Below, piece by piece: positions 1 to 64,000 of a DNA stretch of 64,000 bases. Under the pieces are notes generated by a model, which did no database searches, was not told the DNA's origin, and saw nothing but the letters and a program-made list of their open reading frames with translations. Location: the NCBI GenBank assembly GCA_965247115.1, contig CBDFGR010000002.1, positions 256,001 through 320,000 on the forward strand, given 5' to 3'. A program made the position numbers and the translations under genes. Numbering within the stretch: position 1 is the first letter of the stretch; each line of letters opens with the position of its first letter. This DNA comes from Myxococcota bacterium. GTDB taxonomy: Bacteria; Myxococcota_A; UBA9160; SZUA-336.

Positions 1-381
1 CGTATCTCCATTCCACGTGATCGTCGCGGCGTCCGTCAGCGTGACCTGATCGAAGCCCTTGTACCCCGTCATCTCGGTGACGACGCCGACACCGATGCCG
101 AGGCTCTGCCAGGCCGCGCCGTCGTAATATTGGAGCTGCTTGAGGTCGCTCCGGATGTAGAGGCGTCCGGCGAAGAGCTGGGCCCCGGGGAGTGCTGCCT
201 GCGCCGTGGCATTGCCTGTAGCGAACTTATGTAGGCCCGAAGTGCCAGTCGCGCCTCCAGTTCCGGGGAACGTGTGCTCGCGATTCAGCGCCTCCTCGAG
301 GTGCGCGTTGTTCGCGCGAATATTGTCATCAGAGACTTTTAATGAGTCGCTTCCCGCTGGCTTGTTCTTGTCCCAGGCCAT
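1..381 (-). CDS. Phage tail fibre/virion protein, N-terminal part (runs off window)
   Basis: Not in ORF track; ATG at 381 overlaps upstream stop (TGATG); reads MAWDKNKPAGSDSLKVSDDNIRANNAHLEEAL...GRLYIRSDLKQLQYYDGAAWQSLG, a fibre-like motif; open to base 1. Confidence 0.6.
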   Translation of the reverse strand, partial: MAWDKNKPAGSDSLKVSDDNIRANNAHLEEALNREHTFPGTGGATGTSGLHKFATGNATAQAALPGAQLFAGRLYIRSDLKQLQYYDGAAWQSLGIGVGVVTEMTGYKGFDQVTLTDAATITWNGDT

Positions 382-1055
382 CAGAAATCCGCTCGGTTGG
401 GCGCGGCCCGATGCGTCGCGCCCGACGTAGTCTGAAGATTGCGGAGCGTCGCTTCCCAGAGCGGAGTGAAGCGCTGCACGATCTCGTCGTCGCCCTCGAG
501 GAGCGCGGTGAACAGGGTAGCTCCGGCCACCACGGCATCCTCGAGATCGAGAGCGATTGCGCTCACGTCGTTGTCGTCTGTAGGCGCCGGAGGATAGATG
601 TTGCCGTAGAGCGTCAGCTTCCAGGGGCCCGCTGTGTCATCAAGGATCGGACGGAACTGCACCGTCTTGCCGCGCACGAGCACGCGGTCGGGCGTGCCCT
701 TCGAGAGATCCTCGAAACCGAGGCCGCGCCAGAAGTCGTCTGACGAGCTGTACCAGCGCGGGCGTACGTCCGTACCCGCGGCGTTCACGAGGATGAGTGG
801 CAAGTGCAGGCTGTGCGCGTCCGCGGGCCAGTCGTAGATGCCGGTGGCGTCCCCCGAGATCGGGTTGGCGGTGTCCGCGATGGTGAGTTTGTTCGAGCCC
901 TTGCGGAGGTGAGAGTTGACGAACTGCGGGATGCGCACTCGGAGGGTGCGAACTAGCTGCCTCCGGACGCGCACTCCGATCGTGCTCGTCGGCATCTCGC
1001 CCACGTACCCGAGGTTCTCGAGCCCCTCTCTGAGCAGGTCATTGACGCTCGGCAC
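381..1055 (-). CDS. Putative head-tail adaptor / tail tubular protein
   Basis: 224 aa, two genes after the capsid gene; size and position fit podovirus-type adaptors. Confidence 0.55.
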   Translation of the reverse strand: MPSVNDLLREGLENLGYVGEMPTSTIGVRVRRQLVRTLRVRIPQFVNSHLRKGSNKLTIADTANPISGDATGIYDWPADAHSLHLPLILVNAAGTDVRPRWYSSSDDFWRGLGFEDLSKGTPDRVLVRGKTVQFRPILDDTAGPWKLTLYGNIYPPAPTDDNDVSAIALDLEDAVVAGATLFTALLEGDDEIVQRFTPLWEATLRNLQTTSGATHRAAPNRADF

Positions 1056-1073
1056 GTCACCCCCGTCGAAATC

Positions 1074-1469
1074 CTACTGCGGCTCAGGACCTGGACGTGT
1101 CGCCATCACCATGACGTTGAACACGCCGTCGCCATCCGCCGCCAAGGAAACCTCGAGCTGCAGCAGCGTGTCGGCCGCAAGCGGCGCGTTCAGCGTCTGC
1201 GACTTGGTCATCGAAGTCAGACCCAAAGCGTCCGCGGCGCTGCTCACGTAGATCGTCGCACCGCCGATGATGCGGATGAGCGGGTTCACGGCCCCGGTAT
1301 CCGTGTCGGCCGTGGTAACGGCGATCCAGCAGTCGAGAATCACCGACCCCTTGGGAAGATCCCAGAGGTCGTCCTTCTCGAGGGCGACGTTGAGGCCCGT
1401 AACGCCCGGCTTCCAGAAGGTGGATACCAGGCCCGAGTGGACCGCCAAGCTCCGCATGCCTCTACTCAT
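1074..1469 (-). CDS. Putative capsid decoration/minor virion protein
   Basis: Small beta-rich ORF (WDLPKGSVILDCWIAVTTA) directly after MCP; start reassigned to ATG 1469 behind AAGGAAG. Confidence 0.55.
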   Translation of the reverse strand: MSRGMRSLAVHSGLVSTFWKPGVTGLNVALEKDDLWDLPKGSVILDCWIAVTTADTDTGAVNPLIRIIGGATIYVSSAADALGLTSMTKSQTLNAPLAADTLLQLEVSLAADGDGVFNVMVMATRPGPEPQ

Positions 1470-1494
1470 CTCATGCTTCCTTTCAAGAGACGGC

Positions 1495-2550
1495 CTACGC
1501 GGACGGCCCGTCCTTGGTGTCGATGCGGATCGTGGCGAAGTCCGCAGCTCCACCGCCGGTGTTGAACTGCGGCTTGCTCATCCCGACGACGATCCCGGCC
1601 GCGACGCCTTGCTCGTTGCCGTAGTCGTCGAGAGACTCCGCCCAGTTGAGGAATGTCCCCCCACCGAAGGCCTGGCGCCGGACGCGCGGTAGCGCGTTGC
1701 CGAAGGCCACAACCATCGACTGCGCACCCATGAGGAGCGCGTGCGAGCGATTCCCGGCGTCACCGATCGCGATCACCAGTCTCGGCAGGTAGTCGCTCGA
1801 GTGGATGATCACGTCGTTGTAGATGCCGAGCGCGCCGGTGAAGAGTGGATTTCGGCTCCCGCGAGGACTCGAGTCCCGGTGAAGTTGCTGCCACTCGGTA
1901 GTCCGCTTGAGCGCGGTCTCCTGGAACGGCGTGAGGTACATGACGTACATCTGCCGCCCCTCGACCATTGCAGGTCGGATCGTCGGCACGGCCGTCCGCG
2001 CCTTCTCCTTCGCGAAATCGATGTACTCGAGCGTGAACGTCGCCGTCGTCGCATCGATCTTGTGCTCCGCGTCCGGAGCGCGCAGCGCGTTACCTGCGAA
2101 AGGGAGGGCGGTCGAGAGAGTACCGTACGCGATTCCGCACGCATAGGCGAACAGGAACTCGTCCAGGATCACCGCCCAGCGGTTGCGCAGGTTGCGCCGC
2201 GCATCCTCGCGCAGGTCGTGGACCGTGCGCTGCTGCGACATGCCCTTGAACTCGTGCGCGAGCCGCTTCTGGTCGATCAGCAGGCTGTCCTGGTAGTACC
2301 GGAGAGCCTCGCCCTTCCCCTTCAGGCGCTCGTCGCCGTCGACGCCGTAGCCCTGAAACTGTACGAGCAGATCGAACTTGACCTGGTCGCCCGCCCCTCG
2401 CTGCAGCTCGTCGAGCCGCTGCACGATGGCGGTGTCCGTCGTTCCCATGAGCTGTCGAAACCGAGTCTGGAGGATCGCCTCGATGAAGGTGACCCGACTC
2501 CAGACCTTTACCGTCTGGGGATCGTTCGTCCCGAATTCGGTGAAGGCCAA
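1495..2550 (-). CDS. Major capsid protein, N4-gp56/DUF4043-like
   Basis: TEFGTNDPQTVKVWS, GAGDQVKFDL, SQQRTVHDLR, NPLFTGALGIYNDVIIH, DYGNEQG motifs; TTG start behind GGAGG. Confidence 0.88.
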   Translation of the reverse strand: MAFTEFGTNDPQTVKVWSRVTFIEAILQTRFRQLMGTTDTAIVQRLDELQRGAGDQVKFDLLVQFQGYGVDGDERLKGKGEALRYYQDSLLIDQKRLAHEFKGMSQQRTVHDLREDARRNLRNRWAVILDEFLFAYACGIAYGTLSTALPFAGNALRAPDAEHKIDATTATFTLEYIDFAKEKARTAVPTIRPAMVEGRQMYVMYLTPFQETALKRTTEWQQLHRDSSPRGSRNPLFTGALGIYNDVIIHSSDYLPRLVIAIGDAGNRSHALLMGAQSMVVAFGNALPRVRRQAFGGGTFLNWAESLDDYGNEQGVAAGIVVGMSKPQFNTGGGAADFATIRIDTKDGPSA

Positions 2551-2727
2551 AACCAACCCTCCTGGTGGAAGTCACTCGCCATGTCTGTCTGCGAGAGATG
2601 CACTCTGCATCTCCCAGTTCCAGATCGGCTCTGGCGAAGCCACTTCACGGATTGGTTAGGCCCGTGCGCCCACGTCCGGTTTAGGTTCCGGCAACCACGT
2701 CACGGCTTCTCGGCGCCGTGCAGCCTT

Positions 2728-4020
2728 CTAATTTGGAGGCGTGGACGACTCGAGCTCTCGAATCGCACCCTGCATCAGCCTCTCCACCTCTTCCGGGTTC
2801 TCCCGGACGAGCTGGTCTATGGTCTGATCGAACAGCTTGTTCATGTGCGAGTCCGGTTCGGGTCGAACGCCCCCACGGCGATTCATGGTAGGAGGCTTTT
2901 CTGGGAGAGGCAAGGCTGGGCTTGCCGTAGCTGCTGGCGGAGTCGCGCTCGGCGCCGGCGCCGCAGGTTCCGTCGGGCTTCCCGGGACCGCGGGTTCCGG
3001 AGTTGCGTCCGGAGCCAGTCCGGTTGCCTCCCCGGCCGGCCGCCCTCCCGGAAACCACTTGCGGCTGTACCCCCTTACGATGCGTTCGAGCACGCGACCA
3101 CCGTGCACCATGTCCATCAGGTCCTCGACCTCGACGTCGGGGTAGTGCTCGTTCATCTGCTCATCCAGCCGGTACGCCTGAATCACGCGCAGCGTGTCAT
3201 CCTCGGTGGTGAGCTGGTGACCAAACTTCGCCACGGCGCTGCGAACTCCGCTGGCAATGAACTGACGAGCGAGCTCCAAGCGATCGAGCGTGCGCGCGTT
3301 CGCGGGATCTCGCGTTGCGATCGCTGCTATCTCGCTCTGAAGCTGCGTTCGTGACTCCGCGGCGGGATCCGGTTCGGGCGTCTCTGGCTCGGGTGAGACG
3401 CTCTTGAGGAACTTCTCCGCGTGCTCCGTGGGGATATAGAACTCGCCGGTCTCCTCGTCCCGCTCCACTTGCAGGCGCTCCGGCTTCTTCGGCTCGGCCG
3501 TCGGTTGTGGCGGTGCGGCGGCTCCGCGCACCTGGTGCAGAAGCGCCTCCGCGGCTCGCCGGCGAGCTTCCGACTCGAGCACCACGGATCTCAGATTCTC
3601 GGCCTCGCTCGTGGCCTCGGAGCGCTGCTGGTTCGAGCGCGCGATCGCTCCGCGCTGGCCGACGTACTGGCTGTAGAGGCCCAGGATCTCCTCGCGCGCG
3701 GGCTGTTGTAGGTCGAGACGACCGACCCACTCCTTGAACTTCTCCGGGTCCGAGAGCGGCGAGTCCGCTGCGGGCGCTCCGACGACCGGCTCGACGGGTG
3801 CTTCCACGATCGGCATCGGAGGCTCTGCGGTCACAGTCGGCGCGGGCGTGACGGACGGCTCCGGAACCGCTGGTTTCTTGGTCGGCTCGGTCGCGGGATC
3901 GGGTTCTGGCTCCGGCGGTCTCAGAACCTCCAGGTCCTCGGCCGTGACTTCCATGCCCTCCATGCCTTCGATCTTCGGGAGTTCGGGCCCCGGAACGACC
4001 GTGGTCTCCTTGTCAGCCAT
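2728..4020 (-). CDS. Putative capsid scaffolding protein
   Basis: 430 aa acidic Pro/Glu-rich protein with coiled-coil segments between portal and MCP. Confidence 0.65.
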   Translation of the reverse strand: MADKETTVVPGPELPKIEGMEGMEVTAEDLEVLRPPEPEPDPATEPTKKPAVPEPSVTPAPTVTAEPPMPIVEAPVEPVVGAPAADSPLSDPEKFKEWVGRLDLQQPAREEILGLYSQYVGQRGAIARSNQQRSEATSEAENLRSVVLESEARRRAAEALLHQVRGAAAPPQPTAEPKKPERLQVERDEETGEFYIPTEHAEKFLKSVSPEPETPEPDPAAESRTQLQSEIAAIATRDPANARTLDRLELARQFIASGVRSAVAKFGHQLTTEDDTLRVIQAYRLDEQMNEHYPDVEVEDLMDMVHGGRVLERIVRGYSRKWFPGGRPAGEATGLAPDATPEPAVPGSPTEPAAPAPSATPPAATASPALPLPEKPPTMNRRGGVRPEPDSHMNKLFDQTIDQLVRENPEEVERLMQGAIRELESSTPPN

Positions 4021-4267
4021 GCCTACGTTCTCCTTCTGGCGCCGGGGCGATCTCGCCCACTACGCGCGGTCTGTTCTGCAGCTGCGTCGTTTCAACGCGC
4101 AGCGAGTTCACGTACTCCTTCAGGTCGCTCACGAGGTACCGGATGCACTGCCGCGATAGCCGGATGAACGGGGGGCCGTGCCGCTTGCGTCGCCACTCCC
4201 ACATTTGCCTCGTAGAGATGCCGAGAAATCGCGCAGCCTCTTCCGTGGTCCACAGCTCGTCTTCCAT
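4013..4267 (-). CDS. AlpA/excisionase-type HTH DNA-binding protein
   Basis: LWTTEEAARFLGISTRQMWEWRRKRHGPPFIRLSRQCIRY. Confidence 0.85.
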   Translation of the reverse strand: MEDELWTTEEAARFLGISTRQMWEWRRKRHGPPFIRLSRQCIRYLVSDLKEYVNSLRVETTQLQNRPRVVGEIAPAPEGERRHG

Positions 4268-4279
4268 GCCTTCGTCGTC

Positions 4280-6433
4280 CTAGATGCCGGGGCGTACGCC
4301 GCGGTCGGCTTCGGCCAGCATTCGCGCATCGAGCGCGATCTCTGGGTTCAACACGGGATCCTGCAGGCGCGTCTCTTCCTCCATGTCCGCGAAGCGGAGG
4401 AAGTCGCCAAGGGTCTCGAGCAGCACCTGCTTCTCGTCGTCGTCGGCCTTCTGGTACACCGCGAGCAGCCGCGCCAGGAAATCGCGCTCGCTCTTTAGGT
4501 CCTGGACGAGCTCGAGCTGGGTGTTGTGGCGCTCTCGCTCCTCGAGTTCGCCAGCCTTGAGCTGCGTCTCGAGCTTCTGGATCGCCATGTCGGAGGCCAG
4601 CTTCGCCGACAGCTGCTGCTGCGACTGGCTCGTCTGCTCGGCCTGCGCGCGATTCAGCGCCTCGATGTGAGCTACCAGTCTGTTCCGCTTGTCTTGCGCG
4701 ATCGGCAGCTGATCGACGAGCACGGTCGGATCGATCGGCACCTGGAACTGCACCATCTGCAGCATGATCTGGAGCTGCAGGAGCGAGATGGTCGTGTTCG
4801 CAGCCGTTAGATCCAGCTCGATGTCCCACTCCATGTCGGCCAGGCCCGAGATCCGCGCGGACTCCTGGGTCGTGAGGTCCGTGACGACGCCGTCCCGGAC
4901 GCGCCAGCGGTTTGGATTCCCGAGCATGGCCTCGATCTGATTGTCCGGCAGCACGTTCACGATGATGTCGATGACAGCCTCGAGCTGACGTTTCTGGTAA
5001 CTCTGGTAGTTCTGCAGGTTCTTCGTGATCGCCATGATCGATCGGCGGTAACGCAAAAGCGCGGTGGTCGCGGGCTCGTTCGCCGCACGATCGCCCAGCA
5101 TGGTGTCGATATTCACGCCCGAAATCCGGAAGAACATCTGAAGTGCGCGGTCTGCCATTTCAGCGGAAGCGCTGGGCATCGTTGGCACCTCCCGCTTCTG
5201 GATCTTGCCTGCAGCCAAAGCGCCAGTCTTGAGCTTCGTGATCGCTCCGGCGGTCCTCATCGTTGTCTCCGCGTCGTCGTCATCCACGAACGCGTCGGCC
5301 TCGGCGAAAACACCGGGCATCACCTGAGTGTTTAGCATGTGCAGCGTCTGCGAGTGACGCTTGTTGATCTCTTTCTGCGGGTCGACCAGGTCGCGGATCA
5401 ACCCGCGCGGCTCGCCGGTCAGATGATCGCGGTCGCAGACGTACGCCTTGATGGAGAAGCCGCGCATCGGTACGGGCTGCACGTCGTCGAAAAGAATTTT
5501 CGTGCCGATGAGCTCGAGCCAACGGATCTCTTCCTCCCATACCGCCGAGAACTCGATCGGCAGGCCTGCCTGGCGGAATATGCGGAAATTCCGTTCGCTG
5601 ATGCGTTCGGCCTTTCGAGTGTTCGGATTCAACGCATAGAAGCGTCGCACCGACTGGCGATATTCCACGTGGAGCACTCGAATCAGTCGACGTCGTCGGT
5701 CGAAGTAGAGCGTGTCTTCCGCAGCACCGGGTAGATCCAGCGGACTCGTCGGCTGCACGTGGAGCTCTTGGCTCGTCTCGGGGATCTCGCGATACCCGAT
5801 ACCCGAGTGCACCCGCTCGAGCTCGAAGATCTCGCGCACCTCGGCTGCGTGCTGGGGGAACTCTTGCGCGAACTCCCCTTCTCGTAGCCATCGGTTCCAG
5901 ATGATGAACTGTGCATCCCGGAGATCTCGACGCTGAGCGCCTGGATCGATGAGGATCTCGAAGGGGTGGACGGGGTCGATGGTGAAGTCCAGAAACATCG
6001 GATTGCCGGCGCGCGGGTTCACGTCGACGACCGTGTACCCGATGCCGCCGATGCAGCCCTTCTCGAAGGCCTCCGAGTCGGCGAAATCCGCGTCTGTTTG
6101 ACGACGGATTGCCTTCCAGAGCCGGTTGAAGATCATCGCGCGAAACTGATCTTCGGGCCCGACGGGCATGGCACGGGCTTCCCGCTTCGCATCCTCGTGC
6201 GCGCCGATCATCTCGCGGATCACGACCTGCTGCAGGTTGAACGTCAGAGCAGGGCGATTCTGATCTTTCAGCACCGCGAGATCTTCGGGATCCCACTGGT
6301 TCTCGCCGCCGGAGTGGAAACGAAAATCCCGCCGCATCGTGAGGAACCACTTGTTCCACACATCGAGGGTCTGCGTGAAGAGGTTCCGAGCCGCTACGAG
6401 CTTCTGCTCTTCTGTCAGGCCGTGAAAGAACAT
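4280..6433 (-). CDS. Portal protein (P22-like)
   Basis: 717 aa; GENQWDPEDLAVLKDQNRPALTFN and GLIRDLVDPQKEINKRHSQ motifs; long C-terminal coiled coil. Confidence 0.88.
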   Translation of the reverse strand: MFFHGLTEEQKLVAARNLFTQTLDVWNKWFLTMRRDFRFHSGGENQWDPEDLAVLKDQNRPALTFNLQQVVIREMIGAHEDAKREARAMPVGPEDQFRAMIFNRLWKAIRRQTDADFADSEAFEKGCIGGIGYTVVDVNPRAGNPMFLDFTIDPVHPFEILIDPGAQRRDLRDAQFIIWNRWLREGEFAQEFPQHAAEVREIFELERVHSGIGYREIPETSQELHVQPTSPLDLPGAAEDTLYFDRRRRLIRVLHVEYRQSVRRFYALNPNTRKAERISERNFRIFRQAGLPIEFSAVWEEEIRWLELIGTKILFDDVQPVPMRGFSIKAYVCDRDHLTGEPRGLIRDLVDPQKEINKRHSQTLHMLNTQVMPGVFAEADAFVDDDDAETTMRTAGAITKLKTGALAAGKIQKREVPTMPSASAEMADRALQMFFRISGVNIDTMLGDRAANEPATTALLRYRRSIMAITKNLQNYQSYQKRQLEAVIDIIVNVLPDNQIEAMLGNPNRWRVRDGVVTDLTTQESARISGLADMEWDIELDLTAANTTISLLQLQIMLQMVQFQVPIDPTVLVDQLPIAQDKRNRLVAHIEALNRAQAEQTSQSQQQLSAKLASDMAIQKLETQLKAGELEERERHNTQLELVQDLKSERDFLARLLAVYQKADDDEKQVLLETLGDFLRFADMEEETRLQDPVLNPEIALDARMLAEADRGVRPGI

Positions 6434-6447
6434 GCGCCCTCAGGCTC

Positions 6448-6975
6448 CTACTCCTGCTCCGATGGGACCCGCTGCTGTGGCGGGTCGGTATTCGGAGTGT
6501 CGCCGCCGAACTCTTGGGGACCAGGACGTTCCCGGCCTTCGCCCGTCGGTGGCACCTCGGGGGGATCGCCCACCTCCGGCAGACGATTGGCGGTCGGGTT
6601 CGAAGGATCCTCGGGGTTCGGAGCGGGCGGCGCGACCGCCTTCGATTCATCGGGGACGAGATCTTCGCGGATCCCGCTCGGCAGTTTGTTGAACGCGACG
6701 CGCTCGTAATGGGCTTGGAAGTCCTGGGCCCGTTCGACGAATCGGTGGCTGTCACGGAGATCCTGGCACAGGTAGTCTCCCGTACCTCCGCCCGTCACGT
6801 ATGCGGGACAGATCTGCCCCTTGGCATTGCGGTACTGCCGCTGCCGCACGGTGAAGCCGCCCTCGCCGTACACCTGCTGAGCGCGCACGTACTGCCTGAC
6901 CTTCTTCTTCGGGTCCGGATCCGCGAGCTCGCGGACGTAGAAGTTCGCGTTCTTTGCCTCTTCCATCTCGAGCAT
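6448..6975 (-). CDS. Hypothetical phage protein with GDYL...F...YE motif and Pro-rich tail
   Basis: ATG 6975 behind GGGAGAG; fills the TerL-portal gap. Confidence 0.65.
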   Translation of the reverse strand: MLEMEEAKNANFYVRELADPDPKKKVRQYVRAQQVYGEGGFTVRQRQYRNAKGQICPAYVTGGGTGDYLCQDLRDSHRFVERAQDFQAHYERVAFNKLPSGIREDLVPDESKAVAPPAPNPEDPSNPTANRLPEVGDPPEVPPTGEGRERPGPQEFGGDTPNTDPPQQRVPSEQE

Positions 6976-6989
6976 CGTTTCTCTCCCTG

Positions 6990-8579
6990 CTATGCGGACA
7001 TGAACGAACGCGGCCGTGATCGCGTGCGCCCTCTCATCCGCTGAACCTTGGTTTCGATCGACGCCTGCTCGGCCGCGATCACCGAGTAGTTGAACGAGTG
7101 GCGGAAATCGTCGTTCTTCACGCCCTTGCAGCGCCACTTCGCTGTCGGATCCCCGGTCCTCGGGTCCTCCTCGAGGATGCGCACCAGGTTCTTCATCTGC
7201 GGCATGATGAGATCGCGGAACTGCCGGTCTGGCCGTGGCAGCTCCACCAGCTTGGCCACGATGATCTTGTGCGAAGCGTCAAGGCTCTCGGTGCGATTCA
7301 CGTTCACCATCCGAGACTTCGGATCCCAGAGGTAGCTCTCCTTGCGGTGCGCGTCGTAGAGGCAGCCCCACCAGCCGGACTCGGTCTTCACGAAGTCGCG
7401 GACCGCGCGCGTCTCGGCGCCGGCGTCCATGACTCCGATCTCTACCTTGTAGCGCTGATTGAGGTCGTGGACGTCTTGGAAGCTCTCGGCGACATGAAAC
7501 GCATGGATGCGGCGGTGCGTTTCGCTCCGTCTCGAACCGACGGTGTAGTAGATGTACTTCTTGCCAACGTCGGCGCCGGCAAACGACGGACCCTCGTACG
7601 CGAGTCGGCGCGGGTTGGTTCCGCAGCACGCAAGGATCGCGGCGTCGTCGAGGCTCTGCTCGATGTCCGCGTAGGGCTGCCCGAGATTGGAGTTGTAGAA
7701 CTCGGACATCACGGTGCGCGGGTCCTTCCATCTCTCGTAGAGATCGTTCAGGTCGACCGTCGGGGAATTCAGCTGGGAGATGTAATAGCCGCGCCTCTTT
7801 CGCGAAGGATGGGCCGGCACCCACTCGCCGTCGATCGTGTAGACCTCGGCGCTGCAGTGTGTACAGATCTTGATGACCCCTCGATCTTCGGTCTCCAGGA
7901 GGCACCCGGGGAACTCGTCCTCAAGACAGGTCCAGCGAGCGCAGCTTCGGCACTTGATCTTCCACTGGCGCATGTCGGTGCGAAGGTACTCAAAGTGGAT
8001 CCCGTACTCCGGGAACGTCGGAGTCGAGAGCTTAAACTCGTGTGCGAGATCCGAGCCCGATAGCCGCTCGCGCGCGAGAGCCACCATCTCGGGAGTCATC
8101 TCATCGAACTCGTCGTAGACGACGCAGTCGACCGGGATCGACTTCAGCCCTGTCCGGGCCTTCGCCCCGCGGAAGTAGAGGAAACAGTTGCCGATCTGCT
8201 TCACGTTCGCCGAGTCCGTCCCGTGCACCGTGTCTCGGAGGGCCGGGTTGTCTTGGAGCATCCGGTCGAACCGGGTACGCGAGAAGTCCGTGACATCTTC
8301 CCGTGTAGGGAAGAGGTAGAGGATCCCCCGGTTGTAGAGCCGGTCAGCGCGATCGATTGTGCGAAGGACCTCGAGAGTCGTGAACCCCATCTGCGCGCCC
8401 TTCATGATCACGACCTGCTCGCTCTCGTCGTCATCGTAGAGCTCCCAGAGATAGGGGTAGGGCTTGAGATCGAAGTTGACGCCGTCCACCTTCAGCGGCG
8501 GGTTCGTCTTGGAGAGCCGATACGCCGTCGATTGCTGGAGGAGCGTCTCGTGCAGCTGCTGGTCGGTCATTGCCCTCAT
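6990..8579 (-). CDS. Terminase large subunit, lambda gpA-like
   Basis: Walker A variant KGAQMGFT, Walker B VVYDEFD, STPT motif, CxxC..CxxC, nuclease GADVG. Confidence 0.9.
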   Translation of the reverse strand: MRAMTDQQLHETLLQQSTAYRLSKTNPPLKVDGVNFDLKPYPYLWELYDDDESEQVVIMKGAQMGFTTLEVLRTIDRADRLYNRGILYLFPTREDVTDFSRTRFDRMLQDNPALRDTVHGTDSANVKQIGNCFLYFRGAKARTGLKSIPVDCVVYDEFDEMTPEMVALARERLSGSDLAHEFKLSTPTFPEYGIHFEYLRTDMRQWKIKCRSCARWTCLEDEFPGCLLETEDRGVIKICTHCSAEVYTIDGEWVPAHPSRKRRGYYISQLNSPTVDLNDLYERWKDPRTVMSEFYNSNLGQPYADIEQSLDDAAILACCGTNPRRLAYEGPSFAGADVGKKYIYYTVGSRRSETHRRIHAFHVAESFQDVHDLNQRYKVEIGVMDAGAETRAVRDFVKTESGWWGCLYDAHRKESYLWDPKSRMVNVNRTESLDASHKIIVAKLVELPRPDRQFRDLIMPQMKNLVRILEEDPRTGDPTAKWRCKGVKNDDFRHSFNYSVIAAEQASIETKVQRMRGRTRSRPRSFMSA

Positions 8580-8848
8580 GCGGCGCCGCTCACCATCACG
8601 TTGAACGCTGAGGCGCAGTCGAGCGCCTGGTCTAGGTGCGCCTCGGGGTCATCGAAGTCGCGGAAGGTCTCGACGCGGCACATGGCGGGGCGTCGTTCGT
8701 AGATCGCGCACTGGTTCTCCGGCGTCAGCTCGCGGCAGACTCCGTCGCCCCGATCGAACGGGAGGTGGTAGAGGGGCTTGCGACAGCACGCCCCGCAGCC
8801 GATGCACCTCCAGCGGCCATCGTCGTCCAAAAAGTCCTGAGGGCTCAC
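8576..8848 (-). CDS. YkgJ-family cysteine-cluster (CxxCxxCC) protein
   Basis: CIGCGACC...C...CAIYERRPAMCR; 4-bp overlap with TerL start. Confidence 0.85.
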   Translation of the reverse strand: MSPQDFLDDDGRWRCIGCGACCRKPLYHLPFDRGDGVCRELTPENQCAIYERRPAMCRVETFRDFDDPEAHLDQALDCASAFNVMVSGAA

Positions 8849-8890
8849 GGGCGTCAGTTCCGAACTTGACTCGGCCGCGGACAGTTGCAG

Positions 8891-9502
8891 TCACGGGTCG
8901 TGAGAACGAAACGATTCGTCTTCTTCTTCATACAGTCCTCGAGGCAGCCATGGCACGCCTGAAGCTTCACCCCGTAGCCGTAGCGAGACAGCTCTCGAAG
9001 ACAAGACAGCCACCGGAACCTGAACCTCCGGGTCAGGATCGCCGGATTGCTCGCACGCGATCGCTGCGTTCGCCCACATGACCTCTTCCCGCACGCACCG
9101 GATCGCAGTAGTGACGTCTGGGCCCGCAGGCGCATGGTCCCGGATGACGCTCGACATCGCGTACCCCGAGCTCCGGATCGCCTCGAAGCGCAGAGCGACG
9201 TTCGGATCCGGATGGTTCTGCGGAGAGTGGTACGTGAACCAGTTCTCCAGGTTCGAATCGGGAACACGGCGACCCCGAGGAGGAGTGCCGCGGGCCGCCG
9301 CCGGGCTGTTCGTGAGCTTCACGCCGCGCGGCAGCTCCACGACGTTGCCATCCGACGCAAGGCACAAGTAGAACTCGATGGTTTCGCGGAGGGCCTGCCC
9401 GCAGTTGTCGTCCGCGGTCGCGGGCGGCTTCCGCTTGATTTCGTCGTAAAGCGGCCGCAGCTGCTCGAGGAGCTCCTGCGGGCTCATTCTCCCATCAGAC
9501 AA
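8891..9502 (-). CDS. Protein with central Acb2/Tad1-like helical hairpin domain
   Basis: NWFTYHSP...RFEAIR...IRDHAPAGPDVTTAIRCVREEVMWANAAIA at residues ~84-151. Confidence 0.7.
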   Translation of the reverse strand: MSDGRMSPQELLEQLRPLYDEIKRKPPATADDNCGQALRETIEFYLCLASDGNVVELPRGVKLTNSPAAARGTPPRGRRVPDSNLENWFTYHSPQNHPDPNVALRFEAIRSSGYAMSSVIRDHAPAGPDVTTAIRCVREEVMWANAAIACEQSGDPDPEVQVPVAVLSSRAVSLRLRGEASGVPWLPRGLYEEEDESFRSHDP

Positions 9503-9671
9503 ATCGCACCCCCTTTGGCCGATATCGGTCGCGCGACTGCCGAACTCGGCGCCGCTCCGTCTCGATCTCCGAAACAGACTGACTCCCCGTGCACCATCGG
9601 CAGTCGGCCGCGCCGCCGGTGCGTACCGAGTAGGTCGACTTGCAGAAGTGCGACCGTGCCGTGTACGCCAT
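9495..9671 (-). CDS. Small hypothetical protein (Cys/His motifs)
   Basis: ATG 5 bp after upstream stop, overlaps next start; HFC...CRWC. Confidence 0.4.
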   Translation of the reverse strand: MAYTARSHFCKSTYSVRTGGAADCRWCTGSQSVSEIETERRRVRQSRDRYRPKGVRFV

Positions 9672-9675
9672 TCGA

Positions 9676-10110
9676 TCAGTCCGCCGGCGAGATCTTCTCG
9701 ACCTGGTGCTCGTCGATCCAGTCGGCGACGCCACGCAGTACGTCCCGTGTCCCCTTCGGCCCGGCGTCCGACGTGATCTCGACCTTGCCGATACCCTCGA
9801 CACGACCGGTGAACGTCGCACTACCACCGTTCTTGCGCTGGCTGATGGTCAGCTCCATCCGCTGCATCTGCTGGCCGATGATCGGGACGTCCATCAGGCC
9901 GCCTCCCTCTGAGCGTGGCGCCCAACGAATGCTGTGCACTCGGTCGGCCTCCCGGCCAACGTCCTGAAGCGGTTCTACAAGCGGCGCCCCGCACCTCGGG
10001 TTCTCGCACGTAAACGCTCGATGACTCCGATGCGGCACGCAGTTCCGCTCCAGCCAGTCCACGATCGCGGAATCGCTCATCCGAGGCCGTATCCGCGGCT
10101 TCGCCATCAC
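9676..10110 (-). CDS. Hypothetical phage protein (alternative internal start MDVPIIG with strong RBS)
   Basis: ORF in operon orientation; no recognisable family. Confidence 0.5.
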   Translation of the reverse strand: MMAKPRIRPRMSDSAIVDWLERNCVPHRSHRAFTCENPRCGAPLVEPLQDVGREADRVHSIRWAPRSEGGGLMDVPIIGQQMQRMELTISQRKNGGSATFTGRVEGIGKVEITSDAGPKGTRDVLRGVADWIDEHQVEKISPAD

Positions 10111-10457
10111 TCCAGCCCCGGGATCCGCGCAGCAGGCGATTCCGCTTCTTCTGGCCCTGTTAGGGTCGAACTTGAACCAGATTCGACCCGCTGCGCAGCC
10201 AACTCTCGAAAGTGCTGCGACAGCAGATCGTCCGCGGTCGGAAGAGACACACGCGGCTCCCGATCCACCTCGACGACATCACGAGAAAAAAATTCGCCCT
10301 CGACTGCGGGAGAAAAATTTCCGGCTCAGGGGAGGACAGGGATTCGGCTTGTGGGTGGGTAGAGGGACCCGCGCTCGCGCTAGCTGGGGCCCCACCTTGC
10401 GCGGCCCCCACCCCCTCCGCTCCGGCCAGCGCTGGGGACCTCTCAGCCTCTGTGACG

Positions 10458-10997
10458 TCACAGCTCTGGGCCGCCGTCCTCGCAAGTATCCGAGATCGCT
10501 TGCGTATAAACGTCGCCCCCCGGATTAGGAATCCGGTGAGCATCGGGAGGGGCATACTCGAGCACGAGTTCACGCGCTACCTCGCGCAGCTTGAGGCGCA
10601 GACCATCGGGCAGCTGCGCGCCGTCGAAGCCGGTGATCGGCTCGGCTGTCGCGTCCGACGGTGAGTACGCTGGCAGCTTGCCCCAGCGGCGCTCGACCAG
10701 GTAGATAGCGCACTTACGCGCATCGGTGAGAGTCGGCCACAGCAGTTTGCGCCGCTTCCGGCCCTTGCGATCGCTGTACGTGAGCACGATGCCCTCGCCG
10801 CGCGAGATGCGTTCGAGCATGGCCAGTTGCTCGCGTGCGTCGCCGATCACGCTCTTGACGAGCGCCAGCGCGCCCTTGCGCCGTCCACCGCGCGGATTGC
10901 CGCTTTCTCCAGGCTTGAACTGGTGCGGCCGCAGGTTGGCCATGCTGCGCTCGTTGGCAGCGACCTTCTCGGTGAGGTTTACAGCGCTTTCGTCCAT
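10458..10997 (-). CDS. Terminase small subunit-like protein (DUF5681-type motif)
   Basis: NLRPHQFKPGESGNPRGG motif and YLVERRWGK; first gene of packaging operon. Confidence 0.7.
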   Translation of the reverse strand: MDESAVNLTEKVAANERSMANLRPHQFKPGESGNPRGGRRKGALALVKSVIGDAREQLAMLERISRGEGIVLTYSDRKGRKRRKLLWPTLTDARKCAIYLVERRWGKLPAYSPSDATAEPITGFDGAQLPDGLRLKLREVARELVLEYAPPDAHRIPNPGGDVYTQAISDTCEDGGPEL

Positions 10998-11185
10998 CGG
11001 AGCGACTACTGCCCTCAGCAGTGGGCTGGTTACATGCAAGCCCGTCTCTTCTCGGATGACAAGGGGGATGAGGCTCGAGGGTTACGGTGTTCGCTGGTGT
11101 GCGACGGGGATCGACGCGCGTAAGACGTGAGTGTGGGTTGGGCCGGAGACTCGGAGGGGAGAGGGAAGAGCGTCGGCGAGGGCGG

Positions 11186-11467
11186 GTGACGTCGGATCGT
11201 CCGAGGGCTGAGGTGCTGTCGAATCTGCGCGCGCTGCGGGAGGAGCGAGGGCTCTCGATGGCGGCGGTGTCGCGTCTCGCGTGGCTGAGCTATGAGACGG
11301 TGCAGCGGGTGGAGCTTGGGCAGGTGCTGGCGATGCAGGTGAGCACGCTGGTGCGGGTGGTGGCGGCGGCGCTGCGGTGCAAGCCGGTGGACATCGTGCC
11401 GGGGTTGGGGGCGGTACCTCGGGTGTTGGAGCCTCCGAAGGTACGGCAGCGGCGGCGTGGTCTCTAG
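11186..11467 (+). CDS. XRE-family HTH regulator
   Basis: NLRALREERGLSMAAVSRLAWLSYETVQRVELG; divergent from TerS. Confidence 0.75.
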   Translation: MTSDRPRAEVLSNLRALREERGLSMAAVSRLAWLSYETVQRVELGQVLAMQVSTLVRVVAAALRCKPVDIVPGLGAVPRVLEPPKVRQRRRGL

Positions 11468-12739
11468 GCGGTGGGGCTGGCTCTCGCAACTTCGGGTGGA
11501 ACTCGAGGGGTCGGAGCCCAACTGAGCCGGACCGCTCTTACGGTCTCTGGGGGTCCGCCGGGTGTAGACATACCTGTAGCCTTGTTCGGGCGCGGGGCGG
11601 ATTGGGAGAGATTGCGGGCAGCTATGTCGTGGGATCGGATGCGCTTGAGCGTCGGCCAGTTACGGCACCCCTGCGCCTTGCGGCGCTTCTGAACCTTCGC
11701 TCTTGCGCGATCGGGCCCGAGGCGGCAGCGGCTCTTTGGCGTGGTCCGGGCTTGAGTGAGCCGCGTTCCCGGTCCATAGCGTGCCTGCTCGGGGAGTTCA
11801 CGGGATGACCTGGCGTGGGAGGTCTCCCGGTTGGGTCACCGGCACCCGCGCCGGCCTGATCCATCATCGGAGCTTGTTCGCCTTCCGCCCGTGTTGCTGC
11901 ACGGCTCGCACCGTCCGCCCATCGGGTCGGAACCAGAGAGTCACGCGGACGAGCTGGCCGTGGATCTCGCGCCAGACCGTCCTTTCTCGAGGCCGTCTTG
12001 TCCTCTTCCCCCACGGCGGGGAAGGCTAGCGCGCCTGGCGCTTCGCTGCTCGGCCGAGCGTGCGCCGGGACTTCTGGCGCTTCGCCGCCCGGAGAAGCAC
12101 TCGCCGGACCCACGCGGAGAGGCTGAAGCCGGCGCGGTCGGCAGCCTGGTGGTCGCGCGTCACGCTCCTCAGCGCGTCGTGGGGATCAGCTATCGAGGCG
12201 GTCACGTGCCTGCCCTTCCGGCAGGGCCGAGGCGGCCCGGTGATCGAGCTTCGCTGCACTCTTCGCCATTCCGCATAGTTAGCCGACATATGGAAATATA
12301 TCGATCTCGTGGTACACCAGGGCTGGAAAGGCTTTCGCTCGGTCATCTCCATGGAATGCCTTAGTATGCTAGGTATACAGAAACGGAGCATTCCAGTGAG
12401 CGCTGCATACGAGAAGATCACCGACAAGACGGGCTACTCACTCAGCGTCGGTTCGTTCGTTCGCGCCGATAAGATACCGGGCACCCGATCGCATGTGAAG
12501 CGGGAGGATCGAGCGCCTTGAGGGCAACGTCGTCTGGATCCGGGTAGAGCGGGGCGGAGCTGCGCCCCTTCCAGCCGGAGCGCTCTCGAAGTGCTCACGA
12601 TGAGCGCCAGAAAGACGAAGCGGCCGCTCTGGGCGCGCAGTGCTCGCTCGAGATGCTGTGTTCTCGCAAAAGCCGAGGGCACGACGATGACGACGGCGCT
12701 AGCGCCGGACTGGCTAGGGTCGGAGAGCACACCCTCCCG

Positions 12740-12875
12740 GCTCCCGAAGGGGCGGCTCCACAAGGTCGAATGAGCGACGGCTGCGGCTACGTCGCAGACG
12801 CGTGACCGCGAAATGGCTCGACAGCTATGGCGCGCCGCTATGCCCCTGCGACCGGAGAGCCAATGCGCGACTGTC
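12740..12875 (+). pseudogene. Frameshifted remnant of a Zn-finger C-terminal domain (SprT-like phage protein type)
   Basis: Joining three frames gives RLHKVE-(C)-SDGCGYVA-RVTAKWLDSYGAPLCPC. Confidence 0.45.
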
Positions 12876-13322
12876 GGCCGCTCGAGCTGCTCCCGCGTGA
12901 GGCGTTTGGCCCCGAAAATACAGAAGGGGCTCTCGTGGGGGAGGCGCTCTACGTGACGCTGCGTCCGCGAAGCTTACTGCGGATTCTGCGATCGGTTTCA
13001 CGAGCGCGGGGACGTCATGGTCGTCCCGCGCTTCCGGTTGGGTAGGCGTGGGGGTGCTCCTGAAGGGCGCTATTGCGTGGACTGCTCGGCGGGGATCGAG
13101 CGCGAGGCGAGCGGGATCGTTCCGCGTGGTTGGCCGAGCGTCTCGGGGTTCGATTCGACCAGGGCGCAACGCGCGCCGCAGAACTTCCACCGCCGGCGCT
13201 GGGCGCTGTACCGATGAGCTGCCCGCGCTATCACTGCCCCCCCCCACGCGGCCGCCTTCCGGCGGTCTGGCGGCACGGTGTGAGTGCGGGCGAAAGCTCG
13301 CACACGAACCACACCGGTTGCT

Positions 13323-13643
13323 CTAGCCATCGCCGTACCACGAGGCGAAGTCGTCGAGCCGAATACACACAATCGCGTCGCTCAAGCGATGGCTCTTCCG
13401 CTTGAGCACCGCCAGCGGGAGCTTGGATCCGTTCCGGTCTGACTGTCGAGCTTGATCCAGCGCGTCGATCGAGTCGGCCCAGTGCACGACCTTGCGTAGC
13501 TTGCACTCGATCGCGAAGGCGTCGTGCACGACATCGTCTCTCCCGCCGTCCTTGCTTCCGTAGTCGGGTCCGCGACGATGGCCGCCGAGCTTCTTGGCGA
13601 CGTAGCGCTCGAACTTCTTCCAAGCCGGGTTAGTCGCGCCCAT
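13323..13643 (-). CDS. PD-(D/E)XK nuclease, Holliday junction resolvase-like
   Basis: WKKFERYVAKKLGG...DDVVHDAFAIECK...LPLAVLKR...LDDF. Confidence 0.75.
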   Translation of the reverse strand: MGATNPAWKKFERYVAKKLGGHRRGPDYGSKDGGRDDVVHDAFAIECKLRKVVHWADSIDALDQARQSDRNGSKLPLAVLKRKSHRLSDAIVCIRLDDFASWYGDG

Positions 13644-13763
13644 CGCCACGTAAGCTCAGGGCTCTTGCACTCGGGGAAGGCGAGGAGGACGGTGATTCTT
13701 CGGCGCGCTGCCCCCCAGGATGGCGCGGGGTCCGAGTATTTCTCACCGTCCTCCTCATAAGGT

Positions 13764-14177
13764 TCACGGCAGCGCCTTCGCCCACTCGGGCGTGTACCCG
13801 CGCGCGTATGGATGGTCGCTCCGTTCCGGAGCAAGACGCTTCGTCTTGCTCGCAAGCGGTGACGGGGGCGGTGGTGAGGGATGCATCCGCGCGACCTGTT
13901 GCTGGATGTGCTCTCGGATCGGCTCGGCGATGAGCGCGAGCTCAACGGGCGTTGCTGGGCGACCATCTACGGTTACCTTGCGCTTCCGCCAGTCGATCAT
14001 GGCCGAGCCGAGCGGCAGCAAGTCCTTCCGTGGCGTCGGTCTGCTCGACGCGTTTTGCGTGAACACGATCCGAACGACATCGAGCCTTGCCCCGCTCGCG
14101 ATCTTCCCCCAGTGCTGAAGCACGAGCTCCTTGTCCGGTAGACGGAGCATCACGTGGGCCAGGTGCATCCCGCTCAT
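13764..14177 (-). CDS. Hypothetical phage protein
   Basis: ATGA overlap with upstream gene. Confidence 0.55.
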   Translation of the reverse strand: MSGMHLAHVMLRLPDKELVLQHWGKIASGARLDVVRIVFTQNASSRPTPRKDLLPLGSAMIDWRKRKVTVDGRPATPVELALIAEPIREHIQQQVARMHPSPPPPSPLASKTKRLAPERSDHPYARGYTPEWAKALP

Positions 14178-14491
14178 TCGCGGTTGACGACGGCGCGCTG
14201 CTTCAGGAAGTCTACCGCCCATTTCGGGCACGGCTCCCACTTCTCGGGCGACGAGAGGAACGGCCCCCCGGCGCCCTCGGGCGGGACGACGCCGAGCAGG
14301 CCGTCGCCGACGACGCCGACCGTGTAGCAGAGCACGACGTTCGCTCGCTGCGGTGGCTCCTTCAGCTTGACCTTCTGGCCCTCCTTGAAGTCGGCTGCAT
14401 ATGCCAAGTTCACGACGAGCAAGGCGATGAAGGTCGCGGCGATCGCGAGTAGCACGCTGCGCCAGATCCCATCGAGTAGCTCCTCTTTCAC
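14174..14491 (-). CDS. Hypothetical membrane/secreted protein
   Basis: N-terminal hydrophobic helix; 4-bp overlaps on both sides. Confidence 0.6.
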   Translation of the reverse strand: MKEELLDGIWRSVLLAIAATFIALLVVNLAYAADFKEGQKVKLKEPPQRANVVLCYTVGVVGDGLLGVVPPEGAGGPFLSSPEKWEPCPKWAVDFLKQRAVVNRE

Positions 14492-14793
14492 GACTCATCC
14501 TCCTCCACGCTCGCACCCTGGAACAGCGCGAGCTGCCGCCCGACGTGGTGAAGCTTGATCTCCACGTCGTCGATCGGTTTCGTCTCAAGTTGGATCGACA
14601 CCTTCGAGAACTTGATCGTTACGCCAAGCTCACCTGTGTCCGGGTCCGTCTTGAAGATGCACTTCGGCTTGAACTCGGCGGCGGCCTTGCCGCCCTTGAT
14701 CGAGTCCGAGATCAACGGAAGCTCGGGCAGGAGCTTCGTGTAGATCTCCCCCGAGACCCTTACCGCGAGCTCCTCATGGTGTTTCTGTTGCAC
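14488..14793 (-). CDS. Hypothetical phage protein
   Basis: Start behind AGGAGG; coupled to next gene. Confidence 0.6.
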   Translation of the reverse strand: MQQKHHEELAVRVSGEIYTKLLPELPLISDSIKGGKAAAEFKPKCIFKTDPDTGELGVTIKFSKVSIQLETKPIDDVEIKLHHVGRQLALFQGASVEEDES

Positions 14794-15022
14794 TACTGCG
14801 CTCCTCCTTCTGTACCGAGCGGATCGCCCGCTCGATGGCTTCCTCGTACTCGCGCTGAAGCAGTCCGCGCGCGAGCTGGCTGTGACAACCGAACAGGTTC
14901 TGCCGCGTGCGGTACACCTCAGACGCGACCATCATCGGGACCTGGTCCAAGTGGACATCGCACATGACGACGATGGGATTCCGTGGTGCTCGCTGGCAAC
15001 CCGCTACGCGACACACGCTCAT
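14774..15022 (-). CDS. Small Zn-binding hypothetical protein
   Basis: CRVAGC...MCDVH motif common in small phage ORFs. Confidence 0.55.
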   Translation of the reverse strand: MSVCRVAGCQRAPRNPIVVMCDVHLDQVPMMVASEVYRTRQNLFGCHSQLARGLLQREYEEAIERAIRSVQKEERSSATETP

Positions 15023-15136
15023 AGCAGCCTCGGCTGGTGCGGATCGCTGGATCGAGCTTCGCGCGTCCTCTCTCGATCGTTCATCTCTCTGGGCTCATCC
15101 AACGTCTTAGCCTTAGCCACTGCATTCCCCCCTGAA

Positions 15137-15772
15137 TCAGAGCGTCATTTGCTCTGCTGCTGCTGGCTTTGCGGTCTTTGGCGAATCGAAGCCCAGCGAG
15201 CAGACGTGCCGCTCCCAGACCTCGAGGACATTCATGGGTTGGCGTGTAGTACCGACCAGCATCCATCGTTGCTGATACTGCGGGAGCCACGGGATCTCGC
15301 CGACGGCCTTCTTCGGTGCATAGTGCGCGTGCATCCCGTTCCCGCGCGCGACGACATCCCGGAGCAACGCCCGGTCTCTCTCATCGTCGGTGTAGCGGAG
15401 ACCCTCCGTCGTCGCGATCAAGGATCGAAAACGGTCCTCGACCTGCTCGTACCAGCGATAGAACTGGCTCTTACTCGTGGTGCCGGCGCCGTGGACTCCG
15501 TCGTGCTTCGCGATCGCAAACGCGTAGGCATCGTTGGGGAACGGCTTAAGCATCGGCTGGTCCCGCAGCTCGATGCGTGCAGCGAGCCGTAGGTGCTCGA
15601 GCTCGTAGCCTTCTCGATCCAGCTCCCCTGATCGCAACGCGCGCTCGATGTGCACGAGCTCCTTACGGGTCTCGCGGTGCTGCACGCAACGCGCCATCAT
15701 CGTCCAGCGAGCCTCATCCGGAGCCTTCGCGTCGCTGCTCGACTTCGCGCTTGTACTCGCTGACTCGGTCAT
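15137..15772 (-). CDS. Hypothetical protein downstream of replication initiator
   Basis: 211 aa ORF in operon; no Walker motifs seen. Confidence 0.55.
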   Translation of the reverse strand: MTESASTSAKSSSDAKAPDEARWTMMARCVQHRETRKELVHIERALRSGELDREGYELEHLRLAARIELRDQPMLKPFPNDAYAFAIAKHDGVHGAGTTSKSQFYRWYEQVEDRFRSLIATTEGLRYTDDERDRALLRDVVARGNGMHAHYAPKKAVGEIPWLPQYQQRWMLVGTTRQPMNVLEVWERHVCSLGFDSPKTAKPAAAEQMTL

Positions 15773-16775
15773 CGGTGATCCCCTCAGGTCCTGGCGCCTT
15801 CCTCGAGGCCTCCAGGTACGTATCCACCTTGGCGTCGCGGAACGGTGCATCGAAGGTCAGTGCCTCGCGCGCGTTGAAGTCCCGCGTCACCTTGTCGATC
15901 CCTCCCCAGCTCGCGACACAGCCCCGGACGAGCTCCGAAAGCTGGTCTGGCTTCAGGTCTCGGTTGTGGCGCAGGAAGCGGCCGAGCAGCGCGCGGCGCC
16001 GCGCCGTCACCTCGTAGCGCTTGCCGAACGACGCGAAGGCCTTCTCGATCTCCGGGATCGCGGCCTCGAGCAGCGGATCCGGGGCCCGGTTGCTGCGACC
16101 GTTCGGTTTCCTTTCGAGCCCGGGCAGGCCGGGCGGAGCCCGTGGGGTGTGTGTGTCTTGAGAAAGCGATGGATCAGAGTTCAGAGGCTCGGCTTGGCTA
16201 GGCATGGCATGGCTTGGCATGGTGGTGCGCACAGATGGGTCGTTTGTGCGCACGGACGCTCCTTTTGTGCGCATACCTGCGCTCGCCGTGCGCATAAAGC
16301 CATCGTCTGTGCGCTCGCCGTGCGCATCCATGCGCTCACGCGCGGCGTAGAGCTTCTCGATCTCGGCCCTCTCCGCCTTCGAGACCCGAGTCAGACGAGG
16401 CCGAGAGCCGTCCGCGAAGTAGAGGACGGCGCGGCCGAGCCGCATGTGCACCGAGTCCTCGCAGTGCTCGGACCAGTCATGGAGAAGGAGGCAGTCGCCG
16501 ATCTCGTCAAGCCAGGCGGCTTCGCGGAGTGCCTCCAGGAGCGCGTCGGGTGCGCCGTCCCAGCCGCAGCCATCGGCGATGTCGTCCGGGTCGGTCTTTG
16601 AGAGATCTCCTTCCGGCGCGTAGCGCGCGGAGTACTCCCAGAGCCGCTGCATCAACCCGACGGCGTAGTTGTGCGCGATGGCGAAGCCGACGCCGAGCTC
16701 GGGGCCGAGGAGACGCGCGAGCTTCCGCATCTTCGGGTGCGCCGGCGTGCCTTGCTTCAACCTCTCGCCCCCCAT
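15714..16775 (-). CDS. Phage replication initiator (replisome-organiser type)
   Basis: HPKMRKLARLLG...VGLMQRLW...GDL...IADGCGW...LLHDWSEH N-domain; internal iteron array; position after cro. Confidence 0.75.
   Translation of the reverse strand: MGGERLKQGTPAHPKMRKLARLLGPELGVGFAIAHNYAVGLMQRLWEYSARYAPEGDLSKTDPDDIADGCGWDGAPDALLEALREAAWLDEIGDCLLLHDWSEHCEDSVHMRLGRAVLYFADGSRPRLTRVSKAERAEIEKLYAARERMDAHGERTDDGFMRTASAGMRTKGASVRTNDPSVRTTMPSHAMPSQAEPLNSDPSLSQDTHTPRAPPGLPGLERKPNGRSNRAPDPLLEAAIPEIEKAFASFGKRYEVTARRRALLGRFLRHNRDLKPDQLSELVRGCVASWGGIDKVTRDFNAREALTFDAPFRDAKVDTYLEASRKAPGPEGITDDRVSEYKREVEQRREGSG
16186..16337. repeat. Iteron-like array / putative phage origin
   Basis: Seven GGCWN pentamers at 16186-16220, then (G/A)TGCGC(A/T) at 16225, 16246, 16267, 16288, 16309, 16330 (21-bp period) plus half-phase copies at 16277 and 16320. 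Confidence 0.8.
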
Positions 16776-16966
16776 GGGCTAGTGCGGTGGTGCTGCTATC
16801 TCCCTGCGAACCGGATGCCCGGGGTAGCCGCGTGTACCCGGGGGCAAGCGGAGAGATCTAACGACGCGTGCGAGGTGCCGTCGCGACCTGCGAGAATTGC
16901 TTTCCCCCGCCGCTCGCAGCCGTGTAGGCTTCCCCACAGCGACCCCGACTCCGGGGCGGAATGGAA

Positions 16967-17368
16967 ATGACGTTGCTGCGAGCGCTGGCCGGCCTCCTCG
17001 TGATCTGGACGCTCGTGGCGTACTCCTGCGAGAGACTCGTCGGTCCCACGCCGCTCTCGCGGGTCATGACGTGGCGCCAGGAATCCTCGGATTTCGCCGC
17101 GCTTCGGCGCGCGGTCCTGTTTCGGGCAGAACGGTGTATCGAGGAGGCCCAGTTTACTTCGGAGCAGGTGTGGATGCTGTGTGAGCACGCTCGCGCGGAC
17201 CTCATGATTTACAGCACGTCGATAATGGTTGAGCGAGACGCCCGGGCTCGAAAGGATGGGTCGCGATGCGACCGATCGAGATGCGGTCGACTCGAAATCT
17301 GCATGGAGGCGATCGGCAGCCGTGCGAGTTTCGCCGAGCAGTACACCTGCAAGGACCTCCGTCGGTGA
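16967..17368 (+). CDS. Exported Cys-rich protein, moron-like
   Basis: Signal-like N-terminus ending VAYSC; opposite strand to the surrounding operon. Confidence 0.55.
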   Translation: MTLLRALAGLLVIWTLVAYSCERLVGPTPLSRVMTWRQESSDFAALRRAVLFRAERCIEEAQFTSEQVWMLCEHARADLMIYSTSIMVERDARARKDGSRCDRSRCGRLEICMEAIGSRASFAEQYTCKDLRR

Positions 17369-17475
17369 CAACCGTGCATCCGCAAGAAAAGTTGACACCG
17401 CGCCCACGGACTCAGTAGAAAGATCCGCGCGACACTTGTGGGGCGGTGAATACGGAGCGGTGGATGGAGTGCTTG

Positions 17476-17682
17476 TCACGCCGCGCCTTCGTCCGCGCAG
17501 TTCGCACCGGAGTCGTCGAACTCGCCGAAGACAAGATCGACGGCCTTGATCTCGCCGTTCGAGTCAGCGATCGGCAGGCTCATCTTCACGCTGGGAGTCG
17601 CGTCGCATGTGCTCGGGCGCGAGGTTCGGAATATCGCGGCGGTCTCGCGTGCCGCACATAGACTCGGCAAGATGAAACTCAC
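17476..17682 (-). CDS. Small hypothetical protein
   Basis: 68 aa ORF downstream of cro. Confidence 0.3.
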   Translation of the reverse strand: MSFILPSLCAARETAAIFRTSRPSTCDATPSVKMSLPIADSNGEIKAVDLVFGEFDDSGANCADEGAA

Positions 17683-17769
17683 CGATGACTGAGCGAGCCC
17701 CTCTTGGATCGAACTGTACCGTCCCGATATCCGGAGGTGGATCGAGTCCCTTGGGCACCTGGAGTGACC

Positions 17770-18000
17770 TCACGCGGCTCCCTCTGTGGCGGGTTCGGCG
17801 GCGCTTACGCGGCGTCGCGCGGGAAAGTGGTCCTCTGGCCGGACTTTTCCTCCGGTGGCTGACGTGATTCGGGCCCAAACCCGACCCCGAACGTCGCCTC
17901 CGTTGCAGACCCTGGAGACAGCGCTCTGGTAAATCCCAGAGCGCTTTGCAAAGGCGATCTGAGTCTCGTCTCGCTCAAATAGGTATTGCTCGAGCCGCAT
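17770..18000 (-). CDS. Cro-like HTH regulator
   Basis: MRLEQYL...TQIAFAKRSGIYQSAVSRVCNG...ITSATGGKVRPEDHF; divergent from repressor. Confidence 0.85.
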   Translation of the reverse strand: MRLEQYLFERDETQIAFAKRSGIYQSAVSRVCNGGDVRGRVWARITSATGGKVRPEDHFPARRRVSAAEPATEGAA

Positions 18001-18013
18001 CGGGAAGAGAGTT

Positions 18014-18075
18014 ATCCTTATTTGGCTCAAGCGTCCATCTTTATTTGGCTGGACCTCCGCTATCCAAATCGGGAT
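18014..18075. promoter_or_regulatory. Three operator-like boxes between cro and cI
   Basis: ATCCTTATTTGGCT 18014-27, ATCTTTATTTGGCT 18037-50, inverted ATCCCGATTTGGAT 18062-75. Confidence 0.75.
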
Positions 18076-18108
18076 TCCCGCATTAACCTTTGAGGTCGGG
18101 AGGTTTCG

Positions 18109-18696
18109 ATGACTAAGCGGGGGAAATACGTGCCGTGGAAGCCGCGTCGCGTAGAGTTCGAGATGACCACGGGGAAACGAGCTGGCAACTCTTTGGAGGA
18201 CGTTCTCCGGGATCTAGTCGTCAAGGCGCGCGACGATCTGGGGATGAACCAGAAGGACTTTGCGAAGAATCTCGGGATCAGTCAGTCGGCCTTGAGCAGA
18301 TTCGAGAGCGATGCGCCGAACCAGTCGGGGAATTCTGAGCAGCTCAAATCGTCCGCGTTAACGAGGATTTGCGTTCTTCTCGATGAGAATCCTGTGAACT
18401 TTCTCATCGAACACCCACTGTACGACGGCGCGACGCGTGCCCGCATGACGTTTCCAAAGGACCATCTATACCGCCGCTACAACGCCCAGCTCAAAAACGC
18501 CGAAGCGCTGGGACTGCTTCCAAATCTCAAGCGGGCAAAGGACTTGGGAGTGTTCGAACAGGCGGTCGCTGCCGTCGCCAATGTCGTCGAGGCGGCGGAG
18601 GAATCCCGCGCCACTATGCCACCACTACAGCCACGCCCGGGTCCGCGTGATTCCCATCGTTCACCTAGATCGTCCCAAACTCGCCGATCCTCTTAG
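18109..18696 (+). CDS. CI-like XRE repressor
   Basis: ARDDLGMNQKDFAKNLGISQSALSRFES HTH; no peptidase S24 domain evident. Confidence 0.8.
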   Translation: MTKRGKYVPWKPRRVEFEMTTGKRAGNSLEDVLRDLVVKARDDLGMNQKDFAKNLGISQSALSRFESDAPNQSGNSEQLKSSALTRICVLLDENPVNFLIEHPLYDGATRARMTFPKDHLYRRYNAQLKNAEALGLLPNLKRAKDLGVFEQAVAAVANVVEAAEESRATMPPLQPRPGPRDSHRSPRSSQTRRSS

Positions 18697-18701
18697 GTCA
18701 A

Positions 18702-18738
18702 TTCCTAATTTGGGTTGAATCGATATCCAAATAAGGTT
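18702..18738. promoter_or_regulatory. Two operator-like boxes upstream of the early/recombination operon
   Basis: TTCCTAATTTGGGT 18702-15 and inverted AACCTTATTTGGAT 18725-38, same consensus as the cro-cI boxes. Confidence 0.7.
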
Positions 18739-18773
18739 ACATTTGACCTCCGTCACCTACGACGGAGGCCTCG

Positions 18774-19583
18774 ATGCCCGATCCCGCCCCTTCCCCTCCC
18801 GACCCGAGGCATCCTCTCCCCGACCGTCTCGCCCAGCTGGACTCCCTGCACCTGAACACAGGTGCCTCCTCAAGCTTCGACGAAGGCCACTGCGCGCTCG
18901 AGGTGGTCGCCTGGCTCGCAGGGGAGGAGCACAGCGACCATCCGCAGTGCACGAGTGCCGTGGTCGGAGACTTCGTCCGCTGCTGGAATGACAACCTTTT
19001 AGACGAGGATCGAGACCGTCTGCTCAAGCCCCTGCTCCCCCGCCTCGTGGGATCGGAAGGAGATCCCGACACGGAGCTCGCCCGCTCCTACCTAGCCCTC
19101 GACTGGCTCTGCCGGGTCCATACGCCCGCATGGCTGGATCTCGTGGAGAGTCTGAGCCCGCATGCCGCGAAGCTGCGCGGACTCGGCGAGATCACGGACC
19201 TCGTTCGTGCAAGCGCGGCGCAGCCGATGATCCGTGCTGCGAGGGACGCTGCGGGGGACGCTGCGAGGGACGCTGTGGGGGCCGCTGCGGGGGACGCTGC
19301 GAGGGACGCTGTGGGGGCCGCTGCGGGGGCCGCTGCGAGGGTCGCTGCGTGGGACGCTGTGGGGGCCGCTGCGGGGGCCGCTGCGAGGGTCGCTGCGGGA
19401 GCCGCTGTGGGGGCCGCTGCGGGGGACGCTGCGAGGGTCGCTGCGGGAGCCGCGGCGGGGGCCGATGCGAGGGTCACCGCGTGGGACGCTGCGAGTGCCG
19501 CGCTCGAGCCGACCGTGCTCACGCTCCAGGATTCGGCACGCGATCTCGTTTGTCGAATGCTCGCGGTGGGGGAGTCCGCATGA
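18774..19583 (+). CDS. Phage protein with Ala-rich tetrapeptide repeat (AARD/AAWD)
   Basis: CALEVVAWLAGEEHSDHPQC N-domain plus 22 tetrapeptide units. Confidence 0.8.
   Translation: MPDPAPSPPDPRHPLPDRLAQLDSLHLNTGASSSFDEGHCALEVVAWLAGEEHSDHPQCTSAVVGDFVRCWNDNLLDEDRDRLLKPLLPRLVGSEGDPDTELARSYLALDWLCRVHTPAWLDLVESLSPHAAKLRGLGEITDLVRASAAQPMIRAARDAAGDAARDAVGAAAGDAARDAVGAAAGAAARVAAWDAVGAAAGAAARVAAGAAVGAAAGDAARVAAGAAAGADARVTAWDAASAALEPTVLTLQDSARDLVCRMLAVGESA
19236..19499 (+). repeat. 12-bp tandem repeat, 22 degenerate units (GCTGCGRGGGHC-like)
   Basis: Directly visible; encodes AARD AAGD AVGA AAGA AARV AAWD. Confidence 0.95.
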
Positions 19584-20482
19584 CTCCCTCCTCCCCTCTC
19601 CGCAGCGATCTGAAGAGATGGGCGAGAGAGTCGAAGCCAGGCGTCTACCGTGGCCTCTCCGAGACCGAGTACGACGCGATCGACGCGGTCCGCAGCACGA
19701 AGCTCAGCTACTTCGCCGACGGTAGGACGCCCGCGCACGCGAAGTACCTGATCGACCACCCTCCGCCCCCGAAGGATCACCTCGACATCGGCGCCGCTCT
19801 GCACTGCGCCGTGCTCGAGCCGGAGAAGTTCGACGACGAGTGGGTCGTCGCTCCTAAGGTCGACCGCCGCTACAAGAAGGACAAGGCCATCTGGGCCGAG
19901 TTCGAGGCGGAGAACGCGGGCAAGGGGATTCTGAAGCGCCAGGACATGAACCTGGTCTTGGCGATGCGCGACGGGGTCAACCGGAACGAGCTCGCGCGCC
20001 GGCTGCTGAAGGGGGCGGGGCAGAACGAGCTCACGCTTGTTTGGGAGGACGAGCAGTCGGGTCTGCTTTGCAAGGCGAGACTCGACCGGATCACGGAGTA
20101 CGAGGGCTACGTCATCGTCGTCGACCTGAAGACGACGGCGCGGCTCGCTTCCAAGGAAGCGTTCGCGCGAGCGATGGGAGACTTCGGCTACCACCGTCAG
20201 GAGGCGTTCTACCGGATGGCGATGGACGCGCATTTCGGCGAGATGCCGCGTCGGTTCGTCTTCATCGTGATCGAGAAGGCGGCTCCGCACATCGTCGCGA
20301 CGCATGAGACCGGGCCGGAGTCTCTCGATGCGGGTCAGCGTGAAGTGCGCACGCATCTGACGGAGTACGCCGCGTGTACGGAGTCGGGCGTCTGGCCTGG
20401 ATACGGAACGTCGACGCTACTGACCGAGCTGCCACCGTGGCGGCTGCGACGAGTCGAAAGAGACGAAGAGGTCGTGTTTTGA
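19580..20482 (+). CDS. RecE/exonuclease VIII-like PD-(D/E)XK exonuclease (DUF3799-type)
   Basis: GAALHCAVLEPEKF, CKARLD, VDLKTT, FGYHRQEAFY, WPGY; ATGA overlap. Confidence 0.9.
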   Translation: MTPSSPLRSDLKRWARESKPGVYRGLSETEYDAIDAVRSTKLSYFADGRTPAHAKYLIDHPPPPKDHLDIGAALHCAVLEPEKFDDEWVVAPKVDRRYKKDKAIWAEFEAENAGKGILKRQDMNLVLAMRDGVNRNELARRLLKGAGQNELTLVWEDEQSGLLCKARLDRITEYEGYVIVVDLKTTARLASKEAFARAMGDFGYHRQEAFYRMAMDAHFGEMPRRFVFIVIEKAAPHIVATHETGPESLDAGQREVRTHLTEYAACTESGVWPGYGTSTLLTELPPWRLRRVERDEEVVF

Positions 20483-21555
20483 ACTGCAAGAGCTGCAACG
20501 CCCCGGAGGGCTCCCCGCACGGAACAAACTGCAAGGTTCACCCTCCGGGCTCCAGCGAAGAGAAGCCCGAGATGGAGGAGCAACGCGGGGTCGCCACGAT
20601 CGACGATTCCACTGGGGCGATCGCGGACATGAGCGAGGGCGGGCTGCGTCCGACCAACGCAAAGGAGCTCGCCGCGCTCGCGAAGCAGGCGGCCCTCTCG
20701 AGCCTGGTTCCCGAGCCCTTCCGCAACAAGCCGAACGACTGCTTCGTCGCGATGGCGATGGGGAGAGAGATCGGCTTCGACGCGTTCCAGAGCTTGCAGA
20801 TGTTTCACGTCGTCAAGGGGAAGGTAGGTCTTCCCGGCGAGGCGATGGTGGCGATCATCCGGAGTCGCGAAGAGTGCGAGTCGCTCAGGATGGGCACCGA
20901 GGGGTCGCTCGAGGATGGAAACCTTACGGGGTGGGTCGTCTCAAAGCGGCGCGGTCAATCTGAGAACGACAAGGTGACCTTCAGTCTAGAGGACGCGATG
21001 CTGGCTGGGCTCTACCCCGGCAAGAAGGATCGCAACGGCGAGCCGAGCGTCTGGTCAAAGTACCCGAAGGACATGCTCATCTGGAAGGCCGTAGCGCGCG
21101 ACTGCCGACGGAACTGGGCCGACATGACCCGGCGTGTTCCCGTCGCTGAGGACATGCCCGGCTACGGCGAGTCAAGGCTTGAGATCAACGTCACACCGCC
21201 GCGCGAGGAGACTCCGACGGCGGACCCGGCTCGTGCACTCTTCGCGGGTGAGTCGATCGAGCCTGAGATCGTCGGACCCGAGGGGCCCGGCGGTCCCGCT
21301 GCACCGAACGCAGAGCCTGCGAACGCCGGGACGCCCTCTGACGATGCGAATGCAACGGGTCGCCCGGCTCCGAGTGAGGGATCCAGTGAGGCCACGCCGG
21401 AGCCGGGACTTCCCAACGAGGACGGCCCGAAGTTCTCGGCGCTACCCGAGGACTTCGACCCGAGTCGCGACAACTGCCCCGACTGCGAGCGCACGGCTGA
21501 TCTCGGTCACAACCCGGGGTGCTCCATCGCGAAGCTGCTGAAGGAGCAGAGGTGA
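20479..21555 (+). CDS. RecT/Bet-like ssDNA annealing protein
   Basis: SSLVPEPFRNKPNDCFVAMAMGREIG, VTFSLEDAMLAGL, WSKYPKDML; follows RecE. Confidence 0.85.
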   Translation: MNCKSCNAPEGSPHGTNCKVHPPGSSEEKPEMEEQRGVATIDDSTGAIADMSEGGLRPTNAKELAALAKQAALSSLVPEPFRNKPNDCFVAMAMGREIGFDAFQSLQMFHVVKGKVGLPGEAMVAIIRSREECESLRMGTEGSLEDGNLTGWVVSKRRGQSENDKVTFSLEDAMLAGLYPGKKDRNGEPSVWSKYPKDMLIWKAVARDCRRNWADMTRRVPVAEDMPGYGESRLEINVTPPREETPTADPARALFAGESIEPEIVGPEGPGGPAAPNAEPANAGTPSDDANATGRPAPSEGSSEATPEPGLPNEDGPKFSALPEDFDPSRDNCPDCERTADLGHNPGCSIAKLLKEQR

Positions 21556-21740
21556 CACGAACCACCGACCAAGAGTTGGTCGACCGCGTCCCCTGTGAGG
21601 GCTCCGAGGACTGCGAGCAACTGGTCGATCGCGACGGCTTCCGTCTCTGCGCCGAGCATATGAAGGAGGCATGGGACGGGATGGAGGAAGCGGAGAACAC
21701 GCCTCCGTCTCGCAGACCGAGGCGAAGAGATGGCAACTGA
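21552..21740 (+). CDS. Small hypothetical protein
   Basis: GTGA overlap and AAGGAG RBS; C..C..CxxH. Confidence 0.5.
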   Translation: MTRTTDQELVDRVPCEGSEDCEQLVDRDGFRLCAEHMKEAWDGMEEAENTPPSRRPRRRDGN

Positions 21741-21819
21741 GCCGACGGCTCGACTTGCCATGATCTGCGGTGTGGTCTGGTATGGTGCGATCCAGCTTGT
21801 GGGAACGCTCGTGCCATGA
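21730..21819 (+). CDS. 29-aa hydrophobic peptide
   Basis: MATEPTARLAMICGVVWYGAIQLVGTLVP; bridges the gap and ends in an ATGA overlap with xis. Confidence 0.4.
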   Translation: MATEPTARLAMICGVVWYGAIQLVGTLVP

Positions 21820-22073
21820 AGGACCCGTGCTGGAGTCTCGATCAGTGTGCAGAGTTCCTTCAGTGCAGCACCAAGACCGTGCGAAAGATGATGAGGGGCG
21901 GATTCCCGCACTTCTACGTGGGCCGGAGACCTCGGTTCCGTCCGGAGGCGGTAAGGGAGTGGGTGCATGAGCAAGAACGGAGTCGCCCCCATAGCCTCAC
22001 CGTCGCTGCGGATCGAATCCGGGAGTCCCGTGTCCAGGAGCGCATCCTGAGAAGAGCCGCCCGTGTCTCGTAA
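21816..22073 (+). CDS. Excisionase-like HTH protein
   Basis: WSLDQCAEFLQCSTKTVRKM...PHFYVGRRPRF; overlaps integrase start. Confidence 0.85.
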   Translation: MKDPCWSLDQCAEFLQCSTKTVRKMMRGGFPHFYVGRRPRFRPEAVREWVHEQERSRPHSLTVAADRIRESRVQERILRRAARVS

Positions 22074-23412
22074 GGCAGACGGCCCTCGAATCTTCAAGCG
22101 TGGCGCGCACTACTACGTGGAGTACGTAGAAGGCAACGAGATACTCATCCCCCGTCAGTCCCTCCGGACCAAAGACGCCGGGAAAGCAAGGGCCGCTGCG
22201 TCGAGGCTCATCCTGGAGTATGAAGAGCGCGGCTACACACCAGAGGGTGACGAGCTCCTCTTCCGAGACGCAGCCGCCGCCTACCTCAAGCACGGGATGT
22301 CGAACCTGGCAGGTACAACGCAGGATGACCACAGAAATCATCTCCGTCTTGGCGGAATGCTGGACCGGGCTTTTGGCGACATCCCGATATCTCAACTCAC
22401 GGATGAGTCGCTACTCCGGTGGTGGGAAGAGAGCATCGAGGGGAAGCGAGCGACAAGTACGGGACGGCGATATCTCGATAGCGTCTCGGCAATTATGCGC
22501 CGAGCCCGTCGTCACCGGCTCATCGTGCACAATCCCGTCGTAGACTTTCAGGCCATTATCCGGGAGGAGAACAAGACCAAGAAGGGCAGAGCTCTAAGTG
22601 AGGCGGGGAAGCATGTCCGGCCTATTGAGGACCCCGCGGAAATCGAACGCATCCTTGCTTCGGCCCGAGAGGAGAGTCTAGAAGATCACGTGCTGGTGCT
22701 GCTCATGCTCGACGCTGGACTGCGCATCGGAGAAGCCATGCAGATCCGCTGGCGGGCAGTCAACTGGGGAGAGGACGAGAACGACCTAGGCCGCAGCCTC
22801 GAGATCTCGGAGTCGAACCCCAGAGGCATGTACCCCGGTGATCCACCCAAGAGTGGGAGGACGCGCTATGTGGATCTCTCCAGGCGGCTACGACGGGTCC
22901 TGATGGAGCTCTACACACAAGAGTTCCGGCCCAGCCCGGATCGTGTCATTGTGCCGCGCGACCAGGGCAACTGGAGGCAGAGGCAGTGGCGCAGAATCCT
23001 GGCGCGTGCCGGGACCACTCGAGCGTGGCGACCGAAAGATCTGCGCGACACCTTCGCGAGCCAGCTGCTCTCGAATGGTCAGGAGCTCGTGCACATCGCC
23101 GACCAGCTGGGCCATTCGTCCGTGGGCGTGACGGAGCGTCACTACACCAAGTACATCCGTCGCAAGAGGTATCAGCCGACACCGCCACTAGCCTATGGCG
23201 AGCTCCCGACGGACGCGCTGGCTCGGCTTGGCGCGCCCAATAAACGTCCACAAAGCGGACACTCGGGGTTTTCAGACCAACACGCTCCTGGCGACAGTGC
23301 AGAAACTGTTAGCAATGTCGCGGGCTTCCGTGGTGAGCGCGGCCGGGATCGAACCGGCGACCGGCGGATTCGGAGTCCGCAAGGATCAGGTCTCGCAGCG
23401 TCCGGTCCTTGA
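22063..23412 (+). CDS. int: Tyrosine integrase
   Basis: GLRIGE, PKSG, KDLRDTFAS (K in place of H), LGH, HY catalytic motifs; tail reads across att. Confidence 0.95.
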   Translation: MSRKADGPRIFKRGAHYYVEYVEGNEILIPRQSLRTKDAGKARAAASRLILEYEERGYTPEGDELLFRDAAAAYLKHGMSNLAGTTQDDHRNHLRLGGMLDRAFGDIPISQLTDESLLRWWEESIEGKRATSTGRRYLDSVSAIMRRARRHRLIVHNPVVDFQAIIREENKTKKGRALSEAGKHVRPIEDPAEIERILASAREESLEDHVLVLLMLDAGLRIGEAMQIRWRAVNWGEDENDLGRSLEISESNPRGMYPGDPPKSGRTRYVDLSRRLRRVLMELYTQEFRPSPDRVIVPRDQGNWRQRQWRRILARAGTTRAWRPKDLRDTFASQLLSNGQELVHIADQLGHSSVGVTERHYTKYIRRKRYQPTPPLAYGELPTDALARLGAPNKRPQSGHSGFSDQHAPGDSAETVSNVAGFRGERGRDRTGDRRIRSPQGSGLAASGP

Positions 23413-24688
23413 GGCGCTCCGCGACGGCGCGGCCGATCGACGCCAGGACATCGTCGACGCCGGAAGACGCCGGCAAGCGCCGCGGGCCCTGCAGGGTCCT
23501 GTTCCCTTCGCGTCTGACGGCATCGAGAATCTGCGCGACGTCGACGAGCTCGGGCGCCCGACCGGGCATGTACGAGAGCTCGGGACCTGCGGCGTTGAGC
23601 AGCAGCCCGTGTCGCTCGAGCGACAGCAGGACGTCTTCTACCAGATCGATCGAGATCCCGCTCCAGCGTGCCAGAGCCCGCAGCGTCTCCGGCGCGCCGC
23701 CGGCAAAGTGCGCTCGACCGATCCGGGTCATCAGCAGCAGCGCCAGCTTCTCCCGGTCCTGGCCCGACAGGAGCCGAGCTTCTCCCTCGGGAGTGAGCTG
23801 CTCGGGGTACTGTACGTAGAAGGCGAGACGCGCCCCGATCAGCAGGATGAGCCAGCTCACGTAGAGCCACATGAGGAACAGGATCAGCACGGCGAAGCCG
23901 GAGTAGATGGCCGTGTAACGCGTGGATGACGCGACCACAGTCGCAAAGCCGAAGCCCAGGCCCTCCCAGAGAGCTCCGGCAACCACGCCGCCGATCAGCG
24001 CCGCACGCAGCTGCACCTTCGCATTCGGCACGAACGCGTACACGAACGTGAACGCCGCGATTACCAAAAGATAAGGAACGAGCTCTCTCACCATATCGAC
24101 GGCGCTGCCGAGCGCCTGTACTTCCGTGAGGCGCTGAACGGCGGAGGCGCCCGCAAGCGAGGCCGTGAGTCCGATCGCCGAGAACATCAGCACGGGACCT
24201 ACCATCACGACGGAGAGGTAGTTGCTGAAGCGCTGACCCAGGCTGCGACTCTGACGCGTGTGCCACGCGTAGTTGAACGAGCCCTCGATCTTTTGAATCA
24301 GGGAGATAACCGTGTAGAGCAGCATGGCAAGGCCGAGAGAGCCCAGGATGCCGACGCGCATGTTGTCGACGAAGCCGATCACGTTCTGGCTGATGTCTGC
24401 GCCTCTCTCGCCGAGGGGCGCGAGAAAGCGCAGCAGGAGTGGCTCGATCTGGTTGTGCACGCCGAAGCCTTTGAGCACGGAGAAGCTCAGCGCAAGCAGC
24501 GGGACGAGCGAGAGCAGGCTCGTATAGACGAGACTCATGGCGTGGAGGGTCAGCTGGCCCTCTCGAATATCCACGACGAGCGCGTATACCGTGCGCAGCG
24601 CCCGCATTCCCAGGGCACTCAGCGCGGGCCGTCCGGCGAGATCTACGCGCCAGATCGCGCGCTCGATGACGTCACCCAGGCCCCTCAT
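23309..24688 (-). CDS. YihY/BrkB-family membrane protein with C-terminal winged helix; extreme C-terminus phage-derived
   Basis: AMSLVYTSLLSLVPLLA, IEGSFNYAW, AIYSGFAVLILFLMWLYVSW. Confidence 0.92.
   Translation of the reverse strand: MRGLGDVIERAIWRVDLAGRPALSALGMRALRTVYALVVDIREGQLTLHAMSLVYTSLLSLVPLLALSFSVLKGFGVHNQIEPLLLRFLAPLGERGADISQNVIGFVDNMRVGILGSLGLAMLLYTVISLIQKIEGSFNYAWHTRQSRSLGQRFSNYLSVVMVGPVLMFSAIGLTASLAGASAVQRLTEVQALGSAVDMVRELVPYLLVIAAFTFVYAFVPNAKVQLRAALIGGVVAGALWEGLGFGFATVVASSTRYTAIYSGFAVLILFLMWLYVSWLILLIGARLAFYVQYPEQLTPEGEARLLSGQDREKLALLLMTRIGRAHFAGGAPETLRALARWSGISIDLVEDVLLSLERHGLLLNAAGPELSYMPGRAPELVDVAQILDAVRREGNRTLQGPRRLPASSGVDDVLASIGRAVAERLKDRTLRDLILADSESAGRRFDPGRAHHGSPRHC
23331..23380 (-). 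other. att site: 3' half of tRNA-Arg(CCG)-like gene, 5' half absent
   Basis: Minus strand GCGGA-CTCCGAA-TCCGC CGGTC GCCGG-TTCGATC-CCGGC CGCGCTC A CCA; no D arm or 5' acceptor strand upstream. Confidence 0.9.
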
Positions 24689-25950
24689 ATCGTCCCGGCC
24701 TCAGCAAGTCCCGGGAGCGTAGCCGCGTCTACCCCGAGCTCGTCGCAGTAGACCTCGTGGTTGTGCTCGCCAAGCAGTGGCGCACGCCTTCGCACGCGAA
24801 CGGGCGTGCCCGAGAACCGGTAGGGCGCCGTGGGAATGCGCGCGGAGCCCGCGTGGCCCCGCACATCGAGCGCGTCGAAGAAGCCGCGGTCTTCCCAGTG
24901 CGGGTCGTCGAGGTTCTCCTCCGGCTGCCGCACGATCCCCCACGGCAGGTGCAGCGCCTGCGCGCCACGGTACGCCTCTTCCGCGCTGATGCGCGCAAGG
25001 AAGCGCTCGACCACGCTGCCGAAGTGGGCCTGCTCCGTCGGGGAAGCCCGTGAGATCGCCACGCGGTACTCCGGGTCGCGCAGATCTTCCACGGCATCGT
25101 GCTTTTCCATCCAATCGAGCAGCCCGTTGAAAGTCCGGAGGTCGCGGGGCATGCCGCCGCCAATGATGTTGATGTACCGTCCGTCCGCGGTGGGGAACTG
25201 CCATGGCGAGGTCATCTCGGGCGACGAGTGTCGACCGGTCTGACGCTGGACGAGCTCCCGGCGGTACTCCCAGTTCGGAAAGGCTCCCTCGGTCGTGCAG
25301 CTGACCGCCTCGTGGATCGAGAGGTCGACCAGCTCGGGGCCTTCCACCCGCCCGCCTTCCAGCGCGATCCGCGCCGCCAGAGTGCCGCAGACCGCGTACT
25401 CACCCGCCATCCAGAGCGAGTGCTCGTAGCCCGGGCGAATTGGCGGCAGCTCGTGATCGTCGTAGCCGCTACTCATCATCGGCCCTCCGAGCGCAATGTG
25501 GACGAGGTCGTTTGCTGCCCAGTCTGCGCGTGGACCTTCGCGGCCGAACGGCGTGATCGAGCACCATACGCTGCGCTCGAGCCCAGCGTGTCCGGCCCAG
25601 TGCCCGAAGCCTGCATCCAGCGCGTCGAGAACGCCGCGCCCTGCCGCGTCGATCACGACATCGGCAGATTCGCTGAGCCGCCACCACAGCTCGCGTCCCT
25701 CAGAGGACCCCAGCTCGAGCGTCACGCCGCGCTTGCTCGTGTTGAAGTAGGCGTAACGAAGCGAGCGATCGGGACCAGGGCGACCACCGACAAAGGGTCC
25801 GAGGCTCCGGGCGGCCGAGCCGGACGGGGGCTCCACCCGGATCACATCCGCTCCGGCATCGGCGAGCAGCTTGCCCGCAACCTCTCCGAGATCGCCGATC
25901 TCCACGACGCGCAGCTCCTGAACCGGGCCAGGGCTCGCCCCCGTGCTCAC
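24685..25950 (-). CDS. CaiB/BaiF family III CoA-transferase subunit
   Basis: AGKLLADAGADVIRVEPPSG, NTSKRGVTL, APLLGEHN; GTGA overlap. Confidence 0.9.
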   Translation of the reverse strand: MSTGASPGPVQELRVVEIGDLGEVAGKLLADAGADVIRVEPPSGSAARSLGPFVGGRPGPDRSLRYAYFNTSKRGVTLELGSSEGRELWWRLSESADVVIDAAGRGVLDALDAGFGHWAGHAGLERSVWCSITPFGREGPRADWAANDLVHIALGGPMMSSGYDDHELPPIRPGYEHSLWMAGEYAVCGTLAARIALEGGRVEGPELVDLSIHEAVSCTTEGAFPNWEYRRELVQRQTGRHSSPEMTSPWQFPTADGRYINIIGGGMPRDLRTFNGLLDWMEKHDAVEDLRDPEYRVAISRASPTEQAHFGSVVERFLARISAEEAYRGAQALHLPWGIVRQPEENLDDPHWEDRGFFDALDVRGHAGSARIPTAPYRFSGTPVRVRRRAPLLGEHNHEVYCDELGVDAATLPGLAEAGTI

Positions 25951-27215
25951 AGCGCCTCTTCCTCGCGCAGCTGCACGATCTCCGACTCGCGATAGCCCAA
26001 GCGCCGGAGGACGTCGTCTGTGTGCTCTCCGAGCGCAGGGGCGCCGCGGCGCACGCTCCAGCCAAGTCGGCGCAGCTGGAACGGCAGGCCCTCGTAGTGG
26101 CGCGGTCCGAGCTCCGCGCTCGGTGCCATCGGGTAGAAGCCGCGTGCGTCCAACTGCTGGTCGCGCTCCATCTTGTCCTGCGTCGTCTGCGCTACGCCTG
26201 CGGGGACGCCGCGAGCCTGGAGTGCGTACATGAGCTCGTGCGGCTCGCGGCTCCGCGTGCGGGCCTCGATGGCCCGGTCGAGCTCGCCCTGGTTCGCCAC
26301 GCGCGCGGCGTTCGTCGTGAAGCGCGCGTCGGTATCGATCTCCAGCGCGTTCAGCACCTCGCACAGCGCTTGCCACTGTGCGTCGGTCTCGGCAGCGATC
26401 GCGATCCAGCGATCGTCTCCTGCACAGCGGTACGTGTTGTGCGGCGCCACGTTCGGAAAGCTCGAGCTATTGCCGCTGCGTTCCGATGACCTCCCGTTGA
26501 TCTGGCGGTCGAGCATCTGCACGCCGCACATCATCATCCCCGTCTCCACCTGGGAGAGATCGATGCGTTGCGCACCTGCCCCCCGGGCGCGCTGCCGGAG
26601 CGCCATCAGGAGCGCGATCGCGCCGTAGTAGCCAGCAGAGTGGTCGAGATAGGAGAAGCCCCAGCCGGCTGGCGGCTGATCCGGGAGTCCGGACAGGTAC
26701 GTCAGCCCGGAGACGGCTTGCGCCGTGGGTCCCCAGGTCACATAGGAGTGGTCGCGGCCCTCATGGCCGAAGCCCGAGAGCGACAGGTAGATCAGCTCGG
26801 GGTTCAGCTGGCGCAGCCGCGGCCACGAGAACCCCATGCGCTCGAACGCTCCCGGGCTGTAGTTCTCCGCGACGATGTCCGCCTCCGCGATGAGCCGCTC
26901 GGCCGCCTCGCGGCCGCCGGGGTGATGCAGATTGAGCGTGATTCCCAGCTTGTTGCGGTTCAGATTGTTGAAGAGGCCCGAGCGGTTGAGCGATCGCGCG
27001 CCATCCTTGGCCGGAACCGCGAAGCGCAGCGAGTCGAGGTAGTCCTCGTTCTCGATCCGGATCACCTCGGCTCCGAGGTCCGCCAGAATCCGCGTGGCCT
27101 GCGGACCGGCGACGATCCAGGTGAAATCGACGACCCGCACCCCTTCAAGCGGAAGCGGCCGGCCCCCGCTGTCGTCCTGCGGTTCCGAGTCGCGAGGGTC
27201 CCGGGTCTCCGCCAT
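25947..27215 (-). CDS. CaiB/BaiF family III CoA-transferase
   Basis: PLEGVRVVDFTWIVAGP, NRNKLGITLNL, SYLDH, APALGEHT. Confidence 0.93.
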   Translation of the reverse strand: MAETRDPRDSEPQDDSGGRPLPLEGVRVVDFTWIVAGPQATRILADLGAEVIRIENEDYLDSLRFAVPAKDGARSLNRSGLFNNLNRNKLGITLNLHHPGGREAAERLIAEADIVAENYSPGAFERMGFSWPRLRQLNPELIYLSLSGFGHEGRDHSYVTWGPTAQAVSGLTYLSGLPDQPPAGWGFSYLDHSAGYYGAIALLMALRQRARGAGAQRIDLSQVETGMMMCGVQMLDRQINGRSSERSGNSSSFPNVAPHNTYRCAGDDRWIAIAAETDAQWQALCEVLNALEIDTDARFTTNAARVANQGELDRAIEARTRSREPHELMYALQARGVPAGVAQTTQDKMERDQQLDARGFYPMAPSAELGPRHYEGLPFQLRRLGWSVRRGAPALGEHTDDVLRRLGYRESEIVQLREEEAL

Positions 27216-27313
27216 GCACGCTCCTCACGCTGTCGGCTCGTGTGAGCCTGCGTGCGCAGCGGGCTGGCTGTCAAGCTCGGGTAGAATCGGCCAGAGCGAG
27301 GAGGTCGCAAGCC

Positions 27314-28318
27314 ATGGAATCCAATCGCCAGATTGTGATCGCGGAGCTGCCCCGCGGGCCGCTCCAGGAGACTCACTTCGCGCTTCGCGAGGCTGCGCTT
27401 CCGCAGCCGGAGCAGGGAGAGGTCCTGTGCCAGACGCTCGCGCTCTCCATCGACGCAGGTTCGCGGGCCGGCCTGCAGGGCAGCGCGAGCTACGCGGGGC
27501 CGTCTCGCGCCGACGTCGTCATGACCGGAACCGCTGTCTCACGGGTGCTCCGCTCGAACTCGGCCACCCTCGCAGAGGGAGATCTCGTGACCTGTCCCGC
27601 GGGCTGGCAGGCGTACTCCGTCCACCCGGTCGCAGGCGTGAGCCGTGTCGAACCCACGGGTGCACCTTCCCAGTACCTTGGCGTCTTGGGCGGGACCGGA
27701 CTGACTGCGTACTTCGGTCTGCTCGACATCTGCGATCCCCAGCCCGGTGAGACGGTCGTGGTCTCCGCAGCCGCGGGCGCCGTTGGACACGTCGCGGGTC
27801 AGATCGCGCGCATCAAGGGCTGCCGCACCGTCGGGATCGCGGGGAGCGCTGAGAAGTGTGAGCTCCTGACGGAGCACCTCGGCTTCGATGCCGCCCTCAA
27901 CTACAAGGAGGACGACTTCCGCGCGGCGCTCAAAGAAGCGTGTCCCGATGGAATTGATGTGTACTTCGACAATACCGGCGGCGACATTCTGGGCCTGGCG
28001 CTCTTTCGTATGAACGAGCGCGGACGTATCTCGTGCTGCGGCGTCGTGTCGCAGTACGACACTGCCAGCCCGGCGTCTGGACCTCGCGGCGTTCCCGGCC
28101 TGCTCGTGAACAAGCGCCTGCGCATGGAGGGCTTCATCGTCTTCGACTACGAGAAGCGCTACGCAGAGGCTCGGGCCGAGCTCTCCGGCTGGCTCGAGAG
28201 CGGGGAGCTGATCGCGCTGGAAGACGTCTTCGAGGGACTCGAAGCGGCGCCGCGCGCTCTCGTGGACTTGCTGGCCGGCGGGAACGTCGGGAAGCGCGTC
28301 GTGCGCGTCGCCGACTAG
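27314..28318 (+). CDS. NADP-dependent oxidoreductase (prostaglandin reductase-like MDR)
   Basis: GLTAYFGL, VSAAAGAVG, GIDVYFDNTGG, GGNVGKRVV. Confidence 0.93.
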   Translation: MESNRQIVIAELPRGPLQETHFALREAALPQPEQGEVLCQTLALSIDAGSRAGLQGSASYAGPSRADVVMTGTAVSRVLRSNSATLAEGDLVTCPAGWQAYSVHPVAGVSRVEPTGAPSQYLGVLGGTGLTAYFGLLDICDPQPGETVVVSAAAGAVGHVAGQIARIKGCRTVGIAGSAEKCELLTEHLGFDAALNYKEDDFRAALKEACPDGIDVYFDNTGGDILGLALFRMNERGRISCCGVVSQYDTASPASGPRGVPGLLVNKRLRMEGFIVFDYEKRYAEARAELSGWLESGELIALEDVFEGLEAAPRALVDLLAGGNVGKRVVRVAD

Positions 28319-28323
28319 ACGCC

Positions 28324-28851
28324 GTGTCGGAGCCGCAACAGCACTTCGTGATCCGGGAGGCGGAGCCTGCCGAGTTCGCCACGATCGGGGCGCTGACGGT
28401 CGAGACCTACCTCGCGCTCGATGGCATGCCGCCGAGACAGGCCTTGCCGGCGTACTACGCGCAGCTCGAAGACGTCGAGGGTCGCGCAGCCCTGCCCGGC
28501 GTCACGATCCTGACCGCGACCAGCGCCGAGGGCGAGCTGCTCGGCGGCGTGACGTTCGTCCTCGATCTCGCGCACTACGGTGCGCCTATCGCGAGCTATC
28601 CTGATCGGGCCGCGGGCTTCCGCATGCTGGCCGTCTCCTCGACGGCGCAGGGTCGCGGTACGGGGCGTGCGCTCACCCTCGAGTGCCTGCGCCGGGCACG
28701 CGAGGCCCGCAAGCAGCACGTGCTGCTCCACACGACCGCGCTCATGAAGGCAGCGCAACACATCTACACGAAGCTGGGCTTCCGCAGGTTCCCGGAGCTG
28801 GACTTCGCCGCGCGTGGAATCGCGATCGAGGGCTTTCTGCTCGACCTGTAG
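28324..28851 (+). CDS. GNAT acetyltransferase
   Basis: FRMLAVSSTAQGRGTG, YTKLGF. Confidence 0.88.
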   Translation: MSEPQQHFVIREAEPAEFATIGALTVETYLALDGMPPRQALPAYYAQLEDVEGRAALPGVTILTATSAEGELLGGVTFVLDLAHYGAPIASYPDRAAGFRMLAVSSTAQGRGTGRALTLECLRRAREARKQHVLLHTTALMKAAQHIYTKLGFRRFPELDFAARGIAIEGFLLDL

Positions 28852-28897
28852 GCGTCGTCTCTCCTGAGGGGAGCTGCCGCGGCACGTGCGGGAGTGC

Positions 28898-30496
28898 CTA
28901 CGTCTCTCGAACCTGCCTGGCTGAGGCTTCGGCTCGCGCCCCGACCGACCGAGCTGCCCCATCCTGCTCTGCCATGATCTCGGCCTGCACCTCCGCAACC
29001 TTCGCCTCCGTCAGGGGATAGGTCCACAGGAGTGGCATCGCGACGAATTTGAAGACCGCCGGAATAACGGAGTAGAGGCAGGCGAGCATGAATAGAGTGA
29101 ACTCCGAGTTCGTTGTGGCGCCCGGATCCGCCAGCGAGTCAAAGCCAGCAACGACCGCGAGCGTCAGCCCGACCCAGACTCCAAGAGCATAGGCCCCCTT
29201 GCGGATCATCGACCAGATCGAGAAGTAGACCCCGGCTCTCTGCTGGCCGCTGGTCGCCGTGTCGACGTCGATCACGTCCGCCAACATGGCCGAGGGCAGA
29301 GCCGACAGAGCGCCGACGGCAGAGCCCTTCAGAGAGATGATGAGGATGAAGAACAGGAGCTTGCCCGTGTCGATTCCCATGAAGCGGGCCTCGACGACCT
29401 CATACAGGGAAGCGGGCAAGAACGAGAGCAAGCGCGTTATCTCGAACGCGTCGAACCACGCGATAGGCGCTAGGGTGATCAGCGGAACGAAGGACGCCCA
29501 GAACGCGTACCAGCCGATCGCGATCATCGTGGCGCGATGCTTGCCGATCTTGCGGGACAGCTTGATCCACAGCGGAATCGCCGCCAGCTGGCACACGAAG
29601 TACGGCGCGAGGTAGAGACCGTAGAGGTCACCGGCAACGAGCACGTGCTTGACGAAGAAGAAGCTCAGGCTGTTCGTCATCGCGGCGCCGAGGCTCGAGA
29701 ACGCGAAGATGATGATCAGTCGCAGGGCGGGCCCGTTCCTGGCCACGTACTTCAGCCCCTGCCGGATCGGGATGCGTTCCTGCCTGCGCTCGACGACGGG
29801 CCACTCCGGCACCACGATGGTCGCATTCAGCACGACGAGCGGCATGAGCACGCACATGACGCTCACCAGCACAAAGACGGCGTCTGAGGGCTTCGTATAG
29901 CCGAAGAACAGGATGACGGCGGGAGTGAAGGCCGCGAAGAGAGCCCCGCCGACGGTGAAGCCCTCCTTCCAGCTCATGATCACGGTGCGCTCGTTGTAGC
30001 CCCTGGAGAGCTCTGCGCCCCACGCGCTGTAGGGCAGATCCTTGATCGTCGAGCCGAGGTAGACGACGACGATCATCAGGAACATCCACGTGTAGCCACT
30101 GGAGAACGACCAGCCCAGGAACTCGGTTTCCGTGAACTCGATGGGCGGCACGAACAGAAGCCACATCCCGAGCGCGAAGATGGGCGTGCCGAGCAGTACG
30201 AAGGGCTTGCGCCGGCCGATCGGGGTGCGGATCCGGTCCGAGATGAAGCCGATGAGGGGATCCGTCAGGACGTCCGTGAAGCGCGAGAGCACGATGAGAG
30301 TGCCCACCACCAGAAGCGAGAGGCCGAAGCCGTCCGGGTCCGCGTAGATGGCGGGCAGATACACCGCCATGGGCAGGCCGGCGAGTGCCAGTGGGGTGGC
30401 TGGCGCTCCGTACGACGCCATCACGAACTTGCTGAGGGGTCGCCGCTCGCCATCGGAGCGAGGCGCCTGCCCCTCTGGCTGGATCGCTTCGGCCAT
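28898..30496 (-). CDS. MFS transporter (GPH/MelB-like)
   Basis: DVLTDPLIGFISDR, GRRKPF, PYSAWGAELS. Confidence 0.9.
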   Translation of the reverse strand: MAEAIQPEGQAPRSDGERRPLSKFVMASYGAPATPLALAGLPMAVYLPAIYADPDGFGLSLLVVGTLIVLSRFTDVLTDPLIGFISDRIRTPIGRRKPFVLLGTPIFALGMWLLFVPPIEFTETEFLGWSFSSGYTWMFLMIVVVYLGSTIKDLPYSAWGAELSRGYNERTVIMSWKEGFTVGGALFAAFTPAVILFFGYTKPSDAVFVLVSVMCVLMPLVVLNATIVVPEWPVVERRQERIPIRQGLKYVARNGPALRLIIIFAFSSLGAAMTNSLSFFFVKHVLVAGDLYGLYLAPYFVCQLAAIPLWIKLSRKIGKHRATMIAIGWYAFWASFVPLITLAPIAWFDAFEITRLLSFLPASLYEVVEARFMGIDTGKLLFFILIISLKGSAVGALSALPSAMLADVIDVDTATSGQQRAGVYFSIWSMIRKGAYALGVWVGLTLAVVAGFDSLADPGATTNSEFTLFMLACLYSVIPAVFKFVAMPLLWTYPLTEAKVAEVQAEIMAEQDGAARSVGARAEASARQVRET

Positions 30497-30584
30497 CGTC
30501 ACCACTCGTTCGCGGGCCGAGAATACCATGCCGGGCTCGCGCGGTTCCTGGCGGTCGGGCCCTGCCTCTCGCTACTCCAGCGAC

Positions 30585-31841
30585 CTAGCCGCGAGACCCT
30601 CCAGCTTCCCGGAGAGAGACGCCCTCAGCGGGCCGGGAGCGCGAAGTGAGCAGCGCAAAGCCGCAGACCATGGCGCAGACGACCAAGCCAAGGACGGCCA
30701 GGGCCCCGCGCTCGCCAATCGCATCCGCCACAACGCCGATCGGAAGCGCCATCAGGCCGAAGCCGCCAAAGGCGAGCATGGTGAGCGACATGACGCGTCC
30801 AAAGAAGATGGGGTCGGTGCTGCGCACGATCAGGGCCCCGTTGAGCGTCATGAATCCGCCGAAACCGAGACCGACGAAGAACACGGCAAGCGCGGCGACC
30901 TCGTACGACGGGGTCGTGGAGAGTACAACGATGCCGATCCCGAAGAGCAGGCCCATGCACCCGAACAGGACGGTGGCCACTCCGTGGTCCGCGTAGCGCG
31001 CTACCGCAAGGCTCGCTGTCAGGGCCCCGAGTGCGGAGACGAGGGAGAGGAACGCGAACGCCTCGGCTGGCTCACCGAGCTCGTTCTCGAGCAGACCCGG
31101 CATCACGGTGATGTACGGAAAGCCCACCATGATCACCATCACGTAGAGGAGCACGGACAAGCGCAGACGGGGACGATGCAAGACGTAGCGGAGCCCCTCC
31201 ATCACGTCCGCGAGCACTCTCGTCTCTCCAGCATCGGCGCGCATCCTTGAACGGGGGAGCAGCATCAACAGCGCAGAGGAAACGACGTACAGGGCAGCCA
31301 TGGCGCCGTACGCGCCGGCCGGTCCCGAGAAGCTCCAGTACAGAAGCAGGCCAGCGATGCCCGGTCCCAGCACCTGAGAGGCGGTGCTCGCTACCTGCGC
31401 GAGCGCGACCCCGTTGCCTCGCATTCGAGGCGGAACCAGGTCCACGACCAGCGCATGCCTGGCGGGTCCCACGAACGCGAAGCTGACTCCGATCAGGAAC
31501 GACCCGCCTGCCACGAGGGCGATGTGAATCGTATCCGTCGCGAATGCGATTGCGAGCGTCAGAAAGACTGCGGTCGGCACGGTCTGCGCCAACCCGACGA
31601 CTCGCCGCTTGGGCCAGCGGTCCGCGAGCGCGCCGCCCAGCGGACCCAGCGGGAACATGGCGAGTCCCTGCGCGAAGATGACTGCGCCGACCGCGGTGTT
31701 GCTACCGACGAGGTCGAACGCCACCACGCTCTGCACCACCGTCGACATGAAGAACGCGAGGAGCGCGAACGTGGTTCCAATCCAGAGAATCCGATAGTCC
31801 CGGAGTCGGAACGCGGCGAAGGTGGTCTCGAGCCAGGACAA
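30585..31841 (-). CDS. MFS transporter
   Basis: GGALADRWPKRR motif; about 12 hydrophobic segments. Confidence 0.9.
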   Translation of the reverse strand: MSWLETTFAAFRLRDYRILWIGTTFALLAFFMSTVVQSVVAFDLVGSNTAVGAVIFAQGLAMFPLGPLGGALADRWPKRRVVGLAQTVPTAVFLTLAIAFATDTIHIALVAGGSFLIGVSFAFVGPARHALVVDLVPPRMRGNGVALAQVASTASQVLGPGIAGLLLYWSFSGPAGAYGAMAALYVVSSALLMLLPRSRMRADAGETRVLADVMEGLRYVLHRPRLRLSVLLYVMVIMVGFPYITVMPGLLENELGEPAEAFAFLSLVSALGALTASLAVARYADHGVATVLFGCMGLLFGIGIVVLSTTPSYEVAALAVFFVGLGFGGFMTLNGALIVRSTDPIFFGRVMSLTMLAFGGFGLMALPIGVVADAIGERGALAVLGLVVCAMVCGFALLTSRSRPAEGVSLREAGGSRG

Positions 31842-31870
31842 GGCGGGCCAGGATACCCGCTCGAGCGTCC

Positions 31871-32332
31871 TCAGTCTTCCTGCAGGGCGCGAAGGGCCGC
31901 TTGCATTTCTTCCGGTGAGACGTCGCGGGTGTGCTCGTGAAAGCTCCAGAGATGTCCTTCGACGTCGCGGACTTCGTATCGACGATCGCCCCAGAACTGA
32001 TCTTCCGGCTCGGAGATCACGGCGCAGCCGGCCGCCTTCGCGCGCTGGAAGTGGCGATCGATATCGTCCACGTACACGATCAGCGCCTGAGTCGCGCTGC
32101 CGACTCGCTTCGGGCTGCCAATCCCGTGCGCGCCGACGCCGCCCACCATGATGCGACTGTCCACGACATCCAGCTCGGTGAGCACGATGGACCCGTCCGG
32201 GTTCTCGATGCGCTCGTCCTTGCGCTCCGCGAAGCCGAAGGCACGCTCGAGGAAGGTCACGCCGCTGGCCACGTCTTCGTACGCGAGTCTCGCGACGATC
32301 CGCTGGCCCCCTTCTGGCGGGTTCTGCGCCAC
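31871..32332 (-). CDS. VOC/glyoxalase family protein
   Basis: EDQFWGDRRYEVRDVEGHLWSF. Confidence 0.9.
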   Translation of the reverse strand: MAQNPPEGGQRIVARLAYEDVASGVTFLERAFGFAERKDERIENPDGSIVLTELDVVDSRIMVGGVGAHGIGSPKRVGSATQALIVYVDDIDRHFQRAKAAGCAVISEPEDQFWGDRRYEVRDVEGHLWSFHEHTRDVSPEEMQAALRALQED

Positions 32333-32339
32333 GCGGTTC

Positions 32340-33629
32340 TCAGGCCTCGAGCTGGTAGCGGATCGGCATGCGCTTGACACCACCCAGGAAGCTCGAGCGG
32401 ACCCGCTCTACAGGACCTGCCAGCTCGACCGAACCGAGCCTCGGGACCAGCTGGCGGAAGAGCTCGCGCAGCTCGATTCGCGCCAGGTTTGCGCCGAGAC
32501 AGAAGTGCTCGCCAATGCCGAAGCCCAGGTGGGGGTTCGGATCCCGGTCGACACGGAACCGATTCGGGTCCGTGAAGATCTCCTCGTCTCGGTTCGCCGA
32601 GGGATAGAACAGGCAGAGGTGCTCGCCGGCGCGGATCTTCTGACCGCGGATCTCGACGTCCTCAATCGGCGTGCGGCAGAACTGGATCACCGGGGACGTC
32701 CAGCGCACGATCTCCTCCACTGCGGAGTCGATCAACCCTGGGTCGCGCCGAAGCTTCTCGAGCTCTCCCCGGTTCTCGATCAGCGCCAGCAGCCCACCGC
32801 TCGCAGCATTGCGCGTCGTCTCGTTCCCCGCCACCACGAGCAGCAGGAAGTAGGAAAGCAGCTCGAGCGGGGGAAGCGGCTCCCCTTCGACGCGACCTCG
32901 AACGATCACGCTCACCATGTCGTCGCGTGGCTCGGCGAGCCGCTTCTGCCCGAGCTCCGCGAAGTACTTGAACAGGGACTCGCGTGCGCGGCGCACCGTC
33001 TCGAACTGCGTCTCGCCGCCAACCTGATAATCCGGGTCCGCGGAGCCGGCGATCTGGTTCGTCCAGCGGAACATCAGCTCCCAGTCCTCACGCGGGACAC
33101 CCAGCATGTCGGCCAGCACGGAGAGGGTCAGCGGAGCGGTGACCGCATGCACGAAGTCGGCCTCACCCTCGCCTGCCGCCAGCGTATCGAGGAGCTCGCG
33201 CGTGATTCGCTCCACCTCCGCCGTCAGACGTTGGATCGCGCGCGGCGTGAACCAGCTGCTCGATACCTTGCGGTACTTCCCGTGCTCGGGCGGGTCCATG
33301 TTGAGGAGCTGCCGGATGAGACGGGGCTGACCTTCGGGTACGGCGCCCTCGCCCGCCGCCTCCGGAGGGAGCCCGCCTGTCTGGTCGGGGTCGCCGCCTA
33401 CGAGCACCGCGATCCGGGGGCCGTTTCGGAACAGCTTCGGCTGCTTCGAGATCCGCACCACGTCCTCGTACCGGGTCACCGCATAGAAGGGGTTCTGCAC
33501 ACCCTTGTCCAAGTAGAAGATGGGGGCCTCTCGGCGCAGGAGCTCCCAGGCTGCGTGCGGGTAGCCGCTCTCCGCGTAGGTATCCGGTCCGATGATGTCG
33601 ATCTCATCCAGTGTCAGCTTGTTTCCCAC
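32340..33629 (-). CDS. Cytochrome P450
   Basis: AGNETT, EEIVR, FGIGEHFCLG haem motif. Confidence 0.96.
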   Translation of the reverse strand: MGNKLTLDEIDIIGPDTYAESGYPHAAWELLRREAPIFYLDKGVQNPFYAVTRYEDVVRISKQPKLFRNGPRIAVLVGGDPDQTGGLPPEAAGEGAVPEGQPRLIRQLLNMDPPEHGKYRKVSSSWFTPRAIQRLTAEVERITRELLDTLAAGEGEADFVHAVTAPLTLSVLADMLGVPREDWELMFRWTNQIAGSADPDYQVGGETQFETVRRARESLFKYFAELGQKRLAEPRDDMVSVIVRGRVEGEPLPPLELLSYFLLLVVAGNETTRNAASGGLLALIENRGELEKLRRDPGLIDSAVEEIVRWTSPVIQFCRTPIEDVEIRGQKIRAGEHLCLFYPSANRDEEIFTDPNRFRVDRDPNPHLGFGIGEHFCLGANLARIELRELFRQLVPRLGSVELAGPVERVRSSFLGGVKRMPIRYQLEA

Positions 33630-33697
33630 GCCTGCGCTCCGATTGATGAGACACTAGTGTAGCGGGTCGAGCTCATCGCCGGAGTCCTGGACTGAAC

Positions 33698-34099
33698 ATG
33701 ACGATCGGGGGCGGATGTCTGTGTGGTGCGATCCGTTTCGAGGCGAGCGCACCTCCGCGGCGCGTTACCCACTGCCACTGCAGCATGTGCCGCAAGGCCC
33801 TCGGCACGGTCGTGGCCACTTTCGCAACGTTCGAGAGCGACGCCGTCCGCTGGCTCCGGGAGCCCGCCCGCTACGACTCGAGCGAGCGCGGCTGGCGTGG
33901 CTTCTGCTCGACCTGCGGATCGAGCGTCTGCTTCGGCTTCAACCCCCGCCCCGAGCGCATCTACATCGCGCTCGGGATCTTCGACGATCCTGCCGAGTTC
34001 CCAGCTGGCTTCCACGACTACCGCGACGAGAAACTCAGCTGGCTACACATTGACGAAAAGCTCCCCGACGCCAGTACCGCGCGAGATCGAGCCTCCTAA
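33698..34099 (+). CDS. GFA/CENP-V family Zn protein
   Basis: GGCLCG, CHCSMCRK, FCSTCGS. Confidence 0.92.
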   Translation: MTIGGGCLCGAIRFEASAPPRRVTHCHCSMCRKALGTVVATFATFESDAVRWLREPARYDSSERGWRGFCSTCGSSVCFGFNPRPERIYIALGIFDDPAEFPAGFHDYRDEKLSWLHIDEKLPDASTARDRAS

Positions 34100-34284
34100 G
34101 CTAACGGCAGCTCGGTCCCAGGCAGCCGAGGAGTCGAGCGCCATGGGCCAGGCCAGTGGTCCACCGTGTCCACGCTCCCGAGGCTGAACGCAGGACGGGC
34201 TGGCCCACGGCTTGAAGAGGCTCGCGGGTATCCCGGTCGTGTTCTCGGCCTAGACGGGCTGCGGCGCGAGCTCATCACCACGCC

Positions 34285-35373
34285 CTACCCCCGGTCACTC
34301 GGGCGTGTCGACGTCGAACGTCCCCCGGGGGACGTTGTCTTCCCTCGCGAAGCGCGCCATGTGCTCAGAGCCGTAGTCGCCGCATAGTGGTTGTGGCCCC
34401 AGCAGCGGAGCTCGATCTGCTCGATCGAGTGCCGCTTCGACCTGGCCCACGGATCCAGATGGTGGTACTCGAGGAAGTCCCGCGAGGCGCAGCGACGACC
34501 GTTTCGCCCTGCGAACGCACAGCGACCTTCGTCCCGTTCGAAGACCGCCCGCTTGATCTCCGCCGGAATATGCCGAGAAGCCGTTCCGGCCTTCCGCGAC
34601 GCCCCTGATCGAGTTCGAGGTCTCGACGTCAGCGCGAATTTCTTCCGCTTCGTGTCCTCGACCAGCAGGGTGAGAGCTCGATCGAAGATTTCCGAGAGAT
34701 CGCCACAAGGAACCTGGTGGCGGAGCAGTGCCTGCGCCTCCCGAAGCTTGTCGCACAGCGCCTGGCTGGCGGTGAACTGGATCTTGAAGCGCTTGCCGCC
34801 CAACGGGCTCGGGTCAGGATTCTGTGCGCGGCGCGGCACCTGACCCGAGGGAGCGGACCCAAAGCTCCTAGTCCCCGTCCCGGGCGTTGACCCGGCGATC
34901 TCCGAAGGCACACGGCCAGCAGAGACCTGCCTGCGTTCGGGGAGCTGCCTGACTCGTGGCGGCACGTCTGGCTTCGGAGCGCGATCCGCCAGGAGCGCTT
35001 CGATCGCACGCTTGCTCTTGTGGCGCGCCAGATCGAGCAGCTCCTCATGATTCTCCGGGGTGAGCACAGGGGCGAGCAAGCTGAGTCCCGCCACATGGAG
35101 CTCACCCTTGCGAAGCCTCTCGAATACGGCGGGATAGGTACGCGCGGCTCGAGCCGCGTGGATCCTGTGGCGGGCCCTCGCCTCCGAGAAGTGAAGCACC
35201 TCCGTGCAGTAGCAATACATGGACGGGCAGCCCTGTTCGAGATAGAGCCTGCGGTGATCGACCTCCGCAATGTACGCGAGCAACTCCGCCTCGTTGAGAT
35301 GACTCTTCACAACGAGCTCGTCGAGTCCCCGGAGCAGCTTCTGGTCGGAGATTGTCTTGAGAGAAATTTTCAT
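34285..35373 (-). CDS. HNH endonuclease-domain protein with DUF222-like N-terminus; probable frameshift near 34379
   Basis: SRHIPAEIKRAVFERDEGRC...C...LEYHH...CWGHN; expected DYG..HM tail is in another frame. Confidence 0.8.
   Translation of the reverse strand: MKISLKTISDQKLLRGLDELVVKSHLNEAELLAYIAEVDHRRLYLEQGCPSMYCYCTEVLHFSEARARHRIHAARAARTYPAVFERLRKGELHVAGLSLLAPVLTPENHEELLDLARHKSKRAIEALLADRAPKPDVPPRVRQLPERRQVSAGRVPSEIAGSTPGTGTRSFGSAPSGQVPRRAQNPDPSPLGGKRFKIQFTASQALCDKLREAQALLRHQVPCGDLSEIFDRALTLLVEDTKRKKFALTSRPRTRSGASRKAGTASRHIPAEIKRAVFERDEGRCAFAGRNGRRCASRDFLEYHHLDPWARSKRHSIEQIELRCWGHNHYAATTALSTWRASRGKTTSPGGRSTSTRPSDRG
34314..34338. repeat. REP-like palindrome, left
   Basis: Perfect 20-bp palindrome AACGTCCCCCGGGGGACGTT at 34317-34336. 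Confidence 0.9.
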
Positions 35374-35632
35374 GTGATTGTCTTTTGTTTCGGGACCGAG
35401 TAGAGGTGAAGACCGAACAATAGCACGTCGCTTTTCGGTGTCGGAGGATCGCCCACGTGAAGCGATCGAACTCGACCGAGACTCCGGGAACAGAATTCAG
35501 GCGAACGACGTGCAGACGGCAGACACCGCGGCGACGCAGGAACTCCGGGTACGGAACTCGGACCGTTTCGTTTTGGTTCTCGAAACCTGTCAAGGGCTTT
35601 GTTGCACTTTCGGGAAGAAACAGAGACTCGGA

Positions 35633-35657
35633 ACAACTGCCCCCGGGGGCAGTTCGA
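35633..35657. repeat. REP-like palindrome, right
   Basis: Perfect 20-bp palindrome AACTGCCCCCGGGGGCAGTT at 35635-35654. Confidence 0.9.
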
Positions 35658-35690
35658 GCACGAGGGTGGAGCGGACATGACGCCGGGCTG

Positions 35691-36481
35691 TCAGCGACTT
35701 CTCTGCCGTTGCATCGAGTACAGGATCGCGCCGAATATTGCCCAGCCGAGCACCATGGCCCACTCGTAGGGCCACACCAGTGCCGAGGGGCTCCAGGGCA
35801 GATAGATGCAGAAGAGGCCGGTGGACATGAGGAGCGCGATCCAGCCGACGAGCCGTCCATGGCGCAGGCGAAACGGGCGAGGCATGTCGGGCTCGCGGTG
35901 GCGCAGTACCAGGAACGCCAGAGCCACCATGCCGTATGCGATCACGATTGCGAAGCTCCCCGCGTCGATCAGCCACACGAGAATCGTGCGACCGAACAGC
36001 GGGGACACACACGACAGTCCTCCGATCAGCAACACGCCAACGTACGGCGTGCGGTACCTCGGGTGTAGACGCGCAAAGGCCCGCGGCAGCATGCCGGAGT
36101 GCCCGAGCGCATAGAGCACCCGGCTGCCGCCGATGATGAAGGCATTCCAGCTGGACAGGATTCCCCCCAGACCCCCGACGACGAGCAGCTTCCCGGCCCA
36201 GGCTCCGCCCCAGACCAGCGCGGTAGCGTCCGCCGTCGCCATACGGCTCCCCGCCAACGCCGTCGGATTCCTCCGGCCCTCGGCATGGCCGAGGCCAGCT
36301 CTGCATACGCGAGCCCGATGAACACGACCGCGGTACCGCCAATGCCGAACGCGATGACTGTGCCCGCGTTCAGGAGCCATTCCCCTGTGAGCAGGACCCA
36401 GCTCCACCCGATCATCGCGCCAAAGGCGAGCGTCAGGACTTCGCGACGGCGGAGCACGCGAACGAAGTGGGCGTCGGACAT
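35691..36481 (-). pseudogene. APC amino-acid permease with internal deletion and frameshift
   Basis: N-part (AFGAMIGWSW...YAELASAMPRAGG) and C-part (SRVLYALG...LHPRYRTP) are in different frames; ~790 bp, far shorter than a 12-TM APC gene. Confidence 0.85.
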
Positions 36482-36550
36482 TTCGCCGGGGGATGGTATG
36501 ACAGAATGGCCGATCGGATCGCCCTACCTGCCGCCAGCCGGGAGCCTCGA

Positions 36551-38356
36551 GTGATCGAACGCTTGACCGCACGAGACGAGTGGAAGTTCTTCGGAGTCTT
36601 GCCGCTGGCGGATCGCGCGCTCGCCAGCGCCTGGTGGACGCTGCTCGGGCTGCGGGGCCTGCTCCCCGCTCTGTTCGCGATCGCCATGGGTGTACTGGTC
36701 GGCGCCGTACAGCGGGGCGACGACCTGGCCGTTCCACTCGCGTGGGTCGGCAGCGTGTTCGTACTGCTGCAGGTACTGGCTCCTCTGCACGACGCGACCG
36801 GCGCGAACCTTGGCAGCAGAACCGCCGCCTGGCTCTACGACAAGCTCACCAGCGCCTGCGTACGCCCGCCCGGAATGGGCCATCTCGAGAACCCAGAGCT
36901 CACCACTGACCTCACGATGGGCCGGGACTTCGACCTGGGCATCAGCGGACCACCGCTGGCGATCTCCATGAACTTCATCGCCGGCGGCCTGGTGCAGATG
37001 TTGGGCGGGCTCGCCTCCGCAGTCGTCCTGGTCGCGTATACCTGGTGGGCACCCCTGCTGCTCGCCGGTGCCTGGCTCTCCACACACTGGCTGTTGCGCG
37101 AGAGCGGAGTCTGGCGCGACCGCAATACGGAGGAGGTCCGGGGGGCCCAGCGCCACGCGGACTACGCCTACCGCCTCGCCGTCGATCCACCCGCCGCAAA
37201 GGAGCTGCGCCTGTTCGGTCTGGCGGGATGGACTGTCGAACGCTTCCGCAGGCAGCGTCGTCTCCTCTTCGACCTTCGCTGGGAGGCCACGCGGCTGCGG
37301 GAGCGCCCCGTGCTGTGGTGCCTGCTCCTTGTTCTCGGGGCGAACCTGCTGCTGTTCTGGTCGCTGGCCCTGTCCGCTGCCGAGGGAGTCCTCGCACTCG
37401 ACCGCATGGTCACCTTTGCGAGCGCCGCCATCAGCACGAGCATGATCGGCTTCGGCGGCCTCTCCTGGGCACTCGACGGGGCAGCGGCGCCCACCGGCGC
37501 CGTGCTGCGGCTGCAGCGAGCGATGGACCCGGCCGGAGCGCTCGTCATCGGTCGGGCGTCGGCGGACGGAATGCCAGCGCGCGAGATCCGCTTCCGCGAC
37601 GTCCGCTTCGCCTACCCGACCACGGGAGTGGCCGTCCTCGAGGGCTTCGACCTCACCATTCCCGCTGGCTCGTCGCTCGCCATCGTCGGACAGAACGGCG
37701 CAGGGAAAACAACGCTCGCGAAGCTGCTGTGTCGGCTGTACGACCCGGAGGCAGGCGCAATCGAGGTGGACGGCGTCGACCTCCGGACGCTCGAGCTGGA
37801 GTCCTGGCGGTCGCGCCTGGCCGCCGTGTTCCAGGACTTTGTCCGCTTCGAGCTTCCCCTGCGGGACAACGTGGCGCCATCGGGCGCACCCGATGCTGTG
37901 ATCCTGGCCGCTCTGACCGAGGCCGGTGCCACCGACTTCGCCGACCTCGATACCGTGCTCGCGCGGGGCTACCCGGGTGGTACCGAGCTCTCCGGTGGAC
38001 AGTGGCAGCGCGTCGCGCTGGCCCGAGCGCTGTGCGAGGTGCGGCTCGGGGCGGGTGTCGTGTTGCTGGACGAGCCCACGGCGCAGCTCGACGTGCGCGG
38101 AGAGGCCGAGATCTTCGACCGCATCCTCGCGGCAACGCGCCACACGACGACGATCCTGGTCTCACACCGCTTCTCCACCGTGCGACATGCGGACCGTATC
38201 TGCGTTCTGCACGGTGGCCAGGTGGTCGAGCTCGGCACGCACGACGAGCTGATGGCGGCCGGAGGCCGCTACAAGATGATGTTCGAGCTGCAGGCTTCGC
38301 GCTTTGCCGACGGCGGCGATGACGAGGAAGACATTGAGCTCGATGTCCTCGAGTAG
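36551..38356 (+). CDS. ABC exporter, TMD+ATPase subunit 1
   Basis: GQNGAGKT, LSGGQWQR, LLDEPT, SHRFST. Confidence 0.93.
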   Translation: MIERLTARDEWKFFGVLPLADRALASAWWTLLGLRGLLPALFAIAMGVLVGAVQRGDDLAVPLAWVGSVFVLLQVLAPLHDATGANLGSRTAAWLYDKLTSACVRPPGMGHLENPELTTDLTMGRDFDLGISGPPLAISMNFIAGGLVQMLGGLASAVVLVAYTWWAPLLLAGAWLSTHWLLRESGVWRDRNTEEVRGAQRHADYAYRLAVDPPAAKELRLFGLAGWTVERFRRQRRLLFDLRWEATRLRERPVLWCLLLVLGANLLLFWSLALSAAEGVLALDRMVTFASAAISTSMIGFGGLSWALDGAAAPTGAVLRLQRAMDPAGALVIGRASADGMPAREIRFRDVRFAYPTTGVAVLEGFDLTIPAGSSLAIVGQNGAGKTTLAKLLCRLYDPEAGAIEVDGVDLRTLELESWRSRLAAVFQDFVRFELPLRDNVAPSGAPDAVILAALTEAGATDFADLDTVLARGYPGGTELSGGQWQRVALARALCEVRLGAGVVLLDEPTAQLDVRGEAEIFDRILAATRHTTTILVSHRFSTVRHADRICVLHGGQVVELGTHDELMAAGGRYKMMFELQASRFADGGDDEEDIELDVLE

Positions 38357-40142
38357 CGACATGCCGGCCGCGCTGCCCGCGATGTGGCGAGCGCTCAAGC
38401 GCGGCTACGAGGCCGAGCCGTTGTTGCTCTCCGTGGCCTTTGGCCTGTCGCTCCTCGCCGCATTGCCGGACGCGTTGCTGGCGCTGTGGCTCAAGTTCCT
38501 TGCAGACGGCGTGCTCGAGGCAGACCGAGGACTCGTCATGATGGCGGCCATCGGGCTGGGTGCTTCGGCTGCGGCGACCTGGTTCCTGAACGTCATCAGC
38601 GACCGCACGCAGCGCCGCGTCCGCGAGAGGGTGACCATCGCCCTCGAGTCCCATGTAGCCGGGCTCCAGGCCTCCGTCGCAACCGTCGAGCATCACGAGA
38701 GGCCCGAGTACCTCGATCGGCTTGCGGTACTGCGCGACCAGGTCTTCGTGCTCGACCACATGTACATGTCGCTGTTCACGACGTGCGGTTGGATCCTGCG
38801 GCTCGGCGTCACGATCGCACTGCTCATGTCGATCCATCCTGCACTGGCTTTCCTCGCCGGCTTCGCGCTACCCACCGTGCTGACCTCGACGTGGCGGCCG
38901 GCAGTGGAGCGCGCGGCCGAGGAGCGGGGCGCCGCCGCGAACCGCCTTGCACGTCATCTGTTCGACACGGCCACCACTGCGCCACCCGGCAAGGAGGTGC
39001 GCGTGACGCAGATCGGCGATCGTCTCGTATCGGGGCGTCGCGAGGCGTGGGAGCGCTGGTACGGACCCGTTGCTGCCGCGCGCTGGGGCAGTGCGGTCTG
39101 GCACACCATGGGGTGGGCACTCTTCGGGGCTGCATACGTGGGGGCGGTAGTGTTCGTGGCCTGGGGTCTCCAGGCGACGCCGGGCGCCGTGCTGCTCGTA
39201 CTGGCGGCGGGCTCGCGCCTGTCGGCCTACATCGGCGCGACCGTTGGGGAGATCGGCTTCCTGCGTGGAACCTGGATGGACGGTTCCATGCGCATGGCGT
39301 GGCTCGAGGATTACGCCGCAGCGCTGCTCGAGAACGCCGACGCCGCAGTTCCCTCACGCCTGACAGACGGCATCCGCTTCGAGCACGTGTCGTTCGCCTA
39401 TCCCGGCACCGATCGGCGGGTGCTCGACGACGTGAACCTGGAGATCGAGGCCGGCTCCGTCGTAGCCATCGTCGGAGAGAACGGCGCAGGGAAGACGACG
39501 CTCGTAAAGCTCCTGTGCCGTCTCTACCAGCCCATCGAGGGACGCATTCTGGTCGACGGCGCCGAGCTCGCGCGCATGCCCGTGGACGCCTGGCGAGAGC
39601 GACTGGCGGGAGCGTTTCAGGACTTCTTCCGCTTCGAGTTCCGCGCCCGCCATAGCGTCGGCCTGGGGGACGTGCTGCGGCTGGACGACGAGCCCGCAGT
39701 CAACGTGGCTGTCGATCGGGCCGGCGCGGAGGACGTCGTAAAGCAGCTGCTCTCCGGACTCGAGACGCAGCTCGGCCCGACCTGGCCCGACGGGGTGGAA
39801 ATCAGCTTTGGCCAGTGGCAGAAGCTGGCGCTCGCACGGGGCTTCATGCGCGATCGCCCATTGCTGCTCGTACTCGACGAGCCCACGGCGGCGCTCGACG
39901 CGGAGACGGAGCACGCACTTTTCGAGCGCTACGCGGCCGCCGCGCGCGGTGGCACCGAGGAAGCACCGGACGGCCGCATCACGATCCTGGTCTCCCACCG
40001 CTTCAGCACCGTGCGTATGGCAGACACCATCGTCGTTCTCGACGGCGCGCAAGTCGTCGAGGTCGGCAGCCACGAACAGCTGATCGCCGCCAACGGACAG
40101 TACGCGAGCCTGTACGAGATCCAGGCGGCGGCCTACCGATGA
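38343..40142 (+). CDS. ABC exporter, TMD+ATPase subunit 2
   Basis: GENGAGKT, degenerate signature ISFGQWQK, VLDEPT. Confidence 0.93.
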   Translation: MSSSSDMPAALPAMWRALKRGYEAEPLLLSVAFGLSLLAALPDALLALWLKFLADGVLEADRGLVMMAAIGLGASAAATWFLNVISDRTQRRVRERVTIALESHVAGLQASVATVEHHERPEYLDRLAVLRDQVFVLDHMYMSLFTTCGWILRLGVTIALLMSIHPALAFLAGFALPTVLTSTWRPAVERAAEERGAAANRLARHLFDTATTAPPGKEVRVTQIGDRLVSGRREAWERWYGPVAAARWGSAVWHTMGWALFGAAYVGAVVFVAWGLQATPGAVLLVLAAGSRLSAYIGATVGEIGFLRGTWMDGSMRMAWLEDYAAALLENADAAVPSRLTDGIRFEHVSFAYPGTDRRVLDDVNLEIEAGSVVAIVGENGAGKTTLVKLLCRLYQPIEGRILVDGAELARMPVDAWRERLAGAFQDFFRFEFRARHSVGLGDVLRLDDEPAVNVAVDRAGAEDVVKQLLSGLETQLGPTWPDGVEISFGQWQKLALARGFMRDRPLLLVLDEPTAALDAETEHALFERYAAAARGGTEEAPDGRITILVSHRFSTVRMADTIVVLDGAQVVEVGSHEQLIAANGQYASLYEIQAAAYR

Positions 40143-40158
40143 GGAGGAATTCGCGCCG

Positions 40159-40986
40159 ATGAGGCTCCCGGTCGAAGACGCGTGGCAGCGCGACGTCCAC
40201 CATCTGAGAAGACCGGACGTAGATCGCGATTACCAGCTGTGGGTCGCGACCTCGCCGCACTACACCGCTGGAGACTCGAGCCACTCGCTGGTGCTCTGCC
40301 TGGACGCCCACTGGACCTGGGGCACGGCCCTGGACGTGGCTCGCATCCTGGGCTTAGGGCGAGAGCTGCCCGATCTGATCGTGGCCGGTCTCACCTATGC
40401 GACCGACGACTGGCGCCAGATCGTGCAGTTCCGGGCGATGGACCTCACCGTGACCGCCGTCGACGCACCGCCCGAGACGGGTGTCCGCGTTCCCGGCGAC
40501 CAGCTGGGCGGCGCCGAGCCGTTCCAGCGCTGGCTCGAGGGCAGCGTGATCCCACTCCTGCGCGATCGCTATCGCGTGGCAGACCTGACGCTGCTCGGTC
40601 ACTCGTTCACGGCGCTATTCGGCCTGCACGTGCTGCTCACCACCCCCGAGGCGTACGGCCGCTACCTGCTGGCGAGCCCCTCGGTCTGGTGGGACGACGG
40701 GATCATGTTCTCACGGGTCGACGAGGCTGCCGAGCGACGAACGGATCTCCCCGCAGAGGTGTTCATGTCGAGCGGGGGTCTCGAGACCGGTCCCATGGCC
40801 CGTCACGAGGAGCTCTCGGAGCATCTGGCCTCGAAGAACTTCGCCGGGCTCCGGCAGACCTTCGTGCACTTCCCGGACGAGCACCACAACTCGGTCGTCA
40901 ACGCGGCCATCTCCCGTGGCCTTCGCGTGCTGTTCGCAGGACATGGAGCGGCGCGGCGCGAGAAGAGCCGGATCAACCACCCATGA
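40159..40986 (+). CDS. IroE-like alpha/beta hydrolase
   Basis: GHSF nucleophile elbow, ASPSVWW, FPDEHH. Confidence 0.85.
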   Translation: MRLPVEDAWQRDVHHLRRPDVDRDYQLWVATSPHYTAGDSSHSLVLCLDAHWTWGTALDVARILGLGRELPDLIVAGLTYATDDWRQIVQFRAMDLTVTAVDAPPETGVRVPGDQLGGAEPFQRWLEGSVIPLLRDRYRVADLTLLGHSFTALFGLHVLLTTPEAYGRYLLASPSVWWDDGIMFSRVDEAAERRTDLPAEVFMSSGGLETGPMARHEELSEHLASKNFAGLRQTFVHFPDEHHNSVVNAAISRGLRVLFAGHGAARREKSRINHP

Positions 40987-41347
40987 TGAACGCGACCAGC
41001 TTGTTGCCGTCGAGATCGCGGAAATAGCCGCCGTAGAAGCCCCCGTCGCCGCGCGGCCCTGGGGCCCCTTCGTCCGTGCCGCCGAGCTCGAGAGCCTTGG
41101 CGTGCAGCTTCGCCGCGTTCTCCTTGGAACCCGCCGCAAGGGCCACCATGGGCCCGTTTCCCGAGACGGCAGCCTTCTCATCCCAGGGTTTGCAGACTGC
41201 GAGCATCGGGGCGCCAGGCTTGGACCCCCACATGATCAACCGCTCGTTGACCATGACCCGCTTCGCGCCGAGCTCGCCGAGCAGCGCGTCGTAGAACGCC
41301 CCGGCGCGCTCGAGGTCTTTCGTACCTAGTGTCACATAGCCGATCAT
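40973..41347 (-). CDS. VOC family protein
   Basis: YVTLGTKDL, GGTDEGAPG, YFRDLDGNK. Confidence 0.92.
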   Translation of the reverse strand: MIGYVTLGTKDLERAGAFYDALLGELGAKRVMVNERLIMWGSKPGAPMLAVCKPWDEKAAVSGNGPMVALAAGSKENAAKLHAKALELGGTDEGAPGPRGDGGFYGGYFRDLDGNKLVAFIMGG

Positions 41348-41480
41348 CTTGACTCCTTCCGTCTTCCTGCAGTCGGTCTCTCGCGCCGGACTATACCACG
41401 CTCTTGTGGGACTCTCTGGTCGAGCGACCCGTCTGGAGCGGCTCGCAAGTCCGAGCGGCGACCTGTTAGGGTGCTTCGGA

Positions 41481-43148
41481 ATGCCTACCGATCTCGAGAT
41501 TGCTCGAGCCGTGTCCCCGCGTCCGATTGTGGAGGTGGCCAGTGAGCTGGGCCTCGCACCTTCGGACCTCCGCCCTTACGGACACGACATGGCGAAGATC
41601 AATCCGGCAGTACTCAAGGGCCCGCCCCGCCGCGAGGGGGAAGGAAGCCTGATCCTGGTCTCGGCCATAACTCCAACACCGGCCGGTGAGGGCAAGACCA
41701 CGACCAGCATCGGACTGTCGCAAGGGCTCGCCCGGCTCGGCGAGTCCACCTGTCTGGCCCTGCGCGAGCCCTCCCTCGGGCCCACGTTCGGGATGAAGGG
41801 CGGAGCTACAGGCGGTGGTCACAGTCAGGTGATCCCGACCGAGCGGATCAACCTGCACTTTACGGGCGACTTCCACGCCATCACAACGGCTCACAACCTG
41901 CTTGCCGCCCTCGTCGACAATCATGTCTACTTCGGGAACGAGCTCGGGATCGATCCGCGGCAGATCCTGTGGCGGCGCGTGATGGACATGAATGACCGCG
42001 CGCTGCGCAACGTGATCGTGGGGCTGGGCGGCAGCACGCAGGGCGTCCCGCGCGAGACGGGCTTCGATATCACGGCCGCCTCCGAGGTGATGGCGATCCT
42101 GTGCCTGGCCGAGAACGAGGACGACCTGCGCGCCCGGCTCGACCGGATCTTGATCGGCTTCACCTACGACGGGGAGCCCGTAACGGCGGAGAAGCTGTCG
42201 GCCTCGGGTGCCATGCTCGCGCTCCTGCGCGACGCGCTGTGGCCGAACCTGGTTCAGACGCTGGAAGGCACACCTGCGGTGATCCACGGCGGTCCCTTCG
42301 CCAACATCGCGCACGGCTGCAACAGCGTGATCGCCACGCGTACGGCGACGCATCTGGCGGACTGGGCCATCACCGAGGCGGGCTTCGGCTTCGATCTCGG
42401 CGCGGAGAAGTTCTTCGACATCAAGTGCCGAAACGCCGGACTCGACACCGCGGCTGTCGTTCTTGTGGCCACGCTCCGAGCACTCAAGCTGCACGGTGGG
42501 CTGCGGCGCAAAGAGATCGACGATCCGAACCCGGAGGCTGCAGAACGTGGGCTTCCCAACCTGGAGAAGCACATCGAGAACATCAGCCACTTCGGCGAGG
42601 TGCCGGTCGTCGCGCTGAATCGCTTCGCGGGCGACACCGAGGAGGAGATCTCGGTCGTGCGCGAGCGCTGCAGCTCGCTTGGCGTGCCTTTCGCGGTGAC
42701 CGAACATCACGCCCGGGGGGGCGAAGGCGCGGAGGAGCTCGCGCGCGCCGTGATGGCCCACGCGCGGCGCCACCGGGGGTTCACGCCGCTCTACAGCACG
42801 GAGGAGTCGATCCCCGACAAGATCCTCGCCGTTGCGCAGAAGATGTACGGCGCCAAGAGCGTCTCCTTCACGAAACAGGCCAAGCGCGAGATCAAACACA
42901 CGCAGGACCTCGGCTACGCCGACCTTCCTGTCTGTATCGCGAAGACCCCGGCGTCGCTCTCGGATGATCCGACCCTGCGAGGGCGGCCCGATGGCTTCGA
43001 CGTCACGGTTCGCTCGGTCCAGATCAACGCGGGCGCCGGATTCCTGGTGGTCCTGACCGGCGACATCCTCCGCATGCCAGGCCTCCCGCGGCGACCGCTT
43101 GCCGAGAGGATCGACCTTGCAGGCGGAGAGATCGTCGGGCTCGAGTGA
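41481..43148 (+). CDS. fhs: Formate--tetrahydrofolate ligase
   Basis: TPTPAGEGKTT, KGGATGGG, INLHFTGDFHAIT, HGGPFANIAHG. Confidence 0.97.
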   Translation: MPTDLEIARAVSPRPIVEVASELGLAPSDLRPYGHDMAKINPAVLKGPPRREGEGSLILVSAITPTPAGEGKTTTSIGLSQGLARLGESTCLALREPSLGPTFGMKGGATGGGHSQVIPTERINLHFTGDFHAITTAHNLLAALVDNHVYFGNELGIDPRQILWRRVMDMNDRALRNVIVGLGGSTQGVPRETGFDITAASEVMAILCLAENEDDLRARLDRILIGFTYDGEPVTAEKLSASGAMLALLRDALWPNLVQTLEGTPAVIHGGPFANIAHGCNSVIATRTATHLADWAITEAGFGFDLGAEKFFDIKCRNAGLDTAAVVLVATLRALKLHGGLRRKEIDDPNPEAAERGLPNLEKHIENISHFGEVPVVALNRFAGDTEEEISVVRERCSSLGVPFAVTEHHARGGEGAEELARAVMAHARRHRGFTPLYSTEESIPDKILAVAQKMYGAKSVSFTKQAKREIKHTQDLGYADLPVCIAKTPASLSDDPTLRGRPDGFDVTVRSVQINAGAGFLVVLTGDILRMPGLPRRPLAERIDLAGGEIVGLE

Positions 43149-43188
43149 CCCGGCACCAATCCGGCATGGCCGGCTCGGGAGATCCAAG

Positions 43189-44325
43189 ATGGCAGAAGAC
43201 ATGAGCGTGGGGCTTCAGCTCCGTTCTACCGTGAAGAAGAACGGCACCCTCGAGCTATCGCTCGCGAGCGTCGCAACCCCAGAACCCAAGCCCGACGAGG
43301 TGATCGTCCGCGTCGAAGCCTCTCCCATCAATCCCTCCGACATGGGGCTCCTGTTTGGCATGGCCGACATGAGCACTGCTGCGGCATCCGGCGGCGCCGA
43401 CAACCCCGTGGTGACAGCGAGGGTCCCGGAGGGGTTGATGCGACACATGGCAGCGAGGGTCGACCAGGCCTTGCCGGTCGGCAACGAAGGCGCCGGCGTG
43501 GTCGTTCAGACCGGCGCTTCGGACTCGGCACGTGCGCTCATGGGAAAGACCGTGGCGATCCTCGGCGGGGCGATGTACGCCCAGTACCGCTGTATCCCCG
43601 CTGCCCAGTGCCTGGTCTTGCCGGAGGGGACTACGCCGGCAGAGGGCGCTTCTTGCTTCGTCAACCCGCTCACCGTCCTGGGTATGGTCGAGACGATGCG
43701 GGCGGAAGGTCACCGCGCGCTGGTGCATACCGCGGCCGCCTCTAACCTCGGTCAGATGCTGGTCAAGCTCTGCAACGAGGAGAAGGTAGACCTGGTGAAC
43801 ATCGTGCGGAGGCAGGAGCACGCAGACCTGCTCAAGGGCATCGGGGCCACCTACGTCTGCAACTCGAGCGTAACGACGTTCATGGAGGACCTGACCGACG
43901 CGCTGGCAGCTACGGGCGCCACGCTGGCTTTCGACGCCATCGGCGGCGGCAAGCAGGCCGGACAGATCCTGACCTGCATGGAGGCGGCAGCGACCAGGGA
44001 CGCGAAGAACCTCGGTCGTTACGGGTCGACCGTCTACAAGCAGGTCTACATCTACGGCGGCCTGGATCGAGGCCCAACCGAGTTCAACCGGAACTTCGGC
44101 ATGACCTGGGGCATCGGCGCCTGGCTTCTCACTCCGTTCCTGCAGAAGATCGGGGCCGACGGGGCTCAGAAGCTGCGCGAGCGCGTCGCGGCAGGGATCA
44201 AGACCACGTTCGCCAGCCACTACACCAACGAGGTGTCGCTGGTCGAGGCGCTGCGGCTGGAAGCGATTCGCGCCTACGGCAAGCAAGCCACGGGCGAGAA
44301 GTACCTGATCCGCCCGAACACGTGA
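43189..44325 (+). CDS. MDR-superfamily oxidoreductase
   Basis: ASPINPSD, GNEGAG, FVNPLT, HTAAASNLG. Confidence 0.9.
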   Translation: MAEDMSVGLQLRSTVKKNGTLELSLASVATPEPKPDEVIVRVEASPINPSDMGLLFGMADMSTAAASGGADNPVVTARVPEGLMRHMAARVDQALPVGNEGAGVVVQTGASDSARALMGKTVAILGGAMYAQYRCIPAAQCLVLPEGTTPAEGASCFVNPLTVLGMVETMRAEGHRALVHTAAASNLGQMLVKLCNEEKVDLVNIVRRQEHADLLKGIGATYVCNSSVTTFMEDLTDALAATGATLAFDAIGGGKQAGQILTCMEAAATRDAKNLGRYGSTVYKQVYIYGGLDRGPTEFNRNFGMTWGIGAWLLTPFLQKIGADGAQKLRERVAAGIKTTFASHYTNEVSLVEALRLEAIRAYGKQATGEKYLIRPNT

Positions 44326-45537
44326 TCACAACAGGTCCCTGATCGTCCTCCTCGCGAGCTGCGACATGTGGACCTCGTCTGGGCCGTCGGCGATCCTGCA
44401 GTAGCGGCTCATCATGTAGATGTGCGCGATCGGTGTGTCCTGCGTCACGCCCATTCCGCCGTGCGCCTGCAGCGCGCGGTCCGCCACGTTCTGACACATC
44501 TGAGGCGCGATGATCTTGACCATGGAGATGTAGTCCCGCGCGCCCTTCGGGCCGAACTTGTCCATCTTGTCCGCTGCGGCGAGCACCAGCAGACGGCACT
44601 GCTCGATCTCGCAGCGCGAGCGCGCAACGTCGTGCTGGATGCTGGTCTTCTGCGACAGCTTCTCCCCGAAGGCGACGCGACTCTCGATGCGATTGCACAT
44701 CAGCTCGAGGCAGCGCTGGGCCATGCCGACGAACATCATCGCGTACTGGAAACGCCCCGGTCCCAGGCGGCCCTGCGCGATCTCGAAGCCCCGACCCTCG
44801 CCCAGGATGAGATTCTCGGCGGGCACGCGGACGTTGTCGTAGAGCACCTGAGCGTGGCCGCCGGGCGAGTCCACACTTCCAAAGGCGCGCAGCGGCCGCT
44901 CGAGCACCACGCCTGGCGTGTCCTTCGGAACCAGGATCATCGAGAACTGCTCGTGCCTCGGCGCGTTCGAGTCCGTCTTCCCCATCATCACGAACACTTT
45001 GCAAAGCGGGTTGAAGGCGTTCGAGGTGAACCACTTGCGACCGTTGATCACGTACTCGTCGCCGTCGCGGACGATCGTGGCCTCCAGGTTCCCGGCGTCG
45101 GACGACGCGACGGCCGGCTCGGTCATCGAGAACGCCGAGCGGATCTCGCCTTCCATCAGGGGCAGGAGCCACTTCTCCTGCTGGGCCTTGCTGCCGAAGC
45201 GCGCGAGCACCTCCATGTTGCCGCGGTCGGGGGCGCTGCAGTTGAACACCTCCTGCGCCCAGGGCACCCGCGCCATCTTCTCCATGATCGGCGCGAACTC
45301 CAGGTTGCTGAGGCCGGGGCTGAACTCCTCGTACTCCTTCGGGAGGAACCAGTTCCAGATCCCCGCCTTCTTGGCTTCGGCCTTCAGGTCCTCGAACCAC
45401 GGCGGGTAGAGCCACTCGTTCTTGCTGTCATCCACCCACTCCCAGTGCTCGAGCTCGCGCGGGAAGATGTGCTCTTCCATGAACTTGTCGACCTCGGCCA
45501 TGAGCCCGAGCACCTTGTCGCTGGGTTCAAAATCCAT
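44326..45537 (-). CDS. Acyl-CoA dehydrogenase
   Basis: FNCSAPDRGNME, MTEPAVASSDA, RIADGPDEVH. Confidence 0.95.
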   Translation of the reverse strand: MDFEPSDKVLGLMAEVDKFMEEHIFPRELEHWEWVDDSKNEWLYPPWFEDLKAEAKKAGIWNWFLPKEYEEFSPGLSNLEFAPIMEKMARVPWAQEVFNCSAPDRGNMEVLARFGSKAQQEKWLLPLMEGEIRSAFSMTEPAVASSDAGNLEATIVRDGDEYVINGRKWFTSNAFNPLCKVFVMMGKTDSNAPRHEQFSMILVPKDTPGVVLERPLRAFGSVDSPGGHAQVLYDNVRVPAENLILGEGRGFEIAQGRLGPGRFQYAMMFVGMAQRCLELMCNRIESRVAFGEKLSQKTSIQHDVARSRCEIEQCRLLVLAAADKMDKFGPKGARDYISMVKIIAPQMCQNVADRALQAHGGMGVTQDTPIAHIYMMSRYCRIADGPDEVHMSQLARRTIRDLL

Positions 45538-45638
45538 GCTCGTCCCCTCGGTGGTTCACCTGATCCGAGCGTACCACGGCATCGCGTTCTCGACCCCGCG
45601 CAACGGAGCCCGGCTCAAGGAGTGCGATTTGCAGTGCG

Positions 45639-46928
45639 CTACTCGCTCGAAGCGAGGTCTCTGCGGCCCTTCTCGCTCGCTCGCGCGGCATGATCGAGGA
45701 TGTTGCGGGCCATCGAGGAGGTCTGGGACTGGGAGTTCGAGCGGTATACGGCCGTGCGCACCAGGTGCACCTGCGGATCGTCTGGAGCCGCGGAGCAAGC
45801 GACTTCGACCAGGTGACACGCGAGTGCGTGGCGCCCCTCCCCGGATAGGGCGCGGGCACGCTCGAGAATCGGCCGGGTGCCGCCCGCGAGCGCGACCCAC
45901 TCGGCGCCCGCGTCCGACCGGGGCGCGGGCAGCAGGTTGTCGTACTCGCCGTCCCACCAGCCGCCGTAGCGCCGCCAGATCATGCGGATGAGGAAGCGGG
46001 GATCGTCGTAGACGGGGCGCAGGAAGGGACGCTCCATGAGCTCGGTCGGCAGCTTGACCGCGTGCATCACCTGGTCGAGCGTCCAGCCCTTGTTCATGAG
46101 CGTGACCGTCTGGTCCTCGATCGAGCGCAGCAGGGTCGCCGTCTCGGTGAGCGCCAGGTGGATGCGGTCGGCTCCGAAGATTGGCAGGCCATGCCCGGGC
46201 AGCAGCGTCTCGGGCTCCAGCCCAGCCATCTGGTCGAGCGCATCTGCCCAGTCGCTGACGTAGCGCTGCACCTTCTGCGGGTTTCCAGCATTGGGAACCG
46301 CGTAGATGAAGAGGTCGCCGGACGCAAGGATCTTGCGCTCCGGGATCCACACCCAGGTGTGGTCGTCGGTCTCGCCGCGGCCGTGGTGCAGGTCGAAGGT
46401 GAGCTCGCCGCGACGGAAGGTCAGCCGATCGCGGTAGACCACGTCCGGGTAGCGGTACTGCTCTGGCCAGCGGAATTGCGGTACGTCGATCGCGAACTGA
46501 CGCCGGTTGATGGCCGTGTTCCAGCCCAGCGTCTTCTTGTAGCGGTCGAAGTGCTGGGGCATCAGCTCGTGGGCGTAGATGATCGGCGCAGGCCAACCCT
46601 TGTCACGGGCTTCCTCCTCGAAGCGCAGCGTCGCGAAGATGTGGTCGATGTGGTGGTGCGAGAACACCGCGGCTACAAGCGGCGTCTCGGGTCGCCAGGC
46701 GCGGACCTCGTCGTAGGCCGCCTGAATCTCCTGCATCGTGCCGGCGTCGAGCATCACCAGGCCATCGCCCGTGTCGATCACGTACATGGCGGCGATGCCC
46801 TTCAGGGCGAGCAGGCCCGGCGCGAGCTCGGTCGAGCCCTCGTAGCGCGTGTGAACCGGGTGATGCTCGTGCACGATGTCGAGCTCACCCCGCCAGGCCT
46901 TCTCGGCCAGCTCCCGCAGATCGGTCAT
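45639..46928 (-). CDS. MBL-fold alkyl sulfatase-like hydrolase
   Basis: SHHHIDH, GETDDH, PNAGNPQKVQRY, PGHG. Confidence 0.9.
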   Translation of the reverse strand: MTDLRELAEKAWRGELDIVHEHHPVHTRYEGSTELAPGLLALKGIAAMYVIDTGDGLVMLDAGTMQEIQAAYDEVRAWRPETPLVAAVFSHHHIDHIFATLRFEEEARDKGWPAPIIYAHELMPQHFDRYKKTLGWNTAINRRQFAIDVPQFRWPEQYRYPDVVYRDRLTFRRGELTFDLHHGRGETDDHTWVWIPERKILASGDLFIYAVPNAGNPQKVQRYVSDWADALDQMAGLEPETLLPGHGLPIFGADRIHLALTETATLLRSIEDQTVTLMNKGWTLDQVMHAVKLPTELMERPFLRPVYDDPRFLIRMIWRRYGGWWDGEYDNLLPAPRSDAGAEWVALAGGTRPILERARALSGEGRHALACHLVEVACSAAPDDPQVHLVRTAVYRSNSQSQTSSMARNILDHAARASEKGRRDLASSE

Positions 46929-47012
46929 GGTCGGGTCCTCCATCGAAGGCCTTTCGGTATGCTACCGGAGGCCGCCCCGTCCGTGCTTCGCGGCGACCGG
47001 AAGGAGAAGCTC

Positions 47013-47285
47013 GTGAACCCGATTTCCGCGGATTCGCACGTGATGGAGGCGGAGGACGTGTTTGTTGGACTCGCGGATCGATTCGGCGACGAGGCGCCGC
47101 GCGTCATGTACGCGGGCACCGAGCAGGATGCCATCGTAATCTCGGCCAAAGGAGCGCGCGGGATCAGAAAACGCATGGGCTGGGCCGGAATGCGCCAGCG
47201 CGACGGCGTGCCGATCGAGCGCCGCCCGGGCCACAAGCCCGAGGTCGACAACTTGAACGGCAGGCACCAGTGGGGTGAGGGCTAG
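47013..47285 (+). pseudogene. 5' fragment of amidohydrolase-2 family gene
   Basis: AAGGAG RBS, then VNPISADSHVME...FGDEAPRV; ends after ~90 aa against the convergent helicase. Confidence 0.65.
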
Positions 47286-49345
47286 CTCCACATGTCGCGG
47301 AGTCTGGCACCGACGTCCACGCGGACCTGGGACCTCGACCCGGGGCCCAGTGCTGCGTGCTCGCGGCCGCTCGTGTCGCGCTGGAAGCGGTCGAGGATCT
47401 CGTCGGGCAGGAACCGGCTCCGCGGTGCGTACACGTGCCCATCGCCATACCGATGCTGGTGGTGCCGGAAGAAGCGCAGCGGGTGGATCAGGTACAGGTG
47501 GTCCCGCGCTCGGGTCATCGCCACGTAGAGCAGACGGCGCTCCTCGTCGATCTGCTCCCCGCTCCCGGTCGCCATGTCGGACGGGATGCACCCATCCGAG
47601 GCATTGAGTACGTAGACCACGTCCCACTCGCGCCCCTTCGCCGAGTGGATCGTGGAGAGGATCAGGTAGTCCTCATCGAGCAGGGGCGGACCGGCTTCGT
47701 TCCCCGTAGCGTCGGGCGGGTCGAGCGCGAGCTCGCTCAGGAAGCGCTCCCGAGTGGCGTAGGCCGACGAGATCTGCTCGAGCTGCTCCAGGTCCGCCGC
47801 TCGCACGTGCGGGGCAACGTAAAGCCGCTCCAGCTGGGGCTCGTACCAGCGGCGAACCATGCCGACCTGGCCGTGCCAGTCGGTGGCGGAGTCGCGCAGC
47901 GACAGCAGCAGCTCGCACAGGGCGGGCCAGTCCGCTGCGGCGGAGGGAGGCGGTCGCACCGCCCGCAGGACTCCGAGGTCGAATCCAGCCGCCTCGAGGC
48001 GATCCAGCGCGCGCCGGGCGAGGCGCGGACCGATCCCCGGCAAGAGCTGGAGCGTCCGGAATGCGGCGACCGAGTCTCGCGGGTTCTCGGCCCACCGCAG
48101 CAGGCAGAGCACATCCTTCACGTGGGACGCCTCGAGGAACTTCAGTCCCCCGAACTTCACGAACGGGATGTCGCGTCGCGCGAGCTCCACCTCGAGGGCG
48201 TCGCTGTGGTGTGAGCTGCGGACCAAGACGGCCTGTCTCTGCAGCTCGATACCGGCTTCGCGATGCCGGAGAACTCGCTCGACCACGTAGTCCACCTGGC
48301 ACACCTCGTCCTCTGCGGTGCACAGGATGGGCCGCTCCGCGGAACGCCGGTTCGAGAACAGCTCCTTTCGAAAGCCGTCCGCGGCATCCGCGATCACCGC
48401 GTTACACGCGGCGAGGATCGGCTGGGTCGATCGGTAGTTCTGCTCCAGCGTCAGGACGTTGGCCGGTGGCTCGAACTGATGGGGGAAGTCGAGGATGTTG
48501 CGGACGGTCGCCGCACGGAACGAGTAGATCGACTGCGCGTCGTCGCCGACCACGGTCACACCCGCGCCGTCCGGCTTCAGGCCGAGCAGGATCCTGCCCT
48601 GGAGCGCGTTCGTATCCTGGTACTCGTCGACCAGCACGTGATCGAAACGCTCCTGAACGGGCCGGGCCAGCTCCGGCTCCACCATGAGGTGGTACCAGTA
48701 GAGCAGGAGGTCGTCGTAGTCGAGCACGTGGTGCGCCTGCTTGTCAGCGACGTAGGCGCGAAACAGCGCCCGCAGCTCGTCGGTCCACTGGCCGCACCAC
48801 GGGAACGCGCGGCGGAGCACCTGCTCCAGGGGATCGCGGGAGCTCACCGCGTGGGAGTAGATAGCCAGGCAGGTCGCCTTTCGGGGAAAGCGCCGCGAGG
48901 TGCGCGCCAGGCCGAGCTCGTCGCGCAAGAAGTCGATGCGGTCCGCGGCGTCAGAGCGATCGAGAACGGTGAAGCTCGGATCGAGACCGATCGAGTCCGC
49001 ATGGAGACGCAGCAGGCGATTCGCGATGCCGTGGAACGTGCCCGACCACGGCAGGTCAGCTGCTCCGCGCGCTCCCCCGGATTGGTGGCAGATCCGGCGC
49101 GCGCGGCGGGTCATCTCGGCCGCCGCACGCCGCGTGAACGTGAGCAGCAAGATCCGCCGCGGGTCCGCGCCGTTCCCGATCAGGTGGGCGACCCGATGCG
49201 CGAGCGTGTGGGTCTTTCCCGATCCCGCGCCCGCGATGATCAGGAGCGGCGGCGGCGCGGCGTTCTCTGCCGCGGGGCCGATCCCGTAGCGAACGGCGGC
49301 CGCCTGTCCTGGATTGAGCTGCTCGAAGATCGCGCCCGGATCCAT
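47282..49345 (-). CDS. UvrD/Rep/PcrA-family SF1 helicase
   Basis: AGAGSGKT, VDEYQD, GDDAQSIY, STIHSAKG, EERRLLYVAMTRA. Confidence 0.95.
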   Translation of the reverse strand: MDPGAIFEQLNPGQAAAVRYGIGPAAENAAPPPLLIIAGAGSGKTHTLAHRVAHLIGNGADPRRILLLTFTRRAAAEMTRRARRICHQSGGARGAADLPWSGTFHGIANRLLRLHADSIGLDPSFTVLDRSDAADRIDFLRDELGLARTSRRFPRKATCLAIYSHAVSSRDPLEQVLRRAFPWCGQWTDELRALFRAYVADKQAHHVLDYDDLLLYWYHLMVEPELARPVQERFDHVLVDEYQDTNALQGRILLGLKPDGAGVTVVGDDAQSIYSFRAATVRNILDFPHQFEPPANVLTLEQNYRSTQPILAACNAVIADAADGFRKELFSNRRSAERPILCTAEDEVCQVDYVVERVLRHREAGIELQRQAVLVRSSHHSDALEVELARRDIPFVKFGGLKFLEASHVKDVLCLLRWAENPRDSVAAFRTLQLLPGIGPRLARRALDRLEAAGFDLGVLRAVRPPPSAAADWPALCELLLSLRDSATDWHGQVGMVRRWYEPQLERLYVAPHVRAADLEQLEQISSAYATRERFLSELALDPPDATGNEAGPPLLDEDYLILSTIHSAKGREWDVVYVLNASDGCIPSDMATGSGEQIDEERRLLYVAMTRARDHLYLIHPLRFFRHHQHRYGDGHVYAPRSRFLPDEILDRFQRDTSGREHAALGPGSRSQVRVDVGARLRDMWS

Positions 49346-49449
49346 CTCCCCCCGCCGATCCGGGCTCGATCCCCCGGACCCGCATTAGTAGGGCGATCAG
49401 AAGGCGAAAGCAAGGGGCCGCCGGGGACTCCCCGCCTCGCCCGTGGGAA

Positions 49450-50457
49450 TCAGTGGGGGAGCCACGCGATGGCGCGGACCTCGCCGAACTCTCGCTCGAG
49501 CTTGTGCCAGGTCAGGCCGCCGTCCTCGCTGACGTAGACATAGCCGAACAGGCTGTTTGCCACGATTCGATCCGGGGCTGCGGGATGGGTTCCGAACCAG
49601 TACACCGTGGAGTTGGGCGCCGCCGAGAGGTCCGCCGGCTTCCAGGTTCCCCCTCCGTCCGCGCTGCGCTGGATGGCGCCGATCTTTCCTGGCACGGAGT
49701 CGCCGTTGCCGACAAAGAGCACGTCGGGATCGTCGGCCTTGACCGCCACGCCGCGGCAGTACGAGATGCGATTGCCTGCGAAGAAGCGGGGAAACGAGTG
49801 CTGGGTCCAGCTCTCTCCCTCGTCGCTGCTGATGATCGCACCCGAGGGGGTGCCGGCGACGATACTCGCGTGCCCATTGCTCCCGACGCTGAGCGCCAGA
49901 CTGTGCACATCCTGGGAGAACATCTCGTCGCCGAGCGGGGCTGTGCGGCGGAAGCTCTCACCGCCGTCGCGGCTCACGAACACCCCGTCGATCTCGACAC
50001 TGACCCAGATCGTGTCGCGATCACGCGGATCGAACACGATCGACGTGACCTTGGGCGCACCGGCCAGGCACTCCTTGGCAATGTCGATCGAGAGCGCCTC
50101 CCAGTGTCCGCCCCCGTCGCGGGTGCGGTACAGAGCGGGTGGCTTCGTGCCCGCCAGGATCACGTCGCCGTCGTGTGGGTCGACCGCGACGGACCAGATC
50201 TGAAGGCCCTCCATGGGGGACGGGACGACCTGGAAGCTCGCGCCGCGATCGTCGCTGCGCAGGAGACCGACCTCGGAGCCGGCGTAGACGCGTTCGGGAT
50301 CTCGCACACTCGTCGCCAGCGCACGGATCTGGATCTCACCCGGCTCGGCCGAGAACGGGAGCGAGAGCCCGCTCTTCCGCCAGTTCTCCCCGCCGTTGGA
50401 GCTCTGCCACACGCCCGCCCCGACGCTCCCCACCAGAATCGTGAAATCACCGGCCAT
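49450..50457 (-). CDS. BNR/Asp-box beta-propeller protein
   Basis: Repeated SxDGGxxW boxes. Confidence 0.88.
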   Translation of the reverse strand: MAGDFTILVGSVGAGVWQSSNGGENWRKSGLSLPFSAEPGEIQIRALATSVRDPERVYAGSEVGLLRSDDRGASFQVVPSPMEGLQIWSVAVDPHDGDVILAGTKPPALYRTRDGGGHWEALSIDIAKECLAGAPKVTSIVFDPRDRDTIWVSVEIDGVFVSRDGGESFRRTAPLGDEMFSQDVHSLALSVGSNGHASIVAGTPSGAIISSDEGESWTQHSFPRFFAGNRISYCRGVAVKADDPDVLFVGNGDSVPGKIGAIQRSADGGGTWKPADLSAAPNSTVYWFGTHPAAPDRIVANSLFGYVYVSEDGGLTWHKLEREFGEVRAIAWLPH

Positions 50458-50490
50458 CGGACCCCTCCTTACACACCGCCTCGATCCGGA

Positions 50491-51369
50491 TCAGCTGCAA
50501 GCGGCAAACTCCGTCGCCGGGTCTCCGCTTAGCCTGGCGTGGTACATGACCCGAGGCTCCTTCATGTTCCACGGACGGGCTTGATGAAGCAAGCAGCGGT
50601 TGTCCCACACGACCGCATCACCCGGGGACCAGGTGTGGTGGTAGATCCGAGGCGCCTGGCACGCGAAGTCGACCAGGTCCTGCAGCAGCCGCTCGGATTC
50701 GCCCGGGTCCATCTCCGGAATGCCGTACGCGTGGCGACCGATCAACAGCGAGGGTCGTCCGGTCTCCGGGTGGATCTTCACGAGCGGCCGCAGCGGCGGG
50801 TCCTGGCCGTGGAAGCCGTAGCCCTGGTAGTCGCTGCCCTCTTTCGGTACGTGCCCGAGCTTTGCCTGGCTGTAGTACAGCGAGTGGTACGCCGACAGGT
50901 CGCTGATCCGAGCCCGCATCTCGTCGTCGAGGGCGTCGTAGCCGGCGCGCATGTCCGCCCAGCCGGTCTCGCCCCCGCTCGACGGAACGACGTGAGCCGA
51001 GAATACGGCTCCCTTGGCCTGCACGGGCATGTACGTGCTGTCGCAGTGCCAGCGCATGTTGCCCTTGAGCACCTTGAGAACGTCATCGTCGTCGTCCTCA
51101 ACACGAACGGTGCCGTCCTCCCGGACGTTGCTGAGCGGCGCCAGGTCGAACTCCAGGTCGCCAAAGCGCTTCGCGAACGCGACTTGCTCTTGGTTGGTAA
51201 GGTGCTGAGCCGGGAAGACCAGGAGCGCGTACTCGAGCCACGTGTCGTAGAGCCGGGCAAACGAGTCATCGTCAAGCTGCGCCAGCCGGAGACCGGTCAC
51301 CACGGCTCCAAACGTCGCCTCGAGGGGCTCGACCCCGAAGCTCTTGCCAATGGTCATGGTGTTCCCCAT
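50491..51369 (-). CDS. TauD/TfdA dioxygenase
   Basis: WHCDST, HPETGR, WDNRCLLH. Confidence 0.93.
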   Translation of the reverse strand: MGNTMTIGKSFGVEPLEATFGAVVTGLRLAQLDDDSFARLYDTWLEYALLVFPAQHLTNQEQVAFAKRFGDLEFDLAPLSNVREDGTVRVEDDDDDVLKVLKGNMRWHCDSTYMPVQAKGAVFSAHVVPSSGGETGWADMRAGYDALDDEMRARISDLSAYHSLYYSQAKLGHVPKEGSDYQGYGFHGQDPPLRPLVKIHPETGRPSLLIGRHAYGIPEMDPGESERLLQDLVDFACQAPRIYHHTWSPGDAVVWDNRCLLHQARPWNMKEPRVMYHARLSGDPATEFAACS

Positions 51370-51514
51370 ACCCGATTTGTATCGAAGATCGGCCTGGTGG
51401 TAAAGCCAACACCTGGAAGCGGGCCGCGCGGCTCTCGAGCTGGAGCTGACGCGTCTCAGCCAGACGCGACCGGGTGACGTATCATGGCGGCCCGGTTCAA
51501 CGAAGGAGATTCCC

Positions 51515-52411
51515 ATGGCAAGTGAGGCTCTCGAGACAATCGTCGGAATGTTGCGCAGCGCGGGTCCTATCGAGGGGGGAAGCGTGCAGGAGATGCGCGC
51601 GGCCATGGAGGCCGGCAGTGCCGCCACCCCGGTTCCCGAGGGCGTGACGTTCAGCCCGGTCGATGCCGGTGGCGTCCCGGCCGAGTGGAACGACGCCGAA
51701 GGCGGGCGCCAGGACCACGTCCTCATCTACTTCCACGGTGGCGGCTACTGCATGGGTTCGCTGAGTACCCACCGGGGCCACACTGCGCGGATCTCGCGCC
51801 TCGCCAATCTCCGCGTACTCTCGGTGGACTACCGACTCGGCCCGGAGCACCCGCATCCGTCCGCGGTGCTGGACGCTGTTGCTGCCTACCGCTTCGTGCT
51901 GGATCAGGGAATCGCACCGAGCAAGATGGCGCTCGCGGGCGATTCCGCGGGTGGCGGACTCATGCTGGCGGCGCTGCTCGCGATCCGGGACCAGGACTTG
52001 CCGCTGCCCAGCTGCGGTGCGGGGATCTCCTCTTGGACCGATCTGACGGGTTCGGGTGATTCCATGAAGACCAGGGCCGACGAGGACCCGATGATCGGTG
52101 GCAGTGACGCCCTCCAGATCATGGTCGACGCGTACATCGGTGTGGACGGAGACCAGAAGGCTCCGCTCGCCTCGCCACTCTTCGCCGACCTCTCGGGCCT
52201 GCCTCCCCTGCTGCTCCAGGTCGGCACCGCGGAGGTCCTGCTCGACGATTCGACCCGCCTCGCAGAGCGCGCCAAAGCGGCCGGCGTGGATGTAACCCTG
52301 AAGGTGTGGCAGGACATGTTCCACGTCTGGCATGCGTTCGCCGAGATGCTGCCCGAGGGCATGGAGGCCACACAGGAGCTCGCCGACTATCTGAACGAGA
52401 GGCTCGGATAG
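51515..52411 (+). CDS. HSL-family esterase/lipase
   Basis: HGGG, GDSAGG, HVWH. Confidence 0.93.
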   Translation: MASEALETIVGMLRSAGPIEGGSVQEMRAAMEAGSAATPVPEGVTFSPVDAGGVPAEWNDAEGGRQDHVLIYFHGGGYCMGSLSTHRGHTARISRLANLRVLSVDYRLGPEHPHPSAVLDAVAAYRFVLDQGIAPSKMALAGDSAGGGLMLAALLAIRDQDLPLPSCGAGISSWTDLTGSGDSMKTRADEDPMIGGSDALQIMVDAYIGVDGDQKAPLASPLFADLSGLPPLLLQVGTAEVLLDDSTRLAERAKAAGVDVTLKVWQDMFHVWHAFAEMLPEGMEATQELADYLNERLG

Positions 52412-52416
52412 AATCC

Positions 52417-52875
52417 CTATTGGCAGCTCCGAACGCCCAGGAGCTCGCTCCATTGATCCTCGGTCAATGAACCGTCCAGCTGTTGGACCTGACCTCGACG
52501 AGAAACGTGAGTCGCCGGCAGCCCGCCCCCAGTCAGGCTCCGAAACACGTCCCCCCGTGGATCGATCAGTACGTCGAGATCCAGCTCGTTCTCCCGGACG
52601 AAGTGCCTGACCTTCTTGACGTCCTCCCCTACGTTGACCGCCAGCACTTCGAAATCCGACCCGCAAGAGCTCGCGGCCAGCCTGCTCAGAATCTGGAGCT
52701 CCAGCTTACAAGGCGGACACCACGTGGCCCAGAAGTGGAGCACGATGTCCTGCTCGGGTGAGCCAATCGGCACGGTGACCGTCTTGCCGTCCAGATCCTC
52801 GAGGGACGCTGAGGGCCCGCTTGCAATGACAAGGGGCAGAGCAAGCAAGAGTGCGAGCCGCTTTCCACTCCTCAT
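52417..52875 (-). CDS. TlpA-like thioredoxin
   Basis: FWATWCPPC; signal peptide. Confidence 0.9.
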   Translation of the reverse strand: MRSGKRLALLLALPLVIASGPSASLEDLDGKTVTVPIGSPEQDIVLHFWATWCPPCKLELQILSRLAASSCGSDFEVLAVNVGEDVKKVRHFVRENELDLDVLIDPRGDVFRSLTGGGLPATHVSRRGQVQQLDGSLTEDQWSELLGVRSCQ

Positions 52876-52890
52876 ACGGAACCACCCAGA

Positions 52891-53898
52891 CTAGAACGTG
52901 AAGCCGAGACCGGCCTGAAAGATGTATCCCTCCTGCTGATCTCCGTTCAACCCACCGCTCCCCAGCGGGATTCTGAGCCCCAAACGAAGTCGCGGAGAAC
53001 GCTCGCTGCCCAGGCTCCGTAGATCAAGCTCAAGGTACGGAGAGGCATAGAAGATGCCTCCGCCGCTGTCGCCGTACGACAAGCCGCGGAAGTCGTCCTT
53101 CTCGGCACGGCGATAGTTGAGCTCCAGAGCGCCCCGCACCTCGTTCGTACCGAACAGGCCCAGGTGTGCTGCGTCTGTCGTCCACGCGACGTTGGCCAGA
53201 AAGACATCCCCGTACTCGTAGTCGAGACCACCCTTGGAGTTGAAGCGATAGAACACGCTCGCGTACATGGAGCCGCGTTCGAAACGCTGAGTCCCAGCTA
53301 AGCCGAGCCCCCAATCCCAGGACCCGGTCCCGACTTGAAGGTGCGGGTCCAGAACTCCGCCGACTCGCTTCTCGTCCTGTCCGGTCGGTAGCTTCAGCAT
53401 CAGGCGACCCTCGAGCCAGCGTGACGGAAGCACCTCACGATTCCGCCAGAGAACCCCGGTGGCGTACAGGGATACGTCACCGAGTCCCGAGTTCCGCAAG
53501 TTGTGACTCGGCTCGTCATGGGGCATCTCTTCGATCCTGACCCAGCGGAACGGGACGCTGGCGGTCAAGGTCAGCCGGTCCACGGGGGTCCAGCTCGTGA
53601 AGAGCACCGTCTCGTGAGTCAGGTTCTCTTCTCGGTCGGGGCGTGAGGGGGAGTGTTCAGCGTCCTCGTGATGCTCCTCTTCCGCATCATGGTGAGGGAG
53701 GGCTCCGCTCTTCTTCCAGAACCTGCGATTCTCCACGTAGAGCTGGAGAGATCCAACCTGCTGTGCAGAAGCGCCCTCAGCCGAAAAAACGGGATCTCCA
53801 GGCTGACACACAGAGCAGCCCAGGGACGGAGTTGCGTAGCCGGCCCCAACGAAGCTAGAGATGCCTATAGCGAGGGTACGCGCAACCAAGCTGCGCAT
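52891..53898 (-). CDS. Outer-membrane beta-barrel transporter-like protein
   Basis: Signal peptide, CSVC, His-rich loop, GLGDV, LKLPTG, GTGSWD, terminal Phe. Confidence 0.75.
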   Translation of the reverse strand: MRSLVARTLAIGISSFVGAGYATPSLGCSVCQPGDPVFSAEGASAQQVGSLQLYVENRRFWKKSGALPHHDAEEEHHEDAEHSPSRPDREENLTHETVLFTSWTPVDRLTLTASVPFRWVRIEEMPHDEPSHNLRNSGLGDVSLYATGVLWRNREVLPSRWLEGRLMLKLPTGQDEKRVGGVLDPHLQVGTGSWDWGLGLAGTQRFERGSMYASVFYRFNSKGGLDYEYGDVFLANVAWTTDAAHLGLFGTNEVRGALELNYRRAEKDDFRGLSYGDSGGGIFYASPYLELDLRSLGSERSPRLRLGLRIPLGSGGLNGDQQEGYIFQAGLGFTF

Positions 53899-53978
53899 GG
53901 GTCTTCTCCTGTTCCCTGAGAGTTGGCGGTGCGTGGACCCGAGCCTCGAGCGAGGACCGGGGGCTCAACGCGCGGGAG

Positions 53979-54338
53979 TCAGGAAAGGGCGATCGGGACG
54001 TGCTCCGGTAACGCGACACTCCCAGCCGGCATCTCTCGTCGATACGGGACGTCGGCTGGGCGCGCTGGTTCTGGCTGCATCATCTCGGGCACCTGCGCGA
54101 GGATGAGCGGGAGCCGTGGGCCTGCTCCCGAGCTAGCAGATGTGGAACACCCGCACGGGCAGACGGCAGACATCGCCAGCAGATCCTCGTCCGTGTGTGC
54201 CCCGTGGTGGGCGGCGACCCCGGCTGCCTGAACGCTCTCGGTGTGAAACGCCGGCGTGGACGGCGGGCATGGCATCAGCGCAGCGACGAGCAAAGCTGCC
54301 ATCGCGATCGCTGCCGGGAGCTGGGGACACGGACGCAT
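53979..54338 (-). CDS. Small His/Cys-rich exported protein
   Basis: Hydrophobic N-terminus, HHGAH, CPCGC, C-terminal PEHVP. Confidence 0.6.
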   Translation of the reverse strand: MRPCPQLPAAIAMAALLVAALMPCPPSTPAFHTESVQAAGVAAHHGAHTDEDLLAMSAVCPCGCSTSASSGAGPRLPLILAQVPEMMQPEPARPADVPYRREMPAGSVALPEHVPIALS

Positions 54339-54425
54339 GTCTCAGCGTAGATCGCGAGAGACTTCGACGTCAAACCCACCGAGTCCGTTCCCGACAGATC
54401 GCGACCGCGAGTCGCCCACCGGGGC

Positions 54426-55478
54426 TCAGGGGACGACGCGTGGCGCACTGAAGTCGCTGAAGTCCCCCCACGTTGCCCGCCACATCGATCGCAGCAGCGG
54501 CGCGATGCGGCCGCCGCGTCGCCGGGCGTACCGCTCGGCGGGCCCCGTCCTGCGCCCGCCGGCGTCGTAGGCCGCGCGGATGCCCCAGAGGCCCTGATCG
54601 GGTGGGTCGCCGGGTAGCCCGTACCGCAGATCGTCGATTTCGACGACCGCCGAGTCACTCGTGGCGCGGACCCTCCAGGAAATCTCGCCCATCGCAAACA
54701 AGCGGAAAACCCGACCCCGCCAGCTACTCAGCAAGTCCTCGGCACGCGGATCGGGCGCCGGCGCGGCGAAGCTCTCCCACCAAGGCTCGCCCGGACGCCA
54801 GGGCGTGTAGAGCCCTACGCGGATCTCGTCGGGTGTGCGCGCCACGAAGCGCCGGAGCCAGGGCTGGAACATCGTCGGATAGACACGGACGCTCGCGTCC
54901 TCGAGCCCCTCCGCGGCGAGAGTGCGGCGCAGATCCCGCTCCGCTGCGGCATTCAGGAGGACGCCGTAGCCCAGGTACAGGGTGGAGAAGGCAAGCGCGA
55001 TCGTCGCAGCAGTGCGCGCGCGTGCGGCAGAGACCCTGCCAGCGACCAGGCCCAGCGCGAGCATCGCCGAGTAGATCGGATCGATGATGCCGACGCCATT
55101 CCACGCAAAGCGTTCGCGCGAGAACGGGGCAAAGAGCTGGGTTCCGTAGGGAGTGAAGACGTCGAGGAGCGGGTGCGTGAAGAGCACCAGCACGCAGAGC
55201 CCAATCCATGTGCCGAGCCTTGCCTGGGCTCCGTCCCGCCAGCGCCACAGACACCACCCAAGGAGCGACCCCGCGACGGGCCCGAACCAGAGCGCATGGG
55301 TCGTGCCCCGGTGATAGATCATCTCGCCAAAGCCGCCGTGAAGCGGCGCCGCGATCACGTCGAGGTCTGGCAGCATCCCGATCAGCGCACCCCAGCCGAG
55401 CGCGCGCCGCCCGAGCGAACGAGCGAACCCGGCCTGGCCGATGGCGGCGCCGAGCAACCCCTGAGTGATCGGCTCCAC
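54426..55478 (-). CDS. YdjM-like membrane-bound metal-dependent hydrolase
   Basis: PDLD, HRGTTH, HPLLDVFTPYG. Confidence 0.9.
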   Translation of the reverse strand: MEPITQGLLGAAIGQAGFARSLGRRALGWGALIGMLPDLDVIAAPLHGGFGEMIYHRGTTHALWFGPVAGSLLGWCLWRWRDGAQARLGTWIGLCVLVLFTHPLLDVFTPYGTQLFAPFSRERFAWNGVGIIDPIYSAMLALGLVAGRVSAARARTAATIALAFSTLYLGYGVLLNAAAERDLRRTLAAEGLEDASVRVYPTMFQPWLRRFVARTPDEIRVGLYTPWRPGEPWWESFAAPAPDPRAEDLLSSWRGRVFRLFAMGEISWRVRATSDSAVVEIDDLRYGLPGDPPDQGLWGIRAAYDAGGRRTGPAERYARRRGGRIAPLLRSMWRATWGDFSDFSAPRVVP

Positions 55479-55554
55479 GACCGGCGGAGACTAGTGCATG
55501 GGTTGCGTCTCCACCCGGATGAGAGCGGTGGACTTGTGCGCTCGCCGTAGGGGG

Positions 55555-56850
55555 TCACAGCAGCAGATCTCTGGCGTGAGGATTGAGGAAGCGGCCCTGG
55601 GGGTCGAGCTCCTGACGGACCTTCTGGAATTCGCTCCACATCGGGTAGAGCGCTTCGAGATCCGCGGCGCCGAGACTGTGGATCTTGCCCCAGTGAGGCC
55701 GGCCCTTGTAGTTGCGGAAGATGGCCTCGACGTCGGCGAAGAACGCTTCATGGGGGAGCTCCGCCGCCTGATGCGCCGAAATCGAGACGGTCGGACGCCC
55801 GTAGGCCTGGCTCAGGAAGATGTCGTCGGCCGCTACGGTTCGGTACTCGAGCGGCCAGTCGATTTCTCTGTACTTGCCGAGCATGAGCTGACGCAGCTCG
55901 GCCAGGCACTCGGGTCCCCGCTCCGCTGGCACCGAGTACTCGATCTCGTTGAAGAGCGTGTTGCGCGGGGATGGGAAGATCTCGTCACTCCAGCCAATGC
56001 GCTCGCCAACGAGCTTCTCCTTGTCCTCGTAGTGCTCGAGATCCTCCGTCGCGTCGGTGAGGTTGAGGGCCTTCATCAGGCACGCATCGCGCTCCGACAC
56101 CCAAAAGAACTCGAAGTGACGATTCGCCTGAATTCGATCGGCCAGCTGCGCGACGCAGTCCTCGTAGGGGGCGATCCAGGTCCGTTCGTGAAGCCGGAAG
56201 GCGGATACGAGCTGCATACGAACGTGAGTGATGATCCCGAGAACGCCGAGGGAGACCTGCGCGGCTCTGAGCACGTCGGGCCGCTCCCGAGTCGAGCACT
56301 CGACCATGTCCCCGTCGGCGGTCACGAGGCGCAGCCCCACGACACGAGTCGAAAGGTTGCCCACATCCTTCCCCGTGCCATGAGTCCCGGTGGCGATGGC
56401 GCCGGCGACGGCCTGGCGGTCGATGTCGGGAAGCGCCTCCATGGCGAGGCCGGCTTTGCGAAACGGCTTGCCCAGGTGATAGAGCTTGCTGCCCGCCAGA
56501 ACGGTGGCCTCGCTTCGCTCCGCGTCGATCGACTCGATGCCGCGCAGGCGGCTGAGCACCATCGCCATCCCATCGGTAGCACACAAGGGAACGAACGAGT
56601 GCCCGCTGCCCACGGCGCGCACCGTGTACTGAGCTTCGGCGGCCTTGCGCACCGCCGTGATCACGTCGTCGACGCTGGCCGGCCTGGCGATCTCCTGCGG
56701 GGAGAACTGGACCGAGTCCGACCAGTTCGACCACTCGTGGGCGACTGCGGCCCGGGGAGCGAGTGGGTACCCGAGCGTCGCCGCCGCGACGCTGGCGCTG
56801 CGCAGGAGCTCCCGCCGCGTAAGCTCCGGCTCCTTCGTCCGGCCCCTCAC
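55555..56850 (-). CDS. Tat-exported FAD-linked oxidase (aldonolactone oxidase family)
   Basis: TRRELL, VGSGHSF, ATGTHGTG, GRPHWGK, DPQGRFLN. Confidence 0.92.
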   Translation of the reverse strand: MRGRTKEPELTRRELLRSASVAAATLGYPLAPRAAVAHEWSNWSDSVQFSPQEIARPASVDDVITAVRKAAEAQYTVRAVGSGHSFVPLCATDGMAMVLSRLRGIESIDAERSEATVLAGSKLYHLGKPFRKAGLAMEALPDIDRQAVAGAIATGTHGTGKDVGNLSTRVVGLRLVTADGDMVECSTRERPDVLRAAQVSLGVLGIITHVRMQLVSAFRLHERTWIAPYEDCVAQLADRIQANRHFEFFWVSERDACLMKALNLTDATEDLEHYEDKEKLVGERIGWSDEIFPSPRNTLFNEIEYSVPAERGPECLAELRQLMLGKYREIDWPLEYRTVAADDIFLSQAYGRPTVSISAHQAAELPHEAFFADVEAIFRNYKGRPHWGKIHSLGAADLEALYPMWSEFQKVRQELDPQGRFLNPHARDLLL

Positions 56851-58088
56851 TGGGATCGGCCGCGAGCGCTGATGGGCCAGAGCTCGCGCACGGTGTCGTT
56901 CCGGTAGGGGTGGTAGACGTCGTACAGGTTCACCGTTGGATCGCAGTGGGACACGATGAGTTGCGCTTTCTGGCCGATCTGCAGCGGGCGCTCGGAGCTG
57001 GTGAACTGCACGATTCCATGCTCGTCGCCGCCGTAGAAGTACGTGAGTCCCTCGAGGTCGCGGAACCGCGGCTTGGCTTCCGGCTCGTGGGCGAACGCCT
57101 TGAACCCGGCGTCAATCGTGATGAGCTCTGGTACCGGCTGGCTGATGGCGGTGGAGAGGACGAAGAGCGACGGAAGGAAAGCGTCGAAAACCTCGCTATC
57201 GACATCGCCGATGGCCCGGTACTGGACGTCCATGAACACGTACGAGCCGAGCTGCAGGTCCGTCATGCCCTCGACCTGGTCATCGATGTCGTACGTGCCG
57301 GTGCCGCCGCCTGAGACCACCTCGATCCCGAACCCCGCTCGCTCGAGGAGGCGTCGGGTCTCGAGGCAGGGCTCCAGCGACTCGAGTGAGCGCCGTTTGC
57401 GCTCCTCGTAACCTTTGACGTGCATGACGTGACCTGCGTAAGCCTGCAGACCATCGAGCTGCAGCGCCTGACTCCCGCCGATCTTCTGGGCCAGGTCCAG
57501 CGCAGCCTTGCCGGGGGCGATGCCGGTGCGTCGCGTGCCGGTATCGAGATCGATGAGAACACGCAGTTGAACGCCCGCGGCCTGTGCCGCCTCGTCGAAG
57601 TCCTGCACGTTCTTGGCGTGGTCCACAACGATTTGCAGTCCCGGTGTCTTGCCTGCCAGGGCGACGACGCGCCGGATCTTGGTCGGAGTGACGACGGGCG
57701 AGGTGATCAGGACATTGTCGATCCCCGTTTCGACCATCACCTCGGCCTCGCTCAGCTTCGCCGCGCACACGCCGATGGCGCCGAGCTCGATTTGTCGCTT
57801 CGCCAGGATCGGGCACTTGTGTGTCTTGACGTGGGGACGGAGCGCCACGCGTTTGCCCTCAAAGTGGCGTGCCATCTTGGCCAGATTGTGGTCGAGGGCA
57901 TCGAGATCGATCAGCAGCGCGGGCGTCTGGACGTCTGCCACGGACAGCGGCGTGGACAGCTCGAGCGGCTCGTGGAGGGGCGTCGACCTGCCGACGGGCG
58001 CTGCGCCCACACTCCGCGCGCCCAGGGCCGCGAATCCCGCTACCGCTCCGCCGACGAAGGCACGTCGAGAGAGCGCGCGTTCAGTCAT
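56847..58088 (-). CDS. Tat-exported DSD1/D-threonine aldolase-family PLP enzyme
   Basis: SRRAFV, RPHVKTHK, SGGGTGT, HCDPTVN. Confidence 0.92.
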   Translation of the reverse strand: MTERALSRRAFVGGAVAGFAALGARSVGAAPVGRSTPLHEPLELSTPLSVADVQTPALLIDLDALDHNLAKMARHFEGKRVALRPHVKTHKCPILAKRQIELGAIGVCAAKLSEAEVMVETGIDNVLITSPVVTPTKIRRVVALAGKTPGLQIVVDHAKNVQDFDEAAQAAGVQLRVLIDLDTGTRRTGIAPGKAALDLAQKIGGSQALQLDGLQAYAGHVMHVKGYEERKRRSLESLEPCLETRRLLERAGFGIEVVSGGGTGTYDIDDQVEGMTDLQLGSYVFMDVQYRAIGDVDSEVFDAFLPSLFVLSTAISQPVPELITIDAGFKAFAHEPEAKPRFRDLEGLTYFYGGDEHGIVQFTSSERPLQIGQKAQLIVSHCDPTVNLYDVYHPYRNDTVRELWPISARGRSQ

Positions 58089-58512
58089 TGGACGGTCCGC
58101 CCCGGTCGGGCCTGGCTCCCCTCCAGGAGCCGAAGCTGGCCGCCTCTGCAATCCAGCGCCTGAGGATCTGTCTCTGTTCCTGGGAGAGCGCGTTGCCATC
58201 TACTGGCATGAAGTCGAAGTCTTCCGTGGGCAGCCCGGTCCGGATGTAGAGGGAGCTCTCGTCCGGCTGGCCGGGAACCACTACCGGGCCGAGATCGCCA
58301 CCCCGCAGGATCCCCTCGGGAGAATCGAGACGCAGATTCGCGTAGTGCTGCAGCCCGTGGCAGGAGACACAGCTCTGCTCGAGGATTGGCCAGACCTGCT
58401 GTTCGAAGCTGACTGGCTCCTTCCCGGCTGCGAGAGTACCCAGACCGAGACCCAGCAGGGTGGCCGTTCTCCGCAGCAAGGTCGCACTGTGGCTTGCGAA
58501 GGAGTTCTTCAT
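58081..58512 (-). CDS. Small monohaem cytochrome c (planctomycete-type domain)
   Basis: CVSCHG, LRLDS, PGQPDESSL, MP, WIAE. Confidence 0.85.
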   Translation of the reverse strand: MKNSFASHSATLLRRTATLLGLGLGTLAAGKEPVSFEQQVWPILEQSCVSCHGLQHYANLRLDSPEGILRGGDLGPVVVPGQPDESSLYIRTGLPTEDFDFMPVDGNALSQEQRQILRRWIAEAASFGSWRGARPDRGGPSND

Positions 58513-58573
58513 CGATCGCAGCTGAGCCACTCCAGAGGGGCTTGACGAAGAGTCGGAGGCAACCCTCCCGGCT

Positions 58574-58972
58574 CTAGCCGGTCCCGGCCATCGCCGCCTC
58601 GATCTTGTGGCCGTCCGGATCGCGCACGAAGCAGCCGTAGTAGTCCTCGCCGTAGTCCGGGCGCGGACCCGGCCCCCCATCGTCCCGGGCGCCCGCGCTG
58701 ATGGCCGCATCGTGGAAGGCCTGCACCTCCTCCTTCGAGGTTGCGATGAACCCGACGTGGCTTCCGTTGGCTGGCGCGGCCGGCTGCCCGTCGGAAGGAC
58801 TCTGCACCCAGAACTCCGGGAACTGCTTGCCGTAGGCAACCGCTCCGGGAAAGTCCAACACGCGCTTGCAGCCGAGAGTTGCCAGCACTCGATCGTAAAA
58901 GGCCGTCGCCCGCTCGAAGTCGTTCGTGCCAATGGAGATGTGCGATAGGATGCTCGGATTCTCGTCAGGCAT
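58574..58972 (-). CDS. VOC family protein
   Basis: HISIGTND, YYGCFVRDPDGHKIEA. Confidence 0.92.
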   Translation of the reverse strand: MPDENPSILSHISIGTNDFERATAFYDRVLATLGCKRVLDFPGAVAYGKQFPEFWVQSPSDGQPAAPANGSHVGFIATSKEEVQAFHDAAISAGARDDGGPGPRPDYGEDYYGCFVRDPDGHKIEAAMAGTG

Positions 58973-59175
58973 GCTCTCCACCCGTCAGCTGTCGGACAAC
59001 CATCCCTGCCCGGTGGGGTGAGCGTACACTACCATCTGCTATTCCCCCTCGCAGACGAAGCTGGCTTCGTCATCGCTGCTCCCGTCACCCCTGTAAGCCA
59101 TCACTTGCGGATGCGGCTGTCGGCTCGCTACTCCGTTCGGTGCAGAAAACGCTCGTATCGCCTGGCTTGACGCGG

Positions 59176-60075
59176 TCAGCTCTTCCGGTTGGTCTCGAGC
59201 ATCTGGGCTGCGCGACCGAGGTAGTCGTTCAGCTGCTTGTCGTGGCGGCTCGTGGCTCCTGGGTTGCGTTCGCGTGAGTACGGCGCCCACCGGGGCAAGG
59301 CGCCCTCCGGCCGATCACCCATCACGGTCACACGCTGGATGATCCGCTCTTCGGCGAAGTCGTTGACCAGGAAGTGCTGTGTGCAGCGGTTGTCCCATAC
59401 CGCCACGGTCCCCTTCGTCCAGTGATAGCGAACCGTGAAGCGCGGATTCGAGACCCACTTCGTGAGATAGCCGAGCAAGAGATCGCTCTCCTCTTGACTC
59501 AGCTCGACGATCCGGCGCGTGAAGTGCTCGTTCACGAACAGCGACTTCCGCTTCGTAACGGGATGCACGCGCACTACCGGATGCACCGTCATCAACTCCG
59601 GCTTGCCGTGTGGCGACGCGTCGTGCAGCGCCGTCAGCCCCTCGCACAGATCCCGGAGCGGTGCGGAGAGCTCTTCGAATGCCAGGTACATGTTCGCCCA
59701 CATCGTGTCCCCGCCGACCTCGGGACAGCGCACCATGTTCAGGATCGAGCAGACCGACGGCTGGGCCTGGAACGTAATGTCGCTGTGCCATTCGTCCGCG
59801 ATCCCACCCCGACTGGCCGCAAGCTCGAAGACCTCGTCGTGCTCCGTGAACGGATTCCGCAGATTTGGATGCCCCTCGAGCGGCCCGAAGTGCCGCCCAA
59901 ACGCCACGTGCTCGTCGATCGTCAAATGCTGCTCCGGAAAGAGCAAAACGAGGTGCTCCGTGAGAAGCGACTGGACCTCGTCCACGTCCGCCTCGTCTGC
60001 GCTCCCCAGCGAGATCCCCCGGACCTCCGCCCCCAGAGCCGGCGCCAGCCGTGCAGCCTCTAGCTTCCTGTCCAT
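59176..60075 (-). CDS. TauD-family dioxygenase
   Basis: WHSDIT, GGDTMWA, HPVVRVHP, WDNRCTQH. Confidence 0.94.
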   Translation of the reverse strand: MDRKLEAARLAPALGAEVRGISLGSADEADVDEVQSLLTEHLVLLFPEQHLTIDEHVAFGRHFGPLEGHPNLRNPFTEHDEVFELAASRGGIADEWHSDITFQAQPSVCSILNMVRCPEVGGDTMWANMYLAFEELSAPLRDLCEGLTALHDASPHGKPELMTVHPVVRVHPVTKRKSLFVNEHFTRRIVELSQEESDLLLGYLTKWVSNPRFTVRYHWTKGTVAVWDNRCTQHFLVNDFAEERIIQRVTVMGDRPEGALPRWAPYSRERNPGATSRHDKQLNDYLGRAAQMLETNRKS

Positions 60076-60250
60076 GGCAGGCTCCTTCTCGAGCTCGTCG
60101 AATGCGTCACCCTAGCAGGTTCCGGCGGTCGGCCGCCCGTGCCGCGATGCGCGACTGCTCAAGACAATCCCTACATCGCGAGCGGCCGCGTCTACGAAGT
60201 CATGAGGGGGAACTAGCGAGCGGTCGATCCCAGGCCCCTCCACGAGGATC

Positions 60251-61141
60251 TCAACCCTCGATCAGCCGGCCCCGTTCGTCGCGTAGCTCTGGACCTTCGA
60301 CGCGGGCGCGACCGTCACCGAATTTCTCGTCTCGCGCCTGTAGCGCCGCGCGAAGTCCTTGCTCTTGCGCAGTGACCTGGAACTCGCGAGCGCTCGGGGC
60401 CAGGTGTGCCCGGGCGTCGTTCTCGCACGCGATCCGCTGGAGCGTGCGCGCCCCCATCAGCTCGAGACCGACGTTGATGATCCGCTTGTTCGCAGAGAGC
60501 AGCGCCGGATCGATCTTTTCGAGCCGATCCAGCAGGCCTTCGACCTCCTGCTCCAGGAGATCCGCCGGTACCGCCTTGAGCACCAACCCGATCTTTGCCG
60601 CCTCTGCCCCGGTGACGGTGTCCCCCGTCAGCGTGAGCCGCTTGGCCCACTGCGGGCCGACGTTATAGAGCCACATGTTGTTCGGAAGCGCGCCAAGGTC
60701 GCGCGCCGGCGGGAAGCCAAAGACTGCATCGTCCGCGGCAATCACCATGTCGCACAGGAGGGCCACATCGGTGCCTCCTGCCAGGCAGTAGCCGTGCACC
60801 TGGGCGATGACGGGCTTGTGCATGTCGAAGATGGCCATGCGCAGGCGCTGTGCGCGCTCGAGCTGCCAGGTGTCGTCGTCGAAGCTGCGCGCACCTCGAT
60901 GCCGCGAGTCGTCTCCGTTACTCCTCGGACGGGGCGTCAAGTCGTAGCCAGCGCTGAAGGCCCGGCCCCGGCCGCGCACGACGACGGCGTGAACCTGGGT
61001 GTCGTTGTCGGCCGCCCACAGCGCCTCGTTCAACTCCTCGAGCAGCTCGCCGGACAGCGCGTTCAGCTTCTCCGGCCGGTTGAGCGTGATGCGGGCACGG
61101 CCGCGTTCGACCTCGTAGAGGATGGTCCGGAAATCGCTCAT
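60251..61141 (-). CDS. Enoyl-CoA hydratase/crotonase family protein
   Basis: LNRPEKLNA, FSAGYDL, HGYCLAGG. Confidence 0.93.
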   Translation of the reverse strand: MSDFRTILYEVERGRARITLNRPEKLNALSGELLEELNEALWAADNDTQVHAVVVRGRGRAFSAGYDLTPRPRSNGDDSRHRGARSFDDDTWQLERAQRLRMAIFDMHKPVIAQVHGYCLAGGTDVALLCDMVIAADDAVFGFPPARDLGALPNNMWLYNVGPQWAKRLTLTGDTVTGAEAAKIGLVLKAVPADLLEQEVEGLLDRLEKIDPALLSANKRIINVGLELMGARTLQRIACENDARAHLAPSAREFQVTAQEQGLRAALQARDEKFGDGRARVEGPELRDERGRLIEG

Positions 61142-61270
61142 CGTGTCTCCCGTCGGTAGTGTGATCCCATTCTACCCGGACCGGACGAGTGGCAGGGCCG
61201 ATAGGTCCGGCGGTCCGCCGTCCAGTTCCTGATACAATCTGCGGCGCATGCATGGAGCTCCCCGACGGAG

Positions 61271-61702
61271 GTGCCTTCGTTGACGCAAACAGACCAAAAG
61301 CCCAAACCGCGCGCGTCAGATGTTGAACGATTTGTCGACAGCGTCCAACACCCGGGTCGTCGCGAAGACGCGCGCGTGCTCCTCGACCTCATGCAGGAGG
61401 TCACAGGAGAGCCGCCGGCGAGACACGGATCTGCCATCGGCTTCGGGAGCTATCACTACCGCTACGAAAGCGGCCGTGAAGGTGATTCCGTGCTCGTCGG
61501 GTTCGCGCCACGGAAGGCCAACATGGTTGTCTACATCATGCCGGGCTTTTCCGAGTATGGAGATCTGCTGTCAAAACTCGGGAAGCATCGAACCGGGAAG
61601 TCCTGTCTGTATCTCGGAAGGCTCGATGCCATCGACCTGAAGGTTCTACGGCGCCTGATCAAACAATCAGTGAGCTTCATGCGGCGTAAATACCGTCGCT
61701 GA
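61271..61702 (+). CDS. DUF1801 family protein
   Basis: GFGSYHYRYESGREG, GFAPRK, LGKHRTGKSCLY. Confidence 0.88.
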   Translation: MPSLTQTDQKPKPRASDVERFVDSVQHPGRREDARVLLDLMQEVTGEPPARHGSAIGFGSYHYRYESGREGDSVLVGFAPRKANMVVYIMPGFSEYGDLLSKLGKHRTGKSCLYLGRLDAIDLKVLRRLIKQSVSFMRRKYRR

Positions 61703-61713
61703 GCAATCGCGGT

Positions 61714-62241
61714 TTGAAGCCAGAGGTCACACTCGCAGGGGATGGATTCCAGCTTCGGGCGTGGGAGCTGGACGATGCCCCGTCGGTGGCCAGGTACGCG
61801 AACAACCGCAAGGTCTGGATCAACCTCACCGACCGCTTCCCCCATCCCTACGACCTCGAGAACGCACGCGAGTGGCTTCGTCGGCACGAGACGGGGGAGG
61901 ATCCGGAGCTCGCCTTCGCGATCCAGATCGGGGATGAGGCCGTCGGATCGATCGGCGTGCTGCGCAAGGACGACCTCGAGGTGCGGGTCGGGGAGATCGG
62001 CTACTGGCTCGGCGAGCCCTTCTGGGGCCGGGGGATCGCGACGAGCGCAGTAACGCTCGTCACGGACTATGGATTCGCGAACCTGGACCTGGTGCGGATC
62101 TACGCGACCGTACTCGAGTGGAATCTCGCGTCGGCGCGCGTACTGGAAAAGGCGGGTTACGAGCTCGAGGCCACGCTTCGCAAGGGCGCCTTCAAGGACG
62201 GCAAGGTCGTCGACTCGCTGCTGTATGCGCGAGTGCGCTAG
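61714..62241 (+). CDS. RimJ/RimL GNAT acetyltransferase
   Basis: EIGYWLGEPFWGRGIAT, NLASARVLEKAG. Confidence 0.92.
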   Translation: MKPEVTLAGDGFQLRAWELDDAPSVARYANNRKVWINLTDRFPHPYDLENAREWLRRHETGEDPELAFAIQIGDEAVGSIGVLRKDDLEVRVGEIGYWLGEPFWGRGIATSAVTLVTDYGFANLDLVRIYATVLEWNLASARVLEKAGYELEATLRKGAFKDGKVVDSLLYARVR

Positions 62242-62348
62242 CGCTCAGGCAGCCTACGCCCAATCCGACGAGGAAAGACAAATGAAATCAAACGATCGTG
62301 ATGGAGGTGGCGGGAATCGAAGACCGTGCCGCCGCCGAACCTCTACCG

Positions 62349-62357
62349 TGCTATAAC
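62349..62357 (+). promoter_or_regulatory. Extended -10-like element
   Basis: TG-C-TATAAC about 30 bp before the cyclase ATG. Confidence 0.4.
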
Positions 62358-62385
62358 CGCAGACTCGGTTCGTAGCCGCCCATTC

Positions 62386-64000
62386 ATGCCTGACACCATG
62401 CCTGCCACGCTCGGCACCTCGAATCCCGCGATCCGCACGCTGTTGCTGTGCGATCTCGTCGCCAGCACGCAACTCGTCGAGCGCATCGGGGACTCGACCG
62501 CTGCCGATTTGCTGGCGCGTCATGACCGCTTCGCACGTGACCTCGTGTCCACGTTCAACGGCAGAGAAATCGACAAGAGCGATGGCTTCCTCCTGCTGTT
62601 CGAGCGGCCCATCGAGGCGGTTCGTTTCGCGCTCGCCTATCAAGCCAAGCTGCGCGAGCTTGGCGCCGTGTTCGATTCGGCCATGGCCTCGCGGGTCGGT
62701 ATTCACCTCGGCGAAGTTGTGCTTCGCGAGAACCCGCCCGAGGATGTGGCGCGCGGCGCGAAGCCTCTGGAGGTCGAGGGACTGGCCAAAGCGGTTGCAG
62801 CGCGTGTCATGTCTCTTGCGGGCAACGGACGCATCTTGCTCACCCGTGCAGCGTACGACTTCGCACGGCGCGCCTCGGTGGGCATGAAGGATGAATCGCC
62901 GCTGCGTTGGGCCGAGCATGGGCGCTATCGCCTTGCCGGGGTCGAGGATCTCGTCGAGGTGTGCGAGGTCGCGGAGCCGGGGGGAGGAGACCTGGCGCGG
63001 CCACCCGACTCGGAGAAAGCGCATCGTGCAGTCGATGAAGATCCGCCGCCAGCTGTCCTCGATGCTGCACAGTCCGTGGCGCTCTCGACCGATCATGCGA
63101 ATACGACTGTGTCCGCGGAGCCCGTTCTCGCCGTCCTGGCCTTCGACAACCTATCGAGCGATCCCGAGATGCAGTTTTTCTCGGACGGCGTCAGCGAGGA
63201 GATCATTCAGCGCCTGTCACGCGGGGCAAAGCTCAAGGTGATCGGCCGTACGTCGAGCTTCCAGTTTCGCGGCGAACGCAAGGCCGAAGCGGCGCGGAGC
63301 CTCGATTGCTCTCACGTCCTCGATGGCTCCATCCGCCGGGCCGGAGGGCGCGCGCGCATCAGTGCACATCTGGTCGAGGCGTCGTCGCGGACCACGTTAT
63401 GGTCGGAGCGCTACGACCGCAGCCTGGAGGACATATTCGCCGTCCAGGATGAGATATCCGAGAGCATCGCCGGCGCGCTCGATCAGGCGTTCTCCAGCTT
63501 CTCGACCAGCGCCGTCGACCCGGCCGTCTACGACCTCTATCTGCGCGCCAGCCCGAAATCCTACGCGCCGGACGAGCTGCGGACCCAGGTCGGCCTTCTG
63601 GAGGTCGTCACCCAGAGCGCGCCGCATTTTGTGGAGGCCTGGGGCCGGCTGGCGTACTTGCGGGCCTTTCTGCACTTCTATCAGCCCTTTTCCGATCGCG
63701 CCGCGAGCGCCGGCCTGGTAGCGGCCGAGGCGGCCCGCGCCCTGGCGCTCGATCCGCAGAACGTCGATGCCATGTGGGGCCAGCTCTTCGTGATCCCGCC
63801 GTTCGGACGGTTCGTCGAGGGCGACGCGGTCGTGGAGCGCATACGACAGGCGCCCGGTCCAGGCGATGGCGGTCGGTACATCGGCTGGTACCTCCGGACG
63901 ATGGGTCGGGTTCGCGAAAGCCTCGAAGAGACAGAGCGCGCATATCGCTTGGACGCGCTGGATCCGATGTCCGCGAATGGCCTCGCGCTCGCGAGAATGG
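62386..64000 (+). CDS. Class III adenylate/guanylate cyclase-domain protein with TolB-like and TPR region (partial)
   Basis: Not in ORF track because no stop in window; TLLLCDLVAST, GREIDKSDGFLLLF, RVGIHLGEV, then LAVLAFDNLS..FFSDGVSEEII. Confidence 0.88.
   Translation, partial: MPDTMPATLGTSNPAIRTLLLCDLVASTQLVERIGDSTAADLLARHDRFARDLVSTFNGREIDKSDGFLLLFERPIEAVRFALAYQAKLRELGAVFDSAMASRVGIHLGEVVLRENPPEDVARGAKPLEVEGLAKAVAARVMSLAGNGRILLTRAAYDFARRASVGMKDESPLRWAEHGRYRLAGVEDLVEVCEVAEPGGGDLARPPDSEKAHRAVDEDPPPAVLDAAQSVALSTDHANTTVSAEPVLAVLAFDNLSSDPEMQFFSDGVSEEIIQRLSRGAKLKVIGRTSSFQFRGERKAEAARSLDCSHVLDGSIRRAGGRARISAHLVEASSRTTLWSERYDRSLEDIFAVQDEISESIAGALDQAFSSFSTSAVDPAVYDLYLRASPKSYAPDELRTQVGLLEVVTQSAPHFVEAWGRLAYLRAFLHFYQPFSDRAASAGLVAAEAARALALDPQNVDAMWGQLFVIPPFGRFVEGDAVVERIRQAPGPGDGGRYIGWYLRTMGRVRESLEETERAYRLDALDPMSANGLALARM

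Follow-up and report, generated by a model that had tools for sequence, protein, structure and literature searches.

Integration at secondary sites by integrases that target tRNA genes is of a kind already known from ICEBs1, Fionnbharth and lambda. In ICEBs1 of Bacillus subtilis attB is a 17-bp stem-loop inside a tRNA gene, with 5-bp inverted repeats around a 7-bp spacer (Menard & Grossman 2013, PMC3715440). Its secondary sites lie in protein genes, are 2-3 bases off attB and are crossed over in the spacer; as described there, unlike spacers of attP and the secondary site give an insertion with differing ends (PMC3715440). In the mycobacteriophage Fionnbharth, once the tRNA gene was inactivated, rare lysogens formed at four secondary attB sites, all of them in non-essential protein-coding genes (PMC10865867). 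The site affinity (saf) mutants of lambda indicate that overlap identity normally governs partner choice (PMC2817482). Finally, in the anticodon-centred tDNA islands (the 'A' subsite class of Islander) the tyrosine integrase lies beside att, and attP contains the tRNA sequence from the anticodon loop to the 3' end (PMC4383910).

The locus described here holds a ~44-kb prophage in the 3' end of the protein gene yihY. It was likely inserted by a tyrosine integrase through mimicry of the tRNA-Lys(CTT) anticodon stem-loop (probability about 0.88). The event is natural, with a prophage that targets tRNA-Lys integrated at a secondary site (or retargeted). The likeness to ICEBs1 lies in the tyrosine integrase, the 17-bp tRNA-gene site of 5-7-5 layout and the secondary sites in protein genes. 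However, ICEBs1 is a conjugative element, and it was laboratory deletion of attB that drove it into secondary sites (PMC3715440), whereas the yihY case is natural, concerns a phage, has its primary site held by a sister prophage and shows the same spacer at both ends. Fionnbharth also has a phage integrase for a tRNA-Lys anticodon-loop site and secondary sites in protein genes, but these share only a 3-bp CTT with the core and were obtained by laboratory selection, with lysogenization at <1e-5 of the wild-type frequency (PMC10865867). The yihY site shares 14/17 bases and comes from an environmental genome. In lambda saf mutants a change in the attP overlap redirects preference to a site that has this change too; lambda differs in that its attB is outside tRNA genes and the mutants came from the laboratory (PMC2817482), and here the overlap change is one we infer from the two prophage ends. 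Compared with the Islander 'A' class, the yihY prophage has an adjacent integrase and the same phage arm as the sister prophage, but neither a regenerated tRNA nor a displaced tDNA fragment (PMC4383910). The documentation is unusually complete, covering both ends, the empty site, a sister at the primary site and the dependence on allele. This is a case from an uncultured bacterium in nature of what was mostly seen in forced laboratory crosses.

The window, which is the whole 64-kb stretch of DNA analysed (G000:C2:256001-320000), belongs to a genome of 5.17 Mb in 3 contigs with 66% GC. The prophage and its recognizable genes in the window are the following.

C2:235403-279364: the whole prophage, ~44 kb, with its start ~20.6 kb left of the window
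1..23364: the part of the prophage inside the window, its right-hand 23.4 kb
1495..2556, minus strand: major capsid protein (PF13252, E 4e-48)
4280..6433, minus strand: P22-type portal protein (PF16510, E 2e-73)
6990..8579, minus strand: terminase large subunit (PF05876, E 4e-24)
19130..20482, plus strand: PD-(D/E)XK nuclease (DUF3799) of the phage recombination exonuclease type (PF12684, E 7e-30)
21816..22073, plus strand: small HTH_17 protein (PF12728, E 2e-7), a candidate excisionase by its position directly upstream of int
22063..23412, plus strand: tyrosine integrase ORF (int), 449 aa, with PF00589 at 191-363 (E 3.5e-20) and PF22022 at 67-162

At its right-hand end the prophage meets yihY. 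The coordinates 23309-23412 are a 104-nt overlap of two convergent ORFs, the yihY fusion on the minus strand and the integrase on the plus strand. The 3' end of int adjoins a tRNA segment, and the integrase ORF here extends through this segment into the yihY antisense. The elements of the junction are as follows.

23309..24688, minus strand: yihY fusion ORF, 459 aa, a BrkB-family membrane protein with PF03631 at residues 43-293
23331..23380, minus strand: 50-nt tRNA-like 3' half, chimeric, with yihY codons on the left and phage-borne tRNA-Lys(CTT) 3' sequence after them
23331..23364, minus strand: phage-borne tRNA-Lys 3' segment, comprising the end of the anticodon stem, variable loop, T arm, acceptor strand and CCA
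23364..23380, minus strand: 17-bp attL core, made of a 5-bp arm, the 7-bp spacer CTCCGAA and a 5-bp arm, equivalent to the tRNA-Lys anticodon stem-loop
23365..23375, minus strand: 11-bp core CTCCGAATCCG, present as a direct repeat at C2:235392-235402, outside the window

A first, sequence-only reading of this DNA had described an orphan 50-nt tRNA 3' half that points into the prophage, with yihY coding DNA in place of the 5' half, and both parts of that description hold. On the minus strand of 23331-23380 the anticodon stem-loop, variable loop, T arm, acceptor 3' strand, discriminator and CCA can be followed by eye in this order, and the 3' end of the fragment faces the integrase gene. The string occurs as one copy in the 64-kb window and was matched in 0/100 shuffles. 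The fragment has no tRNA 5' half; its place upstream of 23380 is taken on the minus strand by the reading frame of yihY (...TLRDLILADSES...), in which the codons for A-D-S-E (GCG GAC TCC GAA) are the apparent 'anticodon arm'. ARAGORN detected 0 tRNA genes in the whole window, and Rfam gave for the 50-nt fragment a tRNA-clan match below threshold (22 bits vs a gathering score of 47). The fragment is not a tRNA gene.

Its assignment to tRNA-Arg(CCG) in the same reading proved wrong. Of its 50 positions, 48 agree with the 3' half of tRNA-Lys(CTT) from this genome (C3:2634119-2634194), and the sole differences sit in the anticodon, where TT is replaced by CG. The true tRNA-Arg(CCG) gene of the genome (C3:954056-954133) shows no sequence relationship to the fragment. 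The 16 bases GCGGACTCCGAATCCG, which include the 'CCG anticodon', are native yihY codons in contigs from strains with an empty site. A CCG version of the tRNA segment had 0 matches in an exact scan of metagenome contigs. The proposal that the phage carries the tRNA 3' half stands for the bases 3' of the 11-bp core, which are the only unambiguously phage-borne part, and falls for the anticodon-arm part, which comes from yihY. The sequence of 23331..23364 (minus strand) is the same in 4/4 integrase-proximal junctions of the assembly and in tRNA-Lys. In an exact search of 185,579 species genomes the only match of the 40-nt 3' part was the tRNA-Lys(CTT) gene of a Myxococcota MAG, and the same 40 nt gave 0 matches in an exact scan of viral contigs. 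An orphan 'tRNA half' next to an integrase is thus not necessarily a decayed tRNA locus, and its apparent anticodon can be host coding sequence.

The genome's single tRNA-Lys(CTT) gene is intact, and the integrase arm that follows it is 98% identical to window positions 21320-23380; the same integrase type thus has a distinct primary site. At this sister locus the displaced tRNA-Lys 3' fragment (C3:2564454-2564493) runs from the first base of the anticodon loop to CCA and adjoins the phage arm, and the block of identity between phage and tRNA begins at that first base. The sister prophage is a full fit to the Islander 'A' class (PMC4383910). Four integrase copies, 98-100% identical, are found in the genome. 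Ten integrase loci were compared, namely the sister copy (98%) and 9 homologues (38-44%), with 2 loci in this genome and 8 in relatives. A complete tRNA gene is located at most ~120 nt from the 3' end of int in 10/10 loci, in convergent orientation in 9/10. Since all ten have a complete tRNA beside int, the integrase type is a tRNA-gene integrator of the anticodon-centred kind, whose canonical site in the genome studied is tRNA-Lys(CTT).

The prophage is flanked by an 11-bp direct repeat, and both of its ends can be read directly. At attL the order is yihY codons, GCGGA-CTCCGAA-TCCG, the phage-borne tRNA-Lys 3' segment and int. At attR, 44 kb away, it is phage arm, CTCCGAATCCG and native yihY tail. 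A short core followed by the native yihY tail is what the sequence-only reading had anticipated for the far end, and it was found at C2:235392-235402. The phage arm ending at C2:235403 is 93.6% identical to the arm beside the displaced tRNA-Lys fragment. After CTCCGAATCCG the yihY frame continues for 32 further codons and a stop, reading SESEAPGASQRLSLEEGNTPGELGNPPTAGETRAS. No displaced 3' tDNA fragment is present at the far end, where only 11 bp are shared before the yihY tail. At the int-proximal end no regenerated intact tRNA was found in the window; one is present only at the sister locus. The crossover point is somewhere inside the 11-bp core. attL and attR share this core; the exchange was reciprocal and conservative, and not a base was gained or lost.

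The native yihY 17-mer GCGGA-CTCCGAA-TCCGA matches the tRNA-Lys 17-mer GCGGA-CTCTTAA-TCCGC at 14/17 positions (left repeat 5/5, spacer 5/7, right repeat 4/5). The 17-mer at attL has 2 mismatches to that of tRNA-Lys, both in the anticodon. The integrase likely used yihY as a stand-in target because this 17-base stretch resembles the tRNA-Lys anticodon hairpin, and we infer that the insertion depended on the integrase. If the enzyme works as at anticodon-centred tDNA sites and ICEBs1 attB, it would attach to the pair of 5-bp inverted repeats that correspond to the anticodon stem, with strand exchange over the 7-bp loop, so that attP would have been recombined with the yihY look-alike. The proposal of a secondary attB in the yihY 3' end is supported, with tRNA-Lys(CTT) and not tRNA-Arg(CCG) as the mimicked tRNA; the checks suggested along with it all turned out in its favour. 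The genome contains 4 copies of the motif GCGGACTCNNAATCCG (0.07 expected), each at an att-type junction. The occupation of the primary site by the sister prophage may have favoured the use of a secondary site. A tRNA-targeting integrase can enter a protein gene that happens to spell an anticodon hairpin, and island finders that pair a tRNA with a displaced fragment should miss such prophages.

It was also considered whether any other genomic site mimics tRNA-Lys as well as yihY does. Counted simply by mismatches, yihY does not stand alone: nine other 17-mers of the genome have 3 mismatches to the tRNA-Lys core, where 14 are expected by composition. Mimicry alone thus does not explain the choice of yihY.

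The phage arm brings in tRNA sequence and not yihY sequence, and therefore the 32 C-terminal native residues were replaced by 18 unrelated ones. The codons of these last 18 residues of the fusion (AGRRFDPGRAHHGSPRHC) come from the tRNA segment and from phage DNA, and the fusion in the window ends in ...LRDLILADSESAGRRFDPGRAHHGSPRHC before the stop codon. As had been suggested from the sequence, the last residues were swapped and the ORF was kept, giving a 459-aa fusion with both predicted domains intact. The second of these is a weak Rrf2-like winged-helix match at residues 315-435, below the Pfam cutoff. The insertion is probably near-neutral because the swapped residues lie beyond both predicted domains; the tail is poorly conserved even within the genus.

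The uninterrupted gene can be seen in other strains. In G002, a genome of the same genus, yihY encodes 459 aa, reads through ...LILADS... and ends in ...MRELILADSNPEASAANQRLSLGERSASR before the stop; neither a prophage nor a tRNA is found at the yihY place in this genome. In total 18 sequencing runs match part of window positions 22800-24000. Runs X13 and X14 come from one sample, the best match, and X16 and X17 from two other studies. In a 2928-nt contig of X17, positions 876-1379 correspond to L019:300-803 and positions 1369-2004 to window 23365-24000, at ~98-99% identity across the matched stretches. Here the yihY tail and body overlap, and the contig therefore has one 11-bp core copy and no prophage. 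A 765-nt contig of X16 likewise joins the flank of the yihY tail to the yihY body through one core copy. The uninterrupted yihY site is thus present in near-identical strains of two other studies. Separately, a 19-nt loose end at 23365 in run X13 may hint at an empty-site path in the source sample too (excision or mixed cells).

The resemblance to tRNA-Lys is allele-specific. A second yihY allele in run X16 reads ...ADSEPEAP..., and this allele and that of G002 have 6/17 mismatches to the tRNA-Lys core, compared with 3/17 in this strain. The difference in these counts suggests that two codon changes (N-P to E-S) would have created the landing site of the phage. Such a site would arise in a dispensable protein tail.

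The spacers of the two ends permit a refinement of the main reading, more than a true rival to it. Both prophage ends carry the 7-bp spacer of yihY, CTCCGAA (CCG, not CTT), whereas the sister at tRNA-Lys(CTT) keeps the CTT crossover region. An attP with a CTT spacer predicts unlike ends, as described for ICEBs1 (PMC3715440), and the CCG at both ends here calls for an extra step. Either attP probably already had a CCG spacer, or repair of the heteroduplex favoured the sequence of yihY. In the first case yihY, far from being a chance secondary site, could be the cognate attB of a retargeted phage lineage. An ancestral phage would have gone through a CTCCGAA site once and taken its 7-bp spacer into attP, as in the lambda 'site affinity' mutants, whose behaviour lends the idea support (PMC2817482), and the resulting attP would match yihY at 16/17 positions, with the spacer at 7/7. 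The chance of this is put slightly short of even. Repair of the heteroduplex towards yihY would give the same end sequences. In exact scans of metagenome and viral contigs the attP junction (phage arm plus core, with either spacer) had 0 matches each, and no attP is among the read matches listed.

CCG is found in 3/4 integrase-proximal cores of the assembly, which fits a retargeted attP. Each of the two CCG cores found elsewhere than in yihY adjoins a 553-nt module, made up of the final ~100 nt of an RHS gene and the small next gene. The RHS C-terminal/immunity paralogue of this module, at C3:678478, reads ...CGGACTCCGAA exactly where the homology stops, inside a 1034-aa RHS ORF. The RHS toxin-tail/immunity module bearing CGGACTCCGAA contains CTCCGAA, and a native paralogue with this sequence at the end of homology would likewise fit an earlier passage of the phage through a CTCCGAA site. 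However, a single locus assembled twice probably accounts for both RHS-linked junctions, given the 100% identity of C1:1-1353 and C3:5989-7341. A search of the assembly for the partner of these junctions did not find it, and at the far end of the C1 prophage (C1:40000-50000) no second core with a CTCCGAA or CTCTTAA site was detected at the homology break. Whether the RHS-linked 'X arm' is taken as a third attB or as a phage arm, the partner junction is missing, and the assembly breaks there. It is tentatively suggested, at odds on the lower side of even, that the phage lineage is in the middle of a change of integration specificity: having once gone through a look-alike site that rewrote its attP, it would now prefer a protein gene. 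If true, this would be a natural counterpart of the lambda 'site affinity' mutants and a concrete route by which tRNA-targeting integrases could gain protein-gene targets. Should attP truly have taken up the crossover region, the locus would give a testable route for the evolution of integration specificity.

Integration of the tRNA-Lys-targeting prophage through the yihY look-alike has three further alternatives, all of them improbable. The first is illegitimate recombination independent of the integrase, via the 11-bp microhomology between phage and yihY. An identity of 11 bp suffices for rare joins, and the 11-mer is found 11 times in the genome versus 3.7 expected. Still, the join lies exactly at the att core of the phage beside int with the stem-spacer-stem layout kept, and the exchange was reciprocal and conservative, leaving both products without loss or gain of a base, which makes this origin very unlikely. 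The second is a canonical integration into a tRNA gene once located downstream of yihY, followed by deletion of the tRNA 5' half and the yihY end; it would likewise leave an orphan 3' half beside int. It is nearly excluded by the empty sites of X16, X17 and G002, which have no tRNA, by the 16 bases GCGGACTCCGAATCCG being native yihY codons, and by the far end. Flanks of a tRNA locus there, which the sequence-only reading had named as evidence for this history, were not seen, the far end being the 11-bp core plus the yihY tail with no tRNA fragment.

The third alternative, an assembly artefact in which a prophage copy was chimerically joined to yihY, gains some ground from the several phage copies at 98-99.9% identity, inside which all unresolved contig ends lie, but is hardly credible given that both reciprocal junctions are on one contig in correct order and orientation and that independent short-read contigs of the best-matching sample bridge both, which argues against the misassembly raised in the sequence-only reading. 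At attR these are a 1417-nt contig of X14 over L019:300-839 with 0 differences and a 66-nt contig of X13 over L019:774-839. At attL it is a 44-nt contig of X13 over window 23351-23394, which reaches only 14 nt past the junction on the yihY side, less than the 31-nt rule for counting a bridge.

The prophage also encodes methylases, and a 12-nt tandem repeat (repeat family D1) is found at the N-terminus of its PD-(D/E)XK nuclease.

The C-terminus of the phage's tyrosine integrase is set by the location of the prophage, since the integrase ORF ends differently in the yihY, C1 and C3 copies. In the yihY-inserted copy there is no stop codon ahead of the att core (window 23309-23412), and the resulting 449-aa ORF crosses the tRNA segment antisense and enters yihY. 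The copy on contig C1 (C1:1350-2750) has an integrase ORF ending at a TGA that arises from the complement of the tRNA ...TCACCA end. In the C3 copy (C3:4600-6300) the ORF continues into an RHS-linked arm. At this RHS-linked junction the CCG-type core (the att core with the yihY spacer CTCCGAA) and the integrase arm are the same as in the yihY copy, and they adjoin the following module:

C3:5943-7341 (= C1:1-1403), junction region with the 553-nt module: 3' tail of an RHS protein and a downstream small secreted-looking gene

A native copy of the module, 95% identical, is found at the end of a 1034-aa RHS gene (C3:677925-678489; positions 2426-2990 of the extracted locus L034), with CCGGACTCCGAA at the homology break. 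The junction may represent either a third non-tRNA site or a stretch of host DNA acquired by a phage.

The tRNA fragment in yihY gave a sub-threshold Rfam alignment at window 23335-23419 on the minus strand (22 bits, E 0.027 on 231 bases). Its outline is tRNA-like with an oversized D region, and GAGCGC inside the yihY coding sequence is paired with the fragment's acceptor 3' strand. Such a tRNA-like outline across yihY codons most likely arose by chance.

The end of C1 equals the start of C2 over 2412 nt (100% identity), and the end of C2 and both ends of C3 lie within copies of the phage (98-99.9% identity). One circle, C2 - reverse C3 - C1, is compatible with the contigs. The tRNA-Lys(CTT) gene, the site of a sister prophage, and its displaced fragment are separated by 70 kb and inverted in orientation, a layout as expected for an inversion between prophage copies.

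A rearrangement of the yihY tail region in this lineage preceded the arrival of the phage. The evidence is a 64-nt repeat (92% identity) whose two copies are 970 kb apart, together with the gene order in G002, a prophage-free genome of the same genus. One copy (C2:235255-235318), immediately to the left of the far att site, contains the last yihY-tail codons (...AGETRAS*) and the beginning of the gene that follows; the other (C2:1204421-1204484) lies where a desaturase-like gene ends. In G002 the desaturase is just downstream of yihY.

An element of 1285 nt, probably an insertion sequence of very high activity, recurs at least 30 times over C1, C2 and C3 with 99.8-100% identity:

C1:304588-305872, example copy of the 1285-nt element

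Within the prophage, two further features were recorded:

window 19164-19547, repeat family D1: 12-nt unit repeated in series (21 copies of 132 nt that overlap, mostly shifted by 12 nt)
window 8891-9502, minus strand, ORF: weak match to the Acb2/Tad1 hairpin domain (E 2e-4; 21.7 bits, below the cutoff of 27)

The D1 run occupies the 5' part of an ORF with a DUF3799/PD-(D/E)XK nuclease domain. The Acb2/Tad1 hairpin domain comes from anti-defence sponge proteins. Other prophage copies have similar 12-nt-unit runs.
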